Sequence record: MZ189261.1
Length of the DNA stretch: 64,000 bases
Reading direction: 5' to 3' (one strand)
DNA from: Escherichia phage S143_2
The translations under genes were made by a program, and so were the position numbers. Under the pieces are notes generated by a model. That model worked only from the letters and a program-made list of their open reading frames with translations, searched no databases and was not told the origin of the DNA. Positions within the stretch are counted from its first letter, which is position 1. Each line of letters opens with the position of its first letter. This document shows, piece after piece, positions 1-64,000 of this stretch.

Positions 1-2214
1 TTATTTGGCCGCTTCCACGGCCTTCATGAATTTAACGATTTGAGCGACCTGTTCTTTAGAAAGAGTACCACGTCGTCCCATGTATTCTGACACAATATGA
101 TAATTGGTTTCAAATTCAATAACCATTTTATCATCATTATCGTAAGCATTATCTTTAAGCTTATCGAAAATTTTAGCACACAATTCTAACTTCCTGTTCA
201 GGTCTCTGTTATCAGCACCTGCGAATCGATTCCATCCCCAACGATTATTTACTGTTGAAAGTTTTGCAAAATCTTTACTGATTTCTTTGTTCTTAGAGCT
301 AAAATACTTACTAAGGAAGTTAAGCTCTTCATTACGAGTAATATGATTCAAATAAGGCTGTGCTCTACGACTTGGTGATACATACTCATCATAATCCACT
401 TTATCAATTAGCGTAATATAGTCATTAATTGATTTTTCGAACAAGCATTCTACTTCACCAAGTTTACGAACTTTCTTAGCAATCTGTGGACGGACTACAG
501 TGAACTCTTTAATACCTGACAAATCAGCAATACGAGTCAAGAAACTAGAATCATAGTTCAACCAACCTTTATCTGCGTCAAGACATTCAGCGTTAGAACG
601 ATTACGAATTACAACATAACCTTGAATCTCATCAGCTTTACCTGCTGGAATAAAGAGATCTTCTGATACCCAAACATCGTTTTCATTCTTAAAGAACCGA
701 TGAGCACTTGGGGATTTAGGACGAGGCCCATTAGAACGAGTCTTGACTTCAATCCATGGCTTAACGATTTGTAAAAGCTCTGAAGTCTTGTACATGTTAA
801 TGTTGTCGCCATCAAAGATAACTTTAAGACGTTCCAGAAGTTTCATTGCATCTTCGTCTGTAGGGTCAACGAATAGTACGCTTTTACCAAAACCGCGTGG
901 AACTTTACCGTTTAATTTAACCTCGTCTTTAGACATTTCAATTGAATTAAGAGCTCGCATTAATGGAACGCGTCCCTTAACGTCGTCAATAACAATTTCA
1001 ACGTTTTTAATGTTAATGCCAATCAGACTGTTAATTGAAATGGTTGATGATGAGCTACCACTTTCACGAATACGACGAAGACGAGGGTCTTCAATGATAT
1101 CGTATACGACGCCAAGATTACACCACTCAGGCCCCATTTTAAAACGTTTGTACAACTCGGAATAAGTTAGTTGTTCTTTAGAGTATTTCAGTGATTCAAT
1201 ATTAGACCCAGCCTTTTCCATGTATTTACGAGCGGTATAGCCAAGAGAATCAATTTCACGGAACACATGACGTGGGTATTTACAATCAATCCATTTCTTA
1301 GAATCTTCAGCGAACAATTTAGCATCGATTTCTGCAACGCGTTTATGGATATTTGCTACTGTACGTTTATCAAATGACAATGCTTCACGAGACGGGGCTA
1401 CATCTAGTTCACCCATAGGGAATTTAATATAAGCTGTAGTGCATCGCGTCATCATCCATGTTTGTTCTTTAATAACACTTCCGATTGGATATACAATACC
1501 ACCATAAACAGCCATGATATTACCACGTTCACCCCATGGAGCTTCCTTGGCTAAATAAACATCATCGAATTCCGGGAAGTATTTGATATCTTTAACACCA
1601 CGAACTTCTGCAATGTCACCTAGAGGACGCATAACATAAGCAATTTCGGATGCGAACTTTTCAAAATCTTCTGGGTTAACAGGCACAACTACTTCAACGC
1701 CGGTCCGGTCATCAGGACCCATCTTATCTACGAAGGTTGGCTTAATTTGTGGGCCTGTGTCATCTTGGTAGATTACGTAACCACGAACTTCACCATTGTG
1801 ATAAGACGTAAGGTTAAACGTATCAGTATATGCTAATGGAGCTTTAGAGCCGAGCCCGAATCCACCAATGAAATCGTTACTCGATGTTTTAGTTGAAGCA
1901 AAATATGAGTTATAGATTCCTGGCTCTTCATCATTACCTCGAATGGTGAAATCACTCATACCCGGACCAAAGTCTCGAACTACAAAACGTGGGTCTAAAC
2001 GACCTGGAGCCTGAACAATAAACTTATCAGTGCAACCATTAAGAATTTGTCCATCAATACAGTTTGTGATTAATTCACGTACACAAGCCAATTCTTTGTT
2101 TGTATAAAGGTCATTAGACAAAATCTTATAAACTTTGCTATTGCCTTGAATAGTAAATGCTGTGCTCTTACCGCCTGAACCAATAATCGTTTCTTTAGCC
2201 GTTTCAATAATCAT
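1..2214 (-). CDS. rIIA: rIIA protein (complete, 737 aa)
   Basis: N-terminal GHKL-like ATPase motif (ELITNCIDG), length and position match T4 rIIA; stop codon at window position 1-3. Confidence 0.85.
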   Translation of the reverse strand: MIIETAKETIIGSGGKSTAFTIQGNSKVYKILSNDLYTNKELACVRELITNCIDGQILNGCTDKFIVQAPGRLDPRFVVRDFGPGMSDFTIRGNDEEPGIYNSYFASTKTSSNDFIGGFGLGSKAPLAYTDTFNLTSYHNGEVRGYVIYQDDTGPQIKPTFVDKMGPDDRTGVEVVVPVNPEDFEKFASEIAYVMRPLGDIAEVRGVKDIKYFPEFDDVYLAKEAPWGERGNIMAVYGGIVYPIGSVIKEQTWMMTRCTTAYIKFPMGELDVAPSREALSFDKRTVANIHKRVAEIDAKLFAEDSKKWIDCKYPRHVFREIDSLGYTARKYMEKAGSNIESLKYSKEQLTYSELYKRFKMGPEWCNLGVVYDIIEDPRLRRIRESGSSSSTISINSLIGINIKNVEIVIDDVKGRVPLMRALNSIEMSKDEVKLNGKVPRGFGKSVLFVDPTDEDAMKLLERLKVIFDGDNINMYKTSELLQIVKPWIEVKTRSNGPRPKSPSAHRFFKNENDVWVSEDLFIPAGKADEIQGYVVIRNRSNAECLDADKGWLNYDSSFLTRIADLSGIKEFTVVRPQIAKKVRKLGEVECLFEKSINDYITLIDKVDYDEYVSPSRRAQPYLNHITRNEELNFLSKYFSSKNKEISKDFAKLSTVNNRWGWNRFAGADNRDLNRKLELCAKIFDKLKDNAYDNDDKMVIEFETNYHIVSEYMGRRGTLSKEQVAQIVKFMKAVEAAK

Positions 2215-2226
2215 ATTTTTCTCTCA

Positions 2227-2427
2227 TCACAAGTTACGTTTAAAAATTTCTGCCACTTCAAGAAGTTCTTCTTTAGTAGCTGTATCGGTTTGTATTTTAT
2301 ATCGAATTTCTTTAAAGCGTTCTTTAAAGGCTTCAGCTGATTCGATATCAAAAAATCTTTGGATAAGCCGGAATTCCCGGAGCACAGCTTTATCAAAAAG
2401 TTCCAAGTCCACGTTATATGTTCTCAT
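2227..2427 (-). CDS. small protein downstream-adjacent to rIIA (rIIA.1-like)
   Basis: 66-aa ORF with GAAGAG SD; position equivalent to T4 rIIA.1. Confidence 0.5.
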   Translation of the reverse strand: MRTYNVDLELFDKAVLREFRLIQRFFDIESAEAFKERFKEIRYKIQTDTATKEELLEVAEIFKRNL

Positions 2428-2519
2428 AATATTCTCTTCAGTAGATTCCTAGGGCACTATTACTAAAGACCATATAATCTATCATCTTATGTGTAATAGT
2501 GCCTCAGGCTATTCAGGAT

Positions 2520-3620
2520 TTATGCTGTGAAGATTTTATCCCACATCGCAACAACTGCATCTCGGTTATACTTCTTCCATACTGCTTCAGCACGTTTAAC
2601 TCGAGCTTCGTATGTATCAGTGAATTCTAATACAGCTTTTGTGTAAAGCGCAACTACTTCTTTCTTAGGAGTAGAGGAATCAATTTCTACACGCACAGTA
2701 TCTGGGTCGTATTCAAATGTCGCATGAGGATAATCCTTAAAAACTAACTGGATTACAGGGACACCTTTAGAGATGGCTTCAATAGAACTATTCTCTACTG
2801 TACCTGTGTCAGGACAAGTATTAATAAGTGCTTTAGCTGTTTTAAGACGTTCCATGATTTCACTGTGTGGAGCATCAATAATAACAGGATATTTAGCTGG
2901 TGGTGCCCATTTGCTTGGACAGTATCCTACACCATTTTCGCCTAGTGCTTTAATTGCTTCAAGAGCAACATCAGTGCGACGCATTTTAGTGTCATAACGT
3001 TGTGCACTAATAATCAGATCAGTCGCCGGAAGAACTTCAGGTTTCTCATTCAAACAAATAACCGGATAATCTTCGGCTTCAAACAACGGATTTGCTCGCC
3101 AATAATCATAATCAATTTTGTCAGTCAGACCTGAAGTCATATAACAATATTTGCGTTCAAATTCACGGAAGGCTTTAGTAGGAGCATAACTCTTACCACC
3201 ATTCTTATGAATTTGAATAGTCTGGTCCCAAATTTGAACAATGCCACGAGATACTGGTTCAAATGGTGTTGCCATAAAATTCTTATGAACTTTAGAGAGA
3301 CCTGCGTCTTTAATTGCCTGAACGGTTAGTTTAGTCGGTTCCATAGTAACAACAAAATCGTATTCATGGATGCCGGCTAGTTCAACAATCTTACGAGCCA
3401 TAGTATAACTCATACCTAGACTGAATTTAGTCAGATGACCAACAGGATGATGTGTAACTTTCCAGTCACCAAACGTGTCATTATCAAAGCCGATATAATC
3501 AATATCAGCACCGATGGACACAAGATATTTCAACACATTTAAATGTACTGCTTCAAGGCCACCTTGTACACGGTCAGGATTAAATGGGACTGCGCGAGAT
3601 GGGATAAACATAACTTTCAT
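2520..3620 (-). CDS. GT-B fold glycosyltransferase (GT4-like), candidate DNA glycosyl/arabinosyltransferase
   Basis: N-terminal MKVMFIPS...GG Rossmann start and C-terminal E-x7-E motif (ENSSIEAISKGVPVI); sits between rIIA.1 and gene 39. Confidence 0.6.
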   Translation of the reverse strand: MKVMFIPSRAVPFNPDRVQGGLEAVHLNVLKYLVSIGADIDYIGFDNDTFGDWKVTHHPVGHLTKFSLGMSYTMARKIVELAGIHEYDFVVTMEPTKLTVQAIKDAGLSKVHKNFMATPFEPVSRGIVQIWDQTIQIHKNGGKSYAPTKAFREFERKYCYMTSGLTDKIDYDYWRANPLFEAEDYPVICLNEKPEVLPATDLIISAQRYDTKMRRTDVALEAIKALGENGVGYCPSKWAPPAKYPVIIDAPHSEIMERLKTAKALINTCPDTGTVENSSIEAISKGVPVIQLVFKDYPHATFEYDPDTVRVEIDSSTPKKEVVALYTKAVLEFTDTYEARVKRAEAVWKKYNRDAVVAMWDKIFTA

Positions 3621-3629
3621 AATTAAGCC

Positions 3630-3663
3630 TTATTAAAATTAAAATGAAGCTCCCGAAGGAGCT
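3630..3663 (-). terminator. UUCG-tetraloop hairpin plus U-rich tail after gene 39
   Basis: minus-sense aagctcc-ttcg-ggagctt followed by cattttaatttt. Confidence 0.5.
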
Positions 3664-5480
3664 TAGGACATCCATTCTTTACGAAGTTCAGAATCATCAC
3701 CCAACAACATTTCAAAGAGTTCTTTCCAATTTTCAGGAAGTTTAACTACGTCGTACACAGGGTTCTGAATCATTTCACGATATTCTGACTTTTCAAGGGA
3801 GCCCAATCCCTTGATGTATCGAATACTATGCTTAGGCAGTGTATCTTTAGCTTCTTCATACTCAGCTACAGTATAAAACCATTTTTGAGTTTTGCCAATT
3901 TGTGCAATAATTACAGGCGTTTTAACAAAGCGAATACGTCCTTGTTCAAACAATTCAGGCCAATTACTAAAGAAAGCAAGCAAAGCCGGATAAATACTTC
4001 CAAGACCGTCATGATCGGCATCGGTCATAATTGCAATATTACGATAGTTCGTATTCTCTGCCTTTTCACCAAGAATAAGACCTGTGATAGCACAGATATC
4101 AAAGAGCTCTTTGTTCTTCATCATATCAGCATATGACATACCCCAGCTATTCATCACCTTACCACGTAATGGGAATCCGCCGTGTAGTTCACGGTCACGA
4201 ACATCAATGAGATAACCAATTGCCGAATCACCTTCTGTTAAAAACAATGTCGTATCTGCATCTTTACCACATTGGTTAGCTTTAATATGCTTATGAACCT
4301 TAGCTTTAGTTGCCTTTTTAGCTGCTTTAGTTTCTGCAGCCTTTTCTGCTGCCAATTTACGAGCTAATGCTGCTTCAACAATAGGCATAATCAAAGCTTC
4401 ATTTTTAAGAAGTGCCTGAGCAATTTTCTTAGCATCTAATTGGATATGATTACGAATATCACCATACGTTGACGTTAAACGTTCTTTAGTCTGAGAATCA
4501 AAACGCATGTTGCTCATGTCTCTAATAAACATCAACATTGTGAGACATTCTTTAACACGAGCTTTAGTGACTTCAATACCCTTATATTTCTTTTTAATGC
4601 CGGGCAAAAGATGTTCGCAGATATCATCCATTACACATTCAACATGATGACCACCATTTTTAGTATGAATGTTATTCACATAAGTTAAATGACGGAAGCC
4701 GTCTGGTGATGTTGTGAATGCTATAGAGACTTTATCATTTTCTTGAATGATGTTATCTTCACCAAATTGTTTAGCAAATCGTTTAAAATTACCATCAACC
4801 TTTTTACCATTAAATGTGAACTTGATATCAGGATAAACGACTGCCAATGTTTGAAGTCGGTCTAAAGTAATATCTAAATAAATTTGAGATAAATTATGCT
4901 CTTCAAATGAAGAGAAATCAGGAGTGAAGATTACTTTAGTGCCTTTACCTTTAGATTTCTTAGAAGACCATGATTTGTTTTCCATTCCGTTTGAACAGTT
5001 AACAGTGATTTCATTTTCGCCATCTGACGTGATGCCTGTAAACAACGTAGAGAAGATATTAGTTAAACTACTCCCGACGCCGTTCATACCACCAGTCTTA
5101 CGTTCAGAGTCATCGCCAAAGTTACCGCCAGCCTTTGGAATAGTCCAGGCTGCTACAGGCCCAGGAATTTGTTCACCTGTTTGATCGGTAACTAAACCTT
5201 GAGGAATACCACGTCCGTTATCTTCCACCGAAACTTGATTATTTTTAATTTGCACATCGATTTTATTTGCAAACTTAAATGATGTACGAATAGCTTCATC
5301 AACCGAGTTGTCAATAATCTCATCGATTAATTTAACCAGACCGGGAACATATTCAACTTGTTGATATTTACCAAACAAAAAACGCTCGTGGGCTTCTTTA
5401 GCCGAAGATCCAATATACATACCACTACGTTTCTTAATATGTTCTACATCTGATAATACCTTAATTTCATTTTTAATCAT
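3663..5480 (-). CDS. 39: DNA topoisomerase II large (ATPase) subunit, fused gp39+gp60 form
   Basis: 605 aa, MIKNEIKVLSDVEHIKKRSGMYIGS start, GyrB-like; length matches the unsplit 39/60 form. Confidence 0.9.
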   Translation of the reverse strand: MIKNEIKVLSDVEHIKKRSGMYIGSSAKEAHERFLFGKYQQVEYVPGLVKLIDEIIDNSVDEAIRTSFKFANKIDVQIKNNQVSVEDNGRGIPQGLVTDQTGEQIPGPVAAWTIPKAGGNFGDDSERKTGGMNGVGSSLTNIFSTLFTGITSDGENEITVNCSNGMENKSWSSKKSKGKGTKVIFTPDFSSFEEHNLSQIYLDITLDRLQTLAVVYPDIKFTFNGKKVDGNFKRFAKQFGEDNIIQENDKVSIAFTTSPDGFRHLTYVNNIHTKNGGHHVECVMDDICEHLLPGIKKKYKGIEVTKARVKECLTMLMFIRDMSNMRFDSQTKERLTSTYGDIRNHIQLDAKKIAQALLKNEALIMPIVEAALARKLAAEKAAETKAAKKATKAKVHKHIKANQCGKDADTTLFLTEGDSAIGYLIDVRDRELHGGFPLRGKVMNSWGMSYADMMKNKELFDICAITGLILGEKAENTNYRNIAIMTDADHDGLGSIYPALLAFFSNWPELFEQGRIRFVKTPVIIAQIGKTQKWFYTVAEYEEAKDTLPKHSIRYIKGLGSLEKSEYREMIQNPVYDVVKLPENWKELFEMLLGDDSELRKEWMS

Positions 5481-5502
5481 GTTGTCTCCTCGTTATGAAG
5501 GT

Positions 5503-5529
5503 ATTCTATCATCCGAAATCTAAAGCAAA
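5503..5529 (-). promoter_or_regulatory. MotA-box middle promoter candidate for gene 39
   Basis: minus-sense TTTGCTTTA, 12 nt, TAGAAT, then GAGGAGA SD and ATG. Confidence 0.5.
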
Positions 5530-5546
5530 AAGGGCCGAAGCCCTTA
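5520..5546 (-). terminator. UUCG-tetraloop hairpin
   Basis: minus-sense aagggc-ttcg-gccctt followed by tttgcttt. Confidence 0.45.
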
Positions 5547-5969
5547 TTTAAATTTAATTTTCTGAAGTGCATCAATTGCAGCCAAACGCCCTTGTTCACT
5601 TTTAACTGTAATGACCACATCGCCTGATACGATCACCGAACCATCAACAAATTCTATAGAGCCTTTTTTGAAATCGACAGCTGTATCTGGTTCCGGAACT
5701 TCTTCAAAGAATTTAAATTCTGCACCATAAAGCAGAATATCACCTTGCATACTATGAATAGTTCGGCCATAATCGCCTACGGCTTCTACAGCAATCACCG
5801 AAACGCCGTAACCAATCATCTCTTCCACAATAAAATCTTTGGACAATAAAGTAGTATGCAGATTAGTATTAAGACGTTTACCAGTCGTATTAAGAATTCT
5901 CAAGAAATTATCTTCCTGTCCTTTGATAATACGATATTTCTTACCAACTTCAAAACCTTTAAAAGCCAT
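5544..5969 (-). CDS. hypothetical protein (141 aa)
   Basis: ORF track; compact spacing. Confidence 0.5.
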   Translation of the reverse strand: MAFKGFEVGKKYRIIKGQEDNFLRILNTTGKRLNTNLHTTLLSKDFIVEEMIGYGVSVIAVEAVGDYGRTIHSMQGDILLYGAEFKFFEEVPEPDTAVDFKKGSIEFVDGSVIVSGDVVITVKSEQGRLAAIDALQKIKFK

Positions 5970-5971
5970 AA

Positions 5972-6151
5972 TTAACCCTTCTTAAGTAAGTCGTAAAAAC
6001 CACCGTTCACATGTTTAGGAGCAGAAACCCGACGAGTAGACAGACGATGACATTCAGGGCAAACATCGTTTTCTCGTTCAGAAATTCTTTTAATTTTTTC
6101 ATATTCATGGCCACAATCTTCAGATTGACATTTATAGTCGTATAATGGCAT
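5972..6151 (-). CDS. small zinc-ribbon protein, FmdB-like (59 aa, below ORF-track cutoff)
   Basis: hand translation MPLYDYKCQSEDCGHEYEK...CPECH; CxxC...CxxC pattern; ATG 2 nt after upstream stop. Confidence 0.45.
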   Translation of the reverse strand: MPLYDYKCQSEDCGHEYEKIKRISERENDVCPECHRLSTRRVSAPKHVNGGFYDLLKKG

Positions 6152-6153
6152 TA

Positions 6154-6564
6154 TTATTCCTTAAAATGTGTTTTCAACATTTGATACAAAGACCATGCCT
6201 GGTCGTTATTTTCGATAGTAATCGTCATCACCGGAAATTCAGACAATTCACCAAGTTCACCAGAATCTTGCTCTTCAGACGCTTGATACGGATTTTCAAC
6301 TTCGTCAAAGAACTCTGCTTCATTCGTGGAGAGCCAGATAAAGTTTTCATCAAGGATATCACCGCCTGTTGCGTATCCAACCGTGCCAGTAGATGTTAAA
6401 ATTTTAGTAGGACGTCCGAGATGGTCAACATCTAAAATTTTAAAAGGTTCCATGCCAAGACGTCGTGCATAAATCCCATTATCAGTGTGGTCTTTAATAA
6501 ACTCTTCTTGGGCACGTTTATCTATAAATTGGTACCATGAGTTAACGCGGAATTTATTAGCCAT
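6154..6564 (-). CDS. hypothetical protein
   Basis: ORF track; start moved to ATG (MANKFRV) behind GGAAGGAAA SD. Confidence 0.5.
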
Positions 6565-6791
6565 TAGTAAGTTTCCTTCCAATAAGTTGTACCATTTTCA
6601 GTGATTTCACGGAAGATACCATAGATAGGCATTTCATCGCCGAGTTTTTCGTAAACGTAAACCACTTCGGTGTAGCATAAAAATTCGGTCCAGTTTTTCT
6701 GTACAACAACTAAATCAGGATTAAACAGAACATCTTCAAACTCATCGATGTTTGAATCAGTAGTTACGTTTTTAATGATTTGACGTTTCAT
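6564..6791 (-). CDS. hypothetical protein
   Basis: ORF track 6564..6836 trimmed to ATG (MKRQIIK) after AAGAGGAGAA SD; upstream part is a promoter element. Confidence 0.45.
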
Positions 6792-6810
6792 AATATTCTC
6801 CTCTTGTTTT

Positions 6811-6850
6811 GATAGGTCTATAGTATCATAGACCATAGTTGTTGTACATC
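6811..6850 (-). promoter_or_regulatory. early promoter with stem-loop (variant -35)
   Basis: gataggtctatagtatcatagacc inverted repeat around -10 TACTAT; -35-like TGTACA. Confidence 0.4.
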
Positions 6851-7373
6851 ATTTTAGCAAAATAAAATCAACTTGTTCTGCCAATGAACGTCTAAACATT
6901 AATTGACAACTTCCGAGGATGAAATCAGGTGCTTCATAGACCGCGATGTAGTATCCTTTAGCTTTCAAGAGTTCAACATCCACCTGGTCATCAAACCATG
7001 CATAAACCGCGTCAACACTTTCAAATCCAAAATAGAACCCTTGAGCCCAATCTTCACTCAATTCAAATGTGTGATCAATTCTATAGTATCTTAAGATATT
7101 TTGTTCAAGGAGTTTGTCTTCATTTACTGTAGGACGATTAGGGACATTATAGTTGTCGCCATGATGGTAGAAGTTACCTGAGAGTATTCCATGCTTATCA
7201 AGGAACTCCCATGTTTCTTCAGAGTTGTCGGTGCCCGACCAGCCGTATGGCGAGCGAGGTTCTTTATTCCAAGAGGTTTCCCAAATTCTGACGGCTTTAC
7301 CGTCTTCGATAGCAATTCCTGGTAATGATTCACGTTGAGTACAAAAACTACGTTCTACGCGGTAAACTAACAT
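6849..7373 (-). CDS. hypothetical protein (174 aa)
   Basis: ORF track. Confidence 0.55.
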   Translation of the reverse strand: MLVYRVERSFCTQRESLPGIAIEDGKAVRIWETSWNKEPRSPYGWSGTDNSEETWEFLDKHGILSGNFYHHGDNYNVPNRPTVNEDKLLEQNILRYYRIDHTFELSEDWAQGFYFGFESVDAVYAWFDDQVDVELLKAKGYYIAVYEAPDFILGSCQLMFRRSLAEQVDFILLK

Positions 7374-7377
7374 ATTA

Positions 7378-7428
7378 TTCTCCTCTGGTTGATATGGTTA
7401 TAATATCAAAACCGGAGGAGAAGTAAAC
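7378..7428 (-). promoter_or_regulatory. early promoter with stem-loop enclosing -10
   Basis: minus-sense GTTTAC, 17 nt, TATTAT; arms ttctcctccggttttg / caaccagaggagaa, second arm carries the SD. Confidence 0.55.
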
Positions 7429-7432
7429 AACT

Positions 7433-7852
7433 TTATGCAAAAGATGCTGGACAATATTTTTTGATTTGGAACTCAGGAACTACCATGAACTGTCCAGCGA
7501 AAACGATGTTATAAAGCTTAACACCATCTTCTACCCATTGGTCCGAAATAAAACCAGCAACTTGCTTAGTTTTCCACGGTGTTCCATCAGTTGCCGCAGC
7601 AATAGTGAATTCATGGTCTTTTACAACTAAAACAGACCTGCACAGTTTCCATTTGAACACACGTTCTTCTGGCTCAATGAATTGGCTTTTAACATAACCA
7701 ATGTTACCATCAACGTCACGAACTTTAACTTCGTTACGTCCAAAAACCGGATCACTCACAGAAAGAACTTCAACCAACTTCCCGGCAACTTTAGAGCGAG
7801 AAGCAACAGATACATATACGTAATCACCTGTAGAGAGATTTACAATATTCAT
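7433..7852 (-). CDS. KOW-like small protein, MotB-like paralog 1
   Basis: shares SRSK(A/V)AG(K/R)LVEV and GFISDQWVEDG.KLYNIVF blocks with next ORF; lies upstream of dexA as motB does in T4. Confidence 0.5.
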   Translation of the reverse strand: MNIVNLSTGDYVYVSVASRSKVAGKLVEVLSVSDPVFGRNEVKVRDVDGNIGYVKSQFIEPEERVFKWKLCRSVLVVKDHEFTIAAATDGTPWKTKQVAGFISDQWVEDGVKLYNIVFAGQFMVVPEFQIKKYCPASFA

Positions 7853-7861
7853 AATAATTCC

Positions 7862-8392
7862 TTAAGCTTTACGAGGAGACACATAGCGAGTGATTTCAGA
7901 TTCTTTAACAACTCGGAAGTCACCTAAGAATACGATATTGTATAACTTTTCGCCATCTTCAACCCATTGGTCACTAATGAAGCCACACATGGTATCAGTT
8001 GTGCTTGGATAACCGTATTCGTCGATGTAATCAAATTCTTTATCGGTTATAAATTCAACGCCTTTGCAAAGGGCCCATTTGAACTGTACATTAGGCTCAG
8101 TGGATTCACATACGTATCCATCACATGATTCAACTTCTTCAACAGAAGAAAAGTGTGCAGGTGCAACTTCTTCGCTTGAAGCAAATTGGACTCGTATATG
8201 TTTTTCCAGGAATTTAGGACTTACGTAAGCATACTGGGCATCTTGTCCGCCAAAACTGGGCATGATTCGAACTTTAACTTCTTTAACACGTCCCATGCCG
8301 TTAGTACGAAGCCCTGCGACTTCAACCAGACGACCTGCAGCTTTAGAACGAGAAGCAGGAGATACACGAAGGATTTCACCAATAGTAATCAT
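7862..8392 (-). CDS. KOW-like small protein, MotB-like paralog 2
   Basis: paralog of 7433..7852; ORF track start (TTG) trimmed to ATG (MITIGEILRV). Confidence 0.5.
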   Translation of the reverse strand: MITIGEILRVSPASRSKAAGRLVEVAGLRTNGMGRVKEVKVRIMPSFGGQDAQYAYVSPKFLEKHIRVQFASSEEVAPAHFSSVEEVESCDGYVCESTEPNVQFKWALCKGVEFITDKEFDYIDEYGYPSTTDTMCGFISDQWVEDGEKLYNIVFLGDFRVVKESEITRYVSPRKA

Positions 8393-8422
8393 ATTTTTTC
8401 TCTCTTTGTTTAAGTTGAATTC

Positions 8423-8452
8423 ATTATACTCCAACCATCCTTGGTTGTAAAC
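8423..8452 (-). promoter_or_regulatory. early promoter cassette class A
   Basis: minus-sense GTTTAC, 18 nt with caaccaaggatggttg hairpin, TATAAT; same cassette at 49593 and 50613. Confidence 0.55.
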
Positions 8453-8457
8453 TGGTT

Positions 8458-9135
8458 TTATCGCTGTTTTACACTTAACGGATCAGGATTCTCAGGGACA
8501 TCTTCAAGGCCAAGCGCATAACGCTGGGCATATTTTAACATCAAAATATCTTTAGCACAATCATGAATACTATCATGGGCAACGAATCCTTTTAGCGTAC
8601 CCATTGGTAATGGACACATACTTAATCCTCGTGTCAACGAGTAAGCTTCGATTGCCGTACGAATATCGCGTTGAGCCCAGAATTTAACCGGTTCTAATTT
8701 ATCAGTATCAATCTCTGGTTCAGGAACACCTTCATCACGATAGAGGTCACGAATCAAATCAACCAAGATCGGGAAGTCAAAGCTCATACCACGGCACCAC
8801 ATCTGTGATTTCCATTGGTCAACTTTATTAGCTCGACAATAATCTAAAAAGATTTTAATGCCTTCAAGCGTAGTGACATCGTCTTCAGACGGAGCCAAGT
8901 TTTTACGTGCTTCAGCCGATTGTTCTTTCCACCATTTCATAGTGGATTTAGCGAAAACTCGCTTCCCTTTCTGAGAAGCTAAATTAAATTTAATTCGCTT
9001 ACCTCGTTGAACAAGTTCTTCAAATGATTCAACAACTTCAGGGTCGGAATTATATGCAATAACCGCAAGGTCAATAACAGCCGCTTTTGATGTATTGCCG
9101 AATGTTTCAAAATCTATAATAACATCAGTGCTCAT
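8458..9135 (-). CDS. dexA: exonuclease A (DnaQ-like 3'-5' exonuclease)
   Basis: IIDFETFG exo motif, 225 aa, synteny with dda. Confidence 0.8.
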   Translation of the reverse strand: MSTDVIIDFETFGNTSKAAVIDLAVIAYNSDPEVVESFEELVQRGKRIKFNLASQKGKRVFAKSTMKWWKEQSAEARKNLAPSEDDVTTLEGIKIFLDYCRANKVDQWKSQMWCRGMSFDFPILVDLIRDLYRDEGVPEPEIDTDKLEPVKFWAQRDIRTAIEAYSLTRGLSMCPLPMGTLKGFVAHDSIHDCAKDILMLKYAQRYALGLEDVPENPDPLSVKQR

Positions 9136-9144
9136 AATTTTCTC

Positions 9145-10458
9145 TCAAATAAAATGGACGTCAAACCGACCACGAGTTGTGCCGACATACAATAACTGTT
9201 TAGCTAATTCTGAATCAGCGTAATGGATACACGGTGTATAAACAAAGGCCGTGTCAACAGACATACCCTGGGCCTTATGGAAGGTTGATACTGGTAGTGC
9301 CTTCACCTTAGTGAACATACGTTTAGCATCCCAGAATTCGCTCCATGGAGCTTTACCACCTTTATTCCAAAATTTGTATGTTTCTGCGGTCTTAGCCAAA
9401 AACAAATTGAACTTATAAAGCTCTTCTTCAGAAGAAATAACCTTTATATCTTCGCGGATGTATTCTTCATCATCCCCGTATGTTTCTACTGTAAGATTCC
9501 AGTATCGTATCATATATTCGCCTGAAACACCACGTGCTTTAACAAATGTAGACGTTTCTACAGCATCTCGAATACGAACGAATTGGCCGTTATTGAAAAG
9601 CATTTCGGTCATATTTTTACCATCTAGCTTATATGTCTTAGTAAATGGCTCTTGTAGAACAATGACTTCGTCTTTAATAAATGGTTTTTCTGTTTCAAGA
9701 AGTTTTCGGCGAATAATTGAATTTAACTTGTCCACCGACTTATTTGTGAATGCCATCATTCGATTTTCGAAAAGGTCTTCAGGAGTTTTAACGACGTTAA
9801 AATAGTTCATCATATACGATTTAAGGTCTGTATATCCATGAACACCGTGCCCATCAACTACTTTATCATAAATCCATTTCCCATTACGAATATCAGTCGC
9901 AACATCAATAATTGGTGCATTGCTACGTTTAACTTCTGTAAGGTTGCATTGCACGAAGTCTTTGTGGGTGAAGAAAGGACTTAGATACGCAGTTGATTCG
10001 CCTGGGTCTACCGGACGAATCTGGCAACGGTCGCCGATTCCAATTACTGTACACCATTTAGGGATACTAGCTAACATTATTTTAAACAGAGAACGGTCGC
10101 ACATTGACGCTTCATCAAATAACAGTACACGACACAAGGCTAAGTCTGGAACCTTTTTCTGTTCAAACAATACGTTTTCTTCGTATGTAGTTGGGTTGAT
10201 TTTAAGAATGCTATGAATAGTCGATGCTTCTTGACCAGCAAGTTTACTTAGAACCTTTTTAGCGGCATGTGTAGGGGCTGCTAAAATAATACCTGATTCT
10301 CCAGAAGAAATAAGGGCTTCAACGATGAATCTAGTAAGGGTTGTTTTACCTGTACCAGCAGGCCCATTAATAGTTACGTGATGTTTCTTTTCTTTAATAG
10401 CGTTCATAACAACGTTGAAGGCGTTTTTCTGGCCTTCAGTCAAATCATCAAATGTCAT
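9145..10458 (-). CDS. dda: Dda DNA helicase (SF1B)
   Basis: Walker A GPAGTGKTT, 437 aa, MTFDDLTEGQKNAF start typical of T4 Dda. Confidence 0.9.
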   Translation of the reverse strand: MTFDDLTEGQKNAFNVVMNAIKEKKHHVTINGPAGTGKTTLTRFIVEALISSGESGIILAAPTHAAKKVLSKLAGQEASTIHSILKINPTTYEENVLFEQKKVPDLALCRVLLFDEASMCDRSLFKIMLASIPKWCTVIGIGDRCQIRPVDPGESTAYLSPFFTHKDFVQCNLTEVKRSNAPIIDVATDIRNGKWIYDKVVDGHGVHGYTDLKSYMMNYFNVVKTPEDLFENRMMAFTNKSVDKLNSIIRRKLLETEKPFIKDEVIVLQEPFTKTYKLDGKNMTEMLFNNGQFVRIRDAVETSTFVKARGVSGEYMIRYWNLTVETYGDDEEYIREDIKVISSEEELYKFNLFLAKTAETYKFWNKGGKAPWSEFWDAKRMFTKVKALPVSTFHKAQGMSVDTAFVYTPCIHYADSELAKQLLYVGTTRGRFDVHFI

Positions 10459-10766
10459 CGTAAAGTCCCTGCAATTGGAATACTAACAATACGGCCTGTG
10501 TCCAGGATTCGTTGATACAATTTTTGCGTCTCCGCATCTAGTTTAACGTGTTTCATTTCAAGCTTATTAAACCAGAACTTACGCGGAGTTTCAACCATTC
10601 TTAGAACTCCCATTTTTAAATCTGTTTTATACTGTGTTTTCAAAGTATCGAAAACTTTATCTGCAATATCCTTTCTAAAAAATACTGCAGGACGATGCTC
10701 ATCAAGTGGAACCGGGACAGTAAATCCTTCCATATCTCGATAAACTATTGCATATACATAAACCAT
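10455..10766 (-). CDS. hypothetical protein (dda.1 position)
   Basis: ORF track; start overlaps dda stop. Confidence 0.5.
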   Translation of the reverse strand: MVYVYAIVYRDMEGFTVPVPLDEHRPAVFFRKDIADKVFDTLKTQYKTDLKMGVLRMVETPRKFWFNKLEMKHVKLDAETQKLYQRILDTGRIVSIPIAGTLR

Positions 10767-10768
10767 AA

Positions 10769-11515
10769 TTAACCTTTAATCAGTTGGAATAATGATGCGC
10801 TAAGTGGTAAGCCACGTTTCAATTTTAATTTACCAATGAAACCAATCTTTTCAAAACGTTGCAGACCTTGGATAACTTTATCATATGTATCGAAAAGCGA
10901 TTCAGCGTCAGTTAATTTAGTTTTAGTTTTCCAGTCAGAGCCTTTAAGAAGAACGTTGAGTTTAGTAAGTTCATGGCCTTCTGCTTGATGTGAGCCATTA
11001 ATGCGTGCTTTCAAAGCAACAATTCTAAGTTTAGATTCGTTAGATAAAGGTTGATTTTTCATCATGTTCGCCATATGCTTAACACGATTTTCACGTTTTG
11101 CTCGGATTTTTAAAATAGTACCATAAACCTTTTTAATTTGGGCCCATTTCTTCTCATCGAGATTAAGTTTCTCTACTTTACGGGCAGAAGGATTAGCAAT
11201 ACGTCTTGCAACAGCGTCACGTTTCTCAATAAGTTCTTCTAATGTTAAATCAGAACGAGCCGTGTTATATTTTTTCTTAACCGGGATAACATTACCTTTA
11301 ATGTAGCCGATATCGTTATTAAAACGTTCTAAGGATAATTTCTCACCTTCAACAGAGTTATTGAAAGATTCACCTGAGTAAGCGCAGACCTTTTGATCAA
11401 GAATGTTTTTAAGGTAATTAAAGTCTAAGTTAAAATCCTTAGAGCGTCTCTTCGCAGAAGCTCTGGTGTGGTCAAGACGACGATTGATTTTGTTAATTTT
11501 ATTATTTGATAACAT
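10769..11515 (-). CDS. hypothetical basic protein (Srd position); degenerate HNH-like motif
   Basis: 248 aa, CAYSGESF...NDIGYIKGNVIPV; synteny only. Confidence 0.45.
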   Translation of the reverse strand: MLSNNKINKINRRLDHTRASAKRRSKDFNLDFNYLKNILDQKVCAYSGESFNNSVEGEKLSLERFNNDIGYIKGNVIPVKKKYNTARSDLTLEELIEKRDAVARRIANPSARKVEKLNLDEKKWAQIKKVYGTILKIRAKRENRVKHMANMMKNQPLSNESKLRIVALKARINGSHQAEGHELTKLNVLLKGSDWKTKTKLTDAESLFDTYDKVIQGLQRFEKIGFIGKLKLKRGLPLSASLFQLIKG

Positions 11516-11555
11516 AATATTTTCCTCTGTCTTACGGACGTTAGGCCATTTAGCT

Positions 11556-11593
11556 GATAGGTCTATAATATCATGCCCTCAGGTAGTGTACAC
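11556..11593 (-). promoter_or_regulatory. early promoter element (variant -35 GTGTAC)
   Basis: gataggtctataata core, 17 nt, GTGTAC. Confidence 0.4.
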
Positions 11594-11666
11594 TCTTTTT
11601 CATAAAATGCTTTAATTTTTTATGTGTTATAATGGTTCTGAGTTCCATCCGGTTATTCCAATCCAG

Positions 11667-12275
11667 TCAGTAACCAACAATAGACAGATTCCAGATTGTA
11701 TAACGTCCATCTTGAATAATAGAATCTACACGCAGTGTAGTCCCTATAGGGAGCATAAATTCACATTCGTCAGATATAAGTCTAGCATTAGACCGTCTTG
11801 TCGCTTCAGGGAAAGCTCCATTGAACTCACAAGATGGCGCAGCCAGAATCATATTAAGCATATGTTCACGGAAGTTGAAAGCAAATGGTGCATCTTTGAT
11901 GCAGAACATATTAAATGTTCCGTAAAAATTATACGAAGCAAAGTTACGTGCTACACCGAACACTGGGCTGAAGCTCATTACTCTGTCAAATTTAATAATA
12001 CTACCAATGCCTTTATCATCGAGTGTGGCCATAGTTTTCTTAGAGATTCCACGATACATTGTCTCAGGAACAGAAGACGTCCAATTTCTACGAACGATTG
12101 AACTTAACTCCTGTTGAATACAGTCTGGCTTGTTTTCCATACATTGCCACAGTACACTTTGTTCAATGTCGCTGAATTGACTATCAATTTCGTACTGCAA
12201 TACATCTTGATATTCGGGGTTTTGAGCACGACGAACCATTTCTTCAATTTCACACTCGTTATACGGCATAAACAT
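11667..12275 (-). CDS. modA: ADP-ribosyltransferase, ModA/ModB-like
   Basis: R-S-E type motifs (MYRG, ECEF), 202 aa, position after the Srd-like gene. Confidence 0.6.
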   Translation of the reverse strand: MFMPYNECEIEEMVRRAQNPEYQDVLQYEIDSQFSDIEQSVLWQCMENKPDCIQQELSSIVRRNWTSSVPETMYRGISKKTMATLDDKGIGSIIKFDRVMSFSPVFGVARNFASYNFYGTFNMFCIKDAPFAFNFREHMLNMILAAPSCEFNGAFPEATRRSNARLISDECEFMLPIGTTLRVDSIIQDGRYTIWNLSIVGY

Positions 12276-12282
12276 TTAGGTT

Positions 12283-12333
12283 TCTCCTGTGGTTGATAAA
12301 AGTATAATATCATCGTCAGTAGAGTTTGTACAC
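12283..12333 (-). promoter_or_regulatory. early promoter element proximal to the ModA-like gene
   Basis: minus-sense TGTACA, 17 nt, TATTAT, then GGAGAA SD. Confidence 0.4.
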
Positions 12334-12424
12334 TAAAAATTCAACATTTTCAAATGAATGATTTTGTTAGGTATTCGCGTTCTTGAAGTTCAGATTGACA
12401 TGTCATGATAGACCTCCATTTAAA

Positions 12425-12462
12425 GATAAGCCTATCATAACACGAGAGGAGGGAATGTAAAC
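12425..12462 (-). promoter_or_regulatory. early promoter
   Basis: minus-sense GTTTAC, 17 nt, TATGAT, then GATAGGCTTATC. Confidence 0.45.
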
Positions 12463-12626
12463 TACTTTTTAAGCTTTCCTACTAAAGGTCCATCAGGACC
12501 TGGTTGTTCTAACATGAATAATGATGCTTTAAAAAGCAATGTCAACCCTTTCACCATTCGATACCATGTCTCAAAGTCTTTTTCCTTGATTTCTAGTAAG
12601 AATTTCTCTTTAAATTTCTCTTTCAT
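12462..12626 (-). CDS. small ORF (54 aa, below cutoff)
   Basis: ATGA start/stop overlap with upstream gene; hand translation MKEKFKEKFLLEIK... Confidence 0.3.
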   Translation of the reverse strand: MKEKFKEKFLLEIKEKDFETWYRMVKGLTLLFKASLFMLEQPGPDGPLVGKLKK

Positions 12627-12811
12627 TTCCAAGGACTCCATGGTGGAGGGTCGTCATAATAAGAGGCAAGGTCTTTCAGGGCTTCGACAGGTAAACTAAA
12701 GCCGTGACGTTGTATAATACTATCTAGTTCATCAACAAGTTCACTACGATGCACTTTAGGAGCCTCAACTTCGGGCTCATCAAACATACTCATCAAGTCC
12801 ATATTATTCAC
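12623..12811 (-). CDS. hypothetical acidic small protein
   Basis: ORF track. Confidence 0.45.
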   Translation of the reverse strand: MNNMDLMSMFDEPEVEAPKVHRSELVDELDSIIQRHGFSLPVEALKDLASYYDDPPPWSPWK

Positions 12812-13268
12812 CGAGATAAAAACTAGCAGGTTCAGAGAATGTTTCTAGCGCTACACCTTTTGTCTTAAAAAATTTCCAAATAGCTCGTTGCAAATGGACT
12901 AAATCTGCTAATGATGTAATAAAGTATTTTTTGGCAAAATACTTATGGTCTCGCTTTTCAAACAAGTCTAAACGCTTTTCAGGATTCACATAAACTGCAT
13001 TTTCCGTAGATTCATAACCTAAGTCCTTTATGCCTTCTTCAAGACTAAACGGAGAATTTTTAGAACGAGTAATAGCTCCAACTCGCTCTACACGAATTTT
13101 GTAACCTTTAGGAATCTGCAATTTGCAGAATTCTTCTACGATATATTGCGGATTATTTAGACTTTTGTTAATTAGAATAGCTATTTCTAGTGGAGTCTTA
13201 TCTTCCACTGGTATATGTTTAAATGACTTGGCTTCAAGCAAATACATTTTAAATAGCATAGCATCCAT
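12804..13268 (-). CDS. hypothetical protein (154 aa)
   Basis: ORF track. Confidence 0.55.
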   Translation of the reverse strand: MDAMLFKMYLLEAKSFKHIPVEDKTPLEIAILINKSLNNPQYIVEEFCKLQIPKGYKIRVERVGAITRSKNSPFSLEEGIKDLGYESTENAVYVNPEKRLDLFEKRDHKYFAKKYFITSLADLVHLQRAIWKFFKTKGVALETFSEPASFYLGE

Positions 13269-13447
13269 TATAATTTCCTCGATGGTTCACCCATATAAAG
13301 TTTTACAATACGTTCGCCTTCATCTTCGACGAGCTTTTCTTCATGTTTCTGGAATTCTTTAGCCATATTCTCTTCAAGAACATCCAGCCAATCTTCTGGA
13401 CCGACACCATCGTCCCAGCTTTTAAACCATTTAACTATCTTGTTCAT
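13268..13447 (-). CDS. small ORF (59 aa, below cutoff)
   Basis: ATGA overlap with upstream stop, TAATG overlap with downstream start. Confidence 0.35.
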   Translation of the reverse strand: MNKIVKWFKSWDDGVGPEDWLDVLEENMAKEFQKHEEKLVEDEGERIVKLYMGEPSRKL

Positions 13448-13630
13448 TCGCAGCTCCCTGAGCTTGAATCACAATCAGAATAACTTGACCCAGAATCACC
13501 AGACCAAGACGATACGTATGAATGATTATAACTTGAAGAGCTTGAAGCAGACTTTGGACGAATAACTTCTTCCATCATGCCGTCACCAATGTATTCCCAA
13601 GCCTTTTCACGTGTATCAGGAATAGGCATC
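13444..13630 (-). CDS. small Ser-rich acidic protein (start uncertain)
   Basis: ORF track 13444..13755 trimmed to internal ATG; overlaps next gene in another frame. Confidence 0.3.
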
Positions 13631-13645
13631 ATACCTTCGCCTGGT

Positions 13646-13873
13646 TTAACAGCAAACAACTTCTTCAGCATCGTAAGCATTAATTGTTCCTCGAACAAAA
13701 CGAACACCACCATCATCCCAACGGATTTCGGCATTAAATTTGACGTCTTCACCATCCATCATGAATGAGTGTACGACTACGTCGTCATAATATCCAAGAC
13801 CATATTTCAACGAAACTTCTTGAGCAATCAAAGCACCTAATGTGTTATTAGGTTTAATCCAACGATTTAACAT
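13646..13873 (-). CDS. hypothetical protein (75 aa)
   Basis: ORF track 13646..13942 trimmed to ATG behind GAGGAGAA SD. Confidence 0.4.
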   Translation of the reverse strand: MLNRWIKPNNTLGALIAQEVSLKYGLGYYDDVVVHSFMMDGEDVKFNAEIRWDDGGVRFVRGTINAYDAEEVVCC

Positions 13874-13879
13874 ATTGTT

Positions 13880-13930
13880 CTCCTCTTGAGTAAGTAATAA
13901 TATCTTAACACAGTTTTTAGTGGTTGTAAA
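13880..13930 (-). promoter_or_regulatory. early promoter
   Basis: minus-sense GTTTAC, 17 nt, TAAGAT, then GAGGAGAA SD. Confidence 0.45.
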
Positions 13931-13937
13931 CTGTAGA

Positions 13938-13966
13938 AACAAAAAAAGGAATCCCGAAGGATTCCT
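13938..13966 (-). terminator. UUCG-tetraloop terminator after soc
   Basis: minus-sense aggaatcc-ttcg-ggattcct followed by T7. Confidence 0.6.
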
Positions 13967-13974
13967 TAAATTAT

Positions 13975-14211
13975 TTAACCACTTACTGGTGTAGGGGTAA
14001 ACATTGCAGCGTTCTTAGTTTTCCAAGTTGCTGCATCAGAAACGACATCAGAATAAGCTGCCTTTTCTGATGGAAAGATTTGGTAATGAGAATCTGCAAT
14101 CCGATGTTCGTTTGAATAAATCTCAAACGGTACAGAAACTTCCATACCTTTAACTTCTTTGCCTTCACCTGCAGGATGCGTAAAGGTTTTGATATTAACG
14201 TAACCACCCAT
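13975..14211 (-). CDS. soc: small outer capsid protein Soc
   Basis: 78 aa, GYVNIKTF...HYQIFPSEKAAYS matches Soc. Confidence 0.8.
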   Translation of the reverse strand: MGGYVNIKTFTHPAGEGKEVKGMEVSVPFEIYSNEHRIADSHYQIFPSEKAAYSDVVSDAATWKTKNAAMFTPTPVSG

Positions 14212-14242
14212 AATTAACTCCTTTGTTGTTTAATTACAGGTG

Positions 14243-14250
14243 TATTTATA
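14243..14250 (-). promoter_or_regulatory. late promoter TATAAATA upstream of soc
   Basis: exact TATAAATA on minus strand about 30 nt before soc ATG. Confidence 0.55.
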
Positions 14251-14256
14251 ACTTAA

Positions 14257-14778
14257 TCAGTAACCATTATCCTGGCGTTCAAAGTTGTGTTGGTTTTTCA
14301 AGTAGTAAAGTTTAAAGATTTCTTCAGCAGAAAGACCCAGACCTTGGAACATGTTCAGAACGAAGTGCAGAATATCAATCATCTCAAATTTAATTTCAAG
14401 CTGGTCTTCAGGAGACAGTTCATCGATACGACGATTACGATATTCAGCATGTTGTGCTTTCCACGGCTTCCATACACTGCTGGCGGCTTTTTCACCATTG
14501 CTCATACCACCAAGTGAAGTCAGCAGTTCACGGAATTCATCATCAATATAATCTTTCTGATTACGCAGCCAATCAACAACGTCGCCTGCAGTGGCCAATT
14601 CATCAGGATGTTTGTTATGTTCAGGCTTGTCATTTGCCAAACGAACCTGTAAAGATTTCTGCATATCAAGCATTACCTGAAGTGGGTCTTTATCTTCGTG
14701 AATCAGAGCATTAAAATAAGCTTCTTCTGCTTTATCAACACCAGAAATAAGTTGTGAACATTCGTTAAAGTGTGCCAT
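14257..14778 (-). CDS. 56: dCTP pyrophosphatase (dCTPase) gp56
   Basis: MAHFNEC start, MazG-like, conserved LANDKPEH / ETAGDVVDW blocks; start set to ATG behind GGAAA SD. Confidence 0.85.
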   Translation of the reverse strand: MAHFNECSQLISGVDKAEEAYFNALIHEDKDPLQVMLDMQKSLQVRLANDKPEHNKHPDELATAGDVVDWLRNQKDYIDDEFRELLTSLGGMSNGEKAASSVWKPWKAQHAEYRNRRIDELSPEDQLEIKFEMIDILHFVLNMFQGLGLSAEEIFKLYYLKNQHNFERQDNGY

Positions 14779-14866
14779 TATTTTTCCTTTCAATTCAGTA
14801 TAAGAGAGTTAATTCTAACATTAATTTTATAAAGCGTAATAAATAATAGGTAACTAAGGAGATATT

Positions 14867-15064
14867 ATGTTTAAACTTCCATCGTTAATCAATGCTATTA
14901 AAGGCAATAAAAAGAAAACTGCTATCGCCGCAATAGTTGTAGGTGGCATTATTTCATGGAACTTCGGTATCGCACCATTATTAGTTGCTAATGGTATTAT
15001 AGTTCCTTCTGTTCCATTGGATACTGTAGTTGATTTAGCCTTTGCTATTATAGGGCTTGTTTAA
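14867..15064 (+). CDS. small hydrophobic membrane protein (only convincing plus-strand gene)
   Basis: AAGGAG SD 7 nt before ATG; two hydrophobic segments; fills the gap between genes 56 and 61. Confidence 0.5.
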   Translation: MFKLPSLINAIKGNKKKTAIAAIVVGGIISWNFGIAPLLVANGIIVPSVPLDTVVDLAFAIIGLV

Positions 15065-16083
15065 ATCTTCGAATAACGAGATAATCTCATTTTAGCATGC
15101 AACCCACTTGAAATATTCTGTTTCATATATTCTAAAATTTCTTGTGGTGTTGCATTTTCTTTCATTACCATATCATTCACATCCTTTGAACTCCATGGAG
15201 CTCGGTCCCAGAACATGACACGTTCGCCTGCATCAACTAATCGCTTCATGCGAGCTATAGTATCCGGATGCCTAGGTTCATTATCCATTACCCATACCCG
15301 ACGTTCTTTAAATGGTACCACATCTAAATCTATTGAGCCGCCTGTAATAGCGATTGCATTGGGTATGAATAAACTATCAATAGGGCCTTCCATTACCCAG
15401 ACGTCTCCTTCCTTAACACGTTCAACACCATAAATTTTTGTTGCAGACTCGAACGCTTTAATAGTGATATATTTCTGAGGAGCATCTTTACGAAGTGCAC
15501 GTCCTTGGAATGACTCAGCCTTCCCGTCTTTATTAAAAATAGGAATCACTAAACGTGGTTCGGGAATCTCTTTCTTATACGTACCAGGTTGAATCTTGTT
15601 GACCAATTTAGGCCATTCTAATGTGAACCATAATCTGTTCCACGATTCTTTAGGAATACACCGAGACTTAACATATTTCACAATAGGATGCTCTTCGGGC
15701 AGCTTGTCCAGACGAGAACAAGACGGCAAAGAATTTATAGTCTTTTTCTCCGGTTCTGGTTTATGTTCAGGAACCTTTTCAATCTTTGGTTCCATTCTAG
15801 CTTTTTCTTTACGAACTTCCATTAGATATTCGCGATAAAGCTCTTCATCATACTCTTTTAAGTATCCGGAAATTGTATTGTGGTATTGGCAATTATAACA
15901 ATGTACATTACCAGGAGTACCGCCATAATACCATCCGCGAGCTTTCATTGCATCTGTCTGGGAGTCGCCACAAACTGGACATCGAAATGTTAATTTAAAT
16001 GTGCTTGAATTATTGATTTGTCTAAAACGAGGTAGGTGAGAAAACGCGCGATAAGCAAATTCATTATCTATCCATTCAGCCAT
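15061..16083 (-). CDS. 61: DNA primase gp61
   Basis: zinc ribbon CPVCGDS...HCYNC, Toprim motifs (VMEGPIDSLF, VMDNEPRHPD), 340 aa. Confidence 0.9.
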   Translation of the reverse strand: MAEWIDNEFAYRAFSHLPRFRQINNSSTFKLTFRCPVCGDSQTDAMKARGWYYGGTPGNVHCYNCQYHNTISGYLKEYDEELYREYLMEVRKEKARMEPKIEKVPEHKPEPEKKTINSLPSCSRLDKLPEEHPIVKYVKSRCIPKESWNRLWFTLEWPKLVNKIQPGTYKKEIPEPRLVIPIFNKDGKAESFQGRALRKDAPQKYITIKAFESATKIYGVERVKEGDVWVMEGPIDSLFIPNAIAITGGSIDLDVVPFKERRVWVMDNEPRHPDTIARMKRLVDAGERVMFWDRAPWSSKDVNDMVMKENATPQEILEYMKQNISSGLHAKMRLSRYSKI

Positions 16084-16122
16084 AGTATTCTCCAGAGGCC
16101 TTAAATTAATAAGGCCATCTTA

Positions 16123-16590
16123 TCACAACTTATTAATATTTACTTTAATTCGCTTTCTTTTCTTGGAAGGAATTTGTTCTGGACCTTTATTTACTACTGC
16201 ACCTGTAGTTGTTCCTGATGCAATAGCTTGAGGGCTGCCACCTGAATCACCAGCAACCATATCCTCAAATAAAGGGAGTTCTTTAAATATTTCTTTCTGC
16301 TGTTCTTCCGTAATGTTATAGCGTGAAGCTACAGCACTCCAGGCAGACATCATTGAGGCCATTCCATTAAGACCTGGAACAGTGCTCATCATTCGCTTCA
16401 TTGAACGAACTGAAGCATGAAAAGGTGTATAAGCCGCTTTCTCTTCAGGAGTGGAAGGACGTTTAAGAACACTTCCACGTTCATCGATGATTTTGGCTTC
16501 GTATGCTTTCCATTCGGTAAAAGGTTTTTGCATTAGTCGAATAAACTTATATGCGTAAACAGAATCTATTGCAGTGTTAATAATACCCAT
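16123..16590 (-). CDS. hypothetical protein with basic C-terminal tail
   Basis: ORF track trimmed to ATG (MGIINT) behind AGGAGG SD. Confidence 0.5.
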   Translation of the reverse strand: MGIINTAIDSVYAYKFIRLMQKPFTEWKAYEAKIIDERGSVLKRPSTPEEKAAYTPFHASVRSMKRMMSTVPGLNGMASMMSAWSAVASRYNITEEQQKEIFKELPLFEDMVAGDSGGSPQAIASGTTTGAVVNKGPEQIPSKKRKRIKVNINKL

Positions 16591-16609
16591 AGGTACCTCC
16601 TGAGTATAT

Positions 16610-16807
16610 TTAATCAATTACAAAGATTGCTTTGTCACCATTTATATCCGTGACTTCATATGTAGTGCCTTCATACTGTGGAATATTCCAAATTACACCA
16701 TCATTAGCTTTTACGCTAATATGGCATTGGTGTTTTGAAACAACTTCGTAATCTTCAAAACTTGTAAAAACACTAATTTTAGAACCAGTGCAAATTGCAG
16801 TAGTCAT
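16610..16807 (-). CDS. hypothetical protein (65 aa)
   Basis: ORF track. Confidence 0.45.
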   Translation of the reverse strand: MTTAICTGSKISVFTSFEDYEVVSKHQCHISVKANDGVIWNIPQYEGTTYEVTDINGDKAIFVID

Positions 16808-16808
16808 T

Positions 16809-17468
16809 TTAACCTCGATTCATAAATGCATTAAATATTTGGTCATCAACAGAAATTTCTAATTCAGCTTCAATTGTTTCAGCCTTTTCTTCAGGTGGTA
16901 ATTCGTATCCACACACTACAATTTTTTCATCGATATCAAAATATACAGAAGCAATACGATTAATGTTATTTTCAGTTAAGTCTAAATCAACATCAACATC
17001 TTTTTGACCTTCACTTAAAGGATAACTAATACGGGTTATTTTATTATCTTTAACAAAGAGTCCACCAACATACTCTGTACTACGTTTGAAGTTTACACGT
17101 TTCCGAATTGAAAGATATGATGCATCTTTACCGTGAGCTCGGCTCATAGGACATAATGAATAGCTAGAATAAGAGATGTCAAATCCTACACCTTCAATAT
17201 GAGCCAACGTGTCATGATTAAACCAATTATAATCATATGCCAAATCCATTATATTGTAATATGTGAAAGGCACCGGATTAACATCATACGTTGTACCTTT
17301 AAAATCTGCCCAGGCAATGATTTCGTTATCTTTAACAATTACAAAAATTACACCAATATGATATCCGTTATTATTTTCGTTCGGCGTTATATTATAACAT
17401 TGTGCATTAGGAAATTTACCATATTTAAATGGCGCATTTTTGTGCATATAATAAATCATATTATTCAC
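16809..17468 (-). CDS. hypothetical protein (219 aa)
   Basis: ORF track. Confidence 0.55.
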   Translation of the reverse strand: MNNMIYYMHKNAPFKYGKFPNAQCYNITPNENNNGYHIGVIFVIVKDNEIIAWADFKGTTYDVNPVPFTYYNIMDLAYDYNWFNHDTLAHIEGVGFDISYSSYSLCPMSRAHGKDASYLSIRKRVNFKRSTEYVGGLFVKDNKITRISYPLSEGQKDVDVDLDLTENNINRIASVYFDIDEKIVVCGYELPPEEKAETIEAELEISVDDQIFNAFMNRG

Positions 17469-17754
17469 CTGTGATTTCGGTTACGATATCTTTGTTATCG
17501 AAATTAGGGTCACAATACAAAACATAATTGTACTGCATGATACCGCCAGACTTAAGTTGTTCAACAACTTTATTAACCATATTAGGACGGTCTCGTTTAG
17601 TGATGTTCATGATATCAGAGAAGATTTGTTGTTCAACATCTTCTTGATTTGCAGTCATTGACCACTCACAGAGGTCTTTATCATAACCTGCCGTAACTGG
17701 AGCTGGTGCACATGATACTGCGAGTAAGATTGCTGCCAATGATAACCTTTTCAT
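17461..17754 (-). CDS. sp: periplasmic protein with signal peptide, Spackle (Sp)-like
   Basis: 97 aa, N-terminal signal sequence; size and Cys pattern fit T4 Sp. Confidence 0.5.
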   Translation of the reverse strand: MKRLSLAAILLAVSCAPAPVTAGYDKDLCEWSMTANQEDVEQQIFSDIMNITKRDRPNMVNKVVEQLKSGGIMQYNYVLYCDPNFDNKDIVTEITGE

Positions 17755-17774
17755 TTTAACTCCTTAGTTGATTT

Positions 17775-17813
17775 GATAGGACTACTATACTATAGTCCAT
17801 CTATAATGTAAAC
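17775..17813 (-). promoter_or_regulatory. early promoter with stem-loop
   Basis: minus-sense GTTTAC, 18 nt, TATAGT; ggacta...tagtcc hairpin around -10. Confidence 0.5.
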
Positions 17814-17817
17814 AAGT

Positions 17818-18066
17818 TTATTCTTTTTCGCGAATAATAATTACTTGTTGAGGCTGTAGAGCAGATTTCTTTTCGGCAACGATAGACCAAATTAAAGTTC
17901 CAATCCAACCAACCATCGTCCAGTTAAAGAGTAAAGATACGAAGAAGATTGCTGTTGTGCTTTTTGTGCCACGAATAAGTGCGATTACCCAAGGCAACAT
18001 GTAAATGATGATTGAACCAATACCTGCGATTAAAACTGCTACTGAACTAGCTACGAATAATTCCAT
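17818..18066 (-). CDS. imm: superinfection immunity (Imm)-like membrane protein
   Basis: two TM segments, IALIRG...WT.VGW motif typical of the Imm family. Confidence 0.55.
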   Translation of the reverse strand: MELFVASSVAVLIAGIGSIIIYMLPWVIALIRGTKSTTAIFFVSLLFNWTMVGWIGTLIWSIVAEKKSALQPQQVIIIREKE

Positions 18067-18080
18067 GTTAATTTCCTCTT

Positions 18081-18124
18081 GATTTGTTATGTTTATAGTA
18101 TCTTGGTTTAACTTTAGTGTAAAC
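18081..18124 (-). promoter_or_regulatory. early promoter
   Basis: minus-sense GTTTAC, 18 nt, TACTAT, GAGGAA SD. Confidence 0.5.
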
Positions 18125-18127
18125 CAA

Positions 18128-18496
18128 TTAATTAAATTTGTTTAAACGTTCAATACACTGGATGTAGTTATTCGCGATTTGTTTCTGGGTAGGCTCTTTA
18201 CCAGTTGTTTCAACATAGCGAATGAATGCGATTTCAGTAGCCTGTAAGCAATGTTCTTTAACGCGCTGTTCTTTTGACATAGCTACAGTATCAGAATCAC
18301 GATAACGTTGAGCATGAGCATCAGCTTGAATCATTCGATTACCTACAGTAACCGGGTCTTCCACTTCAACTTTAGGTTGTTCATACTGTTTAACATTCGG
18401 ATTGTAAATCAGTTGGCCGACGTTATTAGGAATAAAGCCATGGGCACCACATCCTGTTAATCCAAATACCATTGCTAAAGCGATTAATTTTTTCAT
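18128..18496 (-). CDS. putative lipoprotein (122 aa)
   Basis: signal peptide with LTGC lipobox. Confidence 0.55.
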   Translation of the reverse strand: MKKLIALAMVFGLTGCGAHGFIPNNVGQLIYNPNVKQYEQPKVEVEDPVTVGNRMIQADAHAQRYRDSDTVAMSKEQRVKEHCLQATEIAFIRYVETTGKEPTQKQIANNYIQCIERLNKFN

Positions 18497-18502
18497 TTCA
18501 AT

Positions 18503-18554
18503 TTCCTCTGTAGTTGATAGAAAGATAGTAACACAGTATGTGGTGCTTGTAAAC
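18503..18554 (-). promoter_or_regulatory. early promoter
   Basis: minus-sense GTTTAC, 18 nt, TACTAT, GAGGAA SD. Confidence 0.5.
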
Positions 18555-18556
18555 AG

Positions 18557-18769
18557 CTATTTTAAACTTTTGCGAAATTTGCGTTTTTCTTGACGAATCT
18601 GTCGTTTAGTCGGACGTACAGCAAATTTAACGAAGTCCACTTTGCCGTGTGGAAACTTTTCAGATGCTTCACAGTCCATCATTAGTTCCCATCCTTCCAG
18701 AATAAGAGCTTTCCATTGTGTAGTTGATGCAAATTCGTATGTTGATGGTTTAAACACAGTTGAATACAT
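18557..18769 (-). CDS. small protein with basic C-terminal RPTKRQIR tail
   Basis: trimmed to ATG (MYSTVF); C-terminal motif shared with 46987..47157. Confidence 0.45.
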   Translation of the reverse strand: MYSTVFKPSTYEFASTTQWKALILEGWELMMDCEASEKFPHGKVDFVKFAVRPTKRQIRQEKRKFRKSLK

Positions 18770-18770
18770 A

Positions 18771-18962
18771 TTATCCTCTGAAATCAGCTTCAAAAACTTT
18801 CTCGTCATTAACAAATGCTTTAACTAATGCTTTGTTCACTTCAGCAAGTTGTACCGCAACCCACTCGATTTCTTCACGGTCACCTGATAACATGATATCT
18901 TTAGTGAACGTATTATCATTTTTAAACCAGCCAATAAAAGTAACTTTAGTTAATTTGCTCAT
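18771..18962 (-). CDS. dmd: Dmd-like antitoxin (discriminator of mRNA degradation)
   Basis: 63 aa, FIGWFKNDNTFTK...AEVNKALVKAF...FRG pattern; start trimmed to ATG (MSKLTK). Confidence 0.6.
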   Translation of the reverse strand: MSKLTKVTFIGWFKNDNTFTKDIMLSGDREEIEWVAVQLAEVNKALVKAFVNDEKVFEADFRG

Positions 18963-19276
18963 ATTTCCTCGCAAAATGCCCATTCAGCGTGATAAACTGT
19001 AGCACCTTTAGTATTATTCATTTGAACTACATCTACCGGAGAAATTACTCGATAGAGACGTGGTTCACCTCCATAAGAGCGTGCTGCTCGTCCTGCATAA
19101 ATCTTTGCTAAACCGATATCTTCGGTAAAGAATACACGATCCAAGTTTTTCTTACGTCCTGTTTCAGACAGAACTCCTGTTTCTTCAGGAGGACAAAGCA
19201 TGTTTTCGATGTTAGCTGAACTACTTGAACCGTGATAAAAAATCTTAAATTCTGCTTTACAATCGATGGTTTTCAT
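18959..19276 (-). CDS. hypothetical protein (105 aa)
   Basis: ORF track. Confidence 0.5.
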   Translation of the reverse strand: MKTIDCKAEFKIFYHGSSSSANIENMLCPPEETGVLSETGRKKNLDRVFFTEDIGLAKIYAGRAARSYGGEPRLYRVISPVDVVQMNNTKGATVYHAEWAFCEEI

Positions 19277-19280
19277 TTTG

Positions 19281-19331
19281 TTCTCCAGTAGTTGATAGGT
19301 CTATAATAACACAACTACTGGAGAAGTAAAC
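19281..19331 (-). promoter_or_regulatory. early promoter with perfect stem-loop enclosing -10
   Basis: minus-sense GTTTAC, 17 nt, TATTATAGACCTATC; arms ttctccagtagttg / caactactggagaa. Confidence 0.6.
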
Positions 19332-19706
19332 TTAAAAACGTAATTTAGATATATCTGCGTTGATTTCGTTTTGGTTTGCGTCGTATGCAATTAAACGAAC
19401 CGCTTTAGATGGGTCATTCAATGCATAGAAATGATGGAACATTGCTCGAACGATATCACCATTTACGAGTTCTACCTGGATAGGAGAACCTTTTTCGAGT
19501 TGGAAATGTTCATAAGCTTTGATGGTTCGTAGATAATCAAGTTTTTGATTTCCAGCTCCAACTATTTGTACGATACGTTTGCCTGTGTTTTCCATACGAG
19601 ATACAATAGTTTTAGGAGCAAGAATAACGTAGGTTGCCAGCGGAGAAACTACTTCAACAGTTGTGTTTTCGGTGATTGCAGTAAAAATTGCTTGAGACAT
19701 ATTCAT
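19332..19706 (-). CDS. hypothetical protein (124 aa)
   Basis: ORF track. Confidence 0.5.
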   Translation of the reverse strand: MNMSQAIFTAITENTTVEVVSPLATYVILAPKTIVSRMENTGKRIVQIVGAGNQKLDYLRTIKAYEHFQLEKGSPIQVELVNGDIVRAMFHHFYALNDPSKAVRLIAYDANQNEINADISKLRF

Positions 19707-19735
19707 AATGTTTTCCTCTTGGTTGGTGTAAGTTC

Positions 19736-19765
19736 ATCATATCATGCCTAGAGGAAGATGTAAAC
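19736..19765 (-). promoter_or_regulatory. early promoter
   Basis: minus-sense GTTTAC, 18 nt, TATGAT. Confidence 0.45.
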
Positions 19766-19767
19766 CC

Positions 19768-19794
19768 CGAAAGGAGACCGAAGTCTCCTTTTTA
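19768..19794. terminator. hairpin ggagac-cgaa-gtctcc after gene 41
   Basis: perfect 7-bp stem with tetraloop; T-run on plus side, weaker U-tract on minus. Confidence 0.4.
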
Positions 19795-21237
19795 TTAAAA
19801 TTTTAACTCATTGGCTAAGCTATCTAGGTCAGCCCGTGTTGTTTTGGCTTTACCTACGCGTTCCGTACGATTCACCTCTGCCTGACGCATCTGAGCACCT
19901 GCGTTTTCATTTACCGTGTTAGGTGTGTTCATTCCTTCTTGCTCAATCTCAATCCATTTCTGGTTGCCTTTACGTACACCCATCAGGAATTTATTCCATT
20001 TATTCTTATCACCATATCGTGATTTGATTTGTTTGATAAGTTGTTGTTCAGCTTGTGCAAGTTCTTCGGTTTCAATTACAGCCAACATGAAATCTGCCGT
20101 TGCCGGTAAACCTGCTGATTCTGCAATATCGCTCATGTTCATATCCGAAGCATCCCATGCTGCACGTCCTACTTGAGCTGCAGTCCATAGAACTGTTTCA
20201 GATTCTACTGCTAATGCACGAAGTTCTTCTGCGATAGCTTTAACTAATGTGTAGCTATTTTCAGTATAAACTCTGATACGACAAGACCCACAAATACCTA
20301 AGTAATCAACCATGATTACGGATGGCACAAAGTTCTTCTTAAGTTTTAACTCATTAAGCAATGCACGAAATGTATTAGCATTAGCTCCACCAGTAGGATA
20401 CTGTTTAACTACTAAACGTCCTAATGTGGATTTTGAACGCCATTTTTCCATCTTGGCTTTATATTCAGCATAAGATACGTTGCCATCATCGATATCATCG
20501 AGCGATACGTCAAGCATGTTTGCATCTATACGCTTAGCACAAACTTCTTCAGCCATTTCCATGGAAATATAAAGAACATTATGACCTGTTTGAAGATAAT
20601 CTGCAGCAAGTGAACAAAGGCCTAAAGATTTACCAACGTTAACACCGGCCATTAAAACATTCAGTGTACCGGTTTCAGCACCACCTTTAGTGATTTTATT
20701 CAAAATGTTTAATTTGAACGGGACCTTACGTGCTTTGTTCAGATAAGAAAGCCAGCGTGCTTCGTAGTCTTCCATCCAGTCATGTCCAACATAACTATCA
20801 AACGAAATTGAAAGTGCTTGACGCATAATATCAGGAATAGCTCCTACGTCAGGCATTTTCTTGTTACGTTGTTCTGGAGGTAATTCAGCATTAGACTGAA
20901 TCTCAATGATTTTGGATGTAGCATTATACATCGCTTTTTGCTGGACATATTTCTCAGTTTCTTTAACCAACCATTCGTGGTCTTCAGGAGTATCAGCCAA
21001 TTTTTCAATTAGGTCTGAAGTTCCTTTATATTCGACTTCAGTTAAAGAACTGTTATCTAAAGCCACCTTTAACGCATTGATAGACGGCATTGCATTATAT
21101 TCGTTAACGTGGCTCTTTATAATTTTAAAGACATTTTTTGCCGGTCCACGCTCAAAATACTCAGAATCCATATAAGGCCAGACCTTAGAAAAATAAGCCT
21201 GGTCGTATACTAGATGAGACAAAATAATTTCTACCAC
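19795..21237 (-). CDS. 41: replicative DNA helicase gp41 (DnaB-like)
   Basis: 480 aa, Walker A GVNVGKS, DnaB-family architecture. Confidence 0.9.
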   Translation of the reverse strand: MVEIILSHLVYDQAYFSKVWPYMDSEYFERGPAKNVFKIIKSHVNEYNAMPSINALKVALDNSSLTEVEYKGTSDLIEKLADTPEDHEWLVKETEKYVQQKAMYNATSKIIEIQSNAELPPEQRNKKMPDVGAIPDIMRQALSISFDSYVGHDWMEDYEARWLSYLNKARKVPFKLNILNKITKGGAETGTLNVLMAGVNVGKSLGLCSLAADYLQTGHNVLYISMEMAEEVCAKRIDANMLDVSLDDIDDGNVSYAEYKAKMEKWRSKSTLGRLVVKQYPTGGANANTFRALLNELKLKKNFVPSVIMVDYLGICGSCRIRVYTENSYTLVKAIAEELRALAVESETVLWTAAQVGRAAWDASDMNMSDIAESAGLPATADFMLAVIETEELAQAEQQLIKQIKSRYGDKNKWNKFLMGVRKGNQKWIEIEQEGMNTPNTVNENAGAQMRQAEVNRTERVGKAKTTRADLDSLANELKF

Positions 21238-21246
21238 GATAACTCC

Positions 21247-21588
21247 TTAAAAGAATTTAAATTTTTTCTTGGTCCGTTCATTAAAAGCTTGTTGTACTTG
21301 CATTGTAACACATTTTTCAACATGTGGTGCAAGTTCTGCTTTTCTGTCTTGGTCAAGAACTGCAAAGTCCATTACGATTTTACCATCAACCCAGTCTAGT
21401 TTTGTAATATAGACTATATGATGAGAACCATCTTCAAGTGTAATCAGAATCTCTTGAATGACATTTTCCATTGCTGAACGGATAATTTTAAGAGATTCAT
21501 TAAACACTCGTTCTTTGCGAATGTCTTCCCCTTCCGAAGAAGGGGATTCATCAACGATTTCTAGATTTAAATCATCAAGATTATTCAT
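21247..21588 (-). CDS. small protein at gp40 position
   Basis: ORF track; start probably at ATG overlapping the uvsX stop. Confidence 0.4.
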   Translation of the reverse strand: MNNLDDLNLEIVDESPSSEGEDIRKERVFNESLKIIRSAMENVIQEILITLEDGSHHIVYITKLDWVDGKIVMDFAVLDQDRKAELAPHVEKCVTMQVQQAFNERTKKKFKFF

Positions 21589-22753
21589 CGAAATCTTCCA
21601 TTTCGTCAAGGTCGTTTTCTATATCTGCTGCAGACGGAGCATCAGAAGTTTTAACCGGAACTTTAGTTGTTGCTTTGCAATTAATAAGGTCGTTAACAGC
21701 GTCATCAACTTCTTTAATAGAAGAGATAGCACCTAGTTTATATTTAGTTTCAATTGCATCTCGGAAAGGTTTGTGTTTAAACAAAGGTCCCCAGAATTCT
21801 ACACAATCAGTAGCTTTAGCACGCCACGATTTCTCTTCACGAATCATTTCGCCTGTTTCTTCGTCAAGGAATTCACGAGCATACCAACCGGCTTTAGGCT
21901 TAACCACAAAACCGATTTCAGTTGCCATTTCTAACAAGCCACTGAATGGGTCAATACCACCATCGAAATTAACCGTGATTGGGAAAGTAGATTTCTCTTT
22001 AACTGTACGAGATTTTTCTGCTTTCAACGTGAAATCATAACCGGTCAATTCTGTACCTTCTTTAACCTGACGTTTAGAGATAAAGAATACAGTGTTAGCA
22101 GAATAAAGAATACCTGTACCACCACCCATAATCTCTTTAGGATATAGTCCGCCGATTTCCATTGCTGTATGGTTGATTGCAACACATGGAATATCTTTAA
22201 TAGTCAGATAAGGAGTCACAATGCGGAACAGAGATTTAAGTGCCTTAGCACGAGACATATCACCTACAACTTTCTCGTTCAACGCATCTTCGGTTTCTTT
22301 CTTAGATGCAGTATTACCGATTGAATCGATAAAGATAATAACTTTATCACCACGTTCAATCGCGTCAAGCTGATTAGTCATATCAACTTTAAGTTGTTCG
22401 ACAGATTGAATCGGAGTATGAACTACACGGTCTAAATCAACACCCATTGAACGAAAATAAGATTCTGAAGCACCAAATTCTGAATCATAGAACAAACAAA
22501 TTGCATCTTTATATTTCTTCATATATGCTGCAACCATGGTCAGCCCAAACAACGTTTTAAAGTGTTTAGAAGGAGCAGCAAAAATAGTTAAGCCTGATTG
22601 CAACCCGGCATTCAGTGCACCACCTAATGCAATATTCAACATCGGAATACGAGTAGGGACTTCATCGCGATTATTAAACAACTTAGACTTAGTCAAGTCT
22701 GCAGTCATTTTAGAAGTAGAAGCTTTAATCAGACGAGATTTTAAATCAGACAT
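21581..22753 (-). CDS. uvsX: UvsX recombinase (RecA-like)
   Basis: 390 aa, RecA-fold P-loop region, acidic C-terminus. Confidence 0.9.
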   Translation of the reverse strand: MSDLKSRLIKASTSKMTADLTKSKLFNNRDEVPTRIPMLNIALGGALNAGLQSGLTIFAAPSKHFKTLFGLTMVAAYMKKYKDAICLFYDSEFGASESYFRSMGVDLDRVVHTPIQSVEQLKVDMTNQLDAIERGDKVIIFIDSIGNTASKKETEDALNEKVVGDMSRAKALKSLFRIVTPYLTIKDIPCVAINHTAMEIGGLYPKEIMGGGTGILYSANTVFFISKRQVKEGTELTGYDFTLKAEKSRTVKEKSTFPITVNFDGGIDPFSGLLEMATEIGFVVKPKAGWYAREFLDEETGEMIREEKSWRAKATDCVEFWGPLFKHKPFRDAIETKYKLGAISSIKEVDDAVNDLINCKATTKVPVKTSDAPSAADIENDLDEMEDFDE

Positions 22754-22806
22754 TGTATTTTTCCATAGGCATCATTATATTTTACTCATGTTTAAAAGAT
22801 AAGACG

Positions 22807-22834
22807 ATTATATACTAAGGGTTATACAGCATTT
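22807..22834 (-). promoter_or_regulatory. possible MotA-box middle promoter upstream of uvsX
   Basis: minus-sense TGCTGTA, 12 nt, TATAAT. Confidence 0.3.
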
Positions 22835-22853
22835 AAAAACTTTAAACAGGCTC

Positions 22854-23402
22854 TTAACGAGCCCATTTGATAATTTCTGTAATCAAATTATTACGTTCGC
22901 TTGCATTAAATCCTATAACTTTGTTAGCACCATCATGATTAAGTAATTGATACGTTTGGATTTTGTTATGAATTGCAAACTCTTCAAAATATGAAATGAC
23001 TGTATTAAAACCAAATGAAGACAAAGTAATAAGGTCGTCTTCAAAACTTTCAGTCATTTCGTTACGTGTTAAAATAATTGTGAACACATCATGGTTTTGG
23101 CAAAGACGAACATAATCCTGTTCATAAACGTCAAGAACCGAGTCCACATCTTGTCGAATACGTCCATAAACCCAGTTACTAATATATCCACGGTCTAACA
23201 GATAAATCTTAGTAGGGTCTAAATAATTCAACATCGTTTCGAAACAGCCAACTTCATTTCGAGACTTAACATCGAAACGTCCATCAACTGTTCGTTTAGG
23301 GAAATCAATCTTTACATATCTTTCACTAATTTCCATTATGTCATTAATGAAAGTTGTTTTACCAGCATTATCCGGGCCATCTACTAAAATAATTTTAGCC
23401 AT
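22854..23402 (-). CDS. P-loop nucleotide kinase, thymidylate-kinase-like
   Basis: Walker A DGPDNAGKTT and LLDRGYIS (DRY-like); 182 aa; at the bgt position. Confidence 0.5.
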   Translation of the reverse strand: MAKIILVDGPDNAGKTTFINDIMEISERYVKIDFPKRTVDGRFDVKSRNEVGCFETMLNYLDPTKIYLLDRGYISNWVYGRIRQDVDSVLDVYEQDYVRLCQNHDVFTIILTRNEMTESFEDDLITLSSFGFNTVISYFEEFAIHNKIQTYQLLNHDGANKVIGFNASERNNLITEIIKWAR

Positions 23403-23403
23403 T

Positions 23404-24303
23404 TTATTCCTCGATTACGACATCTTCATATTTAGGTATATTATACGGTGAAGAAATTAAAGCATTAAAGTAGATGAACTCACCAAGACCTGGATGGAAT
23501 ACTTCTTCAGGATTTTCGAAATATTGAATCTTCGGACGTCCTTTAAGAATTTGATAGTACTCAGTTTTAGTTGGTTTAAAAATTCGAATCAACGCTTCTT
23601 CAGGATACTTATTTCTGTCGAAGCTATTATTTGGATCGGTTATATAAAGCGGTTGGCCTAATTGAATTGCACATTCAACCACTTGTTCAAAACGATAGCA
23701 CGGGTCACTAATTCGAAATGGATGAAAAATACCATCTAGATGAATAGGAGCCAAATCACCTACAAGACGCTGCATGATGGAAGGACGTATAACTTTCTGC
23801 GTTACGATAATCTTATTACCATCTGCACCTGCGTTAACCAGCACTTCTTTTTGACGTTCATTCAACACAGTAGTTTGAAGTGAACGATTAACCGACAACA
23901 TATCAGTTTTTAAGAATTCGTCAATATAAAAACGTGGTTTATTAGGGTCTGCAGTGATATTGAAATTGAATTCCACATCAAAAGCGCCGTCATATCCGGT
24001 GATATCTGTGATTAGAAAATCACAATCATAATAAGCAATTAATGAATCAACCACAAATTCATTTTCAGACCAGAAATATTTACGAGTGTTATACGCGTTA
24101 TCTTTATACCATAATGGAACAAACTTAAATTCTGGGAAAAGACGTTCACATTCTTTAATATCAGATGCATTACGTGGATATGTAATCACATCACCAGGAT
24201 TAGCACGGTGCAAATGAAGTTGGAAGTTGCCATCCTTAAGGATAGCGTACTGTCCAGTTTCATAAGACCGCATACTCAAGATAGGTACGCGGAAAATAGC
24301 CAT
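23404..24303 (-). CDS. hypothetical protein (299 aa) at the bgt position
   Basis: start overlaps stop of gene 42 (TAATG); no motif recognised. Confidence 0.5.
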   Translation of the reverse strand: MAIFRVPILSMRSYETGQYAILKDGNFQLHLHRANPGDVITYPRNASDIKECERLFPEFKFVPLWYKDNAYNTRKYFWSENEFVVDSLIAYYDCDFLITDITGYDGAFDVEFNFNITADPNKPRFYIDEFLKTDMLSVNRSLQTTVLNERQKEVLVNAGADGNKIIVTQKVIRPSIMQRLVGDLAPIHLDGIFHPFRISDPCYRFEQVVECAIQLGQPLYITDPNNSFDRNKYPEEALIRIFKPTKTEYYQILKGRPKIQYFENPEEVFHPGLGEFIYFNALISSPYNIPKYEDVVIEE

Positions 24304-25019
24304 TAGTCAAGGAATCCTTTAACATAATCAAAATCACGTTCAAACACATGGGCACTTACCATGGTATGAGTATAATCACCAACTTCTACACCGCATTCGT
24401 TAGCGATATAATGAAGTAATTTTCCTTGGAGATAAAAATCCAACTGCATAACAACAGCACAGTTCTGAGAACGCATATGACAGTGGGTATAAAGCTTACC
24501 ATCACGAATATAATAAGTTACTGAGTCAGTACATGGATATTCAAGCGTTTCGTCTGAATCAAGCAAAGCCTGATCAGAACTTTCTAGAATTTGGAACACA
24601 ACTCTTCGAGAGTTAGGCTTCTCTTTAAGTTCTTTTAGAAGAGCTGGTAATTGGGCCGCAATGCGAGGACCATAGAAAGTGTTGAAGTTCGCCGGCAAAA
24701 CATCTGATTTTGGTTTAGAAATAAATTTAGCGACATTAGGATATGCCTTAAACGCTTCTTCTGCGTTGGTACCACCAGAAATCATAAACTTCCAGAAGTC
24801 TTCGGCATATTCATAAGAGATGCGGTTAATACGTGGGTCAGTCATTTTGAATGATGACGGAGTGTCAACAACTACTGTCATAGACCCAATTTCATTACAA
24901 CGTCCAATACGAGAATCAGTTACGAATTCCGGGTTTTCTAAAATTTCACGATTGACTGCTTTAAATGCGGTTTGAAAATCTGCGGCTTTGATATATTTCA
25001 TTGTGTTATGTTTTCCCAT
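24303..25019 (-). CDS. 42: dCMP hydroxymethylase-like (thymidylate synthase family)
   Basis: 238 aa; EYPCTDSVTYYIRD...MRSQN resembles the catalytic-Cys region of T4 gp42; synteny. Confidence 0.65.
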   Translation of the reverse strand: MGKHNTMKYIKAADFQTAFKAVNREILENPEFVTDSRIGRCNEIGSMTVVVDTPSSFKMTDPRINRISYEYAEDFWKFMISGGTNAEEAFKAYPNVAKFISKPKSDVLPANFNTFYGPRIAAQLPALLKELKEKPNSRRVVFQILESSDQALLDSDETLEYPCTDSVTYYIRDGKLYTHCHMRSQNCAVVMQLDFYLQGKLLHYIANECGVEVGDYTHTMVSAHVFERDFDYVKGFLD

Positions 25020-25038
25020 GTTTACCTCAATACAATTT

Positions 25039-25064
25039 ATTATATACTCAATTCGTAAAGCTTA
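25039..25064 (-). promoter_or_regulatory. possible MotA-box middle promoter upstream of gene 42
   Basis: minus-sense AGCTTTA, 11 nt, TATAAT, GAGGT SD. Confidence 0.3.
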
Positions 25065-25200
25065 TTTGAATTTCTTGACAATGTTGATATAACGTAAAGC
25101 TTCAGCATCGATACTTCCAAGAACACTATGAAGAAATGCATCAGCGTAGTATTCCAATTAAACAGGTTCTTTAATCACTTTAGCCGCTTTAGTTTCAAAC

Positions 25201-25221
25201 AGGCCCATCAGGGCCTTTTTA
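25201..25221 (+). terminator. plus-strand hairpin plus T5
   Basis: aggccc-atca-gggcct followed by ttttt on plus strand. Confidence 0.3.
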
Positions 25222-25297
25222 AGAATTTGTTCGATGCTGTTAATTTTCATAGCCAAAATCTCTTCGTTAAGTTGGTGGTTAAAAGTTTTTCTAGAAA

Positions 25298-26458
25298 TCA
25301 TTCTGGGTACCTCAAAGCGTCGTCAGAGTTAGTTATATCAATAATAGATATAGAATTTTCTGATAACCCATTTTTAGATAACTGACGTTTATAATATCTT
25401 TCACAATATGTACACGTCGTCCCGCAGATTTCATTAGCACAATCGAAATCCGGATGTTTGAACCACCTTTTTTCTAAAAAGCCATCTAACAAAGAGGTTT
25501 CAATATTTACCGTATGTGAAAACTCGGTCTCATTTTCAAGAGTGAAAATGGTCTCTAAAGGCTTCCACAATTCCAACAAATTACCTTCAAATTTTTCAGA
25601 AGCATAAGCTTCAAGAACTTTCAAAATGTAGTCTGTGCTACCTGTACGTCCTGAAACTTTGAATTGAGTGATACCGATATCATTATAAAGTTTCAAATCT
25701 TGAGGACGAACAAAACGAGTTCTCAACCAGTTAAATGGGTCTGTATCACGAGCTTTAATACAGTGCTGCATTGGATATCCATTTAAGGATTTGGCATCAT
25801 CTACTGTAACATCGGTGCTATGGAAAATATAGCAAGAGTCACGATAGCTACAATGTGTTGTATACCCTTTACCAGCATTAGAGCAGAATTCATTTACGAG
25901 AACTTCAAATATTATATTGTTCTTATTACAAAACTCTGCTGCACGCTTCAGGAAAGAAACTGAACGGTTCTTATGAATTCCACAGCAGACCTTTTTGATA
26001 TTATATTGGTCATGCAAGTATTTGATTTGAGTTACAGCATCGACATGTAGAATTGTTGAAACTTCAATCTCAATGTCTTTATTGACTTCACGAACAATTT
26101 CCATAACAACAGGGTTAGCGATAGTAATACGCCATACGCCTATTGACCAAAGATACTGAACATAATCCTGAATAGCTTTCTTCTTCCACTCAACTAGTTC
26201 TCTTTTTGAACCAGGATTTATCGTGTTGAGTGTATAGTTAAAGCAAATACCTAATTCGTTACAACGTTTAACGTAATCTTCTAACATCTTTTTGTCAACG
26301 TCGGGAAGCCTAAAATCAGGTCTGGCTGCTACAAAAGCCATTTCTCTTGTAGAGCCGTATACTTCGTTTATCAAGCTATTAGGATAAGTTTTATTGAGCT
26401 CTACGATTTTATCAAGAAGAGCTAAATCAAAATTCGTTCCGATTTTAAAGGTATTCAT
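25298..26458 (-). CDS. U32-like protein with C-terminal CX3CX2C cysteine cluster
   Basis: 386 aa; EVLVNEFC...C...C resembles U32 core; C-terminal CANEICGTTCTYC. Confidence 0.5.
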   Translation of the reverse strand: MNTFKIGTNFDLALLDKIVELNKTYPNSLINEVYGSTREMAFVAARPDFRLPDVDKKMLEDYVKRCNELGICFNYTLNTINPGSKRELVEWKKKAIQDYVQYLWSIGVWRITIANPVVMEIVREVNKDIEIEVSTILHVDAVTQIKYLHDQYNIKKVCCGIHKNRSVSFLKRAAEFCNKNNIIFEVLVNEFCSNAGKGYTTHCSYRDSCYIFHSTDVTVDDAKSLNGYPMQHCIKARDTDPFNWLRTRFVRPQDLKLYNDIGITQFKVSGRTGSTDYILKVLEAYASEKFEGNLLELWKPLETIFTLENETEFSHTVNIETSLLDGFLEKRWFKHPDFDCANEICGTTCTYCERYYKRQLSKNGLSENSISIIDITNSDDALRYPE

Positions 26459-26513
26459 TTTTGCATCTCGCGTTAATTGTTGCGATGGTTTTTTGCAGGT
26501 CTTACTTAAATTA

Positions 26514-26900
26514 TTATAGATTCGGTTTATATGATTTAAATGTTTCGAATTCGCCTTTATTCATAAGAGCTTTGAATTCGTCAGGACGCATAGCTTTGTC
26601 GTCGATAATCCAATCATATACTGGTTTATGTGTTAGCAAATTATGGTACTTCAATCCAATGTTTGCCAAGTTCTGAATCAGACTTGGGAGAATGTCAATT
26701 GCTATACGACCAGGACCGACTGACTTCATACCGCGAGCAGTGTAAAGCGTTATGGTATGCCCTGCATCATACAGGGCATTAATGGCAGACACCATTTCGA
26801 CGTCTGGTTTGAAGTTCACGTAATCACGATTGTTATTCCACTCTGTTATACAATCATCGACATCAAAACAAAGATTAAGCATGTTTTTTACACGGTGCAT
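26514..26900 (-). CDS. HAD-superfamily phosphatase-like protein
   Basis: FDVDDCIT near N-terminus, TLYTARG, WIIDDKA; start overlaps upstream stop. Confidence 0.45.
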   Translation of the reverse strand: MHRVKNMLNLCFDVDDCITEWNNNRDYVNFKPDVEMVSAINALYDAGHTITLYTARGMKSVGPGRIAIDILPSLIQNLANIGLKYHNLLTHKPVYDWIIDDKAMRPDEFKALMNKGEFETFKSYKPNL

Positions 26901-28585
26901 TAGATTCGTTCCCATTGATGAGTGATATCGCCACCGATTGGACGATAAGAAACACCAGTTTCTTTATCAGTTAGTACCCATTTACCAGGATTTTTTGTAA
27001 TCAGAGTAGCCGTTACAGGTTCTGCTACATCATAACTAATAGTGCCGTCCTGAAGTACACGGCCCATGTTACGTAATTGCTTAGTCAGAAGTTCCATACC
27101 TTTATAATATGCGGCTACCGCTTTAAGTGGATTATTCTTGAAATAACCACCTAATGCAATCCAGATAATTGCCACTGCCAAATGATGATACTCGTTAAAC
27201 GAACTCATCTTTCCATATTTGTAAACTAATGGATTGATGTTAATAGTCACATTACAAGTTGTTTCATCAATAGTAAACTGACCCCAGGTCGGATTAGCGT
27301 TGAATTCATCATAACCTGAAACAGCGTAAAGCACTTTAGCTTCATCATACAATTTTGGCCCGTAAATCTTGGTTTCACCAAAATATCCACGAGGGTCAAT
27401 AAACTTGACTTCGCCGTTATCAGTAATCATAGTATTACTGAAGTTCGGGTCACCATGAATAACAGAGTACTGTCCCTGAGAACGGTTATGATAACGAATA
27501 AGGTGTTCTAAAGCTTGTTTCAGCATTGGCTTCAGACGCCCAATCTTAGTGTAGTTCACATGTGTGATTTTACCAAATGAATCAATCAATGGTTGAATAC
27601 TTTCACAACGATCAATAACTTTCGTATAGAACTCTTTAGTGAAATCACGACGAACAGTTTCAGGACTTACAAAATAAGTGTCTGTGCTGAATTTCAGTGC
27701 GTCTAAAATTGCATCAACAATTTGTGGACGAGCAAGACTTGATTTGGATTTAATATATTCAAATGCCGGCTTACCTTTAATGCGTTCCATTTCAAAGTTA
27801 TTTTCATTAACAGAAACTAACTGAGGAACTGAATCTGATTTCACTTTAAGATACCATGAAATCTCATCTTTCTGAAGAGCTCGGCCCTGTTCGGTTAATG
27901 CGAATTTAGTTACAGTTTCTTCACCAATTTCAACTGCATTAAAACTACGATTAAGTTCACGAACTTCATGAGCTTTTTCAAGTTTAGGCATATCACCTAA
28001 ATCAATTAGATTCATAAGCTCTGATTTATTGAATGCGCTGCCGTAAAGGAATTCTACGAAATCGCGTCCTTTGCAGTATTCATGAATTTCCTCATCAGTA
28101 GAACCCATATAGAATTCCCAGTCTTTGAACTGATAAATTCCTACAACATTACCACCTGTTGAACCTACGTTAGTGATATTTTCACCGTCGAAATTATATC
28201 GACATTCGTCGCCCTTAACATAGATTGCGTTAACATTCCAAGACCATGAACCAAAATCAGGAATAATATCACACCAGTTAACAATTACATTATGGCCGTC
28301 TAAATCTTTGTGTAATTTAGCAAGAGCATAAGCGGAACCATACGCTTCATCAACTGTACGAATAGTCACATTGAACCCTTCTTGCTCACAATAAGCTCGA
28401 ACAGTTTCAGCAAATTTTGAATGAACTACTACAATAATTTCATCTGCGCCAAGGTCAGAATAAATTGTATACAAATTGCTCAGAATAGTGTCTTGTTTAT
28501 AGTTAACAAGCACCTTAGGAATATGATGCGTTATTGGATACAAACGAGTTGCCAGTCCAGCACCAAGAATAACAGCTTTTTTCAT
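26900..28585 (-). CDS. bifunctional sugar-1-phosphate nucleotidyltransferase (N) / sugar kinase (C)
   Basis: N-terminal MKKAVILGAGLATRLYPIT...PK NTase signature; C-terminal HGDPNFSN...IDPRG Brenner motif; 561 aa. Confidence 0.7.
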   Translation of the reverse strand: MKKAVILGAGLATRLYPITHHIPKVLVNYKQDTILSNLYTIYSDLGADEIIVVVHSKFAETVRAYCEQEGFNVTIRTVDEAYGSAYALAKLHKDLDGHNVIVNWCDIIPDFGSWSWNVNAIYVKGDECRYNFDGENITNVGSTGGNVVGIYQFKDWEFYMGSTDEEIHEYCKGRDFVEFLYGSAFNKSELMNLIDLGDMPKLEKAHEVRELNRSFNAVEIGEETVTKFALTEQGRALQKDEISWYLKVKSDSVPQLVSVNENNFEMERIKGKPAFEYIKSKSSLARPQIVDAILDALKFSTDTYFVSPETVRRDFTKEFYTKVIDRCESIQPLIDSFGKITHVNYTKIGRLKPMLKQALEHLIRYHNRSQGQYSVIHGDPNFSNTMITDNGEVKFIDPRGYFGETKIYGPKLYDEAKVLYAVSGYDEFNANPTWGQFTIDETTCNVTININPLVYKYGKMSSFNEYHHLAVAIIWIALGGYFKNNPLKAVAAYYKGMELLTKQLRNMGRVLQDGTISYDVAEPVTATLITKNPGKWVLTDKETGVSYRPIGGDITHQWERI

Positions 28586-28626
28586 GTTGTGGTCCTCATT
28601 GGTAAGTAGGAGTATTGTACACTATT

Positions 28627-28770
28627 CTAGTTAAAGCATTCATACTTTGCTTGTAGTCCAATCATAATCCATCCGGTTATAAGAGTCGGAATCATTACTG
28701 GAGCCGTTAAGCTCCAGTAGATAGTCATGACAAGCATCAATAGTAAAAGTCCTATTGTTATTGCTTTCAT
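28627..28770 (-). CDS. small hydrophobic protein (47 aa, below cutoff)
   Basis: ATGA overlap with upstream stop; hand translation MKAITIGLLLLMLVMTIYW... Confidence 0.3.
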   Translation of the reverse strand: MKAITIGLLLLMLVMTIYWSLTAPVMIPTLITGWIMIGLQAKYECFN

Positions 28771-29402
28771 TGTTCGCCTCGTAACATGGCACCTAGTGCA
28801 CCGCCAGGGTGGAACTTAAGGAAGTCATTAGAGGTAAATCCACGTTCAGACGAAAGGTTGATAGCAAACGTATCGATAAGCGCTAACAACAATGTAGTGG
28901 ACATAGTCGGAGCCAGAGAATTCTCATCAACCTCTACTGCGATGCCTGTACAGAAAGAGTAATCAAAAAGGGCTTCATTTTCTTGTGGAATGTCTGGGTT
29001 ACAATGCAACAGAATCTGTTTGACGTTCGGACGAATCATTTTAAGATGCTTAGCCACGCCTATCATTTCTTCAGTTTTACCAGAACGACTAATATGAATC
29101 AACACATCATTAGGCGCAATGAATCCTGCATCACCGTGAGAATAATGCCCGGTGTTCAAGTACATACTCGGGATACCAAGTGAAGCAAATGTCTCAGAAG
29201 CTTTAGTTGCAATATTAGCATTCTTACCCACACCTGTAATAATTACACGACTTTCATAATTACTAAGTCCAGGGCGTCGAAGAGTTTCTAGAATAGCATT
29301 ATAACGAGCAGGGTTTTGACTAATTACTTTGGCCATAGCGGCCAAAGAAGAAGCTTGTTTTATGATTGCGTCAATAGCGATAGTAATAGGAGTAGTTTTC
29401 AT
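28767..29402 (-). CDS. SIS-domain sugar-phosphate isomerase, KdsD-like arabinose-5-phosphate isomerase
   Basis: VIITGVGKN, HGDAG, APTMSTT, FHPGGALG motifs line up with the KdsD SIS domain; 211 aa. Confidence 0.7.
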   Translation of the reverse strand: MKTTPITIAIDAIIKQASSLAAMAKVISQNPARYNAILETLRRPGLSNYESRVIITGVGKNANIATKASETFASLGIPSMYLNTGHYSHGDAGFIAPNDVLIHISRSGKTEEMIGVAKHLKMIRPNVKQILLHCNPDIPQENEALFDYSFCTGIAVEVDENSLAPTMSTTLLLALIDTFAINLSSERGFTSNDFLKFHPGGALGAMLRGEQ

Positions 29403-29442
29403 ATTTCTCTCATTTAATTAGTTTACCGTCCATGTCATTATA

Positions 29443-32154
29443 TCAAAAATCGAACATATCGAACAGAGATGCTTTCTTCTCGTAATCGAGTTTCGCTGCT
29501 GATGTGAATCCTTCAAGTGGTTTAATAAATGTCTTCTCAAGGAGAACAGTGTAGTCCATCCAATGAAGTACATCGTCTTTAATTAAATCTGTGATTTCAG
29601 TGCCAGAAGGCCATGCGATACATTTATCACCGAATGGGTTTCCTTCACGTAAAGGCAGAACATATACTTTTTCACCTTCTACAACTTGCGGTGCATCGAT
29701 ATTACCTTTGATAGCCCGGTTATACGTCAGAATTCCACGAATATGGAATGGGCATTTGGGACCAGGGAATCCACCTACATCATATTTAGCAATGTTATTC
29801 GCAGAAGATACCGACGCGATGCTAATATAATTCAATTGACGGAATTCTTTTTCAAACTCTTTAAAATATTCTTGTAATGATTCTTCACCTTCTTGAAGCA
29901 TACGACGAATACATTCTTTAAGAGCTTTCTGTACTGCTTTAGGAGTCGAAGATTTCTGAGTCTCTAGACCCATGATTTTGAGTTTAGGCTCAGCGTAACG
30001 AGTACCTTCCATATCCCACACGTTTAATGCATAACGTTTCTTACCAGTCCAGAATCCACCAATACCTTTAGAACCGAGTGGAGGCCCAGCGATAGCTTCT
30101 CGGTCCATGAACATTAAGTGTTGTTTATTGTTCATGTATTCACACATTTCACGGAAACCTCTATCAATAGCTGGTTCCATACGTTCACGTGCAAACTTAT
30201 CTAAGAAGTCTACCCAATGGTTGGTATCACGGAATTTAGATTCACCAACCTTATCGATAATTTTATCAGCAGATACGTAAATAGAGTCTGTATCACCATA
30301 AAGAACGAAAGCTTCACCTTCCGTACCACAAACTTCATTCAGATATTCATTAACTTTACGTTCAATCCACTGTAAAGCCATTTGTCCGAATGTTGTGATT
30401 GCAGTAGCATTACGCAAATCATAATAACGGAACCAAACGTTGCCAAGTGCACCATAAAGTGAGTTGATAAGCAATTTACGGTTAATTTGGGCAGTCATAC
30501 CTGCAACTTCAGTACGTTGAGCTCTAAACAACATTTCATTAAGAGATTTAGCAGACAACTTTTTAATCTTTTCTTTAATCTCATCGCTGAAGTCGAAACG
30601 ATAATCAACATCTAATGGTTCGTCAACAGAAAGATTAGGATTATGCAATGCCTCTTTAATTATTTCACCATTACGTTGAGCTGCAAGCATGTAACCTTTA
30701 TGTTCTTTACGTTGATTAAAGACCTTAGTGATTTCAGTTGGAACTACACCATCACGGTCTTTATAATACATCATGCCGTTAGGAGAACAACTGTACACAT
30801 CAGAAGGACGTTCAGCAACAGCGTTAATATAATCATGCAATGGAGCTACTTTAAACGTTCCTGCTATTGTTTCTGGGCTAATATTCACTTGGCGAATAAT
30901 ACTTGGATACAGAGATGTAAGGTCGAAACTCATTACATATTTGTATCGATTTGGAATAGGTTCCTTAACAAAAGCGCCAGGATAAGGTTGAACCGGGTGA
31001 GAACGACCTTGTGGAATCACCTTGTTCTGCTCTTTAAGGCTATTAAAAATAATAGCATCCCATGTTTTAATTGGACTAAACACAGATTGAATCTGTATCT
31101 TAGCATAATAACCCATGTCCAAACTCAAGTTGATGAACTGACGCTTAGCATCAATTTGCAATACACGATACACGTCGATAATGTTATAAGAAATATATCG
31201 TTGGTGATTGCTTTCACGAAGCTTAGAAATAGGGCCGTCATATTTCAGTTTACCAACGTTCAATTCAAATTCTGAAATGTAATCCAGAGAATACGACGGT
31301 TGATTGGTAAAAGAGAATTTTTTGTAAAGGTCAATGTAATCAAGAACAGATATACCGAACAATGTAATGATTTCACGAGAACCATACATGTTTTCGATAA
31401 CTTTAACACGAGTTTTACGATGCGGTGATAAACGTTTCGCAGTAGATTCGCCAAAAATATTCTTGATTCGGTTATACACATACGGAATATCAAATGACTC
31501 AACGTTCCATCCAGTCAAAATGACAGGAGTTTTCTGTTGCCAGAAGTTGAGATATTCCATCAACAATTCTTTTTCGTTATCGAACGGCATATAAATGATT
31601 TTATCGATAATTTCGGATGGAACTTCATCACCGCCCTGTTCTTGAAGCTTAGCAGCGATTTCAATAGACCATTCTTCCACATTACCGTATGGAGAATTCA
31701 ATAGATCAAATACGTAGAACCTGTCGTCAATTGAGTCATAATGGGTGATAGCATCAATCGGATGTTTTGCTTGTGACGGCTCAGGGAACCCATCGGGAGA
31801 TGTTACTTCGATGTCGAAGTTAGCCACACGAATTTTTGTATGGTCGTATTTGATTTCATAGTTATAAGTGTCAGACAAATACGCCAATTTGAAATCGTCC
31901 ATGCCAAGTGCTTCAAGACCGATATCTTCCATGCGTTTAATCCATTGGGAGGCATCACGCATATTGGCGAACAACTTACGAGTACACGGCTTACCGTAGA
32001 TATCGAAATATTTCGTAGCCTGACTTTCCGGACAATGAGCAAACAGTGATGGTTTATATTCTACTTCACGAGTACGTTCACGGCCATTAGAATCGATGTA
32101 ACGTTCAAAAATTGAATCACCAATCTGTTCAACCGTTAAGTAAAATTCTTTCAT
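29443..32154 (-). CDS. 43: DNA polymerase gp43 (family B)
   Basis: 903 aa, exo motifs (FDIE), pol motifs (SLYPS, YGDTDS), MKEFYLT start. Confidence 0.95.
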   Translation of the reverse strand: MKEFYLTVEQIGDSIFERYIDSNGRERTREVEYKPSLFAHCPESQATKYFDIYGKPCTRKLFANMRDASQWIKRMEDIGLEALGMDDFKLAYLSDTYNYEIKYDHTKIRVANFDIEVTSPDGFPEPSQAKHPIDAITHYDSIDDRFYVFDLLNSPYGNVEEWSIEIAAKLQEQGGDEVPSEIIDKIIYMPFDNEKELLMEYLNFWQQKTPVILTGWNVESFDIPYVYNRIKNIFGESTAKRLSPHRKTRVKVIENMYGSREIITLFGISVLDYIDLYKKFSFTNQPSYSLDYISEFELNVGKLKYDGPISKLRESNHQRYISYNIIDVYRVLQIDAKRQFINLSLDMGYYAKIQIQSVFSPIKTWDAIIFNSLKEQNKVIPQGRSHPVQPYPGAFVKEPIPNRYKYVMSFDLTSLYPSIIRQVNISPETIAGTFKVAPLHDYINAVAERPSDVYSCSPNGMMYYKDRDGVVPTEITKVFNQRKEHKGYMLAAQRNGEIIKEALHNPNLSVDEPLDVDYRFDFSDEIKEKIKKLSAKSLNEMLFRAQRTEVAGMTAQINRKLLINSLYGALGNVWFRYYDLRNATAITTFGQMALQWIERKVNEYLNEVCGTEGEAFVLYGDTDSIYVSADKIIDKVGESKFRDTNHWVDFLDKFARERMEPAIDRGFREMCEYMNNKQHLMFMDREAIAGPPLGSKGIGGFWTGKKRYALNVWDMEGTRYAEPKLKIMGLETQKSSTPKAVQKALKECIRRMLQEGEESLQEYFKEFEKEFRQLNYISIASVSSANNIAKYDVGGFPGPKCPFHIRGILTYNRAIKGNIDAPQVVEGEKVYVLPLREGNPFGDKCIAWPSGTEITDLIKDDVLHWMDYTVLLEKTFIKPLEGFTSAAKLDYEKKASLFDMFDF

Positions 32155-32214
32155 TTAATTTCCTTTAGACGAGTTATTGTCTTTTGTTTGTTGATGAACT
32201 TATTATACTCCAAA

Positions 32215-32230
32215 TGGGACCGAAGTCCCA
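32215..32230 (-). terminator. UUCG-tetraloop hairpin after regA
   Basis: minus-sense tgggac-ttcg-gtccca, followed by a TATAAT for gene 43. Confidence 0.4.
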
Positions 32231-32235
32231 TTGCT

Positions 32236-32604
32236 TTAATTACCAATTGTATATTTTGCTTTCAAAGTCCAGTCATCTTTCTGTTTAAAAGAGATAACAC
32301 GGAAGTTATTAGTCAGGCTAAATAGATCTTCACGAGCAGAGTCTTCAATAACAATCAATCCCCAGTCTTCAAGCAACTGGGCAATCGAATCACGTCGCTG
32401 ATAGTCTTCACCATCAATATCAACCTGACGCCCGTCCATACGCAGCATTTCTTTAAAGTGGACGATATAGTACTTACCTTGCTTTTGGAGGATATGACAA
32501 GACTGGTAAAGGACTTTATCCTTGTTATTAGCGATGCCCATACGGGTCAAAGTCTCTTTGACTTTCAGAAAATCTTCAGGGTTCTTCAATTTAATTTCAA
32601 TCAT
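32236..32604 (-). CDS. regA: translational repressor RegA
   Basis: MIEIKLKNPEDFLKVKETLTRMGIANNKDKVLYQSCHILQK matches RegA. Confidence 0.85.
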   Translation of the reverse strand: MIEIKLKNPEDFLKVKETLTRMGIANNKDKVLYQSCHILQKQGKYYIVHFKEMLRMDGRQVDIDGEDYQRRDSIAQLLEDWGLIVIEDSAREDLFSLTNNFRVISFKQKDDWTLKAKYTIGN

Positions 32605-32606
32605 TT

Positions 32607-33170
32607 TTACCATTCCAATGCTAATTTTTTAAATTGTTTTTGTTCTTTCACATTTTTTGTAACTTCTTTGAGAAACTCATCAGTGACCATGGCCTTCAGT
32701 TCTTTAAGGACTATTGGCAACTTGTTATTTTTTTCAAGGAGCCTCTTATACTCGGTAGCATCATTCATGTTGATTGTGTAATGTTTCATCAACAGTTTGA
32801 TAACTAGTAACTCTGAAGTGTCTTCGACTAGTTTAGCCCATTTAGAGAATCGACGTCCACGCGGAATTGCAGCCATCATATAGTTGAAGTGCGCTTCATC
32901 ACTTAATTCAGAACCGACTAAGTTCATCATGTAAACGGCTGGCATACATTCTGGGAACTGGGATAATGAGTTCTCAACCATAAATTTTGAGTAGTCGACC
33001 TGAGCAATTGACATAGATTTCTTTTCATTAATAGCATTAATGATTTTAAAGAATTCATTCTCAGGTTTTTCTTTAAACATATCAGCACATTTTTGAATCG
33101 CATCGGCGTCATTAGACTTCCATGCAATTTGGTGCTCGTTAAGCCGGACGTCATCATCGAATAAGTTCAT
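32607..33170 (-). CDS. 62: clamp loader small subunit gp62
   Basis: 187 aa, between regA and gp44. Confidence 0.8.
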
Positions 33171-33171
33171 A

Positions 33172-34134
33172 TTATTTCCAAGTCAGTTCGCAGGTCAGTT
33201 GAAGAAGCATATACATAACATGTAATTCAATATTACTTGCTAATCCATGAAACTTATTGTTTTCGCCTGCAATTTCATAAAGCGAAATAATACTTTTACC
33301 AGGTGCAACTTGGTCATAACATTCTGAAACTAATTTATCGATGAACCATGAATAATCTGCGGCATATTTTGGAGCTAATGCACGAAGCTGTTTGATATCT
33401 TTGTTCTTCATTGCTTCGATAACATCAGAGACTGTGCCACGGTCATTAGTTACGATAGACAGAATACCTGCATCAAGAACACCTTTAGACGAGTACTGGT
33501 CTAATTGTCCAATTGTACGACGAAAGTCCGGGAAGTTCTTTTTAACCAGAGCTGCAACAACTTTCATATCAGCGATTTCGATATTTTCGTTCTTACAGAT
33601 TTCAACCATACGATGAATCATTTTCTTCATCATCGAGATTTTATCTTCTTCGGTTGGACGTCCGAATTCGATAACTCGACAACGACTACGTAATGGTTCA
33701 ATAATTCCATCGATGTTGTTAGCAGTAATAATAATAGAACAGTTACTAGAGAATTCTTCCATAAACGTACGAAGGTGACGTTGTGATTCGGCGAGGCCAC
33801 TACGGTCAAATTCATCAATAACAATAACTTTAGGCTTGCCTTCCATTGAGACTGAACGAGCGAATGCAGTTAACGGACCACGCACAAAATCAATCTTACA
33901 ATCAGAACCGTTGACGAACATCATTTCGGCATTGATATCATTACATAATGCTTTTGCTACGGTTGTTTTACCTGTACCAGGAGAAGGAGAGTGCAAAATA
34001 ATATGAGGAAGTTTTCCTTTAGATACTAAAGACTTGAATGTTTCATGGTCATACGCAGGCAGAATACATTCGTCAATGGAAGAAGGACGATATTTCTGTT
34101 CTAGAATGTGTTCTTTGGAATTGATAGTAATCAT
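33172..34134 (-). CDS. 44: clamp loader large subunit gp44 (AAA+)
   Basis: Walker [10 protein letters not shown], Walker B IVIDEFD, 320 aa. Confidence 0.9.
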
Positions 34135-34209
34135 GTAATTTTCCTCATTATCATTAAACTGGAGGATTTCTCCTCCATAATCGTATCACAATAAACGTAA
34201 AGCTTTGAC

Positions 34210-34896
34210 TTAGAAGTCGTGAGTAGAATCGGCTTCCATCGCAATAACATAACTTACTTGAGAGCTTTCAAACTTGGCTGCAACTTTATCACCAGCTCCC
34301 CACAACATTACTTTATAGTTACCTGGCTGGATTTTCATATTAGCCATATTGATTACGAAGTTAAAGTTGTTAGAACCATCATAATCGGTAAGAGTCAAAG
34401 AATACTTAGGACGAGTTAGTCCAGAATCTTCAACTTTATTATAGCCGTTGATAACAATTTTACCATCTTTATTTGTAATAGCAATTGTATCAATCTGAAG
34501 ACCACGTGAAACTCGAAGCAATTGTTGAAGGTCTTCAGCTTTAATTTCAGTAATCACAGAAGCCACTGGGAATTGAATTGGCTTATTAGGAAAAACAATG
34601 GTGCTCTTGTCAGCGGCAGGCCAATAAACCGTGGAACGTGTATCTGCAATTTTAATATTGCCATCGGTGTGCATTGAAATTTCAGCATCATCAGACACTA
34701 GACTCAAAATGCTTAAGAAGCTATTCAAATCATAAAGTGCTACGTCAAAATCAATTTCATCAGAGATATTTGCTTCCGCATAAGTGGTGCCATTAACTGC
34801 ACGAGTCATAATAAATTTACCTTGACTCAGCAGAATGCCTGAGTTAATAGAGGCAAAGTTTTTCAGAATAGCGATAGTATCTTTAGACAGTTTCAT
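34210..34896 (-). CDS. 45: sliding clamp gp45
   Basis: start at ATG (MKLSKDT); 228 aa; C-terminal ALEADSTHDF. Confidence 0.9.
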   Translation of the reverse strand: MKLSKDTIAILKNFASINSGILLSQGKFIMTRAVNGTTYAEANISDEIDFDVALYDLNSFLSILSLVSDDAEISMHTDGNIKIADTRSTVYWPAADKSTIVFPNKPIQFPVASVITEIKAEDLQQLLRVSRGLQIDTIAITNKDGKIVINGYNKVEDSGLTRPKYSLTLTDYDGSNNFNFVINMANMKIQPGNYKVMLWGAGDKVAAKFESSQVSYVIAMEADSTHDF

Positions 34897-34938
34897 TTTA
34901 TTTCCTTTCAAGACAATTCAAAGTTTATAACAAATTTA

Positions 34939-35355
34939 TTATGCAGCAACCATCTGCTTTTTAATAGCTTCAGGCAGTGATTCAATATATTCTGGAATTT
35001 TAGAAGCAACAATTTCGCCAGCTGCAATTAGTTGTTCGTCGGCATCAACACAGTAGAAATCTTCCAGACGCTCAGAACCGTCTTTATCAAGAACGATTTT
35101 TCCGCCAGCTTCAATAGAATCTTTATAGTGCTTACGCATCAGATGAATCCACATATCAGATACATCGTTATCAATAAAACCATAAATCATAAAACGAGTT
35201 TCTTGTGGCAAAGATTGGAGTTTTTTAGCACTTGCGTCATCACAATGCAGGACCCATGCTTTACGAACACGATTATGGTTATGTGGGTTAGCGTCAGTAC
35301 GGATAGAAGTAACTTTCAGATCAGCAGCAGTGAAACCTTTAGCAGTAGTAAACAT
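34939..35355 (-). CDS. rpbA: RNA polymerase binding protein RpbA-like
   Basis: 138 aa, position downstream of gene 45. Confidence 0.45.
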   Translation of the reverse strand: MFTTAKGFTAADLKVTSIRTDANPHNHNRVRKAWVLHCDDASAKKLQSLPQETRFMIYGFIDNDVSDMWIHLMRKHYKDSIEAGGKIVLDKDGSERLEDFYCVDADEQLIAAGEIVASKIPEYIESLPEAIKKQMVAA

Positions 35356-35367
35356 ATTATTTCTCTC

Positions 35368-35568
35368 TTATTCGTAGAAGTCGGTAACTGTCCATGCGGA
35401 ATTGCGATTAGACATTATTTTATTATACTCATCTTTAAAAGCAGATTTGAGCATTTGTTCAGTAACAATATGTTCTTCACCTGAAAACGTATTGGTCAAA
35501 ACATATTTTTTAATTTCAGGGACAACAAGAAGATGTTGTCCGGTTGAATACTCCATGTTGTTCTCCAT
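35368..35568 (-). CDS. hypothetical protein (66 aa)
   Basis: ORF track. Confidence 0.45.
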   Translation of the reverse strand: MENNMEYSTGQHLLVVPEIKKYVLTNTFSGEEHIVTEQMLKSAFKDEYNKIMSNRNSAWTVTDFYE

Positions 35569-35610
35569 TTAATTTGATGTGGTCATTATAACCACATCGT
35601 GTTAAAGCGT

Positions 35611-37299
35611 TTATGAAACAGTCATTACCGTAAATCGTCCAACTTTGCTCATCTGAAGATGTTGTCCATAACGTTGAGGGTCATGGTCTCGATGAGAGAT
35701 AATGAACACATTAGTATTTTGTAAACTTCCAAGAATGGTATCTATAGCCTTAACAGCCTCAGAATCGACAGCACCATCAAAAACCTCATCAAGAATCAGA
35801 GTGTTGATTTTAACACCAGAGACCTTTTCAGCAATATCTCGCCATGTAAACAACAATGCGATATCGATACGTGCCTTTTCACCTTGACTAAATGAAGCAT
35901 AACTAAAATCTTCACGACCACGTGATTTTATAGATTCATTGAATTCTTCGTCAATAGAAAACACGTAATCAGCTTCCATGATTTTAAGATAATAGTTAAT
36001 CTGCTTGTTGAACAGAGGCACATATTTTTTAATGATAGCACCTTTAATACCAGAATCTTTTAACATATCTGTGATAATACCACGATGGTATTTTTCAAGA
36101 ACGATATCAGATTTTGTTTTAATGATTTTATCAAGTTCTTTTTGAAGCAAAGCTATCTCATCAGCATGGTCGATAAATTCCGCCGAGGCTTGTTCTATTG
36201 CAGCTTTAACTTTCTTAGCTTTATCAATAGTGGCAATCATTGCTTGTTTTTTGGTACGAATATCAGATGCAAGGTCCTGTTTAGTCTTAACATTAGCTCT
36301 ATATTCGTCCACTAGGACACTCAGATTATCTCTGTGGCAGGTAAGTTGCTCGAATGAGTGATTACATTCATGAAGCTTATCGGTAATCTTAGAGACAATA
36401 GGATCACCCTGGTGCAACTGTGATGCACAAGTAGGACATGTACCACCATCATGATACATCTTAATAACTTTGTTATATGAGTCAATTTTAGATTTAATCA
36501 AGAATGCTTCTTGTCCGATCTTGTTGAACGCCTCAGTAGGGTCTTCGTCAAGAACGATATTAAGTAGACGCTCGTTAGCTTCTTCGATTTCTGCTTTTAA
36601 TGAACGAGCTTCTTTGGCTAGGTCGTCATACATATTCTGTAGACGCGCTACATTATCACCAGATAATTTCTTTTGACGTTCGATATTCTCGTTATAAATC
36701 TTAATTTGTTGGATAATACCATCTTTCTTGGCATCGAGAACTTGTCCCTGGGAATTAAGTTCTCGAACTTGAGACTTATTGATTTTATCCATTTCAGCGA
36801 GTGTGCCGACTTCTAAAAGGTCTTCGACAAGTTTTCTACGAGCAGGGGTGCTAAGAGCCATGAAAGGGGTATACCCTGCCGTCCCAAGCACAACGATTTG
36901 TTTAAAAGACGCGTATGACATTCCGATGCTACGTTCAAATTCTTCTTGGAAGTCACGACTGCTGGCAGATTCATCAAGACGAACACCGTCAACGGAGATT
37001 TCGAAAATATTGGGCTTTTGGCCACGTTTAATGAAGTATTTTTTACCATCGAATTCCATCCAAAGCTCAACTAAGAGCTCTTTCTTGTTCGTGCTATTAA
37101 TGATTTGCCCTTTCTTAACATCACGAAATGGTTTACCGAAAAGTCCGAAAGTAATGGCTTCTAACATCGTAGATTTACCACCACCATTTTTACCGGTGAT
37201 TAATGTCTTTTGGACTTTATCTAATTGGATATCAATAGGATTCCCACCTACCGACATGATGTTTTGATAACGAACACGATTTAATTTAAATGATTTCAT
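35611..37299 (-). CDS. 46: recombination endonuclease subunit gp46 (SbcC/Rad50-like)
   Basis: Walker A GKNGGGKST, coiled coil with CPTC hook, 562 aa. Confidence 0.9.
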   Translation of the reverse strand: MKSFKLNRVRYQNIMSVGGNPIDIQLDKVQKTLITGKNGGGKSTMLEAITFGLFGKPFRDVKKGQIINSTNKKELLVELWMEFDGKKYFIKRGQKPNIFEISVDGVRLDESASSRDFQEEFERSIGMSYASFKQIVVLGTAGYTPFMALSTPARRKLVEDLLEVGTLAEMDKINKSQVRELNSQGQVLDAKKDGIIQQIKIYNENIERQKKLSGDNVARLQNMYDDLAKEARSLKAEIEEANERLLNIVLDEDPTEAFNKIGQEAFLIKSKIDSYNKVIKMYHDGGTCPTCASQLHQGDPIVSKITDKLHECNHSFEQLTCHRDNLSVLVDEYRANVKTKQDLASDIRTKKQAMIATIDKAKKVKAAIEQASAEFIDHADEIALLQKELDKIIKTKSDIVLEKYHRGIITDMLKDSGIKGAIIKKYVPLFNKQINYYLKIMEADYVFSIDEEFNESIKSRGREDFSYASFSQGEKARIDIALLFTWRDIAEKVSGVKINTLILDEVFDGAVDSEAVKAIDTILGSLQNTNVFIISHRDHDPQRYGQHLQMSKVGRFTVMTVS

Positions 37300-37550
37300 A
37301 TGTATTCTCTTCGAATGAAGTCCTCTACATATTTTAACATGTCATCCCTATCAGCAAAATATTCATCTAGTTCTGCATACATAACAACACCTGGTGCGTA
37401 CTCACAGGTAACATACATTGTTCCAAAGAAACGAGGAGTTGATTCCTCGTAATTCTCAGTCCATTCAACGATACCAATATAACCGTCACCAATACTAAAT
37501 TCATGACGATGGATTTCATAATCAGTCTTCGTCATTATACGCGTCCTCAA
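37296..37550 (-). CDS. hypothetical protein (84 aa)
   Basis: ORF track. Confidence 0.5.
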   Translation of the reverse strand: MRTRIMTKTDYEIHRHEFSIGDGYIGIVEWTENYEESTPRFFGTMYVTCEYAPGVVMYAELDEYFADRDDMLKYVEDFIRREYI

Positions 37551-37779
37551 TACATGCTTCAGCCATTTTAAGAATAGAGCCAGGAGTATCGTTGTCCATT
37601 ATATTAAAGCTAAATTCGATAGCCCAGTCGGTGCAGACATGAACTGCTTTAACTTCATTGCCTTCAATGCGTAATGGCTCAATCCAATACTTGATAGTGT
37701 TCTCGAATCCATCATCATCTTTAATGTCCATTTCAACTTCAAGCCTGAGTCCAGCATTGTTAAATTCATCTAAAGTCAT
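37522..37779 (-). CDS. hypothetical protein (85 aa)
   Basis: ORF track. Confidence 0.5.
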   Translation of the reverse strand: MTLDEFNNAGLRLEVEMDIKDDDGFENTIKYWIEPLRIEGNEVKAVHVCTDWAIEFSFNIMDNDTPGSILKMAEACIEDAYNDED

Positions 37780-38795
37780 TGTGTTGCCTCAATATAAAGT
37801 TCGTTGGAATATTTGACCAGCGCTTCTCTGTCTTCGTCTGAGATATCTGGAATCGCGTCAATATATTCTTTAATGATATCTTGAAGTGATTTAATCTCGA
37901 TTTCCTGGTCGTCATCAGATTCAACACTGTTATCAACTTTAGAAACCATACGAAGAGAGTGAACTACTTTTTCAAGTTCAGATTCAAACTTAGTCAACTC
38001 TGAATCAATTTCTGATACTATAACACGTAAGGCTAGATTAGTATAATCAGAATAATTGATTTTGCCTTTAAACGGATAAGTGATTCGTCGATGCCATGTT
38101 GTTTCATTAGGAATAAATTCCATACGTTCAACATCAGTGTCAAATACCCAGAATCCGCGCGGGTCGTTCTCATCGCCTGCAGTAAGGGTCCATGGTGTCC
38201 CAATATATTTGACGTTAGCAGCTTCAGAGATTGTGTGGAAGTGGCCGGACCAGACTTGTTTATAGGTCTTTAAGAAATCAGGTTCAAGCCCATGAGACTT
38301 CATTCCTTTATAGAAATAAAAGCCATTCAGTTCCCAGTGCCCAACACAATAAGCGGCAGAAGAAGTCTTGATGTGCTCTAAGATTTCACCTGTATTTTCT
38401 TCACACATCCATGGAACGATATCAATCAGACATCCGTCAAAATCTACAGTAGTTGGATGCTCGTAAATAGTAAAGTTTTCAAATTGAGTTAACAATTCAG
38501 AAACAGTGTTAGGTGTTATTGTATTCTTAAACGCCATGTCATGATTTCCTATCGTGACATGAACGTGAATGCCTGCTTTAGAAATCATATCAACGATTTC
38601 ACGATTGAATTCCATTGTACGATGTGTTATTGCTTTACGGACGTCAAACCAATCACCGTACTGAATCCAAGTTTTAATCCCGTGTTTCTTAGAGTATTCA
38701 ATTGCTTGACGAATACCATCACGTTGAATATCTTGAACCCATGGGTCATCTTGTTTGACTCCGATATGGAAGTCGCCTAAGTGCAAAATTTTCAT
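37776..38795 (-). CDS. 47: recombination endonuclease subunit gp47 (SbcD/Mre11-like)
   Basis: MKILHLGDFHIG phosphoesterase motif I, GNHD, 339 aa. Confidence 0.9.
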   Translation of the reverse strand: MKILHLGDFHIGVKQDDPWVQDIQRDGIRQAIEYSKKHGIKTWIQYGDWFDVRKAITHRTMEFNREIVDMISKAGIHVHVTIGNHDMAFKNTITPNTVSELLTQFENFTIYEHPTTVDFDGCLIDIVPWMCEENTGEILEHIKTSSAAYCVGHWELNGFYFYKGMKSHGLEPDFLKTYKQVWSGHFHTISEAANVKYIGTPWTLTAGDENDPRGFWVFDTDVERMEFIPNETTWHRRITYPFKGKINYSDYTNLALRVIVSEIDSELTKFESELEKVVHSLRMVSKVDNSVESDDDQEIEIKSLQDIIKEYIDAIPDISDEDREALVKYSNELYIEATQ

Positions 38796-38841
38796 ATTAT
38801 TTCCTCATTAGTTAATTCATTCTATCATCCGTTTATAAAGC

Positions 38842-38872
38842 AAAAAAAAAAAAAGGAACTCCGAAGAGTTCC
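38842..38872 (-). terminator. strong intrinsic terminator (UUCG hairpin plus U13)
   Basis: minus-sense ggaactc-ttcg-gagttcc followed by 13 T. Confidence 0.7.
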
Positions 38873-39045
38873 TATCCACATAGTACACCGTACAGAGGCT
38901 CATTTGAACTTTTAAATCGAATGGGCTTGTATGTAATAGTTCCTTCGGCTTTAGCTTTATCATAAGACTCTTTAAAACGTCTCATTCTTTCTGCTTTGCC
39001 TTTACGGATTTTATCGAAATTTTCAGAGGTCAGGTCGTTCGTCAT
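38872..39045 (-). CDS. small ORF (57 aa, below cutoff)
   Basis: GAGAGGTGA SD before ATG; ends at the terminator hairpin. Confidence 0.35.
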   Translation of the reverse strand: MTNDLTSENFDKIRKGKAERMRRFKESYDKAKAEGTITYKPIRFKSSNEPLYGVLCG

Positions 39046-39087
39046 GCATAATCACCTCTCAGAAAATACCTAAATCGATTTCTCTCA

Positions 39088-39306
39088 TCATTTCCACCAT
39101 TTCTTAACTTGAAATGAATCAACCCATACGAGTTGTTTTGGGTCTGCCTTTACAATAGGTGGACAAATTTCTGTAATAGAACCGTCGTGATATTCCTTTT
39201 CAGAGATTTTAACACAAAGAGGACCTCCCAATTTAAGGGTGAACCCTGCGTTCAGCTTCAGACGTTTAAACTTTGTTTGAACTAGCGCCATTAATGATGT
39301 CCTCAA
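39088..39306 (-). CDS. hypothetical protein
   Basis: ORF track. Confidence 0.4.
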   Translation of the reverse strand: MRTSLMALVQTKFKRLKLNAGFTLKLGGPLCVKISEKEYHDGSITEICPPIVKADPKQLVWVDSFQVKKWWK

Positions 39307-39589
39307 TAGCCTGACGAGTAGTAACCCACTGGATTTTAATTAACTTGTCATTATATGGTTGTCGTAGAATATCCCGAGATTTCTTAATAGCATATTCGTA
39401 AGCTTCGAAGTTGTTTTGAATTGCTGCTTCTTGAGCATGAGCATAAAGACGGTTTAGTTCAAAACGATTCTTTTTAAGAATCTTTTCGGATTTTTTACGT
39501 GCTTCAGCTTCATTTTTCTTTTGGATTTCTTGTAGCATTTTAGCTACTGCATCTTCTGCTTCTTTATTTTCAATAATCTCGGTAGTCAT
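39266..39589 (-). CDS. hypothetical protein (107 aa)
   Basis: ORF track. Confidence 0.45.
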   Translation of the reverse strand: MTTEIIENKEAEDAVAKMLQEIQKKNEAEARKKSEKILKKNRFELNRLYAHAQEAAIQNNFEAYEYAIKKSRDILRQPYNDKLIKIQWVTTRQAIEDIINGASSNKV

Positions 39590-39590
39590 A

Positions 39591-39806
39591 TTATCTCATT
39601 AAATTAAAATAAAAACGTCCATCCTCTTCAATACAGAACTCATACTCAACCGGAGTCCCATTTATTGAAAATGACACGTCATGTGGGTTCAAAGGGTCGA
39701 TGTCAAAATTAATTTTAAATTCACGACCCAACAGTTTTACCAAATAAGGGATTGCTTCGTCAAAAGGTTCTTCTAAGTAGTTAGAGATGTCAATTGTCAT
39801 CCTCAT
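39591..39806 (-). CDS. hypothetical protein (start uncertain)
   Basis: ORF track 39591..39884 trimmed because it overlaps the gp55 end. Confidence 0.35.
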
Positions 39807-40347
39807 ATAAAAAATCCAAACTAGGCGAATCGCTAACAACTTCCTTCTTTTCAGCCCCAGGAGCTTTATAAGCGGATTCTTCATAATGCGTCATTTTATC
39901 GTAGATGTCTTGAATAAACGTTTCATCTACCAACGCTACCATATCATCGTCATGACTGTCGTAGACATTATGAACGAAGTAACTATATTTCTTTGCAACT
40001 TCCTTACGTTCTTTTTTGATACGTTGGACAAAAGCATTAAAACAAGCTCGAGTTATGTATGCATGTGGGTTATTGTACTTAGTTTCGTCGAAATTATGAA
40101 GTCCCTTAATAGAGGCTTCAATCCCATCTGCAATCATCTCCTGCTTCCAAGACTGGGTATATCCTGAAAAGTTGAAACGTTTGGACAGGCCTTCGGCGAT
40201 AAGCATAATTGCTAAACCGATGGTATCATTCTGACGAATAATTTTGTTTGGGTCTTTATTATTTAAGAGCTCCTTTTTCCACTCGATTATAGCGGCGAGA
40301 AGCTCTTTATTATTCACATAGTTATTTTTAGGTTTTTGTTCAGTCAT
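39790..40347 (-). CDS. 55: late-transcription sigma factor gp55
   Basis: 185 aa, sigma region-2-like block [24 protein letters not shown]. Confidence 0.9.
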
Positions 40348-40368
40348 AAGTACCTCTTAGCTCAATTC

Positions 40369-40412
40369 ATAGGTCTATTATATCATAATATTTAGAGACC
40401 TATCTTAAAGCA
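40369..40412 (-). promoter_or_regulatory. promoter region upstream of gene 55 with MotA-like box and palindrome
   Basis: minus-sense TGCTTTA then aggtct...agacct inverted repeat enclosing TATTAT/TATAAT. Confidence 0.35.
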
Positions 40413-40419
40413 CGAGATA

Positions 40420-40689
40420 CTATCGGAGCAAACAATAAGCCTGAAACACTTTTTCCATTAAACGTTTGAACTCATGGATATCGATATAAAGCTCAGTAAG
40501 ACCGGCATTATAAAGAAAATCTAAAAAGTTCTCATGTGTTTCGTTATAGTCGCCTTCGTTTAATTGAGATACATGAGTTTCCCAAAAACCAACACCTTTA
40601 ACGAATGGAAAATACGTGACTTTCATGTATTCGTCAACATAAAATTCGCCCAGCTTTTCTTCAGTTATACTGATTCGAGTTAATTTCAT
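40420..40689 (-). CDS. hypothetical protein (89 aa)
   Basis: ORF track. Confidence 0.45.
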   Translation of the reverse strand: MKLTRISITEEKLGEFYVDEYMKVTYFPFVKGVGFWETHVSQLNEGDYNETHENFLDFLYNAGLTELYIDIHEFKRLMEKVFQAYCLLR

Positions 40690-40913
40690 TCTAGTTCCTT
40701 TGCTGCTTCAAGAGCAGCATCCAGCGAATCAAATTGGTCAACGAAATCAATATTCAACGCATCGTCAACCGTAGCATATAACCACCATTGTTTGAATTCG
40801 TATTCTAGAATAAATCCAGGACCTTCAATCTGAGGAAGACCTAGACTATTTGTACCAACTTCGTAACCAGCTAGACGCAGGTCATTAATCAAAGTTTCTG
40901 TTAATACGCTCAT
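40686..40913 (-). CDS. hypothetical acidic protein (75 aa)
   Basis: ORF track. Confidence 0.45.
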   Translation of the reverse strand: MSVLTETLINDLRLAGYEVGTNSLGLPQIEGPGFILEYEFKQWWLYATVDDALNIDFVDQFDSLDAALEAAKELE

Positions 40914-40937
40914 TTTACCGCCTTAACAATTTTAAGG

Positions 40938-41243
40938 TCAACGAATTTTTTTCTTACGTTGATTTTTCATACGACGGATAGTCTTTTCAGAGATTTCATG
41001 TTTCTGATAAGCTTTAGATTCAACACCAAATGCAGCAACGTCAAATTCAGAAAGAATATATTGTACTAGAATTTCACGAATAGAATTACGTCCAATTTTC
41101 TGGTCGTGTTTTTGCATGATTTCATAAAGACGGAATTCCCACGCGTCAAGAACTTGAGGAGTAACAATATTGCCGGATTCCAGAAGAGCAACAACTTTAT
41201 CGAAAGCGAAAGAATTAACTACGTTTTTGATTTTAGTAGACAT
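40938..41243 (-). CDS. hypothetical protein
   Basis: ORF track trimmed to ATG behind GAGGAAA SD. Confidence 0.45.
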   Translation of the reverse strand: MSTKIKNVVNSFAFDKVVALLESGNIVTPQVLDAWEFRLYEIMQKHDQKIGRNSIREILVQYILSEFDVAAFGVESKAYQKHEISEKTIRRMKNQRKKKIR

Positions 41244-41274
41244 ATTATTTTCCTCGGTTATTTTATTATCCAAC

Positions 41275-41296
41275 GAGAGAATTATACTCATCTCTC
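41275..41296 (-). promoter_or_regulatory. stem-loop enclosing a TATAAT
   Basis: gagaga-attatactca-tctctc hairpin; minus-sense loop reads TGAGTATAAT. Confidence 0.35.
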
Positions 41297-41309
41297 AAGA
41301 GTTTGTATA

Positions 41310-41549
41310 TTATTTTTTAAGCATGAAAAGTAAGTAATTTGTATCACGTGGAGTAATATCAACACCCATATCAAAGATGCCTTTATAGATTGGGTATTTG
41401 TTTTCGGTTGTATCGAAGCTGAAACTATTTCCATCACAACTAACAGTAATAGCATCTGTTAAAATGTCATACTCAATCCTAACAATTGAATCCCCAATTT
41501 TAACGTCGAGGTGTTTTTTGAATTTGATAAAATCTAATTCTTGGGCCAT
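41310..41549 (-). CDS. hypothetical protein (79 aa)
   Basis: ORF track. Confidence 0.45.
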   Translation of the reverse strand: MAQELDFIKFKKHLDVKIGDSIVRIEYDILTDAITVSCDGNSFSFDTTENKYPIYKGIFDMGVDITPRDTNYLLFMLKK

Positions 41550-41612
41550 GATATTTTACTCATTTTAAGACGATAGGAAGATAATAACATGTCTTCCTAT
41601 CGTTGTACATTA

Positions 41613-41825
41613 TTAACCGAACTTTTTAGCGCCTTTCCAGCCTTCGTACATAACTGCACAAGTCAATAGTACAGCGTGCTGGCATTCTTTGTATTTGTAA
41701 ACCCAGAACCAGCGTAAGAAGTCTTCATCCTCAACGCCGTTGAGTTTCATATTGGCAAAGAATTCTGCACGTTCTTCACGAAGCTTTTGCGATAACATAG
41801 ATTCAGGATTCATTTTGTGTTCCAC
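41613..41825 (-). CDS. hypothetical protein (70 aa)
   Basis: ORF track. Confidence 0.45.
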   Translation of the reverse strand: MEHKMNPESMLSQKLREERAEFFANMKLNGVEDEDFLRWFWVYKYKECQHAVLLTCAVMYEGWKGAKKFG

Positions 41826-41951
41826 GCCCCATTTTCATCGATGAACTTAATCCAGTCATTTACAGACCATTTAGTTGTATCACCCTTTGGATTAACATTT
41901 AAAGTGTATAATCCCTGCTTAAAAAGCATTCGTTTGATATTCATAATTTCC

Positions 41952-42245
41952 TCAACTGTAACGATAACATTCGTTAGCTTTACGTTTGGCTTCAGTATGA
42001 GAAGTATTATAATCATACTCTTCTTTACTGTAAACATCTTTTTTCAACTTACGAACTTCTTTGCGGAGTTGTCGATTCATTTCGTTCTTGACTTCAGAAT
42101 CAACGCCTTTCATACGTTTCCATTTATCTGAGCGGAAGATGTTTTCAACCATGTCTTTGTGGCTAACACCGTCAGGAGCTTTACGCTTACCAAAATAGTC
42201 ATAATCACGAACTTTCAAATCTTTACGACGATATGTTTTACCCAT
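41952..42245 (-). CDS. hypothetical basic protein
   Basis: ORF track trimmed to ATG behind GAGGT SD. Confidence 0.45.
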   Translation of the reverse strand: MGKTYRRKDLKVRDYDYFGKRKAPDGVSHKDMVENIFRSDKWKRMKGVDSEVKNEMNRQLRKEVRKLKKDVYSKEEYDYNTSHTEAKRKANECYRYS

Positions 42246-42252
42246 AAGTACC

Positions 42253-42501
42253 TCAGAGGTTGATCGATACAACGCGTTTGATAAAATTCACTTCACTTAC
42301 TGAAAGGTCTTTAAGACCGATTGATTCTAAACGCTGAGTAAGCGTCAACATCGGGATATAATCCCAATGAGTTTTATTTGCTTGATAAGTACGAACGCCA
42401 TTAGCAATTTCAACATGCAAATCGGAAATGGTAATGAATACCGGATGCTCGTCATTAACTTTAAGGGTTAGAACAACCTTCTTTGAATCTAAACTAATCA
42501 T
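42253..42501 (-). CDS. hypothetical protein (82 aa)
   Basis: ORF track. Confidence 0.45.
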   Translation of the reverse strand: MISLDSKKVVLTLKVNDEHPVFITISDLHVEIANGVRTYQANKTHWDYIPMLTLTQRLESIGLKDLSVSEVNFIKRVVSINL

Positions 42502-42680
42502 GGCTTAATTTCCTTCGCAATTGAACAGAAGATACTACGGTCACAAAGCATTTCACCAATTTCTGGATATTTGATTGAACGGTACCAAACATCCAGGCTT
42601 GAAATTCTGGTTATCCGTACTGCATTACCATTGACAGAATAATACCGGTCAACCTTAATTTCTTTATCTTCAATTGTCAT
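42498..42680 (-). CDS. hypothetical protein (about 60 aa)
   Basis: ORF track 42498..42842 trimmed to ATG (MTIEDKEIKV); upstream part holds a promoter. Confidence 0.4.
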   Translation of the reverse strand: MTIEDKEIKVDRYYSVNGNAVRITRISSLDVWYRSIKYPEIGEMLCDRSIFCSIAKEIKP

Positions 42681-42694
42681 TTTGTTTTCCTCTA

Positions 42695-42737
42695 TAGCAG
42701 ATGGTTTAATCTTAACATATCTATCGAGGATGTAAAC
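42695..42737 (-). promoter_or_regulatory. early promoter
   Basis: minus-sense GTTTAC, 17 nt, TAAGAT, then GGAAA SD. Confidence 0.45.
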
Positions 42738-42811
42738 TGTTTTATGAAAAATATTTTTGATTTGAGAGGGGCACAAGGAGATAGTGAAGTGAAGATTCCA
42801 ATGGTTTATAT

Positions 42812-42848
42812 TAGAAATGAGATAAAGAAGACCAGGCGGCACCTGGTC
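42812..42848 (-). terminator. hairpin after the nrdH-like gene
   Basis: gaccagg-cggca-cctggtc, then U-rich on minus strand. Confidence 0.4.
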
Positions 42849-43170
42849 AATCTTCTATGATATCAGAGTCGTATCCTAATGAAATCAAGGACTTTTTAAA
42901 CTCTGCAATATTCTTTTGTTTCTTATCATTTAAAAATATGACAGGATAACGAATATTAAGTGAAGTGAATCCTGCACGTTTAGCAAGAGATACGATTAAA
43001 GGACGGTCGTATTCAATCTTACCATTATTAGTGAGGACTTTATAAAATGTATAAGGAGCATTGAGCTCCTTTAAAAGTTTTGTAACAGCATAACATCCTG
43101 GACAACGTCCTACTTCTTCAGGGATGCCATAGATTTCAATCTTGTTCTTTAAGTTCGAGTTTTGTTCCAC
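42847..43170 (-). CDS. glutaredoxin-like (NrdH-type) redoxin
   Basis: CPGC active-site motif; probable GTG start, overlaps upstream ORF. Confidence 0.5.
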   Translation of the reverse strand: MEQNSNLKNKIEIYGIPEEVGRCPGCYAVTKLLKELNAPYTFYKVLTNNGKIEYDRPLIVSLAKRAGFTSLNIRYPVIFLNDKKQKNIAEFKKSLISLGYDSDIIED

Positions 43171-43453
43171 GAGAAATAATTCCTTGGTAAGCCCAATAAG
43201 GAGGATTAACAGAATCCTCACCAGAGTTTTCTTCAGGAAAATAAACCTGGATAACGAAGCCGGATTCATCAAATGTAAAATAAACTGTAGGCAGTTCACC
43301 TAACAATTCGACACGAGCATTAATTTCTTCGAGATCTCGTTCACGTCCAGCCCAAAAACTAGGATTTAGATTACATTCGTAAAAATAATAGTCATTACCG
43401 AACATATCAAACCCCTTCCAACTCTCTACCACGTACCGCTCAAAACTAATCAT
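43136..43453 (-). CDS. hypothetical protein (105 aa)
   Basis: ORF track. Confidence 0.45.
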   Translation of the reverse strand: MISFERYVVESWKGFDMFGNDYYFYECNLNPSFWAGRERDLEEINARVELLGELPTVYFTFDESGFVIQVYFPEENSGEDSVNPPYWAYQGIISRGTKLELKEQD

Positions 43454-43455
43454 AA

Positions 43456-43671
43456 TTAAGCCTTTTTATCAAGAACAGAATTCAGTTTGTTAGTAATTTT
43501 GTCCAGACGCTCATTGAACTCACTAGAAGATAAACCCTTTTCTGGAGAAATTAAACTAATCACGAAAAATACACCAGTAAAAGGAATAAGAAAAATAGCT
43601 CCAACTGCCATAAACAAAAAGAACGTTACAGTTGTAAGAAAATCAGCTAAACCTTTACGAAATTTGTACAT
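43456..43671 (-). CDS. small membrane protein (71 aa)
   Basis: ORF track; hydrophobic core. Confidence 0.45.
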   Translation of the reverse strand: MYKFRKGLADFLTTVTFFLFMAVGAIFLIPFTGVFFVISLISPEKGLSSSEFNERLDKITNKLNSVLDKKA

Positions 43672-43781
43672 ATTTACCCTTAATTAACTAAGCATTGATA
43701 ATCATTAAACTATATTGCGAATAAAATTCTGGACCAAAACGAAAAATCATATCATTTATAGTATCCATAATGTAATTCAAT

Positions 43782-44252
43782 TTAATCATGTTTCCACACC
43801 CCATCGGTATTTGACCAAAGTCGCTGATTATCTGATCCTCGCCACAGCTTTTTAGTCGGAAGATTTTTCTCATACTTCCCATCAATAATAACATCAACAT
43901 ATTTAAGCATTTCTAGTTGTTTAATATCTTCAAACTTATATCCTGTCCACAACCAAATGCTTTTATTGGGATAAAGATTTTTTACTGTTTGAGCAATGCG
44001 ATGAATAACATCTCGGTTATCAGGATAGAGAGGGTCTCCTCCGGTTATAGTTAATCCTTCTATATAATCATTATTCAAACATTCAATCAATTGTTCTAGT
44101 GTTTCACCAGTGAATGGAATACCATTTCTAGCATTCCATGTTGATTTATTATAACACCCTTCGCATTTATGCAAACAACCCGTAACGAAAAGAACGACCC
44201 TGCAACCAGGGCCATTCACAAAATCGCAAGGATAAAATCTATCATAATTCAT
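43782..44252 (-). CDS. nrdG: anaerobic ribonucleotide reductase activating protein NrdG (radical SAM)
   Basis: CLHKCEGC (CX3CX2C), 156 aa, adjacent to nrdD. Confidence 0.9.
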   Translation of the reverse strand: MNYDRFYPCDFVNGPGCRVVLFVTGCLHKCEGCYNKSTWNARNGIPFTGETLEQLIECLNNDYIEGLTITGGDPLYPDNRDVIHRIAQTVKNLYPNKSIWLWTGYKFEDIKQLEMLKYVDVIIDGKYEKNLPTKKLWRGSDNQRLWSNTDGVWKHD

Positions 44253-46066
44253 TGGTGTTTAACCCTATGCATGATTTCTTTATTTTTGCCGAGATTAAAT
44301 CCGCGTTCGTTCGGATTTCCCAAATAACCACAAGTTCTTCTTATTGTGTTCATCTTTTTAGGGTCAGTTTCTCCGCAAACTGAACAAACAAATCCGTTTT
44401 CAGTAGGAGTCATTTCATGGGTACTTCCACATGTAAAACATTTATCTACTGGCATATTAACACCAAAATAATCTAAATGTTGTGCGGCATAATCCCATAC
44501 AGCCTCAAGACCTTTTAAGTTATTTTTCATATCAGGAAGTTCAACATAAGAAATGTGTCCGCCAGTCGCAATGAAATGATATGGGGCTTCGCGAGAAATC
44601 TTTTCAAACGGAGTGATATTTTCTTCTACTGAAACATGGAAACTATTAGTGTACCAGCCTTTATCAGTAACATCCTTTACACTTCCATATTTTTCAGTAT
44701 CAAGTTTACAGAAGCGATAACAAAGGTTTTCAGCAGGTGTAGAATACAAACTAAAAGCAAAACCGGTTCTTTCAGTCCACTGTTTAAGATGAGCATTCAT
44801 TTTAGTTAAAATTTCTTGTCCAATATCACGACCGACAAGAATATTCAATTCGTGAATACCAATGTATCCTAGGGACACTGAACTTCTACCGTTTTTAAAT
44901 AACTCAATTATATCGTCATCAGGTTTAAGACGAACCCCGAATGCACCTTCTTGGTAAAGAATAGGAGCAACAGTCGCTTTAACTCCTTTTAAGGAACTAA
45001 TTCTACACATCAAAGCTTCAAAACACAAATCCATTCGTTCATTGAACAATTCGGCAAATTTCTGTTCATTGAATTGTGTTCCAATATAAGAATCTAACGC
45101 AATGCGAGGAAGATTCAGTGTTACAACACCAAGATTATTGCGTCCATCAAGAATTTCATTACCAGTCGAATCTTTCCATACACTCAAGAAACTACGGCAA
45201 CCCATTGGAGAAACTGGAACTGAAGAACCAGTAATAGCTTTATTATTCTTAACCGAAATAATGTCAGGATACATTCTTTTGCTTGCACATTCTAACGCAA
45301 GTTGTTTAATATCATAGTTCGGATCATCTTTATAAAGATTAACACCTTCTTCAACGAACATAACAAGCTTAGGGAAAATAGGAGTTATTCCATCACGACC
45401 AAGGCCTTTAATGCGGTTTTTAAGAATTGCTTTCTGAATCATTCGTTCAGTCCAGTCGGTTCCTGTACCAAATGTAATTGTTACAAAAGGAGTCTGTCCG
45501 TTTGAACTAAAGAGAGTATTTACTTCATATTCATAAGCTTGGAATGCATCGTATACGTCTTTTTCTGTTTTAGATTGAGCATAATTCAACGCATCAGCGA
45601 TTTGCCATTTTTCTGCATCTTCAACATGTTTAGCGTATGTGCGTTTAACATAAGGAGAAAGAACTTTATCGACATTCGCAAATGTAGTTCCGCCATATTG
45701 GTGTGAAGCAACTTGTGCGGTAATTTGTGCCATAATTGCAGTAGCAACGCCAATAGATTTAGGCGTTTCAATTTGAGCATTGCCTAATTTAAATCCATTC
45801 TCAAGCATCCCCTTTAAATCGACTAAACAGCAATTAGTAAATGGAAGAGCAGGAGAATAATCAATATCATGCATGTGAATGATTCCGCTTTCATGCGCAT
45901 TCATAATAAAAGACGGGACCATATTTTTGGCAATGTGCTTAGACACAATACCAGCCATAAGGTCCCGTTGAGTTGGAAAAACACGAGAATCTTTATTAGC
46001 ATTCTCGTTTAAAAGGTCTTTATTAGTTTTATGAATTAATCCTTCAATTTCTTTTTCAATTTTCAT
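44249..46066 (-). CDS. nrdD: anaerobic ribonucleoside-triphosphate reductase NrdD (class III), uninterrupted
   Basis: 605 aa, C-terminal glycyl-radical motif RTCGYLG, Zn site CFTCGSTHE...CSVCG. Confidence 0.95.
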   Translation of the reverse strand: MKIEKEIEGLIHKTNKDLLNENANKDSRVFPTQRDLMAGIVSKHIAKNMVPSFIMNAHESGIIHMHDIDYSPALPFTNCCLVDLKGMLENGFKLGNAQIETPKSIGVATAIMAQITAQVASHQYGGTTFANVDKVLSPYVKRTYAKHVEDAEKWQIADALNYAQSKTEKDVYDAFQAYEYEVNTLFSSNGQTPFVTITFGTGTDWTERMIQKAILKNRIKGLGRDGITPIFPKLVMFVEEGVNLYKDDPNYDIKQLALECASKRMYPDIISVKNNKAITGSSVPVSPMGCRSFLSVWKDSTGNEILDGRNNLGVVTLNLPRIALDSYIGTQFNEQKFAELFNERMDLCFEALMCRISSLKGVKATVAPILYQEGAFGVRLKPDDDIIELFKNGRSSVSLGYIGIHELNILVGRDIGQEILTKMNAHLKQWTERTGFAFSLYSTPAENLCYRFCKLDTEKYGSVKDVTDKGWYTNSFHVSVEENITPFEKISREAPYHFIATGGHISYVELPDMKNNLKGLEAVWDYAAQHLDYFGVNMPVDKCFTCGSTHEMTPTENGFVCSVCGETDPKKMNTIRRTCGYLGNPNERGFNLGKNKEIMHRVKHQ

Positions 46067-46536
46067 TTTAAACTCTTTCTAAGCTGCTTTTTGAATGAAG
46101 CTATTAATTGTGTTTTAGTATCTGATTCATTATATTCAAATCCTCTTTGAAGCATCTCGGTCATCATTTCCTCTTTACCTAGTCTTGAGAACTCTTTAGT
46201 TTTGTCTGGAACAAAATTAGGATGGATATTATTATCAGAATAATCTTGTTTCAAATAAGCGAGAAGAGCTTCAAGCCATTCTAGGTAGTCGACATCACGG
46301 CCTTTAAGACCAGAACGGTTGAACTTATGCTTCATTTGACCTTCTGCTGCGTTGCACAGATTACAGAGTAATCCACGAACTCTACCGGCTTTTGGCCCGT
46401 TTAATTCATGGTCGTGGTCAAGATGGTTACCTTGAACATCAGGGTCTAATTCACGGTGGCAAATAGGACACTTACCGTTCTGTGCATCATAAAATTTTTG
46501 TTTTTCTTCTTTATATTTTGCGCCTGATAATAACAT
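46063..46536 (-). CDS. 49: endonuclease VII (Holliday junction resolvase) gp49
   Basis: 157 aa, CPICHREL...HLDHDHELNGPKAGRVRGLLCNLCN zinc/HNH-like core. Confidence 0.9.
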   Translation of the reverse strand: MLLSGAKYKEEKQKFYDAQNGKCPICHRELDPDVQGNHLDHDHELNGPKAGRVRGLLCNLCNAAEGQMKHKFNRSGLKGRDVDYLEWLEALLAYLKQDYSDNNIHPNFVPDKTKEFSRLGKEEMMTEMLQRGFEYNESDTKTQLIASFKKQLRKSLK

Positions 46537-46571
46537 GATAAACCCTTACCTTAAATAGATAAGGGTATTTA

Positions 46572-46985
46572 TTAACTTAAACGTCTTTCTAAATATTCAA
46601 TGTATTCTGCGGCTGCTTGCATCAGGTTACCTTCATAGCCGTCGTTATTTTCTTGTCCGGCTAATTTAGCTAAAGCATAAGAAATACGTTCACCTTCGAA
46701 TTCGCCAAGTCCACCATCACAAACTACTTGGTCAATTTCTTCGAGTTCATCTATTGAATGGGATTCCCAGAAGCACCAAAGAGAAGTATCACGGTCATAG
46801 ATGCAAAGTTTCTCACCTGTGTTCAACATCACTTCGATAATGCCATGGTCGCCATAACCATCTTCGGTAGTAGTACCAATTACCTTGATGATCGTATCTT
46901 TCTTTAATTCAGGAAACTTGACTTGTAGTTCTTCATCTTCTTTAACAATCTTGAACCATTTACCGCGAGTTTCAGAAATATTCAT
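46572..46985 (-). CDS. hypothetical protein (start uncertain)
   Basis: ORF track 46572..47123 trimmed to ATG (MNISETRG). Confidence 0.4.
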   Translation of the reverse strand: MNISETRGKWFKIVKEDEELQVKFPELKKDTIIKVIGTTTEDGYGDHGIIEVMLNTGEKLCIYDRDTSLWCFWESHSIDELEEIDQVVCDGGLGEFEGERISYALAKLAGQENNDGYEGNLMQAAAEYIEYLERRLS

Positions 46986-46986
46986 A

Positions 46987-47157
46987 TCAATATTCTCTAT
47001 AAAAGTTACGATGAGAACGTTTAGCTTTGCGAAGCTGACGTTTAGTAGGACGAACTGTAAATGGTTGTCCAGAGAAAAAATTCGGATCGGTTTTAATAAG
47101 CAAATACCAATCATGTTTGCCATTTTTTAATAAACGGTACAATAATTTAACTTGCAT
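46987..47157 (-). CDS. small protein with basic C-terminal RPTKRQLR tail
   Basis: trimmed to ATG behind GGGAAGAG SD; motif shared with 18557..18769. Confidence 0.4.
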   Translation of the reverse strand: MQVKLLYRLLKNGKHDWYLLIKTDPNFFSGQPFTVRPTKRQLRKAKRSHRNFYREY

Positions 47158-47285
47158 AATAATCTCTTCCCATTTCCATATCAATTAATTCATTTATTGA
47201 AGGTTCATCATAACACGTTTCTTCGTCGTTGTAAACTGTTTCAACGTCTGGCTCGACAGTCTCCCAACGAGCAGAATACCACGGT

Positions 47286-47642
47286 TTAACCCCGGAGTTT
47301 ATTGAGCTCTTCATAATCAATCCAGGATTCTAGCCCTGACGGTAGGTCACATTCAATGTTCCACAGAAGCTCTTCAATGGCTTGCAGGCGATTATATTCT
47401 TCAACGGTAATGGTAACCATTGGTGCAACCGGTTCTGCCTTTTTAACCATCATATCGTTCATCAGGACGTAAAGGTCATCACGAACGACAGTGTCGTTCC
47501 AACCCCATGATTTGGCTTCGTAAGCTAATGATGAAGGGAGCACATTTAAAACTTCAATAATAGTTGGAGCATCAGGACCAAGTTCATTGGCACAAACTTC
47601 GTATACATCTTGGAAATCTTTAAGATTTAATGAATATGTCAT
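47286..47642 (-). CDS. hypothetical protein (118 aa)
   Basis: ORF track. Confidence 0.5.
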   Translation of the reverse strand: MTYSLNLKDFQDVYEVCANELGPDAPTIIEVLNVLPSSLAYEAKSWGWNDTVVRDDLYVLMNDMMVKKAEPVAPMVTITVEEYNRLQAIEELLWNIECDLPSGLESWIDYEELNKLRG

Positions 47643-47902
47643 TTAAAATATTCTCGCAGTTGGTCAAATCCACCAATGTGACTTCCATCAGGAGCAAACA
47701 CTTGAGGCATAGTCAATCCGACTTGTGATTCACGTCCAAGCTTAACCAGAAGCTCAGCAATTTTCTCATCATCGAACACACCTTTTTCTGGCATAACATT
47801 AATGAATTCAAATGGCTGTTTCTTAACAGTCAGCAATCGTTTCGCATTATCACAATAAATGCATTTATGAATAGTAGAGTCGTACCCGTACACTTTAAAC
47901 AT
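47639..47902 (-). CDS. nrdC: thioredoxin NrdC
   Basis: MFKVYGYDS..HKC.YCDNAKRLL thioredoxin active site; 87 aa after trimming. Confidence 0.85.
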   Translation of the reverse strand: MFKVYGYDSTIHKCIYCDNAKRLLTVKKQPFEFINVMPEKGVFDDEKIAELLVKLGRESQVGLTMPQVFAPDGSHIGGFDQLREYFK

Positions 47903-48308
47903 TATTTTTCCTTTCATCGATTAAATATGCAATGCCAAATACAATACATGTAATAAAACCTGTGATACAGATAGAAACCAACAACACTGTACCAAAGAAC
48001 CAAATAAGGTTATCTTTAGTAGTTTGTTTGATATCCATCTCACGAATTTCTATAGCTATCGTATCACCTTTATTCAGAAGCGTATAAAACGATGGCGATA
48101 CACGCCTGTCAAAAACTCGTCCTTGCTCATCTTTATAGACTGCAATAAATTCTAATTTAGAATATTTTCCTGTAGATTGGCCTGAGATTAATTCCACTAC
48201 CTCCACAGGAATTACTTTAGTTTCCATGTAAGTATTCTGGCTGTTCCAAATGAACGGAACGATGGCAAAAACTAAAGCTGCAATAAAACAACGAAGGCTG
48301 TATCTCAT
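47895..48308 (-). CDS. membrane protein (137 aa)
   Basis: two hydrophobic segments. Confidence 0.5.
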   Translation of the reverse strand: MRYSLRCFIAALVFAIVPFIWNSQNTYMETKVIPVEVVELISGQSTGKYSKLEFIAVYKDEQGRVFDRRVSPSFYTLLNKGDTIAIEIREMDIKQTTKDNLIWFFGTVLLVSICITGFITCIVFGIAYLIDERKNNV

Positions 48309-48613
48309 TATAATGTTCTCTCAAATTTGTGGAAGCATTTACGGCATTTCAATTTCAAGTTATCGGTGGTCCAGTTAACCAGTTGGACTTGGATAGTTCC
48401 ACATTCCGGACATGGATGTTTTGCTGCCGATTTGGCAGCATTTTCACGTCGTTCAACCATTTTCATTATTTCGTTCCATGCCGGAGGAACGAACTCTTCT
48501 TCACCGTGGATTTTATCTCGCTGAACAAATTCAATCTTTGAACTATCGTCAATAAACTTAACCAAGCCATGATTAGTGCTCATATCAATATCCTCTAAAA
48601 GACGTAGTTTCAT
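48308..48613 (-). CDS. zinc-ribbon protein (101 aa)
   Basis: CPEC...CRKC. Confidence 0.5.
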   Translation of the reverse strand: MKLRLLEDIDMSTNHGLVKFIDDSSKIEFVQRDKIHGEEEFVPPAWNEIMKMVERRENAAKSAAKHPCPECGTIQVQLVNWTTDNLKLKCRKCFHKFERTL

Positions 48614-49563
48614 TATAACACCTCAATGGCATTTCGTAAGCCATCCGCTTTCGCATTCAGAGCTTTTAACGATTTAGTTTGTTCTGCAATCTGGGCTTCG
48701 ACTTCTTTCAGACGAGATTTGAGATATTCGCGTTCTTCTCTTAAGTTATCAACTTTTTCTGCTTTAGGCTCTTTAATAGGCTTAGGTTTATACGTATTAG
48801 GGTTCTTCAGCTTAATTTGAATACGAGAACTGAATAACATTGAACCATTATCTTCAGTTTCGCTGAACATTTCAACAACATCCATAGTCTGTAACATCAT
48901 ACGAAGTTTATAAGACAGCGAACGAACGGTTTTGTTGCGCTTATTAATTTCTTCGGCTTTCATGGTACCGAGATTACGTGAGTAGTAATAAGGAACCTGG
49001 ATATCAATTGACAATGATGCGTTACCATTACCAGTTGGTTTGAATACTGCAGTAACCCAATCTTTAACATGAACTTTATTTGTACGACCATCACCGCCTG
49101 TGAATAATTTACGTGAATGTTTAAAAAGCATATTCACTTGGTTATTGAATTCACAAGCAAATTTATCAGCAAATTTAGTTTCAGGAATGGTAGATAACCA
49201 ATCAGCCAAATGAGTCTTTTTAACATCGTTAATAATAGTAAATTCAACTAAATCAGTTTTAGATGTCACAGATTTAATAAAGCTCGGCTTCATAAAGTTT
49301 TTAATGTTATCACGAGCTACAGTAGAAGATAATAAACGAGAACGTTTGAACCATTGAAGCAGTGTCCCTAATGAATGAGAATACGCATTCTGAGTATCTT
49401 TACAGATATGATTTTCTTGGCCTGTGTATGTACCAAAATCGCGAAGAATACCACTTACTACAACTCGGTGTGGAACATCAAATCCTAATGAACCAGAAGC
49501 ACGTTGGGCATGAACGTTAGCGATAAGACCTGCAAAATAATCAATGTAATGTGAACGTGTCAT
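48613..49563 (-). CDS. hypothetical protein with C-terminal coiled coil (316 aa)
   Basis: heptad-rich C-terminal about 60 aa; first of three similarly built genes. Confidence 0.55.
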   Translation of the reverse strand: MTRSHYIDYFAGLIANVHAQRASGSLGFDVPHRVVVSGILRDFGTYTGQENHICKDTQNAYSHSLGTLLQWFKRSRLLSSTVARDNIKNFMKPSFIKSVTSKTDLVEFTIINDVKKTHLADWLSTIPETKFADKFACEFNNQVNMLFKHSRKLFTGGDGRTNKVHVKDWVTAVFKPTGNGNASLSIDIQVPYYYSRNLGTMKAEEINKRNKTVRSLSYKLRMMLQTMDVVEMFSETEDNGSMLFSSRIQIKLKNPNTYKPKPIKEPKAEKVDNLREEREYLKSRLKEVEAQIAEQTKSLKALNAKADGLRNAIEVL

Positions 49564-49592
49564 AATATTTTCCTCTCGTTAAGATAGAAAGA

Positions 49593-49621
49593 TTATACTC
49601 CAACCATCCTTGGTTGTAAAC
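49593..49621 (-). promoter_or_regulatory. early promoter cassette class A
   Basis: minus-sense GTTTAC, 17 nt with caaccaaggatggttg hairpin, TATAAT. Confidence 0.55.
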
Positions 49622-49625
49622 TGAT

Positions 49626-50585
49626 TTATGATTTTAATGCATTCATTGCGTTAAAAAGTTTAGAGTACTGCAACTGGAGCTTGGTAACTACTTGTTGAGC
49701 ATCACGAAGCTTAGCTTGTGCTTTGTCAAGTTCAACAGACAGTTGGTCCACAGTGGCTTTAATTTGATTATAATAGTAATCTTCGGCCGGAAGAAGGTCA
49801 TTAGAAACATTTAGTTTTACTGCAGACAGTTTGCACACATTTGGCAAACCTTTAAACATTGATTTACCCGAAGTAGAATAAGCACTTAGGACTTCGGCCT
49901 GTTCAATTGGGGTCCCAGTAAGCGATGCTTCAAACAATGCATTTTCCTTTTTAAGATTTTGATAGTATTCAGAGTCTTTGTGCCACCATGGCGCAGGAAC
50001 CTTTTTACCAATAGATACACGAGCCTGGATAGCGATATGGCCCTTATTCTTGATAGGGTCGATAATATTAAGCTCACGAGAATAAATTGCTTTAATCTGG
50101 TGAATATTATCACCTAACACTTCCAACGCTCGGTGGAATACACGAGCAACGTTATCATTCTTAGGTTTATACGTAAGAGTGAACTCGTTCTCACTGATAA
50201 CCATGATTTCCAACTTATCGTAAGTATATTTCAAATGTTTCATGTTAATTGCTTGAGGACGAATACGAGAAGCAATGGCCATCAGATTGTTAAGGTTATT
50301 CCGGAACTGCTTAGCGAAATATTGTCCTTCACCACCAATACAAAAATTACGAAGTTTCTGTTTGGCTAATAAACGGCTGAACTCACCATTTTTAATGAAC
50401 TCTTTAACGGGTGTGTTAGTAACGCATTCAAATTGAGTAAACTTACGAGAAGTAATCCCATAATACGAACAGATTTCCTCAATCTCTTCAGGAGTCTTTA
50501 CAGGCATACGGATAGGATTAGGACCTGGGGTATATGCGTTCGAGGTAAATTCTTTGATAAGTTCTCTACGTGTAATAAAAGCCAT
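49626..50585 (-). CDS. hypothetical protein with C-terminal coiled coil (319 aa)
   Basis: ORF track. Confidence 0.55.
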   Translation of the reverse strand: MAFITRRELIKEFTSNAYTPGPNPIRMPVKTPEEIEEICSYYGITSRKFTQFECVTNTPVKEFIKNGEFSRLLAKQKLRNFCIGGEGQYFAKQFRNNLNNLMAIASRIRPQAINMKHLKYTYDKLEIMVISENEFTLTYKPKNDNVARVFHRALEVLGDNIHQIKAIYSRELNIIDPIKNKGHIAIQARVSIGKKVPAPWWHKDSEYYQNLKKENALFEASLTGTPIEQAEVLSAYSTSGKSMFKGLPNVCKLSAVKLNVSNDLLPAEDYYYNQIKATVDQLSVELDKAQAKLRDAQQVVTKLQLQYSKLFNAMNALKS

Positions 50586-50612
50586 TTTATATTCCTCATG
50601 TTGAAAAATTTA

Positions 50613-50641
50613 TTATACTCCAACCATCCTTGGTTGTACAT
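50613..50641 (-). promoter_or_regulatory. early promoter cassette class A (variant -35)
   Basis: same ctccaaccatccttggttg core, TATAAT, -35 TGTACA. Confidence 0.5.
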
Positions 50642-51636
50642 CATTCCTTAAGAAGTTTTACTACCTGAATAAGATTAGCTCGTTCTGTTTTATTTTTACC
50701 GTTTAAGCCTGCTAATCGTGAGATTTCATCGTCAGTCTGTTGAATAGTTACATTAAGTTCGTTAATCAAAGCTTCAAAGTATTTGATTTGCTCAGCATGT
50801 TTTGATTCAAATTTCTGAACTGGAATAACGTCTTGGTTTAGTTCATCAATAAGGTCTTTAAGAGCATCTTCTTGGTTGATATCATATTCAACTTCTTTTA
50901 TTTCTTCAACGAGCTCGTCTTTATATCTAACGTCTTTTAGTCCTGGTGCTGGTCCTGAAATCTCTTCTTTAAGAGTACAAACATATCCAATACGATATCC
51001 AATGCCGTCTCGCTTGATATCAACTTCGTCAATAAATCCACAATGTTTAAGACCAGAGCCGATTAAGTCAAAATATCCTTGACGTCGTCCTTCAAACGTT
51101 ACACGAACTACTAAGACAGTTTTACCTGCAACCTTTTGAAGCTCACATTTATAAAAGTCTGTTGAACCTGAATAACGTGGATGAGTTTTAAAGTTCATCT
51201 GACGATCTAGGCCCATTTGTAAGCGTGCTGATACGGCCATAAAACGTGTTTGGTTCTCGTTAAGATGAGCAACAATCCATTTCAAAGGCATTTTACACTG
51301 TTCACGACCGAACAAATCAGTATATCCTAGATTACGCAGAATGTTGTTAGAGTTAATCATCGACAGAACGTTAAGTTTATTCAGCGCGCTGAAGATTCCA
51401 TCGGCCATTGATTTTCCGTAACCTTTACACGCTTTAATAAGCGCTCGCGGTAGATTAGTATAGATTTCAGACGGCATATGAAAATCAAATTTACTAGTCA
51501 GTAATTGATGAACTTGGATAGCAATTTGCTCATAATTAAGCGCTCTGCGATCATTATGGTCTTTAAACCACACTTTAATCTGTGAAGCACATAAACCGTT
51601 AATTTCATGTTTTACCGCATCAGATGTAATGCTCAT
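50641..51636 (-). CDS. hypothetical protein with C-terminal coiled coil (331 aa)
   Basis: ORF track. Confidence 0.55.
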   Translation of the reverse strand: MSITSDAVKHEINGLCASQIKVWFKDHNDRRALNYEQIAIQVHQLLTSKFDFHMPSEIYTNLPRALIKACKGYGKSMADGIFSALNKLNVLSMINSNNILRNLGYTDLFGREQCKMPLKWIVAHLNENQTRFMAVSARLQMGLDRQMNFKTHPRYSGSTDFYKCELQKVAGKTVLVVRVTFEGRRQGYFDLIGSGLKHCGFIDEVDIKRDGIGYRIGYVCTLKEEISGPAPGLKDVRYKDELVEEIKEVEYDINQEDALKDLIDELNQDVIPVQKFESKHAEQIKYFEALINELNVTIQQTDDEISRLAGLNGKNKTERANLIQVVKLLKE

Positions 51637-51698
51637 AACTATTTCCTCAGATTGAATTGGAACTCAAAACCATTATAACCCTTCCTTGGGTAAAGCGT

Positions 51699-52226
51699 TT
51701 ATGCGTGAACCGTCTTTAAACGTTCTTCAAATTTCCGAAGAGTACTAATACGTTCTGCTTTCTGTTTTGTATAGTTTGCAATACGTTCTGAAGTGAGAGC
51801 GTATCGTTCGTTTACTGTTTCTTTCATGAAGTCAGGGATTTCACGAGAAGCTTTAATTTCATCAAACTTATCGAGTACTGCCTGGTCTTCAGCGATTAAA
51901 TTTTCGTACATCTCGATATCTTTCTTGATAAACTCGATATCTTCCTGGGTTACTTTGGATAAACGAGATGCTTTATCCTTTTTGTACTGCTCGTTAGTTT
52001 CACGAGACCAGAATAATGTACGTTTTTTGTTAGTGTTTTTGTAGACTTCCACAATTCCAACTGAATCGATGATAGCAATCCAATTCCAGCGAGATTTGAA
52101 AATCTGACCTCCGTCCACGGTAATCTCGTTACCATAAGCAACGTCATTAAAGAACTTGCTTTGTGCTTCAGATTTAAATTTACCGTCGTTATAATTTACC
52201 AGGTTGAAAATATCTTTAGCGTTCAT
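51699..52226 (-). CDS. hypothetical protein (175 aa)
   Basis: ORF track. Confidence 0.5.
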   Translation of the reverse strand: MNAKDIFNLVNYNDGKFKSEAQSKFFNDVAYGNEITVDGGQIFKSRWNWIAIIDSVGIVEVYKNTNKKRTLFWSRETNEQYKKDKASRLSKVTQEDIEFIKKDIEMYENLIAEDQAVLDKFDEIKASREIPDFMKETVNERYALTSERIANYTKQKAERISTLRKFEERLKTVHA

Positions 52227-52244
52227 GTTTTACCTCCAGTAGTT

Positions 52245-52282
52245 GATAGGTCTATAATAACATAACCATAGACCTTGTAAAC
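52245..52282 (-). promoter_or_regulatory. early promoter with stem-loop
   Basis: minus-sense GTTTAC, 17 nt, TATTATAGACCTATC; aggtcta...tagacct arms. Confidence 0.55.
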
Positions 52283-52284
52283 AA

Positions 52285-52572
52285 CTAAAAGAAACTTTTT
52301 TCGGTATTTTTTCCACTGAACCAAACAGACTTCGGGATTTTTTGTAATTTTTCAGATTTAAGTTTCTCTTCCTGTTCTTTCTTATATACACTCTTGTCGT
52401 ACTGGAGCATCTCTATGGCATTCTTTTGCAAATGATCTAAGGTAATTAAGGCTTTAGTTTTTCCTTTCAAGGAAGAGTCCTGGCGAACTTCCTCGCTATA
52501 TTGCATCGTAGAACTAACCATACGATGTGCATACAGTTCGACTGCGGCTTTGATTTTTTGCATAAAATCCAT
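52285..52572 (-). CDS. hypothetical protein (95 aa)
   Basis: ORF track. Confidence 0.45.
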   Translation of the reverse strand: MDFMQKIKAAVELYAHRMVSSTMQYSEEVRQDSSLKGKTKALITLDHLQKNAIEMLQYDKSVYKKEQEEKLKSEKLQKIPKSVWFSGKNTEKSFF

Positions 52573-52710
52573 AACATATCCTCTTTGATTTGTACATCAT
52601 TATTTTTAAATATTTCTATGCCCTCAGTAAGTTCCTAGTGTCCTTCTTTGAGGTAAGCCATATGATTATTCATCTTTATGGCTTTTGTTACCTCAGGACT
52701 TCCTGTAAGC

Positions 52711-53712
52711 TTATTTCAGTAAAGTTACTTCAGAGATTTCCTCCCAACCATCTTTATCAGTTGAAATAAAATCTGCCACATAAAGAGCCGTACGTAATGA
52801 TACATTGCGAAGACGAGATACGTTAGCCTTCATCCAGGACAATGCTTTGTACGTTTCAGCATCAGTCAGACCACGTTTCTGCATCATGTCAGTAGATAAT
52901 ATTACATCTTCAACTCGAACCATAATCTCTTCATTAGAGTGTACTCCAAGATCGAGATATACTGAACGAGATACTAAAGCTTGAAGGTGAGGAGCAAGTT
53001 TCGAACCACGTTCTAACTCTTTATCAATATCAACGTTTGTAATGAAAACGATAGTACCTTCAAACTCAAATTCTTTATCAATACCCTTATCATCGAGATA
53101 AGATGACGCAGTGCTCCAACAAACTTTGCGTTTATCACCGGTATCTAATGCTGCTTTAAGAAGGTTCAAGATGTCCATATCCGAGAATACGTCAACGTCG
53201 TCGATTAAGAGAACGCTGTCTGCATCACGGTTGAGCCAAAGTTGTTCGTAAAGGCCAATACCAGAGATTTTACCATTAATACTTTTGTATTTGATGAAAC
53301 CATTATCATTAGCATTATTAAGTGCTTTATCCAGAGAATACGTCTTACCAATACCTGCTGCACCTGAAATAATGAGTGAACGAATTTTGCCATCGATAAT
53401 ACCATTCGTCATCATGTTCATTACTTTAAAGCGTTTGTTGATACGAGTTTTCATATCTTCAGTGCTTTCAACAACTGCAACTGGTGACGTCTCAACTCCT
53501 TCCATTACGATGTCTGATTTGAAGACCCATACTCCACGTTCAGAACCGTCAATCATAACGAAAATTTTACCATCACCTAAGTGGGAACATTCAGGATTAA
53601 GCTTTGCCGGGAACCAGGTCTTTGTGGCAACATAAGAACCAGAGATTTCGTTATTACGATAGATACCTTTTTTGATTTGAACGTTGAACATTTTATTCTC
53701 CAATTTACTCAT
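52711..53712 (-). CDS. P-loop ATPase (AAA-like) with N-terminal unknown domain
   Basis: Walker A GAAGIGKT, Walker B VLLIDDVD, 333 aa. Confidence 0.6.
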   Translation of the reverse strand: MSKLENKMFNVQIKKGIYRNNEISGSYVATKTWFPAKLNPECSHLGDGKIFVMIDGSERGVWVFKSDIVMEGVETSPVAVVESTEDMKTRINKRFKVMNMMTNGIIDGKIRSLIISGAAGIGKTYSLDKALNNANDNGFIKYKSINGKISGIGLYEQLWLNRDADSVLLIDDVDVFSDMDILNLLKAALDTGDKRKVCWSTASSYLDDKGIDKEFEFEGTIVFITNVDIDKELERGSKLAPHLQALVSRSVYLDLGVHSNEEIMVRVEDVILSTDMMQKRGLTDAETYKALSWMKANVSRLRNVSLRTALYVADFISTDKDGWEEISEVTLLK

Positions 53713-53720
53713 TTCGTTTC

Positions 53721-53758
53721 GATAGGTCTATAATAACATGTTTAAAGCAAAAGTAAAC
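53721..53758 (-). promoter_or_regulatory. early promoter
   Basis: minus-sense GTTTAC, 17 nt, TATTATAGACCTATC. Confidence 0.55.
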
Positions 53759-53760
53759 AA

Positions 53761-53979
53761 TTATTTGCGACGAGATTTTTTGGTAAGAGGTTGAAAGAAC
53801 ACTGCTTTACCGGCTGGGGTTAAGGTGACTCGTAATGCATTACCGATTCCTAAGGATGCTTTAACTAGACCTTTAGCTTTCAGTTCACCGAATGCTTGAC
53901 GTTGGTCTGCGTCACGAGTGTTAACCATAAGACCTTTATCACCTGCTTCACGAATCATTTCTAACATTTTGGTTTTCAT
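53761..53979 (-). CDS. small basic protein, possible DNA-binding
   Basis: ORF track 53761..54036 trimmed to ATG (MKTKMLEMI) behind GAGGAGAA SD. Confidence 0.45.
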   Translation of the reverse strand: MKTKMLEMIREAGDKGLMVNTRDADQRQAFGELKAKGLVKASLGIGNALRVTLTPAGKAVFFQPLTKKSRRK

Positions 53980-53998
53980 TTTGTTCTCCTCTTGTTTT

Positions 53999-54036
53999 GA
54001 TAGGTCTATAGTATCATATCCTAAAAGCATGTACAC
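53999..54036 (-). promoter_or_regulatory. early promoter (variant -35 GTGTAC)
   Basis: minus-sense GTGTAC, 18 nt, TACTATAGACCTATC. Confidence 0.45.
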
Positions 54037-54054
54037 TACTTTTTAAAAATATTT

Positions 54055-54083
54055 TAACCCCCTAAAGGGACCCGAAGGTCCCC
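54055..54083 (-). terminator. UUCG-tetraloop hairpin
   Basis: minus-sense gggacc-ttcg-ggtccc. Confidence 0.45.
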
Positions 54084-54087
54084 ACAT

Positions 54088-54369
54088 TTACTTATCGCAC
54101 TTAGCAACATAATTAGGCATATCACAGAATACGGAGCGAGTAACTACTCGGCCCTTTGACCATGCTTCAGTTGCTTGTCCGGCCGTGCTATTAATATAGC
54201 TTGATCTAATGTTCTCAATACCCTGAGAATGTGATGCATTTACCGAACCATTAGAAGGCCCAGAAGACTGGTTACCACCAGCTCCTGCACTACCACCAGC
54301 AGCACCCGTGGTAGCACCAACAGAGAATGCCATCATTACTGCGAATAAACCAATTACTAATTTTTTCAT
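54088..54369 (-). CDS. secreted Gly/Ser-rich small protein
   Basis: signal peptide MKKLVIGLFAVMMAFSVGA; exact late promoter just upstream. Confidence 0.5.
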   Translation of the reverse strand: MKKLVIGLFAVMMAFSVGATTGAAGGSAGAGGNQSSGPSNGSVNASHSQGIENIRSSYINSTAGQATEAWSKGRVVTRSVFCDMPNYVAKCDK

Positions 54370-54400
54370 ATTTACCTCAAGTTAATGGTTATTTATCTAC

Positions 54401-55390
54401 TTATTTATAGTAAGAATTATGATTTTCGAGATAGACTTGTTCAAGGAAGTCATCCCAGAAACTCATATCTACTTTTTGTTGCATACCGTTCTTGGCAGCT
54501 TGTTCTGACGCATGTTCAACTTGGTCAACGATATCTTCTAGGAATTCTTGTACAGTTTTAAAAGTATGTTTACCAAGCTTAACATCGAGAATAAATGGAG
54601 CATCCTGAAGTGGGTAAACCAGGTCGCCTGTTTTGTAAATTTCCAATAATTGAAGTCCACCACGGCATGCATGACTCAATGCTTTCCAGTCAATACCTTC
54701 GTTAGCTTCTGCTTTACGAGCACGTTCGCCATAGTTCTCTTCTAGTTTAACAAGGATGGCATTGAACTCTTTATTGGTTAACGTGTCTTGGAATTTACGG
54801 TCTAACAGATTATAGAATGTTTGCTTACCTGTTTTCTCGTTTTCGGTTTCAACCCATGAAGCAAATTCACCTACAGGCAGAACATTCTTCATATGTGATA
54901 AACGAATTACTGCACCATTATCAAAGTATTGTCCCCATTCATTAGAACGTTTAAGGGCTTGACGAAGAACAGCCAGTCGAGAACCCTTGACACCGTATTT
55001 AGAAGCTTGCTTACGGACATACCCTAAATAAGATTTCATGTTAGTGGTATAGAAACGAGACCTGTTATCTTGAATATACTTCCATACATCAGGCAAATCA
55101 GATTTAACTACTAGACTTGGTGGAGTGTGAAGCATATCTAATGCGACGGTTTCACCATCCGCAGCTAGTTTAAAGAAATATTTGAGACTATACAACTCAT
55201 GGTCCACGTCGTCTTTTGTGTTCTTAGAAGATGTGTTATTCGTGTTCTTGCTCATATGTTCTTTAACGTTACCGGTCAAAATATCACGAGCATGAGGGAC
55301 ATAAATTTCTTTAAAATCGACGTCAGATTCAGGAGTAGACGTTCCATAAAGGTGGCTACCAAAGTAGCCTTTCATAATTGTTTTCATCAT
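54401..55390 (-). CDS. nucleotidyltransferase-fold protein (Pol-beta superfamily)
   Basis: GS-x9-SDVD signature (YFGSHLYGTSTPESDVDF), 329 aa. Confidence 0.55.
   Translation of the reverse strand: MMKTIMKGYFGSHLYGTSTPESDVDFKEIYVPHARDILTGNVKEHMSKNTNNTSSKNTKDDVDHELYSLKYFFKLAADGETVALDMLHTPPSLVVKSDLPDVWKYIQDNRSRFYTTNMKSYLGYVRKQASKYGVKGSRLAVLRQALKRSNEWGQYFDNGAVIRLSHMKNVLPVGEFASWVETENEKTGKQTFYNLLDRKFQDTLTNKEFNAILVKLEENYGERARKAEANEGIDWKALSHACRGGLQLLEIYKTGDLVYPLQDAPFILDVKLGKHTFKTVQEFLEDIVDQVEHASEQAAKNGMQQKVDMSFWDDFLEQVYLENHNSYYK
54402..54409 (-). promoter_or_regulatory. late promoter TATAAATA
   Basis: exact TATAAATA on minus strand about 30 nt before ATG of 54088..54369. Confidence 0.5.
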
Positions 55391-55860
55391 TTAGCCTTAT
55401 ATTCAAGAGTAGGACAGACTTTTTCTTTACGAGCTTTAAGGTATTCACCTATTAATGATTTCTTACGTTCAATAGGCCCAAGTCCATTTTTAATTCGTTC
55501 TTGGTTTTGCGCAATGAGCTCAATTTCTTTATAATATTTTCTGTCGTTATATTTGTCTAACAGCCAAGACGGACCAATTATCAATCCGGCAGAAATAAAA
55601 GCCATGACTGCTACCATTAAAATGCCTACACCAATTGAGGCCGGAACTAATGTCCATAGACTGCTAAAAACAAAGAATTTAGTTAAAATTTCCTGGCCAA
55701 TGATTGTGACTGCTGCTAAAATCGCAAATACAATAATTGAAACAGCCAATACAGGGATTAACGTTTTCCAAAAATAAGCACACAACGTTTTCGGACGATT
55801 CCATGTACTATTGAACGCGGCATAAATTTTAAAGTGCCAAGAGTTTTCATTGATAATCAT
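55387..55860 (-). CDS. membrane protein (157 aa)
   Basis: two long hydrophobic segments. Confidence 0.5.
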   Translation of the reverse strand: MIINENSWHFKIYAAFNSTWNRPKTLCAYFWKTLIPVLAVSIIVFAILAAVTIIGQEILTKFFVFSSLWTLVPASIGVGILMVAVMAFISAGLIIGPSWLLDKYNDRKYYKEIELIAQNQERIKNGLGPIERKKSLIGEYLKARKEKVCPTLEYKAK

Positions 55861-55869
55861 AATAATTCC

Positions 55870-56400
55870 TTATTTCAAAGTTGGGATAATGGAATCGAGA
55901 TAAGCTTTAAGAGCTACAGCTTCGTCTTTGGTAAATGTAGTAACATGTGAACGTAAATCATCATTTTGGCGAATAGTTACGACATCACCATCTTCATAAG
56001 AATTCATGACTGCCAAAGTCGTGGTATAGTTTGGAGCTATTGGATTAATAATGTAAGCACCACGACTGATACCCCATTTAAGTTTAGCCTTTTCAGGTGG
56101 TTCGGATTCCAAGAATTCTTTCACCTTAGCAACGAATGTTTTCCAGTTATCGATAGAAAGGCATTTGTCTTCAGTTTCGATATTAGCACCGTTATAAAGC
56201 CCATGATAAAAACGAGCCTGAAGGTCTCCACCAATATTAATTGCCGATGCATGACCAGGCGGATTGAGTTTCAAAATCTCGTCTAGTTCCATAGGACAAA
56301 TAGTAATACCATCATCTTCCTGAGTCAGAACGTATACATTACCACGTTTTTCGATAGTCAAATCACCGAACAGTTCGGTTGTTTCAATTACAGTTTTCAT
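55870..56400 (-). CDS. hypothetical protein
   Basis: ORF track trimmed to ATG (MKTVIETT). Confidence 0.5.
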   Translation of the reverse strand: MKTVIETTELFGDLTIEKRGNVYVLTQEDDGITICPMELDEILKLNPPGHASAINIGGDLQARFYHGLYNGANIETEDKCLSIDNWKTFVAKVKEFLESEPPEKAKLKWGISRGAYIINPIAPNYTTTLAVMNSYEDGDVVTIRQNDDLRSHVTTFTKDEAVALKAYLDSIIPTLK

Positions 56401-56401
56401 A

Positions 56402-56581
56402 TTATTCACCAATTAAAGTTTCAACAAAATTCACCAAATCATTCTGACGAGAATCAACTTGTTTTTCATAAAAGTCTCCACAGTCATTTACTGCATGATA
56501 AGCTACATCATTTAAATCTGAATCAGCTTCACGTAAGTCATGGATAAGGTCCATCAATTTATTAGCTTGTTCACGGGTCAT
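56402..56581 (-). CDS. small acidic ORF (59 aa, below cutoff)
   Basis: hand translation MTREQANKLMDLIHDLREAD...; tight spacing. Confidence 0.3.
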   Translation of the reverse strand: MTREQANKLMDLIHDLREADSDLNDVAYHAVNDCGDFYEKQVDSRQNDLVNFVETLIGE

Positions 56582-56707
56582 TTTACCATACTCGTTTCAA
56601 TAAGATTCACTATGCCGTTTACCATGTTATAAGTAAACATCGGATAATTGTATTGTACTACAACATAAGCGATAAGCAAAAGTTTCATTTTGTTCTCCGT
56701 TTGTTTT

Positions 56708-56746
56708 GATAGGACTACTATAACATAGTCCTACCAAGATGTAAAC
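56708..56746 (-). promoter_or_regulatory. early promoter with stem-loop
   Basis: minus-sense GTTTAC, 17 nt, -10 in ggacta...tagtcc hairpin, GGAGAA SD. Confidence 0.5.
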
Positions 56747-56982
56747 TACCGATTGTGTTTTAAATGTTGATAAAGTTCTTCAACTTGTTTAGGGTCCAAA
56801 ACAATTAGGTCATTTTCTTGGCGAAGATAAATCCATCCCTTATCCCCAGGACCATTTTTACAAAACATCACCGTCGTCATATCGTCATCTTCAGCGCTTT
56901 CAGGTAAAAGTTCAAGTACACCGTCTTCAGATTTTCCAGTATAATCGTAAAGCATAATATCCTCACATAATCTCGTTAACAT
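56746..56982 (-). CDS. hypothetical protein (78 aa)
   Basis: ORF track. Confidence 0.45.
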   Translation of the reverse strand: MLTRLCEDIMLYDYTGKSEDGVLELLPESAEDDDMTTVMFCKNGPGDKGWIYLRQENDLIVLDPKQVEELYQHLKHNR

Positions 56983-57142
56983 ACATTTGCAATTCGGAGT
57001 GGGCTTCGGCCATCTTTTTCATAGCTCTGTTAATGTCGATGTCTCCATCTTCGCAACCATGAGCATTTTCCCAATCAGATACCGCATTAGCGTACTCTTC
57101 AATCAAAAACATTAACTTAGAAATTTTTTCTTTACGTGACAT
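56963..57142 (-). CDS. hypothetical small protein
   Basis: ORF track 56963..57211 trimmed to ATG (MSRKEK) behind GAGGAGAA SD. Confidence 0.4.
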   Translation of the reverse strand: MSRKEKISKLMFLIEEYANAVSDWENAHGCEDGDIDINRAMKKMAEAHSELQMYVNEIM

Positions 57143-57146
57143 AACG

Positions 57147-57198
57147 TTCTCCTCTAGTAAGTAAGGACTACTATAACACAACCTGAGGAGAAGTAAAC
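57147..57198 (-). promoter_or_regulatory. early promoter with stem-loop
   Basis: minus-sense GTTTAC, 17 nt, TATAGT; arms ttctcctc / gaggagaa. Confidence 0.55.
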
Positions 57199-57243
57199 TG
57201 ATAGATGCCAAAAAGCCCCAACCATAAGGAAGGGGCTAGTAAA

Positions 57244-57546
57244 TTAGATAGATGTAGGCTCTAATTTTATTTTCATGAACTCGGCAAATTGTCTGGCAGT
57301 TTTTATGCCTTGTTCATGACATTCAAATGCATCATCACAGGGGCTATTTTTGTAATGCTTTGCCATATACTTATAGAATTTTTCAGAATTCTCTACATTT
57401 TGAATTTCAAACAAAGTATATACGTTTTTAATCCCTGATTCCATAAAGTTATCAAAATATGGGTCGGTGTACGCAGTACCAACGATAGGAGTTGTTGCTG
57501 CAAAAAACCCCAGCATCGCCATGACAGCTATCGCTCTTAAGGCCAT
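57244..57546 (-). CDS. rI: lysis-inhibition regulator RI-like (signal-anchored)
   Basis: 100 aa, MALRAIAVMAMLG signal, DPYFDNFMESGI and conserved Cys pair; position upstream of tk. Confidence 0.55.
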   Translation of the reverse strand: MALRAIAVMAMLGFFAATTPIVGTAYTDPYFDNFMESGIKNVYTLFEIQNVENSEKFYKYMAKHYKNSPCDDAFECHEQGIKTARQFAEFMKIKLEPTSI

Positions 57547-57558
57547 ATAGGCCTCCTG

Positions 57559-57771
57559 TTAATTTTGGCCAGTATTTATTTTTCGCCTTTGGACGGCCTT
57601 AACATCTGTGAGGTATTTTTCCAGCTTGCGCTTGCGTGTATAATCAGCTTTAGAACCAGTTTGACGGATATCCTCGTTTAAATGAGAAATAGAATGTCCT
57701 AATTCTCTTCGGATTTCATCCAATTGGGCTACAGTAAGATTACGAAGTTGTCTTTCGTTTAATTGCTGCAT
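57559..57771 (-). CDS. hypothetical basic protein (70 aa)
   Basis: ORF track. Confidence 0.45.
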
Positions 57772-57798
57772 ATATACCTCTTGGTTAGATATTAGTAT

Positions 57799-58380
57799 TT
57801 ATAACAACCCTGTCAAATCATTCCAATGCTTCCGGCATAATGACACATATCTATCAGTATCACCAATTTCAATTTGACTGCCATCTGTAATTGGAAGTCC
57901 GTCTTCCGTGACTCTAGCTACCATTGTGGCCTTTTTACCACAATGACAGACACCTTTAAGTTCAACAAGCTTATCGGCAATAGCCATTAATGCTTGAGAA
58001 CCTTCAAATAGATTACCTTTAAAATCTGTTCGTAGTCCATATGCCATTACCGGCACATTGTATACGTCAACAATACGACTAAGTTGATACACCTTTTCAG
58101 TAGTTAAGAATTGAGCTTCGTCAACAAATACACAATGAATATCCTTTTGTGCTGCAGCCCATTTATAGAATTCAAAGATATCCATGTCTTTTGTAATTAT
58201 ATTGGCGTCCTGACGAATACCAATACGAGAGACTATTTCACCTTTTGAATCGCGAGTATCAATAGCCGGTTTAAGAACTAATACACCCATGCCACGTTCT
58301 TTATAGTTATGAGCGGCAGTAAGTAATGAAGCAGACTTACCAGCGTTCATAGCGGCATATGTAAAAATTAAACTAGCCAT
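57799..58380 (-). CDS. tk: thymidine kinase
   Basis: Walker A AAMNAGKS, zinc-ribbon Cys pairs, 193 aa. Confidence 0.9.
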   Translation of the reverse strand: MASLIFTYAAMNAGKSASLLTAAHNYKERGMGVLVLKPAIDTRDSKGEIVSRIGIRQDANIITKDMDIFEFYKWAAAQKDIHCVFVDEAQFLTTEKVYQLSRIVDVYNVPVMAYGLRTDFKGNLFEGSQALMAIADKLVELKGVCHCGKKATMVARVTEDGLPITDGSQIEIGDTDRYVSLCRKHWNDLTGLL

Positions 58381-58570
58381 AAGAGTCCTTAGTTAAATTT
58401 TCTAAATATGTTTCTAAATCATTTTCAGCTTTATCGATAGATTTTACTAATTCGTAGTATGTTTCAGCATCTCCATAATCCGAAGCCAATTCAAAAGATA
58501 AATCTCGTTCTAAACTAATAATTTCGCTGATTAAAAATCGTATTTCATTCTTTTGTTCGCGAGTAATCAT
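58373..58570 (-). CDS. hypothetical protein (65 aa)
   Basis: ORF track. Confidence 0.4.
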   Translation of the reverse strand: MITREQKNEIRFLISEIISLERDLSFELASDYGDAETYYELVKSIDKAENDLETYLENLTKDSYG

Positions 58571-58773
58571 AAGGAATTTATATAATCAATAAGTTCTTGT
58601 TCTTTATCGTCGAAATCTTTACACAGTTCTTCGTATTCGTCGGTATTAAAAGGACCGCATTCATCGCAAACTTTTTCCAATTCACTATTTTTATCCATAA
58701 CTTCGTGAATAAGAGAAAATAGTATGTCTTTTTGTTCTTTACTTAAACTCATAACCATGTAACCTTTAAGCAA
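58567..58773 (-). CDS. hypothetical acidic Cys-containing protein
   Basis: ORF track; start may be internal ATG. Confidence 0.4.
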   Translation of the reverse strand: MLKGYMVMSLSKEQKDILFSLIHEVMDKNSELEKVCDECGPFNTDEYEELCKDFDDKEQELIDYINSL

Positions 58774-58976
58774 TATTCTTCTACATGTTGTTTACGACCT
58801 TTCTTATCAATAAAGGTATATTCAACGAATGTTCCGATGTAGTCTTTATCTACATCATGTGGACTATTAATTGGACATTTAGTACGACAAATGCGTTCCC
58901 ATTGACGAATAATTACTGCTTTATTTTTAGGATCAAACGGATGTGGGTAATGCACATTCATAATAATGGTTCCCAA
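58749..58976 (-). CDS. hypothetical protein (75 aa)
   Basis: ORF track. Confidence 0.4.
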   Translation of the reverse strand: MGTIIMNVHYPHPFDPKNKAVIIRQWERICRTKCPINSPHDVDKDYIGTFVEYTFIDKKGRKQHVEEYCLKVTWL

Positions 58977-59455
58977 TCAACAATCACAATTTCTAGTTTA
59001 GTGGAATATGTATCAAGAATTTCTTCAATGATATCCCAGTTTCCACCACCTATACCTGCACCAATTCTTGGCATATAAATTACAGGCTTTGTTATCTTAT
59101 TTTTTCCGAATTCATTTAATTCTATTATACAATTCGTTAAAGCATAGTACTCAAAATTAGGTCCCGGCTCAAACTGTGTATAAAGATTAAAGCAATAAGC
59201 TTTATGGGTCTTAAAATATTTTTCATAAACCGAATAAGTCCCGAGTTTAGACTCGTCTCCGAATTCGGTTTGAAGTTTATCGGCTTCTAGAATTTTTGGA
59301 TAAGCCTTTGCTAATTGTCCTGCCACACCGGCGCCCATTGTATGAAAACAATTACACCCATGAGCTATATTATTACCTTTAGAAAACAGGGCGACAATAT
59401 CGCCCTTGATATAGTTTTTAATCACTTGCTGCAAGTCCTCTAGTATAAGAGTCAA
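58958..59455 (-). CDS. macro-domain protein (ADP-ribose binding/hydrolase fold)
   Basis: HGCNCFHTMGAGVAG and IGAGIGGG glycine-rich loops, 165 aa. Confidence 0.55.
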   Translation of the reverse strand: MTLILEDLQQVIKNYIKGDIVALFSKGNNIAHGCNCFHTMGAGVAGQLAKAYPKILEADKLQTEFGDESKLGTYSVYEKYFKTHKAYCFNLYTQFEPGPNFEYYALTNCIIELNEFGKNKITKPVIYMPRIGAGIGGGNWDIIEEILDTYSTKLEIVIVDWEPLL

Positions 59456-59765
59456 CTAGACGGTCCACCATAGAATTGCATGCTGCCTTATCTTTAGGTT
59501 CCGCCACCGAGCATTCTAATATTTGCCATTTTTTATAGTATCTTTTAATTAAGGTAGACGCCTTGAACCTACTAGACGCCCCATCTTTTTCTCCGTCTTT
59601 ATACGCATATAACAATTTTTGTGAAAAATCTACTTTACACTCTTGACTTTTACCACAATAATCAGACGCCGTTCTGTTTGTATACTCCGTTACATCAGTA
59701 TATGTAGTATTAGCAAGAGCGCTAAATGAAACCAAGCCAACTATTAAAGCCAACATTTTGGTCAT
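59418..59765 (-). CDS. secreted protein (115 aa)
   Basis: signal peptide MTKMLALIVGLVSFSALA. Confidence 0.45.
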   Translation of the reverse strand: MTKMLALIVGLVSFSALANTTYTDVTEYTNRTASDYCGKSQECKVDFSQKLLYAYKDGEKDGASSRFKASTLIKRYYKKWQILECSVAEPKDKAACNSMVDRLVDSYTRGLAASD

Positions 59766-60304
59766 TCTTTTATTTCCAGTAGTTTATTTGATTTAAGGTA
59801 ATTAGCCTTTTCTAGGACTTCAGAAGCATATTTACTTCCAGCACTTGTCTTCCATCCCGCATTATATGAGGATATAGCTTTTCTTATATCCCCGTTATGT
59901 ATATTTAACCAATAAGAAAATTCGATATAAGCCCATCTGGCTGAATTAGACCGCTTAGATAGCATTTTCTTAATTTGGGCATCAGTCATATTATAACCAA
60001 GCTGGTTAATTCTTGCCCTCATTGTTGGTAGATAATTTTGGAACATTCCATACGCATGGTGACCTTTCTTATTTTTAAGATTAATACCGGCAGATGATTC
60101 CTGCCATAGTATTGCGGCCATTATGTATCCAAGTCCTTTCTTATGCATATTTTCATGCGTTTTAAATTTTCCATCCTTAGAAAACTGTTCCCCAAACTGA
60201 TAAGCATAATTCAAGTTATCGAGTTGGACATTACTAAAAGTATGCTCGGAGCTATGTGCTGATAACGAAAGAGCAAATAGACCAGCGAGTAGTGCTTTTC
60301 TCAT
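59762..60304 (-). CDS. soluble lytic transglycosylase-like protein with signal peptide
   Basis: SLT motifs WQESSAG and GMFQ; 180 aa. Confidence 0.6.
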   Translation of the reverse strand: MRKALLAGLFALSLSAHSSEHTFSNVQLDNLNYAYQFGEQFSKDGKFKTHENMHKKGLGYIMAAILWQESSAGINLKNKKGHHAYGMFQNYLPTMRARINQLGYNMTDAQIKKMLSKRSNSARWAYIEFSYWLNIHNGDIRKAISSYNAGWKTSAGSKYASEVLEKANYLKSNKLLEIKE

Positions 60305-60312
60305 GTTTACCT

Positions 60313-60771
60313 CTAGATTTTAATCACTGCTTTAGAAGCTTTTCCTGGTAGTCGTTTACTGTTAATAATAGCCATTCTGCATTGAAGAGTCTTCATTTTG
60401 AATGCTGGATTTTCGCGACAAACTGTAAGTCCTAACCAAAGATTTCCATCAGTTATTTCTAAACGGCCTGGACGATATTCGACACCTTCGACAAAATCTT
60501 CATCAACATCTGGACGTGCCGGCATTGATAAAAATTCTGCAACTTCTTTAACATGATTTTTTACTTTACGAAATAATTCAAAAACGTAGTTCTCATCTAT
60601 TTCTCTCTGGATAGCACGATCTAAGAGATGTTGAGAATACTTGATATGAAAGCCTGGTAGTCCAAGAGACTTTGCAGCATCTTTTATACCGGCATTTATT
60701 TTGCGGAACTCCGTTTCAAAGATTCGACGGAGTTTATTACGGCGGATAAAAACGTCAGAATTGATAGTCAT
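60313..60771 (-). CDS. regB: endoribonuclease RegB
   Basis: 152 aa, MTINSDVFIRRNKLRR start and HLLDRAIQREIDE block match RegB. Confidence 0.85.
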   Translation of the reverse strand: MTINSDVFIRRNKLRRIFETEFRKINAGIKDAAKSLGLPGFHIKYSQHLLDRAIQREIDENYVFELFRKVKNHVKEVAEFLSMPARPDVDEDFVEGVEYRPGRLEITDGNLWLGLTVCRENPAFKMKTLQCRMAIINSKRLPGKASKAVIKI

Positions 60772-60777
60772 TTTGAT

Positions 60778-60828
60778 TTCTCCTCTAGTTGACAGGTCTA
60801 TAGTAACACAACTAGAGGAGAAGTAAAC
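60778..60828 (-). promoter_or_regulatory. early promoter with perfect stem-loop
   Basis: minus-sense GTTTAC, 17 nt, TACTATAGACCTGTC; arms ttctcctctagttg / caactagaggagaa. Confidence 0.6.
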
Positions 60829-60832
60829 TACT

Positions 60833-61048
60833 TTATTGATAAAATGGAGTTAAAGCCCAAGATTCTTTAGATACCATATCGGCGAAATGCCTCATCTCTT
60901 CGATTTGGCGACGACGCTGGTCAGCATAGTCTTCTTCGCCTTCTTCCTTACAATCTTCAAGGTCTTCTTCAAGATACTTTAAGTATTCACTACAAATTTT
61001 GTTGACCTTTTCTTGAAAGTCCAATAACCCAGTAATAGTAGAAGCCAT
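60833..61048 (-). CDS. hypothetical acidic protein (71 aa)
   Basis: ORF track. Confidence 0.45.
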   Translation of the reverse strand: MASTITGLLDFQEKVNKICSEYLKYLEEDLEDCKEEGEEDYADQRRRQIEEMRHFADMVSKESWALTPFYQ

Positions 61049-61314
61049 TAGTATTTTTCCTCAGGTCGAAATACTGCACGACATGCCCACATGCTGGCTT
61101 CTTTTAGATGTTGCTTAGCATACTTAAGAGCCTGCACTGCATCCATATCTTCTTTGGTTTGTTGCTCTGATTCATTTTCTTTCAAGATATATGCTTCTTC
61201 AATCAGAGCATCAAACATCAATCCAAGACGGACTTCTGCGTCTTTAATAGCGTTCACTTTACTGATTTTATCATCGGTATGTGGCTTGTAGCCTTTGATG
61301 TCTTCAATCGACAT
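61048..61314 (-). CDS. hypothetical protein (start uncertain)
   Basis: ORF track 61048..61482 trimmed to ATG behind GAGGAA SD. Confidence 0.4.
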   Translation of the reverse strand: MSIEDIKGYKPHTDDKISKVNAIKDAEVRLGLMFDALIEEAYILKENESEQQTKEDMDAVQALKYAKQHLKEASMWACRAVFRPEEKY

Positions 61315-61528
61315 AAGGAATTTCCTCATCGGTGGCAAGGTCATATTCGACCAATTGGATAGGCTCATTAATACCATATCCGCGTACAGTGATATCGGTT
61401 GACGGATATTTTCCAGTAATATCACCCGTTCTAAATGCTTCAATGAATGATTGCTCGCCTGAGCAACTAAACCAGGCGGCAAAACATTTTAAAACATCTT
61501 CAGACCCTTCTATAATCAATTTAGCCAT
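61304..61528 (-). CDS. hypothetical protein (74 aa)
   Basis: ORF track; GAGAG SD. Confidence 0.4.
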   Translation of the reverse strand: MAKLIIEGSEDVLKCFAAWFSCSGEQSFIEAFRTGDITGKYPSTDITVRGYGINEPIQLVEYDLATDEEIPYVD

Positions 61529-61890
61529 TATAGACTCTCAGTAAAGGTACGAGCTATAACGTCGCGCTGCTGTTCTGGAGTCAGAGAGTTAAAGCGAACT
61601 GCATAACCGGATACACGGATGGTCAGCTGCGGATATTTTTCTGGATGCTTAACTGCATCTTCCAGAATTTCACGACGCAGAACGTTAACGTTCAGGTGTT
61701 GACCACCTTCAATTTTAACTTTAGGTTGATGTTCAATTTCAATTTCACGGGCATTCAAACCGTAGAAAATTTCCGGGTCTACAATAGCGTCTTCTTTAAA
61801 AGTCTTAGAGACGATAATCCGGGCTTGAGTACCGTCTTCAAAATAAATAGTGCCTTTATGTGCACCTTCAAGAATTTGATATGCTTTCAT
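61528..61890 (-). CDS. autonomous glycyl-radical cofactor (GrcA/YfiD-like)
   Basis: C-terminal glycyl-radical motif RVSGYAV; 120 aa. Confidence 0.65.
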
Positions 61891-61896
61891 ATAACC

Positions 61897-62205
61897 TCAA
61901 TTAGAAAATAAATTTATCCAAGATTTTTCTTTAATCAAAAATGGGTCGGAATTAAACGCCATTAAACTTTGAGTGATTAATCCCTTAAATGGCCCATCAA
62001 TAAATTCCATTTTGAAATGCGGAATACTAGTCATCAACCGTGCATTAGGAGCAGTACAAAGAACCTGCTGCCCTGCGAACGGACCTTTAGTCAAACGATA
62101 TCGTTTAGGTTTAAAATGGTAAATCTCATAATTTTCTACAAGAGCCCTTTTATTGCATACTGGGCTGTTATAACAATACTCAAAAACTTCAATAGTGGTC
62201 ATCAT
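61897..62205 (-). CDS. hypothetical protein
   Basis: ORF track trimmed to ATG overlapping upstream stop (ATGATGA). Confidence 0.4.
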   Translation of the reverse strand: MMTTIEVFEYCYNSPVCNKRALVENYEIYHFKPKRYRLTKGPFAGQQVLCTAPNARLMTSIPHFKMEFIDGPFKGLITQSLMAFNSDPFLIKEKSWINLFSN

Positions 62206-62741
62206 TGCATTCCAATCACAAAAAATTGAGGACGAGCAATACCGCCGATGCAATATTTGCTTTTGCAGCAGTGCTGTACTGATTTAATATGGACATTGTA
62301 AATCTTATCCATATCAGGAGCTTTAATAGGCTCGTCAATTATATACAGAATACGAGAAAGCGTTAATCCACGGAATTTAGAACCTTCATTACCAATAAAA
62401 CTACGGACAGAATCAGTAAATAAACGGAATCGAATATCATCGCTAGAATAACGAGAAAATTCTTTTTTAATGTTGCCAGCAGAAATTTTAGCATAAGCTG
62501 AAGTATTAGAAAGAACAATAACTGTTCCACCATCGAGCAGCCAATTAGCGGCAAAATTAGTTACTGCAGTTGATTTACCAGATTGTCTGCCACCATCTAA
62601 ACGAAGTGTACAGTACTGCTTGAGTACGTCTTCAAATGGTGGGGCATAACCGTTCTTACAAATTTCTTCTACTCTAGCATCAGAATGGTGTGTAAAAGCA
62701 TTCATCAGGGATAGATAAGGTCCAGTTAAAAATGTTCTCAT
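62202..62741 (-). CDS. small P-loop protein (179 aa)
   Basis: Walker A GGRQSGKST, Walker B-like ILYIIDEP. Confidence 0.5.
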   Translation of the reverse strand: MRTFLTGPYLSLMNAFTHHSDARVEEICKNGYAPPFEDVLKQYCTLRLDGGRQSGKSTAVTNFAANWLLDGGTVIVLSNTSAYAKISAGNIKKEFSRYSSDDIRFRLFTDSVRSFIGNEGSKFRGLTLSRILYIIDEPIKAPDMDKIYNVHIKSVQHCCKSKYCIGGIARPQFFVIGMQ

Positions 62742-62914
62742 TTAGTTTCTCTTAAGGTTGGGGCCATTCCGTGGCACATGTTAGGTCCTTCGACTCGCTA
62801 TGTAAACCCATTACCGCACTTGGGCTCGACCTTATTACAGGTTGGAAAAGGTACATCACTCAGAGGACTCGACGTTCATAAGGAGAGGTTGCGTTTCCCT
62901 TTATTAGGCAAGAA

Positions 62915-63244
62915 TTATACTCTAGGCTTTTGAGCTTGTTTGGTATTGGATTCCCATGCGGCTTTGGTAATTTTGTTAGCGGCATAACCAAAGGCACTAG
63001 ATAGAACACCTTTAGAGTTGAATACATCCAATCCAATAAGTACACCGGCTGTGTTAAATTTAGGAGCAAAGTACGCATTAGTTTTAGAAAGAGCTTTTTT
63101 CAATTCAGGGTCTTGAACCAAGCCATCAAAAACGCCTTTACTATTTACTTTATATGTTACTTTGGGATTTTTAGCTTCTTCGATAGCAGCTTTCTGTTCC
63201 GCAGATAATGTAACTTCAGTGATAAACTCTTGATATGTTTTCAT
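62915..63244 (-). CDS. ipII: internal protein, IPII-like
   Basis: N-terminal MKTYQEFITE capsid-targeting consensus, basic, 109 aa. Confidence 0.6.
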   Translation of the reverse strand: MKTYQEFITEVTLSAEQKAAIEEAKNPKVTYKVNSKGVFDGLVQDPELKKALSKTNAYFAPKFNTAGVLIGLDVFNSKGVLSSAFGYAANKITKAAWESNTKQAQKPRV

Positions 63245-63282
63245 ATGTTTCCTTTAAATGTAAATAGGCCTAAGTATCGGCC

Positions 63283-63861
63283 TTAATTACCACGGGCTGC
63301 ATTAGCAACGGCATAAGCGTACTGAACATTAGCGTCTTTAAACGTACCTTTAGAGGTATCTATTTCTGCCTTAAAGCCGCCTTTAGCCATAACATCGGCA
63401 AATTCTTTACGGAAGGCCATTGCATCAAGACCTTTCCATGATGATTTATGCTTGGCAAATTCAAGACCTGCGAAGTTGACAGCTTTAGCCAATTTATTAT
63501 CAATGACCCATTTACCGGCTTTAGGCACAAACTTCGGTCCTTTTTGTTTAGAGAACAGTTTTAAATTCCAGCGACGAAGATCACTGTCGGCTTTAACAAA
63601 AGCTGCGTCTAAGTTACTAGCAACAACATCTTCAATATGAGCAAATTTAAGTCCGTCAACTTCAATATTTAGATCGTTACGCCAGCGAAGTCCTTCCCAA
63701 GCGAAGGCTTTAAAATCAGAAGCCTTTGTGGCTAGATATCGTTCAATTGGAGCAGTTTTAGGGTCAAAGCCGTTTCCACCACGATAAGTCCACTCGTCCT
63801 TATTAATGCCTTGAGCTTTTCCTGCAAAGGCCTCGGCGATAAATTCTTTATACGTTTTCAT
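63283..63861 (-). CDS. ipIII: internal protein, IPIII-like
   Basis: N-terminal MKTYKEFIAEA capsid-targeting consensus, basic, 192 aa. Confidence 0.6.
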   Translation of the reverse strand: MKTYKEFIAEAFAGKAQGINKDEWTYRGGNGFDPKTAPIERYLATKASDFKAFAWEGLRWRNDLNIEVDGLKFAHIEDVVASNLDAAFVKADSDLRRWNLKLFSKQKGPKFVPKAGKWVIDNKLAKAVNFAGLEFAKHKSSWKGLDAMAFRKEFADVMAKGGFKAEIDTSKGTFKDANVQYAYAVANAARGN

Positions 63862-64000
63862 TTTTGTTCCTATTGTTTTAATTTATGTTATTCTTTAGGG
63901 AAGTTTTTAGAGTATGCGTCGTAAAGTTTATTGCCGATGCGACGGAAGACTTTAGCTGCAAAACGGTTTTCAGGGTTTTTAATCATGATTTGCATCATGT

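What the first reader, a model, noticed from the sequence alone, without database searches (positions are those of the whole stretch)
54088..54409. Late promoter driving a secreted Gly/Ser-rich protein inside an early-gene region
An exact TATAAATA lies about 30 nt upstream of a 93-aa ORF with a clear signal peptide and a Gly/Ser/Ala-rich, Asn/Gln-containing mature region. The only other exact late promoter in the window is upstream of soc. A late, exported small protein here could act in lysis timing or the envelope.
Basis: seen in the sequence. Interest (0 to 1): 0.4.

Follow-up and report, generated by a model that had tools for sequence, protein, structure and literature searches.

The report
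Late-promoter cassette for small exported phage protein
A T4-like (Mosigvirus) phage carries a 317-bp optional gene cassette, with its own late-promoter motif, that encodes a small protein exported to the bacterial periplasm; the gene is real and conserved, but it has no detectable relatives of known function, so its role is unknown.

Summary
The window is a Mosigvirus (RB69-like T-even phage). A 93-aa ORF lies at 54088..54369 on the minus strand. It has a canonical Sec signal peptide, a Gly/Ser/Ala linker of variable length, and an invariant 55-aa core ending in a two-Cys loop. An exact TATAAATA (54402-54409) sits 32 nt upstream, followed by GAGG, and a UUCG hairpin follows the stop.

The gene is under purifying selection (dN/dS 0.02-0.25).

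Corrections:
- There are three exact TATAAATA sites, not two. The third overlaps the tk stop, upstream of rI.1/rI.
- Seven of the eight promoter bases are the last codons of nrdC.11. Phages lacking the gene (T4, RB69) read TATAAATG there.
- No terminator separates the gene from upstream early genes, and the ribosome site is not sequestered, so early read-through expression is also expected.
- Orthologues in Gaprivervirus and Dhakavirus sit behind MotA-type middle promoters, so late-only timing is not a family trait.

The family is an orphan. It matches only PHROG 2243 (unknown function), an exhaustive profile search found nothing beyond itself, and AlphaFold confidence was about 50. A role in the cell envelope is inferred, not shown. 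This is an ordinary accessory gene of a T-even hyperplastic region, of modest interest.

The parts
54402..54409 (-). Exact T4-type late-promoter motif TATAAATA. Bases 1-7 are the last codons of nrdC.11 (TAT AAA T..); base 8 is the middle base of its TAA stop.
   Evidence: Kept in all 9 distinct Mosigvirus carrier sequences examined (window, L001-L003, L010/L014 (same contig), L019-L021), even across a 4-bp deletion next to it. The 6 non-carrier loci read TATAAATG. Already annotated as a T4-late-like promoter in GenBank OL960576.
54390..54397 (-). Second, near-consensus copy GATAAATA (G instead of T at the first position), 4 nt downstream of the exact motif.
   Evidence: The first position is the most tolerant one in T4 late promoters (PMC2988020). 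Its function was not tested.
54375..54378 (-). Shine-Dalgarno GAGG, 5 nt before the ATG.
   Evidence: Sequence. Unpaired in the predicted folds of both read-through and late-start RNA.
54088..54369 (-). CDS of the 93-aa precursor plus stop. Signal peptide aa 1-19 (54313-54369), Gly/Ser/Ala linker aa 20-37 (54259-54312), conserved core aa 38-93 (54091-54258) with C82 and C91.
   Evidence: Matches PHROG 2243, E 8.5e-38. Found in 102 phage records by tblastn.
54067..54083 (-). Hairpin GGGGACC-UUCG-GGUCCC just after the stop, followed by UUUAGGGGGUUAAAAUAUUUUU. It is the terminator shared with nrdC.11 in phages that lack the gene.
   Evidence: Annotated as a rho-independent terminator in OL960576. 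Homologous hairpins in RB69 and T4 directly follow nrdC.11.
54086..54402 (-). The 317-bp insertion/deletion unit (the cassette), flanked by the 5-bp direct repeat TAAAT (54403-54407 and 54086-54090).
   Evidence: Megablast homology of non-carriers stops at query base 68, which is window 54403. Homology of carriers to RB69 resumes at TAAATG. Sequences.
54008..54036 (-). Early-type promoter (TGTACA-16 nt-TACTAT) of the next gene (72 aa, 53761..53979). Together with the hairpin it forms a PeSL-like terminator/promoter block.
   Evidence: Sequences. The PeSL concept is from PMC2839356 and PMC4122927.
54401..55390 (-). nrdC.11 homologue (RlaP-family nucleotidyltransferase). This is the upstream gene whose C-terminal codons supply 7 of the 8 motif bases.
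56717..56745 (-). Nearest upstream sigma-70/early-type promoter match (TTTACA-17-TATAGT, with TG). Putative source of read-through transcription into the gene.
   Evidence: No minus-strand terminator-like site lies between it and 54400.

Best explanation
This is a self-contained 317-bp accessory gene cassette. It sits between the stop codon of nrdC.11 and that gene's hairpin terminator, in a hyperplastic early region of a Mosigvirus genome.

Product. The cassette encodes a 93-aa precursor. I infer that it is exported by Sec and cut by signal peptidase I after V-G-A19. That would release a periplasmic protein of about 74 aa, made of a flexible Gly/Ser/Ala linker of variable length and an invariant 55-aa core. 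The two C-terminal cysteines (C82, C91) would form a DsbA-made disulfide loop.

Transcription. I infer two sources. Early on, the gene is read as the last cistron of the upstream early unit, because no terminator intervenes and the ribosome site is open. After replication starts, it is read from its own gp55-dependent late promoter TATAAATA. That promoter is a composite. The resident gene's last codons (Tyr-Lys-stop) give TATAAAT, and the cassette side gives the eighth base A, because the stop is TAA or TAG rather than the TGA of phages lacking the gene. The result would be a continuous supply of the protein that increases late. The nearby rI.1/rI genes show the same layout, with a TATAAATA overlapping the tk stop.

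Function. This is inference only. The protein is most likely a non-essential periplasmic factor that binds an envelope or periplasmic target. The role would be protective or timing-related for the infected cell, such as superinfection exclusion or modulation of lysis inhibition. It is not an enzyme or a virion part.
For: Gene is real:
- In-frame indels are confined to the linker, and 46 columns are invariant across three genera.
- dN/dS is 0.02-0.25, with dS above 1 between genera.

Export signal:
- MKK, a 12-residue hydrophobic region, V-x-A at -3/-1 conserved as VGA/VLA/VMA, and no lipobox.

Promoter:
- Exact 8-mer 32 nt before the ATG, similar to the 31 nt at soc.
- A gp55 homologue is present in the window.
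- The 8-mer is under-represented overall, and all three copies precede ORFs on the coding strand.
- The eighth base A is present in all 9 carrier sequences examined and is G in all 6 non-carrier loci.
- The motif is kept across a 4-bp deletion that changes the stop to TAG.
- Independent annotators marked it as a late promoter.

Read-through:
- No minus-strand terminator lies between the promoter match at 56745 and the gene.
- SD/AUG is unpaired in both RNAs.

Cassette nature:
- Homology breakpoints fall at 54403 and at TAAATG.
- Absent from T4 and RB69.
- About 94-102 carrier records against 59 RB69-type non-carrier records.
- All four presence/absence combinations with the neighbouring 72-aa gene exist.
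Against: - No transcript, protein or phenotype data exist for this gene in any phage found.
- 7 of the 8 promoter bases are coding-constrained. The carrier/non-carrier contrast comes from few independent lineages: one carrier haplotype and two non-carrier haplotypes.
- Orthologues in Gaprivervirus and Dhakavirus use a middle promoter, not a late one, so late expression is not needed for the family's function.
- Signal-peptide cleavage is predicted from simple rules only. The uncharged Gly/Ala tract after the hydrophobic region could instead allow membrane anchoring.
- The functional guess rests on location and timing alone. There is no homologue, no Pfam/NCBIfam/PADLOC hit above threshold, and no confident structure (pLDDT 50).
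Confidence: 0.6

Rival explanations
1. The TATAAATA is a by-product of the nrdC.11 C-terminal codons (Tyr-Tyr-Lys) plus a TAA stop and has little promoter activity. The gene would then be an early/middle gene expressed only by read-through, as its orthologues are expressed from middle promoters.
For: - T4 and RB69, which lack the gene, already carry TATAAATG at the same place.
- TAA is a common stop codon.
- All 9 Gaprivervirus/Dhakavirus loci have GCTT-N14-TA(T/C)A(A/G)T about 37 nt before the ATG and no TATAAATA.
- The read-through path is open.
Against: - T4-type late promoters need essentially only this 8-mer (PMC2988020).
- The 8-mer is scarce in the window, and every copy sits just before an ORF.
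- The eighth base tracks gene presence in all 15 loci examined, and survives a neighbouring 4-bp deletion and a TAA-to-TAG change.
Confidence: 0.2
2. The protein is a lysis-timing component, for example a co-antiholin or a stabiliser of RI in lysis inhibition.
For: - By my recollection, not checked here, the late-made exported proteins known in T4 are mostly lysis proteins (RI, the holin, the spanins).
- The rI.1/rI genes, 3 kb away, have the same promoter-over-stop layout.
Against: - No similarity to RI (hhalign probability 1.8%).
- RB69, T4 and about 59 Mosigvirus records lack the gene, although lysis inhibition is well documented for T4 (background knowledge, not checked here).
- Orthologues are middle-expressed.
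Confidence: 0.15
3. The N-terminal segment is not cleaved and acts as a signal anchor. The Gly/Ser/Ala tract would then be a tether holding the conserved core at the periplasmic face of the inner membrane.
For: - There is no charged residue from K3 to E52 (only H47 lies between).
- The linker varies in length and is glycine-rich, as tethers are.
- From memory, T4 RI uses a signal-anchor-release domain.
Against: - The strongly hydrophobic stretch is only about 12-16 residues.
- V-x-A at -3/-1 is conserved in nearly all members, which fits a cleaved signal peptide.
Confidence: 0.1
4. The peptide is released at lysis, or exported further, and acts on other cells as a bacteriocin-like or signalling peptide.
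For: - It is small, glycine-rich and has a C-terminal disulfide loop.
- By eye it resembles the C-terminus of microcin V (EAW..GR..C..P.N..C).
- There is a weak N-terminal hit to a bacteriocin-family model (NF053514, E 0.09, 13 bits against a cut-off of 40).
Against: - BLASTP and hhalign against microcin V are not significant.
- The exhaustive profile search found no relatives outside the family.
- It has a Sec signal rather than a double-glycine leader, and there is no neighbouring immunity or export gene.
Confidence: 0.05

Closest known systems
T4 rI.1/rI (RI antiholin) locus
   Same: A small exported periplasmic protein gene in the early region, on the early strand. An exact TATAAATA overlaps the stop codon of the upstream gene (tk). 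In this window the site is 57796-57803, and T4 has it at the same place.
   Different: No sequence relationship (hhalign probability 1.8%). RI is found across T-even phages, whereas this gene is optional. The RI function is known; the function of this gene is not.
T4 Spackle (sp, gene 61.3)
   Same: A precursor of about 95 aa with a Sec signal peptide, giving a periplasmic protein of about 75 aa that contains cysteines. It is a non-essential envelope-level function of T-even phages. That Sp and Imm act in superinfection exclusion is cited in PMC13128918.
   Different: The window has its own Sp homologue at 17461..17754, so this gene is not a replacement for it. The two were not compared directly. 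Sp is an early gene (from memory).
soc late promoter
   Same: An exact TATAAATA 31 nt before the start codon, on the same strand as the early genes, a few bases after the upstream stop.
   Different: Soc is a capsid decoration protein without a signal peptide.
PeSL modules (promoter-early stem-loop) of T4-type hyperplastic regions
   Same: An optional ORF bounded by a conserved hairpin plus an early-promoter block. Close relatives differ by presence or absence of whole modules (PMC2839356 and PMC4122927).
   Different: The left boundary here is not a PeSL. It is a 5-bp TAAAT microhomology inside a late-promoter motif at the end of a coding sequence.
E. coli YbgS-like family (Pfam PF13985)
   Same: A secreted, low-complexity Gly/Ser-rich small protein. 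It gave a weak hit over residues 1-69 (E 0.0067, 17.1 bits).
   Different: The score is below the Pfam gathering cut-off of 27 bits. The match covers only the signal peptide and the low-complexity linker, not the conserved core.

Membership tests
T4-type (gp55-dependent) late promoter | Exact or near-exact TATAAATA at about -10 | tested here: met
   Exact match at 54402-54409 (-).
T4-type (gp55-dependent) late promoter | The phage encodes the late sigma factor gp55 | tested here: met
   tblastn with T4 gp55 gives 90.7% identity at 39802..40347 (-).
T4-type (gp55-dependent) late promoter | Placed on the coding strand shortly upstream of a gene start | tested here: met
   32 nt before the ATG, compared with 31 nt at soc and 24 nt at rI.1.
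T4-type (gp55-dependent) late promoter | Conserved among orthologous loci | tested here: inconclusive
   Kept in all 9 Mosigvirus carrier sequences examined, but 7 of 8 bases are coding-constrained. Absent from 9 of 9 Gaprivervirus/Dhakavirus loci, which have a middle promoter.
T4-type (gp55-dependent) late promoter | A late, gp55/gp33/gp45-dependent RNA 5' end in vivo | not testable with these tools
   No transcript data were found for any carrier phage.
Sec (type I) signal peptide | Positive n-region, hydrophobic h-region of 10-15 residues, small residues at -3/-1 | tested here: met
   MKK, then LVIGLFAVMMAF (Kyte-Doolittle about 2.7), then V17-G18-A19. V-x-A is conserved in nearly all members. 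Simple rules only; no trained predictor was available.
Bacterial lipoprotein (type II signal) | Lipobox L-x-x-C with an invariant Cys at +1 | tested here: not met
   No Cys before residue 82.
PHROG 2243 | Significant full-length match to the profile | tested here: met
   E 8.5e-38, residues 1-93 against profile positions 2-87 of 87. The family is annotated 'unknown function'.
YbgS-like (PF13985) | Score at or above the Pfam gathering cut-off (27 bits) | tested here: not met
   17.1 bits, over the signal peptide and linker only.
RI antiholin family | Sequence or profile similarity to RI | tested here: not met
   hhalign probability 1.8% against the window's own RI.
MliC/PliC lysozyme inhibitors | Profile similarity beyond the shared W-S-K-G tetrapeptide | tested here: not met
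   hhalign probability 1.3% over 10 columns. No Pfam hit.
Microcin V / class II microcins | Sequence similarity and a double-glycine leader | tested here: not met
   BLASTP E 8.6 and hhalign probability 0.3%. The leader here is a Sec signal.
PeSL-bounded accessory module | Hairpin plus early promoter directly flanking an ORF that is present or absent among close relatives | tested here: met
   Hairpin at 54067-54083 and promoter at 54008-54036 on the downstream side. Carriers and non-carriers were compared. The upstream boundary is a microhomology, not a PeSL.

The most novel reading that the evidence does not exclude
The protein founds a new class of T-even periplasmic effector, unrelated to RI, Spackle or Imm. 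It would bind a host envelope component or an incoming phage's injection apparatus through its disulfide-loop core. Its late promoter would have been created at the moment of insertion, when the cassette completed a 7/8 proto-promoter already present in the last codons of nrdC.11. That would be a clear natural example of a gene changing temporal class (middle in Gaprivervirus and Dhakavirus, early plus late in Mosigvirus) through where it landed.
Probability: 0.2. Interest if true: 0.55.

Novelty: new member of a known kind. Interest (0 to 1): 0.3.

Why it matters
If the protein has a defined periplasmic target, it would add a fourth small exported effector to the T-even set (RI, Sp, Imm). Natural carrier and non-carrier phages already exist for comparison, with roughly 100 and 60 sequenced genomes. 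Mosigviruses are being developed for therapy and biocontrol, so an optional envelope-acting gene could affect host range, phage cocktail compatibility or lysis behaviour. The promoter arrangement also gives a simple, testable case of how a late promoter can arise from coding sequence plus an insertion. On present evidence, however, it is one of many uncharacterised accessory ORFs in T-even hyperplastic regions. It is already annotated as a hypothetical protein in GenBank, and its late promoter is marked in one record.

Tried and rejected
Homology searches that found nothing useful:
- Pfam, NCBIfam and PADLOC scans gave only sub-threshold, low-complexity or signal-peptide hits.
- PDB sequence search: nothing better than E 0.5.
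- Two word-indexed searches of 5.8 billion proteins found only close relatives, 21 clusters in all.
- An exhaustive HMM search of 1.84 billion representatives with a profile of the conserved core found only the family's own cluster.

Structure:
- AlphaFold2 on the full protein with 22 sequences, and on the core with 7 sequences, gave pLDDT 50.0 and 50.5. I did not run fold searches because they would be meaningless at that confidence.

Leads by eye, all rejected:
- The C-terminus resembles microcin V, and 'WSKG' is shared with MliC. BLASTP and hhalign give probabilities of 2% or less.
- RI similarity was rejected.

Regulation:
- I tested for translational gating of the kind I recall for T4 e, soc and I-TevI, where the SD is hidden in early read-through RNA and freed in the late transcript. 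No such hairpin is predicted, and the 141-nt read-through segment folds no better than shuffles (z = -1.5).

Other searches:
- IMG/VR scans yielded only 2 loci with the gene and 7 with the nrdC.11 end.
- The recent AV110 'Emp' preprint, the only Mosigvirus-plus-transcriptome hit followed up (bioRxiv 10.64898/2026.09.14.751387), concerns a different gene (gp94, 109 aa). It chose its candidates by homology to T4, so this gene was not screened.
- The HXS periplasmic defence paper has no bearing on this gene.

Full report
**What the window is.** The 3.5 kb around the finding is 93-98% identical to many Mosigvirus genomes (RB69-like T-even phages of E. coli and Shigella; best full-length hit Shigella phage phi25-307). 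All genes here run on the minus strand, in the T4 order nrdC.8 - nrdC.9 - nrdC.10 - nrdC.11 - mobD.1 ... rI - rI.1 - tk. This is the classical early/middle 'hyperplastic' region.

**Checking the observation.**
- The ORF is at 54088..54369 (-), 93 aa.
- An exact TATAAATA lies at 54402-54409 (-), 32 nt before the ATG.
- GAGG lies 5 nt before the ATG.
- A GGGGACC-UUCG-GGUCCC hairpin starts 4 nt after the stop. It is annotated as a terminator in a sister genome.
- The N-terminus is MKK, then 12 strongly hydrophobic residues, then V-G-A, with no lipobox. The rest is 49% Gly+Ser+Ala+Thr and 12% Asn+Gln.

First, the window has three exact TATAAATA sites, not two. The third, at 57796-57803 (-), overlaps the tk stop 24 nt before rI.1/rI, and T4 has the same site. 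Second, the 8-mer is not more frequent than chance: 3 copies against 7.3 +/- 2.6 expected. The signal lies in placement, since all three copies are on the coding strand 24-32 nt before a start codon. The phage has a gp55 homologue 91% identical to T4 gp55, so the motif can be read.

**The gene is real.** tblastn finds it in 102 phage records. In an alignment of 24 sequences from three genera, indels are in frame and confined to the Gly/Ser/Ala linker, so precursors range from 85 to 98 aa. There are 46 invariant columns, most of them in the core: PSNGS..ASHSQGIENI.SSY.N.T.G.A.EAW.KGR.VT.SVFC.MP.YV..C.K, including both cysteines. Pairwise dN/dS is 0.02-0.25, with synonymous sites near saturation between genera.

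**It is an optional cassette.** T4 and RB69 lack the gene. In those phages nrdC.11 ends ...TAT TAT AAA TGA TA(A)G GG and is followed at once by the hairpin terminator. In carriers the sequence reads ...TAC TAT AAA TAA GTAG...[gene]...GATAAG TAAATG TGGGGACC-hairpin.
- Megablast of the carrier junction against non-carriers stops exactly at window base 54403, the seventh base of the motif.
- Megablast of the RB69 junction against carriers resumes at TAAATG.
- The indel is therefore 317 bp, flanked by a 5-bp direct repeat TAAAT.
- About 94-102 records carry it, and 59 have the uninterrupted RB69-type junction.
- The neighbouring 72-aa gene (RB69 ORF102c, PHROG 6001) is a second, independent module. 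The window has both genes, RB69 only the 72-aa gene, phiEC1 and SA79RD only the 93-aa gene, and LF82-1 neither.
- The hairpin plus the early promoter after each module fits the PeSL terminator/promoter blocks proposed to drive modular shuffling in T4-type phages (PMC2839356, PMC4122927).

**The promoter.** Seven of its eight bases are the last codons of nrdC.11 (Tyr-Lys plus the T of the stop) and are already present in phages without the gene, which read TATAAATG. The eighth base A depends on the stop being TAA or TAG rather than TGA.
- In the loci I could read base by base, all 9 carrier sequences have TATAAATA and all 6 non-carrier loci have TATAAATG.
- Two carriers have a 4-bp deletion directly after the motif. 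It changes the stop to TAG but keeps the 8-mer.
- One GenBank record already marks the site as a T4-late-like promoter.
- T4-type late promoters need little beyond this 8-mer (PMC2988020).

Taken together this favours a working late promoter. The carrier/non-carrier contrast, however, reflects only a few independent lineages, and there are no transcript data.

**Not a late-only gene.** No minus-strand terminator-like site lies between the nearest upstream early-type promoter match (56745-56717) and the gene. In gene-less phages the hairpin after the gene is nrdC.11's own terminator. The gene is therefore the last cistron of an early unit. I tested whether read-through RNA hides the ribosome site, as I recall it does for T4 e and soc. 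It does not: SD and AUG are unpaired in both the read-through and the late-start RNA.

The orthologues in Gaprivervirus (VR7, VR25 and metagenome contigs) and Dhakavirus (phage 04086 and contigs) add to this. In those phages nrdC.11 ends SYYR*, an extra 75-aa ORF follows, and the gene is preceded by a MotA-type middle promoter (TGCTTCA-N12-TATAGT or TGCTTTA-N12-TACAAT) about 37 nt before the ATG. There is no TATAAATA in any of the 9 loci. The MotA-box pattern is strongly enriched in this window too (24 against 4.9 expected), but none precedes this gene. The temporal class therefore differs between genera, and the protein is evidently useful well before lysis.

**What the protein is.** There are no informative relatives.
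- PHROG 2243 ('unknown function') is the only significant family match.
- The Pfam YbgS hit (17 bits against a cut-off of 27) covers only the signal peptide and linker.
- NCBIfam, PADLOC and PDB gave nothing.
- Two word-indexed searches and one exhaustive profile search of 1.84 billion representatives found only the family itself.
- AlphaFold2 models have pLDDT of about 50, so I did not run fold searches.
- Resemblances I noticed by eye to microcin V, MliC and RI are not supported.
- The window already encodes a Spackle homologue, RI and other exported proteins, so this gene adds to the usual set rather than replacing a member.

**Most likely mechanism.**
- Shown: the anatomy of the cassette, its optional distribution, purifying selection, the promoter, SD and hairpin signals, and the signal-peptide features.
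- Inferred: Sec export and cleavage after A19; a C82-C91 disulfide; dual transcription (early read-through plus a late promoter) giving continuous and rising periplasmic supply, as for rI.
- Inferred weakly: a non-essential envelope-level role, such as superinfection exclusion or modulation of lysis inhibition, exerted by binding through the conserved core.

The rivals are in the fields above: a motif with no activity, a lysis-timing role, a membrane-tethered form, and a released peptide.

**Verdict.** The feature is real and was mostly described correctly, but it is ordinary in kind. It is an uncharacterised accessory gene in a T-even hyperplastic region, already annotated as a hypothetical protein, with its late promoter noted in one record. 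The mildly interesting points are the composite origin of the promoter, the change of promoter class between genera, and the availability of many natural carrier and non-carrier phages for a simple functional test.

Noticed in passing
window 57796-57803 (-): Third exact TATAAATA. It overlaps the tk stop codon, 24 nt before rI.1 (57559..57771) and upstream of rI (57244..57546). T4 has the same site (record position 59753).
   Followed up: yes
window 53761..53979 (-), with 53720-53739 and 53997-54017: The 72-aa gene (RB69 ORF102c, PHROG 6001, no Pfam hit) is a second optional module. All four presence/absence combinations with the 93-aa gene occur among Mosigviruses. Both modules are followed by near-identical early-promoter blocks (GATAGGTCTATA(A/G)TA(A/T)CAT on the + strand).
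   Followed up: partly
window 54086-54090 and 54403-54407 (-): A 5-bp direct repeat TAAAT flanks the 317-bp cassette. In addition, the last six coding bases GATAAG recur in the non-carrier junction TATAAAT-GATAAG-GG. This suggests gain or loss by recombination at microhomology.
   Followed up: partly
L019 (phiEC1) and L020 (ESCO47), junction after nrdC.11: A 4-bp deletion (AGTA) right after the motif gives TATAAATAGATAAATA. The stop codon becomes TAG, the distance to the ATG shortens from 32 to 28 nt, and the exact 8-mer is kept.
   Followed up: yes
window 54390-54397 (-): Second, near-consensus motif GATAAATA 4 nt downstream of the exact one. It is unknown whether it matters.
   Followed up: no
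window 54259-54312 (-): The Gly/Ser/Ala linker differs in length between phages by in-frame indels (precursors of 85-98 aa). The DNA there is made of GGT/GCT-type codon repeats, so replication slippage is a likely cause.
   Followed up: partly
window 17461..17754 (-), 18128..18496 (-), 59418..59765 (-), 59762..60304 (-): A crude scan found other predicted exported proteins: a Spackle homologue (97 aa), a 122-aa lipoprotein with lipobox LTGC, and two ORFs I take from the T4 gene order to be the vs and vs.1 homologues. Only their N-termini were inspected.
   Followed up: no
whole window: The MotA-box middle-promoter pattern TGCTTNA-N10-13-TANNNT occurs 24 times against 4.9 expected. 12 of the 24 matches lie on the minus (gene-sense) strand.
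   Followed up: no
window 52711..53712 (-): The mechanical ORF for nrdC.10 (AAA-type ATPase) is 333 aa. Related genomes annotate 326 aa starting at MFNVQIKKG, which is preceded by GGAGAATAAAATG, so the real start is probably 53691.
   Followed up: no
L005, L023-L025 (Dhakavirus), about 100 nt upstream of the orthologue: The small ORF upstream of the orthologue contains CTATAAATGATAT, the same TATAAATG string seen at the T4/RB69 junction. It is probably a coincidence.
   Followed up: no

What the first reader, a model, noticed from the sequence alone, without database searches (positions are those of the whole stretch)
54401..55390. Pol-beta-superfamily nucleotidyltransferase-fold protein in the variable region
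A 329-aa protein carries the GS-x9-SDVD signature near its N-terminus. This fold occurs in minimal nucleotidyltransferases, RNA-repair-associated enzymes, cyclic-nucleotide synthases and toxin-antitoxin components. I do not recognise it as a canonical T4 gene. Its neighbours are a two-TM membrane protein and a late-promoter-driven secreted protein.
Basis: inference. Interest (0 to 1): 0.5.

Follow-up and report, generated by a model that had tools for sequence, protein, structure and literature searches.

The report
T4 nrdC.11 ortholog: RlaP RNA-repair nucleotidyltransferase
This gene is an ordinary, already catalogued copy of phage T4's nrdC.11, a nucleotide-adding enzyme of the RlaP family that probably helps the phage patch transfer RNAs cut by bacterial defence nucleases.

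Summary
The ORF at 54401-55390 (- strand, 329 aa) with the G11-S12-x9-S22-D23-V-D25 motif is real. It is not an unknown gene. It is the ortholog of T4 nrdC.11 (78% identity over the full length), with conserved flanks nrdC.10 and mobD.1. Copies 98-100% identical exist in more than 100 sequenced Mosigvirus-type phages, and about 1,570 phage records carry a homolog.

It scores above Pfam's curated cut-off for RlaP (PF10127). A December 2025 preprint showed that Pseudomonas members of this family add one or two NMPs to RNA 3'-OH ends, and it names T4 NrdC.11 as a family member.

G11, S12, D23, D25, D63 and D85 are at least 96% conserved in 145 homologs at 35-56% identity. A confident AlphaFold model shows a Pol-beta NTase core plus a helical domain.

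The clade is a distinct "long" RlaP with a roughly 60-residue beta insertion. Its relatives in other phages and in bacteria sit next to RtcB, Pnkp, RNA ligase, Ro60 and a second short RlaP.

In T4-like phages it is often translationally coupled to a fast-evolving two-TM membrane protein. That pairing is unexplained.

Verdict: already known, modest interest. The phage enzyme itself has never been assayed.

The parts
54401..55390 (-). CDS of the nrdC.11 ortholog: long-form RlaP-family nucleotidyltransferase, 329 aa (328 aa if the second ATG is used)
   Evidence: ORF; 78% identity to T4 NrdC.11; Pfam RlaP E=7.7e-13; PHROG 388; 100%-identical database proteins
54950..55390 (-). N-terminal Pol-beta NTase core (about residues 1-147). 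Conserved acidic residues: D23, D25, D61, D63, D85
   Evidence: Pfam match to residues 7-152; AF2 strands E3-10, E24-31, E45-49, E62-68; hhalign to canonical RlaP, probability 84%, E=7e-6, with D23/D25/D63/D85 aligned to D39/D41/D72/E94
55316..55360 (-). G11-S12 ... S22-D23-V24-D25 signature: NTP-binding loop and the two metal-binding aspartates
   Evidence: Read directly from the sequence; G11, S12, S22, D23 and D25 are invariant or at least 99% conserved in 65-145 diverged homologs
55202..55204 (-). D63 codon: probable third catalytic carboxylate, at the start of strand E62-68
   Evidence: Invariant in A1; aligns with the invariant D72 of canonical short RlaP
54770..54949 (-). Clade-specific insertion of about 60 residues (about 148-207), poorly conserved, predicted as a helix plus a three-stranded beta sheet
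   Evidence: Deleting it in silico lets the Pfam RlaP match run to profile positions 23-247 of 249; AF2 strands E177-184, E188-195, E198-201; it is the least conserved stretch
54404..54769 (-). C-terminal helical domain (about residues 208-329) with a conserved basic/aromatic block: R223, D234-W-K-A, H240, R243, K271, G273
55387..55860 (-). Upstream 157-aa two-TM membrane protein. Its stop overlaps the nrdC.11 start (ATGA). Recurrent partner in T4-like phages; function unknown
   Evidence: PHROG 944; a homolog lies upstream in 43 of 84 related viral loci, often abutting; AF2 hairpin of two long helices, pLDDT 71.6; no PADLOC or PDB match
54402..54409 (-). TATAAATA T4-type late-promoter motif embedded in the last codons of nrdC.11; it would drive the downstream 93-aa secreted-protein ORF (54088-54369)
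   Evidence: only 3 copies in 64 kb (7.3 expected), all on the coding strand

Best explanation
The ORF encodes the Mosigvirus ortholog of T4 NrdC.11, a 'long-form' member of the RlaP (PF10127) family of Pol-beta-fold nucleotidyltransferases.

Shown here:
- Orthology to T4 nrdC.11 and conserved synteny.
- A conserved active site: the G11-S12 loop and the carboxylates D23, D25 and D63, with D61 and D85 also conserved.
- A confident two-domain model with an NTase core and a helical domain.
- Family membership above Pfam's curated cut-off.
- Recurrent placement of clade relatives inside RNA-repair operons.

Inferred from the biochemistry of Pseudomonas RlaP: the enzyme uses two divalent metals (probably Mn2+) to transfer one or two NMPs, without a template, onto the 3'-OH of a broken RNA.

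Most likely role (inferred): it works in trans with the phage's own Pnkp (PseT) and RNA ligases (Rnl1, Rnl2), which are encoded elsewhere in the genome. It would restore nucleotides removed from tRNA anticodon loops by host 'smart' anticodon nucleases of the RloC type, so that the resealed tRNA is functional. That would make it a counter-defence accessory that is dispensable in laboratory hosts.
For: Orthology and synteny:
- 78% identity to T4 NrdC.11 over the full length.
- Flanks nrdC.10 (78%) and mobD.1, with tk nearby.

Family assignment:
- Pfam RlaP at 49.1 bits against a cut-off of 23.
- 64 of 65 diverged homologs also hit RlaP.
- hhalign of the clade against canonical short RlaP gives probability 84%, E=7e-6. 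It aligns GS, D23/D25, D63 and D85 with GS, D39/D41, D72 and E94.

Active site:
- The motif and acidic residues are at least 96% conserved in 145 representatives at 35-56% identity.

Structure:
- AF2 model with pLDDT 88.8 and pTM 0.75.
- Best structural matches are Pol-beta NTases with a helical C-terminal domain.

Context of clade relatives:
- Phage contig L008: HD - RlaP - RtcB, adjacent.
- L009: RtcB 4.3 kb away.
- L115 (Nitrosospira): Ro60/TROVE - RtcB - ORF - long RlaP - short RlaP.
- L159: RtcB - long RlaP - short RlaP.
- L168 and L093: long RlaP with a T4-type RNA ligase and Pnkp.
- L135 (Bradyrhizobium): RtcB ... HD - long RlaP.

Partners in this lineage:
- The closest sequenced relative, NC_041863, encodes Rnl1, PseT and Rnl2.

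Literature:
- PMC12776372: Pseudomonas RlaP adds 1-2 NMP to RNA 3'-OH, prefers cleaved-tRNA mimics and Mn2+, and rescues aminoacylation of a tRNA missing one anticodon-loop nucleotide. It places T4 NrdC.11 in RlaP cluster 5.
- PMC7824862 predicts that RlaP restores nucleotides lost to RloC before ligation.
Against: - No biochemical or genetic study of NrdC.11 itself was found in the held library.
- The only family biochemistry is a non-peer-reviewed preprint on a different subfamily (cluster 1a).
- The C-terminal domain and the roughly 60-aa insertion of this clade are not significantly alignable to canonical RlaP, so substrate specificity could differ.
- In cellular genomes the long form often sits in tandem with a short RlaP. 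This implies the two are not redundant.
- At this locus, and in T4-like phages generally, no RNA-repair gene is adjacent. The recurrent neighbours are a membrane protein and the AAA ATPase nrdC.10.
- T4 tolerates loss of nrdC.11-mobD.3 (PMC9825161), and no phenotype is known.
- I computed no formal null for the neighbourhood associations. Only 12 of 80 cellular loci show an RNA-repair neighbour within 4 kb, and many of those contigs are short.
Confidence: 0.62

Rival explanations
1. It is an RNA 3'-end tailing enzyme with a different purpose. It might repair or complete tRNA 3'-CCA ends, for phage-encoded or host tRNAs attacked at the acceptor end. Alternatively it might tag host RNAs with short tails to alter their stability.
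For: Pseudomonas RlaP also labels full-length tRNAs and rRNAs and shows little NTP specificity (PMC12776372). One phage record annotates its homolog as 'tRNA nucleotidyltransferase' (H63). An HD phosphohydrolase gene recurs next to clade members (L003, L008, L099, L135). From my own knowledge, NTase plus HD recalls bacterial class II CCA-adding enzymes.
Against: No CCA-adding family (PolyA_pol or tRNA_NucTransf) was hit in Pfam or NCBIfam. The recurrent partners in relatives are ligases and end-healing enzymes (RtcB, Rnl, Pnkp), which implies internal breaks rather than 3' termini. From my own knowledge, classical genetics indicates that T4 tRNA maturation depends on the host CCA enzyme.
Confidence: 0.15
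2. It nucleotidylylates a non-RNA target, either a protein or a small molecule. Examples of that chemistry are aminoglycoside NTases (ANT/KNTase), AMPylators (DrrA, GlnE) and MNT antitoxins that AMPylate HEPN toxins. It could, for example, inactivate a host defence protein.
For: Structural neighbours include ANT(4')/KNTase, LinB, DrrA, GlnE adenylyltransferase and the MNT of an MNT-HEPN pair. The C-terminal domain resembles HEPN-like helical bundles.
Confidence: 0.08
3. It is a HalB-like oligonucleotide synthase working with the translationally coupled membrane protein. The pair would be either a Hailong-like two-gene module carried by the phage, or a phage decoy that supplies oligo-dA to keep a host HalA channel closed.
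Against: HalB is not detected by sequence or profile even at E up to 10, and PADLOC is empty for both proteins. The membrane protein model, which is low confidence (pTM 0.43), matches nothing in the PDB, HalA included. T4 itself keeps nrdC.11 without the membrane gene, having the mobD homing endonuclease there instead. Cellular relatives sit in RNA-repair operons, not next to channels.
Confidence: 0.05
4. It is a catalytically dead scaffold or a decaying remnant.
For: None was found. The gene is dispensable for T4 growth in the laboratory.
Against: GS, D23, D25, D63 and D85 are invariant or nearly so across homologs down to 33% identity in phages and bacteria. The ORF is intact and full length in about 1,450 phage records.
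Confidence: 0.02

Closest known systems
Phage T4 NrdC.11 (NP_049709, 336 aa; RefSeq product 'nucleotidyltransferase')
   Same: 78% identity over the full length. Same position between nrdC.10 and the mobD.1/tk block, same strand and same length class.
   Different: T4 has the HNH homing endonuclease mobD immediately upstream, where this phage has the 157-aa membrane protein. This phage has two extra small ORFs between nrdC.10 and nrdC.11. The 150-215 insertion region is the most diverged part.
RlaP (PF10127), as characterised for Pseudomonas fluorescens and P. aeruginosa RlaP in the RtcB-RlaP-RtcA operon (bioRxiv 10.64898/2025.12.29.696909)
   Same: Pol-beta NTase core with GS and conserved aspartates, followed by a helical C-terminal domain. 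Pfam score above the cut-off. Relatives of this clade are also encoded next to RtcB, RNA ligase and Pnkp.
   Different: It belongs to a different subfamily (the preprint's SSN cluster 5, against 1a). It is about 70 residues longer, with a roughly 60-residue beta insertion. The C-terminal domain is not significantly alignable. It is not linked to a ligase in this genome. The activity of this clade is untested. In bacteria it often co-occurs in tandem with a canonical short RlaP.
Hailong HalB (PDB 9dbh/9dbj), a tyrosine-primed oligo-dA synthase of an anti-phage system
   Different: No detectable sequence or profile similarity. HalB is 217 aa and lacks the insertion. The partner membrane protein shows no similarity to HalA. 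The genomic contexts of relatives are RNA-repair operons.
Kanamycin nucleotidyltransferase ANT(4') and related minimal NTases with HEPN-like C-terminal domains
   Same: Two-domain layout: an N-terminal Pol-beta NTase and a C-terminal helical bundle.

Membership tests
Pol-beta superfamily nucleotidyltransferase fold | hG[GS]-x9-13-Dh[DE]h motif | tested here: met
   F10-G11-S12-x10-D23-V-D25-F is read from the sequence. These residues are at least 99% conserved in 145 homologs.
Pol-beta superfamily nucleotidyltransferase fold | Third conserved carboxylate on a later beta strand | tested here: met
   D63 lies at the start of predicted strand E62-68. It is invariant in A1 and aligns with the invariant D72 of canonical RlaP.
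Pol-beta superfamily nucleotidyltransferase fold | Alpha/beta NTase core recognisable by structure comparison | tested here: met
RlaP (PF10127) | Score above Pfam's curated gathering threshold | tested here: met
   49.1 bits against a cut-off of 23, E=7.7e-13. 64 of 65 diverged homologs also match.
RlaP (PF10127) | Full-length collinearity with the family: NTase domain plus C-terminal helical domain | tested here: inconclusive
   The native match covers only profile positions 23-148 of 249. After in-silico removal of residues 148-207 the match spans 23-247, but it gains only 2.4 bits. hhalign against short RlaP aligns only the N-terminal 86 columns. The model does have a helical C-terminal domain. 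The PfRlaP crystal structure was not found in the PDB copy searched.
RlaP (PF10127) | Genomic association with RNA ligases or RNA-repair genes (the basis of the family name) | tested here: inconclusive
   Not met at this locus: no ligase or Pnkp is annotated in the collinear region of the close relative. In that relative, Rnl1, PseT and Rnl2 lie far from its nrdC.11 gene. Met for clade relatives: L008, L009, L115, L159, L135, L168, L093 and L104.
RlaP (PF10127) | Adds 1-2 NMP to RNA 3'-OH, Mn2+-preferring, RNA-specific | not testable with these tools
   Known only for Pseudomonas RlaP (PMC12776372). Needs an enzyme assay.
T4 nrdC.11 orthologous group | High full-length similarity and conserved synteny with T4 | tested here: met
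   78% identity with 100% coverage. nrdC.10 lies downstream in 37 of 84 related viral loci and tk is within 10 kb in 55 of 84. T4 gene map.
Hailong HalB-type NTase | Sequence/profile homology to HalB and a HalA-like channel partner | tested here: not met
   No PADLOC or Pfam CD-NTase hit. No CD-NTase or cGAS among the listed structural matches. No effector-like neighbour.

The most novel reading that the evidence does not exclude
In T4-like phages, the long-form RlaP and the small, fast-evolving two-TM membrane protein translationally coupled to it may form a functional pair. The nucleotidyltransferase's product or activity would be tied to the membrane. This could work like Hailong's HalB/HalA, the closest solved structural neighbour, or as a phage decoy against such oligonucleotide-gated defences. 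In that case it would not be a soluble tRNA-repair helper.
Probability: 0.05. Interest if true: 0.75.

Novelty: already known. Interest (0 to 1): 0.3.

Why it matters
T4's Pnkp and Rnl1 were the first RNA-repair system discovered. It has been an open question how phages cope with anticodon nucleases such as RloC, which also excise a nucleotide so that simple religation yields a dead tRNA. NrdC.11 is the obvious candidate for the missing nucleotide-restoring step, and it is present in about 1,570 sequenced T4-like phages. The prediction is already in the literature (Burroughs & Aravind as cited in PMC7824862 and PMC12776372). The value of this locus is therefore as a ready test case, not as a discovery. 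Three modest additions come from this analysis:
- The phage clade is a distinct long form with a beta insertion.
- It sits in tandem with a canonical short RlaP in bacterial RNA-repair operons.
- It has a recurrent, unexplained membrane-protein partner in T4-like phages.

Tried and rejected
- NCBIfam and PADLOC scans of the protein and its neighbours found nothing.
- Sequence and profile searches of the PDB (single sequence, A1, A2, up to E=10) gave only chance-level hits. These included a non-significant match of the insertion (residues 152-208) to the MTR4 arch region (E about 1.1). No RlaP, HalB or KNTase was found.
- The first search for homologous proteins list held only copies at least 98% identical. 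I needed the representative search and a profile query to get diversity.
- The search for related loci with alignment A1 failed because the alignment was too diverse. A2 worked.
- The C-terminal fragment alone hits nothing in Pfam.
- The Hailong-like idea was tested on the membrane partner with PADLOC, an AF2 model and Foldseek. No support was found, but the model is low confidence.
- The inactive-scaffold, CD-NTase and MNT-HEPN readings were rejected (see the membership table).
- I did not compute a formal background for the neighbourhood enrichments. I also could not inspect model coordinates to confirm that D23, D25 and D63 cluster in space.
Full report
**Observation.** The N-terminus reads MMKTIMKGYFGSHLYGTSTPESDVDFKEIY, that is G11-S12, nine residues, then S22-D23-V24-D25. 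Two adjacent ATGs are possible starts. The first overlaps the stop of the upstream ORF (ATGA at 55387-55390). T4 and most database annotations use the second, giving 328 aa. The motif is not a chance match. The protein hits Pfam PF10127 (RlaP, 'RNA repair pathway DNA polymerase beta family') at E=7.7e-13, with 49.1 bits against a curated cut-off of 23. It also hits PHROG 388 'nucleotidyltransferase' over its full length at E=2.6e-126.

**Identity.** The window is a T4-like genome of the Mosigvirus type. The gene is 98-99% identical in DNA to more than 100 sequenced phages, for example E. coli O157 typing phage 3, NC_041863. Proteins 100% identical to it are already in public databases under names such as 'nucleotidyltransferase'.

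It is 78% identical over its full length to T4 NrdC.11 (NP_049709, 336 aa, RefSeq product 'nucleotidyltransferase'). The flanks are conserved:
- The downstream AAA-type ATPase (52711-53712) is T4 nrdC.10 (78%).
- The upstream 180-aa ORF (55870-56412) is mobD.1 (43% identity; Pfam T4_y05I).
- tk follows at 57799-58380.

A nucleotidyltransferase domain match (COG3541) for nrdC.11 orthologs was already reported in 2006 (PMC1524935).

The gene is not variable. tblastn finds it in 1,567 phage records, and 1,450 of them cover at least 80% of the query. These are T4-like phages of Escherichia, Klebsiella, Aeromonas, Acinetobacter, Vibrio, Caulobacter and Sinorhizobium.

What is plastic is the immediate surroundings:
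- T4 has the HNH homing endonuclease mobD where this phage has a 157-aa membrane protein.
- This phage has two extra small ORFs between nrdC.10 and nrdC.11 (PMC2988022).

An exhaustive search of clusters at 50% identity found 3,214 representatives at E<=1e-3, of which 742 were below 1e-30. In an alignment of 145 full-length representatives at 35-56% identity, these residues are 96-100% conserved: G11, S12, S22, D23, D25, N57, D61, D63 and D85 (confirmed in A1 and A2). A second conserved block lies in the C-terminal half: G221, R223, D234-W-K-A, H240, R243, P260, K271 and G273. The 'inactive scaffold' scenario is rejected.

**Structure.** AlphaFold2, run with a 78-sequence alignment, gives mean pLDDT 88.8 and pTM 0.75. 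The model has three parts:
- An N-terminal alpha/beta core (strands 3-10, 24-31, 45-49, 62-68).
- A helical region with an inserted three-stranded sheet (177-201).
- A C-terminal helical bundle (206-328).

**Relation to canonical RlaP.** Pfam's native match covers only residues 7-152 (profile positions 23-148 of 249). When residues 148-207 are removed in silico, the match runs to profile position 247, but the score rises only from 49.1 to 51.5 bits.

I also ran a profile-profile comparison between this clade (A2) and eleven canonical short RlaPs (A4). One of them was scanned against Pfam and scores E=6e-81 on PF10127. The comparison gives probability 84% and E=7e-6 over the N-terminal 86 columns. 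It aligns:
- GS with GS.
- D23/D25 with D39/D41.
- D63 with the invariant D72.
- D85 with the invariant E94.

The probable catalytic triad is therefore D23, D25 and D63. This step is inferred, because I could not inspect the model coordinates. The C-terminal halves do not align significantly.

So the NTase core is a secure RlaP member. The protein as a whole is a distinct 'long' subfamily with a roughly 60-residue insertion, consistent with the preprint placing T4 NrdC.11 in a separate SSN cluster (cluster 5).

**What the family does.**
- Burroughs and Aravind named RlaP for its linkage to RNA ligases and predicted that it restores nucleotides lost from cleaved RNAs before ligation, for example after RloC excises the wobble base. 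I take this from citations in PMC7824862 and PMC12776372.
- The December 2025 preprint (PMC12776372) shows that P. fluorescens and P. aeruginosa RlaP label RNA but not DNA or protein.
- These enzymes add one or two NMPs (or dNMPs) to RNA 3'-OH ends and prefer Mn2+.
- They prefer the 5' half of a cleaved-tRNA mimic.
- They partly rescue aminoacylation of a religated tRNA that lacked one anticodon-loop nucleotide.
- The preprint explicitly lists T4 NrdC.11 as a family member.
- I found no paper that assays NrdC.11 itself.
- A genome-reduction study recovered viable T4 mutants that had lost nrdC.11-mobD.3 (PMC9825161). The gene is therefore dispensable in the laboratory.

**Does the RNA-repair context hold for this clade?** At this locus it does not. 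By collinearity with the close relative NC_041863, the window corresponds to the early region from rIIA to just past regB, and no RNA ligase or Pnkp is annotated there. That relative does encode Rnl1 (gp63), PseT polynucleotide kinase and Rnl2, far from its nrdC.11 gene. Any cooperation would therefore be in trans.

More distant members of the same clade are physically linked to repair genes. In phage contigs:
- L008 has HD_4 - RlaP - RtcB, adjacent.
- L009 has RtcB 4.3 kb away.
- L003 has RlaP - HD_4.
- Several other viral loci have Rnl1-, Rnl2- or Pnkp-like genes within 10 kb.

The clade also occurs on chromosomal contigs of Desulfobacterales, Nitrospirota and Alphaproteobacteria at 33-52% identity. 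I clustered all ORFs within 4 kb in 80 such loci without prior bias and checked the clusters against Pfam. The recurrent neighbours are:
- A canonical short RlaP immediately downstream on the same strand, in 14-15 loci with a median gap of 32 bp.
- RtcB, in 4-6 loci.
- Pnkp (kinase plus HAD_PNKP), in 5 loci.
- Ro60/TROVE, in 3 loci.
- A T4-type RNA ligase, in 2 loci.
- HD_4, in 2 loci.
- A ResIII helicase, in 6 loci.

Examples of gene order:
- L115 (Nitrosospira): TROVE - ORF - RtcB - ORF - long RlaP - short RlaP.
- L159: RtcB - long RlaP - short RlaP.
- L168: long RlaP - RNA ligase - Pnkp.
- L135 (Bradyrhizobium): RtcB - two ORFs - HD - long RlaP.

Twelve of 80 loci have at least one repair-type neighbour, and 24 of 80 do if the tandem RlaP is counted. 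Many contigs are short, and I computed no formal null. The tight operonic arrangements are the persuasive part. The tandem long-plus-short arrangement suggests the two forms are not redundant.

**Context in T4-like phages.** Across 84 related viral loci, a homolog of the 157-aa membrane protein lies upstream in 43. It often ends exactly at the RlaP start, even when only 22-48% identical. nrdC.10 lies downstream in 37 loci, and tk is within 10 kb in 55.

The membrane protein evolves much faster than the NTase. Its closest relatives are 84-96% identical, against 98-100% for the NTase. It has conserved N- and C-terminal motifs with invariant C27 and C149. It models as a hairpin of two long helices at modest confidence (pLDDT 71.6, pTM 0.43).

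HalB, the best structural neighbour, works with the membrane channel HalA (PMC13434031). I therefore tested a Hailong-like reading:
- PADLOC is empty for both proteins.
- Profiles do not detect HalB, even at E up to 10.
- The membrane model matches nothing in the PDB.
- T4 retains nrdC.11 without the membrane gene.

The idea is not excluded, but it is unsupported.

**Transcription (inferred from motifs only).** No terminator-like site on the - strand was found between about 56,750 and 54,085. The gene is therefore probably read through from upstream early-type promoters, for example TTTACA-17-TATAGT at 56745-56717. It would be co-transcribed with mobD.1 and the membrane gene.

A TATAAATA late-promoter motif lies inside its last codons (54402-54409). 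It is followed by the 93-aa signal-peptide ORF and a GGGACC-TTCG-GGTCCC hairpin (about 54056-54083). TATAAATA occurs only three times in the 64-kb window, against 7.3 expected, and all three copies are on the coding strand. This is consistent with the copies being functional.

**Conclusion.** The finding is real, and its fold assignment is correct. However, it is the already catalogued T4 nrdC.11 ortholog, a member of the RlaP family whose biochemistry has recently been described.

[quoted passage not shown] This would come ahead of ligation by the phage's own Pnkp and Rnl enzymes, as a counter to nucleotide-excising anticodon nucleases. I put this mechanism at about 0.6. The identity and family assignment are near certain; the substrate and the in vivo role are inferred.

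Rivals, in order of likelihood:
- Other RNA 3'-end functions such as CCA repair or tailing: about 0.15.
- Nucleotidylylation of a non-RNA target: about 0.08.
- A HalB-like oligonucleotide synthase tied to the membrane partner: about 0.05.
- A dead scaffold: about 0.02.

Novelty: already known. Interest is modest. It rests on the fact that a long-standing prediction about T4 RNA repair is directly testable with this gene, and on the unexplained membrane partner and the tandem long/short RlaP arrangement.

Noticed in passing
window 54401-55390 and many GenBank records: Many deposited phage genomes label the nrdC.11 ortholog 'thioredoxin'. This is apparently a name carried over from nrdC (the real thioredoxin, several genes away). 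The protein has no thioredoxin-like Pfam hit. UniRef cluster names also carry the error.
   Followed up: partly
window 55387-55860 (- strand): The 157-aa two-TM protein has a stop that overlaps the nrdC.11 start. It is the recurrent upstream neighbour in 43 of 84 related phage loci. It evolves much faster than the NTase and has conserved N- and C-terminal motifs (MIINENSWH..RPKTLCAYFW and E[YF][IL]KARK.KVCP..E[YF]) with invariant C27 and C149. In the model the N- and C-terminal strands pair with each other. It has no Pfam, PADLOC or PDB match. T4 has the homing endonuclease mobD at this position instead.
   Followed up: partly
L115 8001-9746; L159 3109-4895; 14-15 of the loci L089-L168: In bacterial genomes the NrdC.11-like long RlaP is frequently followed, on the same strand with a median gap of about 32 bp, by a canonical short RlaP (PF10127, E=6e-81). 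The pair is sometimes inside RtcB/Ro60 operons. The tandem paralogs suggest a division of labour or a heteromer.
   Followed up: partly
window 54088-54369 (- strand), promoter motif 54402-54409, hairpin about 54056-54083: A 93-aa Gly/Ser-rich protein with a signal-peptide-like N-terminus (PHROG 2243; weak YbgS-like Pfam hit, E=0.007). It forms its own small unit: a TATAAATA late motif upstream and a GGGACC-TTCG-GGTCCC hairpin downstream. It is absent from T4 and was found in only 2 of 84 related loci.
   Followed up: partly
window 53761-53982 (- strand): A 73-aa basic ORF (PHROG 6001, unknown function) preceded by AGGAG and its own early-type promoter-like sequence. It lies between nrdC.10 and nrdC.11, is present in only 5 of 84 related loci, and is absent from T4.
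   Followed up: no
window 14243-14250, 54402-54409, 57796-57803: TATAAATA occurs only 3 times in 64 kb, against 7.3 +/- 2.6 expected. All three copies are on the coding (-) strand. The third overlaps the stop codon of tk, just upstream of the rI.1-like ORF. This is the same 'late promoter inside the end of the preceding gene' layout as at nrdC.11.
   Followed up: partly
L003 8939-9445; L008 7423-8013; L099 7561-7989; L135 7487-8008: An HD_4 (RelA/SpoT-type HD) phosphohydrolase gene is repeatedly found abutting or overlapping the long RlaP gene, in both phage and bacterial loci. It may be a candidate end-healing partner. The NTase-plus-HD pairing recalls bacterial CCA-adding enzymes.
   Followed up: partly
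window residues 152-208 of the protein (nt about 54767-54937): The clade-specific insertion gives a repeated but non-significant profile match (E about 1.1) to the arch region of the exosome helicase MTR4 (about residues 704-846 across the different chains). This is probably chance. I note it only because, from my own knowledge, that region of MTR4 binds RNA.
   Followed up: no
window about 26600-29500 (inferred from collinearity with NC_041863 120941-123829): The close relative annotates arabinose-5-phosphate isomerase (KpsF), a GlmU-like bifunctional enzyme and phosphoheptose isomerase next to the DNA polymerase gene. T4 lacks these genes. They may relate to the alternative sugar modification of hydroxymethylcytosine in this phage group. 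I did not check this in the window itself.
   Followed up: no
L007 6350-11698: In one metagenomic phage contig the RlaP gene and an IS605 OrfB/TnpB (Cas12f-like) gene are flanked by two copies of the same three-gene block (DNMK-like, SSB, 142-aa ORF). This may be a duplication linked to the transposon insertion, or an assembly artefact.
   Followed up: no

Follow-up and report, generated by a model that had tools for sequence, protein, structure and literature searches.

The tk.4 macrodomain gene of an RB69-like Escherichia phage, an adfM ortholog with a probable role against DarTG2

The window analyzed here, a 64-kb stretch of DNA from Escherichia phage S143_2 (MZ189261.1), is, judged by sequence, in essence the first 64 kb of the genome of a T-even phage of the RB69-like group (Mosigvirus, Tevenvirinae). 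It encodes both an ADP-ribosyltransferase and a macrodomain protein, which raises the question of whether the two proteins are writer and eraser of the same modification or whether the macrodomain is directed against ADP-ribosylation by the host or against NAD-derived defense signals; these options were raised in a preliminary description of this DNA.

The transferase gene lies at 11667..12275 on the minus strand, and the earlier reading of this ORF as a ModA/ModB-like enzyme is borne out by family profile, identity, and motif. The product matches phrog_832, "RNA polymerase ADP-ribosylase" (E=2.5e-37), and is 94.5% identical to RB69 ModA, compared with about 30% for T4 ModA and 31% for T4 ModB. 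R75, S101, and E170-x-E172 (the R-S-ExE motif) are invariant in a five-protein alignment of the window ModA with the ModA and ModB proteins of RB69 and T4. The gene is thus predicted to encode an RB69-type, arginine-specific ADP-ribosyltransferase of the ModA/ModB family with an intact R-S-ExE motif. Searches of Pfam, NCBIfam, PADLOC, and PDB sequences gave no matches to this protein, which is identifiable only through PHROGs and direct comparison. The annotated start of RB69 modA is the ATG equivalent to position 12269. In T4, RB69, and the window alike, modA is immediately upstream of srd. Of modB, there is a remnant at 12350..12406 (minus strand), in which the first 14 codons run, out of frame, into the last ~30 nt of the gene; DNA alignment with RB69 shows that about 0.5 kb is missing, and residues 1-15 of RB69 ModB match 12406..12362 in tblastn.

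The macrodomain ORF is also present on the minus strand where it had been reported, at 58958..59455, and Pfam, PHROG, and the structure model agree on its identity. Of the reported bounds, the stop end stands, but the 5′ end does not, as the TTG at 59455 is simply the earliest one in the maximal ORF. The gene (58958..59425, minus strand) most likely starts at a GTG at 59425, as judged from alignment with relatives, and runs to a TGA stop at 58960..58958, giving a stand-alone macrodomain of 155 aa. Four observations lead to this start: the GTG aligns exactly with the ATG start of T4 tk.4; the annotated gene is of similar length in phi25-307 (468 nt, RefSeq), RB69 (465 nt), and T4 (468 nt), with products of 155 aa in T4 and phi25-307 and 154 aa in RB69; alignments with homologs begin only at residue 11 of the long ORF; and a GAGGA motif (59436..59440, minus strand), Shine-Dalgarno-like and with a presumed role in initiation, is situated 10 nt upstream of the GTG. 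The motif falls within the 3′ end of vs, and an alignment with T4, RB69, and phi25-307 shows it to be conserved in T4. The alternative, a 10-codon N-terminal extension from the TTG at 59455, was rejected; it is out of frame in T4 owing to a 1-nt indel upstream of the start, and is unannotated in all three relatives checked (T4, RB69, and phi25-307).

The protein matches the Pfam Macro profile PF01661 at profile positions 2-117 of 118 (28.9 bits against a gathering threshold of 22 bits; E=1.2e-6), as well as phrog_335 (E=2e-66). The AlphaFold2 model (pLDDT 95.8, pTM 0.91) has a predicted three-layer α/β macro fold with an ADP-ribose cleft, which Foldseek aligns with a probability of 1.0 to the solved macrodomains TARG1, Poa1p, DarG, and BT1257. 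These are also the best PDB matches (TARG1, E=2.5e-10; Poa1p, TM 0.80; DarG macrodomains, TM 0.75; and BT1257) among 136 at E<=1e-3, and each of the 50 matches listed is either a macrodomain or an enzyme whose design was based on one. In a sequence search of the PDB, the order was BT1257 (E=1e-10), Poa1p (E=3e-8), SCO6735 (E=7.5e-5), and DarG and TARG1 (both E=1e-3). The sole match in NCBIfam and PADLOC searches was DarG, and this in its macrodomain part only: against the NCBIfam equivalog NF048014, the protein scores 30.1 bits (cut-off 250) at profile positions 4-146 of 338. As indicated by this partial match, the C-terminal DarT-binding domain is absent from the 155-aa protein; moreover, there is no darT next to the gene, its neighbors being vs and tk.3. 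The low score, the partial profile coverage, and the lack of an adjacent darT together place the protein outside the DarG equivalog family.

Identity of the window protein to T4 Tk.4 (NP_049723) is 83% over 155 residues, and that to RB69 Tk.4 reaches 97%. Given this full-length identity and the same position between tk.3 and vs, the gene is essentially certain to be the ortholog of tk.4 of T4 and RB69, and we refer to it by that name. A profile search of 1.84 billion representatives (50%-identity clusters) found 18,161 family members at E<=1e-3, of which 1,184 reach E<=1e-30; most of them stand alone, and the median length is 159 aa.

The 3.5 kb around tk.4 are 97-99% identical to Mosigvirus phages, among them Shigella phage SSE1 and phi25-307. 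The local order regB, vs.1, vs, tk.4, tk.3, tk.2, tk.1, tk is that of T4, and the order tk.3-tk.4-vs, with overlapping start and stop codons, is the same in T4, RB69, and phi25-307. The upstream neighbor, vs (valyl-tRNA synthetase modifier; 59418..59765, minus strand; phrog_1256, E=3e-35), has a stop that runs 8 nt into the tk.4 start (GTGATTAA). The downstream neighbor, tk.3 (58749..58961, minus strand), matches Pfam DUF7202 (E=9e-39, residues 6-75 of the maximal ORF), and begins with an ATG at 58961 that shares the sequence ATGA with the tk.4 stop, with an identical 4-nt overlap in T4. We propose that tk.4 would be expressed from this densely packed regB-vs.1-vs-tk.4-tk.3-tk.2-tk.1-tk array. 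Between 57 and 62 kb, 15 promoter-like sites were counted versus 18 +/- 4 in shuffles; because this is no enrichment, a dedicated tk.4 promoter cannot be claimed. Scans of the whole window with Rfam (gathering threshold) and for tRNAs gave no matches. Another T-even counter-defense gene within the window is an adfA ortholog (16809..17447).

The possibility that Tk.4 strips ADP-ribose (or RNA chains) set by phage ModA or Alt on host proteins, thereby tuning or timing these marks, has in its favor that one genome encodes both activities, that both genes are in early-region arrays, and that erasure of ADP-ribose is a general macrodomain activity (PMC9503650). However, modA and tk.4 are separated by 47 kb and dozens of genes, and they belong to separate arrays rather than one operon. 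The coordinates of modA (~12 kb) and tk.4 (~59-61 kb) agree with those in T4 (about 12 kb and 61 kb) and RB69, and the presence of both genes within one 64-kb window is the conserved T-even layout, not a statistical association.

The distributions of the two families differ as well: among 50,697 phage records, tblastn detected Tk.4-like macrodomains in 2,798 and Mod-like transferases in 1,078. The macrodomain records include 183 Pseudomonas, 134 Vibrio, 94 Acinetobacter, and 86 Aeromonas phages; for the Mod-like records, each of the ten leading organism names denotes an enterobacterial phage group, with no more than 44 records spread over every other name. It follows from these counts that at least 450 Pseudomonas, Vibrio, Acinetobacter, and Aeromonas phages carry a Tk.4-like macrodomain without a Mod-like enzyme detectable at the tblastn cut-off of E<=1e-5, which a divergent transferase could escape. 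The window phage itself has lost modB, yet retains an intact tk.4. Further, ModB products are arginine N-glycosides; ARH1 removes them in vitro, whereas NH2OH and ARH3 do not, and ModB marks are still detectable on rS1 from T4-infected cells (PMC10468400). T4 itself carries tk.4. In the T4 screen in which tk.4 was identified, the gene was reported for the DarTG2 comparison only (bioRxiv 10.1101/2025.11.20.689424). For modA and tk.4, we found neither the adjacency nor the co-distribution of a cognate writer/eraser module in the style of DarT-DarG or DraT-DraG. No macrodomain of the TARG1, DarG, or SCO6735 class is known to cleave arginine-linked ADP-ribose. The proposed pairing of a ModA writer with a macrodomain eraser is thus left without any link that we could find, and we consider it extremely unlikely that Tk.4 erases the phage's own marks.

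The preliminary description would have been contradicted by loss of the ADP-ribose-binding residues; these are present, with N25, Q84, and the glycine loops being invariant. In 64 Tk.4 homologs, a set that reaches down to 37% identity, the invariant positions are G23, N25, G33, A35, D49, G62, N80, Y82, Q84, P119, I121, G122, and G124. N25, D49, Y82, Q84, G122, and G124 are each conserved in 150/150 sequences (the best 150 of the 50%-identity cluster representatives). The glycine loops of the window protein are G31-x-G33 and I121-G122-x-G124-x-x-G127-G128.

Profile-HMM alignments of the 64-member Tk.4 family with each of five references place Q84 at the catalytic lysine of DarG (K80) and TARG1 (K84), and at the Gln of BT1257. 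In the same alignments, N25 corresponds to the conserved Asn of DarG and to N23 of PhiKZ gp104, the gp104 match being weak. The N-x-x-T-[Q/K] register is consistent in four of the five references and agrees with the predicted strand end. Aligning DarG, TARG1, and PhiKZ gp104 by MAFFT left the catalytic Lys ambiguous and one column off Q84, and the profile-HMM alignments are used in its place. The reference sequences of DarG and BT1257 were taken from database search output; for the TARG1 sequence in the MAFFT and profile alignments, the K84 and D125 numbering agrees with the literature, and its register is to be read as provisional. As to type, the catalytic lysine of the Lys-type enzymes (TARG1/DarG) is not present in Tk.4, which has Q84 there instead; the combination of Gln at the Lys position, N25, and a stand-alone protein assigns it to the Gln type (SCO6735/BT1257), where the equivalence of Q84 to SCO6735 Q85 is drawn via their common alignment to the DarG/TARG1 lysine rather than a direct alignment. 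The ADP-ribose pocket is accordingly intact, under strong constraint, and of the Gln type, not the Lys type of DarG and TARG1.

SCO6735 removes thymidine-linked ADP-ribose from DNA, and its Gln85 occupies the position of the DarG/TARG1 lysine (PMC9411070). All of its DNA activity is lost in the Q85A and Q85E mutants, and almost all in N27S; the mechanism proposed is water-mediated, with the Gln positioning the distal ribose (PMC9411070). The T-even protein, being of the Gln type without the catalytic lysine found in DarG, therefore probably follows the chemistry put forward for SCO6735 and not the DarG one.

A physiological role is indicated by the T4 ortholog. T2 and T4 that lack the NADAR factor AdfN remain resistant to DarTG2, implying a second factor (PMC11825919). 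A T4 transposon library grown on a DarTG2 host yielded one significant hit, tk.4, and a clean knockout of tk.4 rendered T4 sensitive to DarTG2; the gene was named adfM, for anti-DarT factor macrodomain (bioRxiv 10.1101/2025.11.20.689424). The evidence for T4 Tk.4 consists of genetics plus structural similarity, and hydrolysis of DNA-ADPr "seems likely" in that account (bioRxiv 10.1101/2025.11.20.689424). The suggestion that the macrodomain might counter host ADP-ribosylation is thereby supported by analogy with an ortholog that is 83% identical and for which both a DarTG2 screen and a knockout are available. Transferred from T4 at this identity, an anti-DarTG2 role for the window Tk.4 is very probable, and hydrolysis is likely to be the mechanism. 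We infer that, like its relatives, RB69-type Tk.4 would share this substrate and phenotype. Taken as a whole, it is quite probable that the window tk.4, as the adfM ortholog, encodes a macrodomain that hydrolyzes DarT2-made thymidine-ADPr by means of a Gln-type site, independently of ModA.

We propose the following sequence of events. Upon infection, the host toxin DarT2 would be released and would ADP-ribosylate thymidines in single-stranded phage DNA, and this modification of phage ssDNA would block replication. The phage macrodomain would then bind the ADP-ribose and hydrolyze the thymine-ribose N-glycosidic bond, restoring the DNA. By analogy with SCO6735, the distal ribose is probably oriented for water-mediated cleavage by the invariant Gln84, which the invariant Asn25 would keep in place. 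Tk.4 would in effect be an antitoxin-like "orphan" enzyme, without the DarT-binding domain of DarG, and would work independently of the phage ModA transferase.

Certain features argue against an anti-DarT2 hydrolase. Tk.4 has no counterpart to the lysine used in catalysis by DarG and TARG1, and the score of 30 bits is far from the DarG equivalog cut-off of 250. By sequence, Tk.4 is nearer to BT1257 and to the Appr-1″-p phosphatase Poa1p than to DarG, which leaves room for other or additional substrates. Among these could be small molecules, such as Appr-1″-p, O-acetyl-ADP-ribose, or an NAD-derived signal (e.g., a Thoeris cyclic ADPR isomer). Poa1p has the highest query TM-score among the PDB matches (0.80), and it has an H-x-C-N-C motif in common with the window Tk.4; in addition, databases call the family "phosphatase" (legacy "phosphatase/A1pp") or "O-acetyl-ADP-ribose deacetylase." However, these database names reflect homology transfer, not assays, and the only phenotype reported for the T4 ortholog is specific to DarTG2 (bioRxiv 10.1101/2025.11.20.689424). 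The Gln/Asn site, moreover, matches that of SCO6735, a demonstrated hydrolase of thymidine-ADPr DNA (PMC9411070). A small-molecule enzyme is therefore unlikely.

Tk.4 might alternatively counter DarT2 without hydrolysis, either by binding and blocking the toxin or by shielding the ADP-ribosylated DNA. The inactive variants SCO6735 Q85A, DarG K80A, and TARG1 K84A all inhibited DarT in vitro, SCO6735 most strongly (PMC9411070), and the catalytic lysine of DarG is lacking in Tk.4. For a catalytically dead SCO6735 to inhibit DarT (PMC9411070) also means that binding could contribute alongside the hydrolysis that we prefer. Against a purely non-catalytic role, the residues needed for SCO6735 catalysis, N25 and Q84 in Tk.4, are both retained in every one of the 150 representatives, and the glycine phosphate-binding loops are equally conserved, indicating selection on the active site; the C-terminal domain with which DarG binds DarT is absent from Tk.4; and PhiKZ AdfM acts catalytically (PMC13309987). 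We regard blocking or shielding as an improbable explanation, and hydrolysis of the DNA adduct as the preferred one.

The substrate could also be RNA, with Tk.4 removing marks of other host toxins, for example those linked to uracil or the 2′-OH. Published work reports reversible RNA ADP-ribosylation, with mention of enzymes of the class to which Tk.4 belongs. Yet CmdTAC, an mRNA ADP-ribosyltransferase system, strongly defends against T4, which carries tk.4 (PMC11618068), so that at least the CmdTAC RNA mark is not neutralized. Reversal of RNA ADP-ribosylation is thus very unlikely to be the function. A broader substrate range, in which the Tk.4 family acts beyond DarT2-modified thymidine on ModA/Alt ADP-ribosyl or RNAylation marks, or on an NAD-derived immune signal, seems to us unlikely too; if true, tk.4 would be a dual-purpose regulator and counter-defense enzyme and not an antidote to a single system. 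Positive evidence was found for none of the rivals (small molecule, non-catalytic, RNA adduct, or own marks), and the preferred reading is still that of a hydrolase of DarT2-made thymidine-ADPr.

The macrodomain feature is already explained in the literature and is ordinary for the RB69-like phage group. Its practical value is in annotation, in that this T-even gene should be read as the anti-DarTG2 factor AdfM. The Gln-type nature of T-even AdfM and the separate lineage of PhiKZ AdfM go slightly beyond the papers cited here; neither point changes the verdict that the gene is ordinary for its phage group.

Among known systems, T4 Tk.4/AdfM is like the window Tk.4 in position, in start and stop overlaps, and in having all family-invariant residues. 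The two proteins differ by 26 substitutions, none of which is in an invariant column; at residue 127, the window protein has the family consensus G, whereas T4 has K, and the start codon is GTG in the window and ATG in T4. Other T-even counter-defenses against DarT toxins are AdfN (gp30.3, NADAR) and AdfA (gp61.2) of T4, but these have unrelated folds and are directed at DarTG1, acting on guanosine-linked ADPr or by toxin inhibition; AdfN does not counter DarTG2 (PMC11825919).

The closest solved folds to Tk.4 are human TARG1/OARD1 and yeast Poa1p. In place of the K84/D125 dyad of TARG1, the window Tk.4 has Q84 and G. Poa1p is annotated as an Appr-1″-p phosphatase and is the origin of the misleading "phosphatase" label of Tk.4. 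In most deposited T-even genomes, tk.4 is labeled "phosphatase," "hypothetical protein," or even "thymidine kinase." SCO6735 of Streptomyces coelicolor (PDB 5E3B) is, like Tk.4, a stand-alone macrodomain of the ALC1-like class, with Gln for Lys and a positioning Asn (Foldseek TM about 0.71-0.74; about 21% identity), although its gene is bacterial, chromosomal, and DNA-damage-inducible. The DarG macrodomain (Thermus aquaticus, 5M31/5M3E; Mycobacterium tuberculosis, 5M3I) resembles Tk.4 in fold (TM about 0.75), conserved Asn, glycine loops, and presumed substrate; unlike Tk.4, it has K80 at the position of Q84, a C-terminal DarT-binding domain, and an adjacent darT, and the identity is about 20%.

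PhiKZ gp104, also named AdfM, is likewise a stand-alone phage macrodomain that counters DarTG2 (Cell Rep 2026, PMC13309987). It strips DarT2-made ADPr off DNA in vitro and rescues DarT2 toxicity, mutation of its conserved asparagine reduces ADPr removal, and it is imported into the phage nucleus (PMC13309987). Unlike Tk.4, gp104 is of the Lys type (FPTKDNW) and near DarG (E=9e-25 to Mtb DarG), and its BLASTP similarity to the window Tk.4 is marginal (E=6e-4 over 23 residues). As judged from these alignments, the name AdfM covers two separately derived phage macrodomains; with PhiKZ AdfM as a separate, Lys-type, DarG-like lineage, phages would have recruited anti-DarT2 macrodomains at least twice.

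Comparison with RB69 (positions 3816..4397 of the RB69 sequence) shows that modB, the gene for the sister transferase of ModA, is deleted in S143_2: only its first 14 codons (MTCQSELQEREYLT) remain, joined out of frame to the final ~30 nt of modB (remnant at window 12350..12406, minus strand), with a shared ACAAA microhomology at the deletion junction and ~0.5 kb missing from the region relative to RB69. The number of Mod-like places is one in some close relatives (e.g., phage F2) and two in RB69 and JS09. By position, next to srd, the RB69-type 'ModA' (window 11667..12275, minus strand) is orthologous to T4 modA; by sequence, T4 ModB (31% identity, E = 2e-33) is slightly nearer to it than T4 ModA (30%, E = 7e-21). 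The substrate specificity of this putative ADP-ribosyltransferase cannot be assumed from its name.

The window also encodes an orthologue of gene 61.2/adfA (anti-DarT factor A; 16809..17447, minus strand) with 97.6% identity to RB69 gp61.2. Residue 164 of the encoded AdfA is Arg, as in wild-type RB69; the Arg164 allele has been reported not to neutralize DarT1, the escape mutation being R164H (PMC11825919). Judged by this allele, S143_2 is predicted to be sensitive to DarTG1 unless it has an intact adfN, a gene located beyond the window.

Within codons 7–13 of the macrodomain gene tk.4, 20 nt into the gene on the coding strand, is a hairpin with an 8-bp stem and, directly after it, a stretch rich in T (AGGGCGATATTGTCGCCCT GTTTTCT; window 59388..59406, minus strand). 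T4, RB69, and the close relative phi25-307 all carry exactly the same stem, and the hairpin is probably not a terminator but a product of coding constraint. In the 57–62 kb region of the window, six terminator-like sites were counted, versus 2.7 ± 1.9 in shuffled sequences. Across window positions 1..64000, no Rfam family was detected at the gathering score, and the window contains neither tRNA nor tmRNA genes.

In related phages, tk.4 is variously labeled 'phosphatase', 'hypothetical protein', or 'O-acetyl-ADP-ribose deacetylase'; a 2026 preprint calls it a 'putative thymidine kinase'. Of these labels, 'phosphatase' derives from A1pp/Poa1p similarity rather than from an assay. The name AdfM, in turn, has been given in two independent papers to phage macrodomains from different lineages. 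Pairwise BLASTP between the S143_2 Tk.4 (window 58958..59425) and PhiKZ gp104 gave only E = 6e-4 over 23 residues; T4 Tk.4 is Gln-type (at the catalytic lysine position of DarG/TARG1 macrodomains) and BT1257/SCO6735-like, whereas PhiKZ gp104 is Lys-type and DarG-like.
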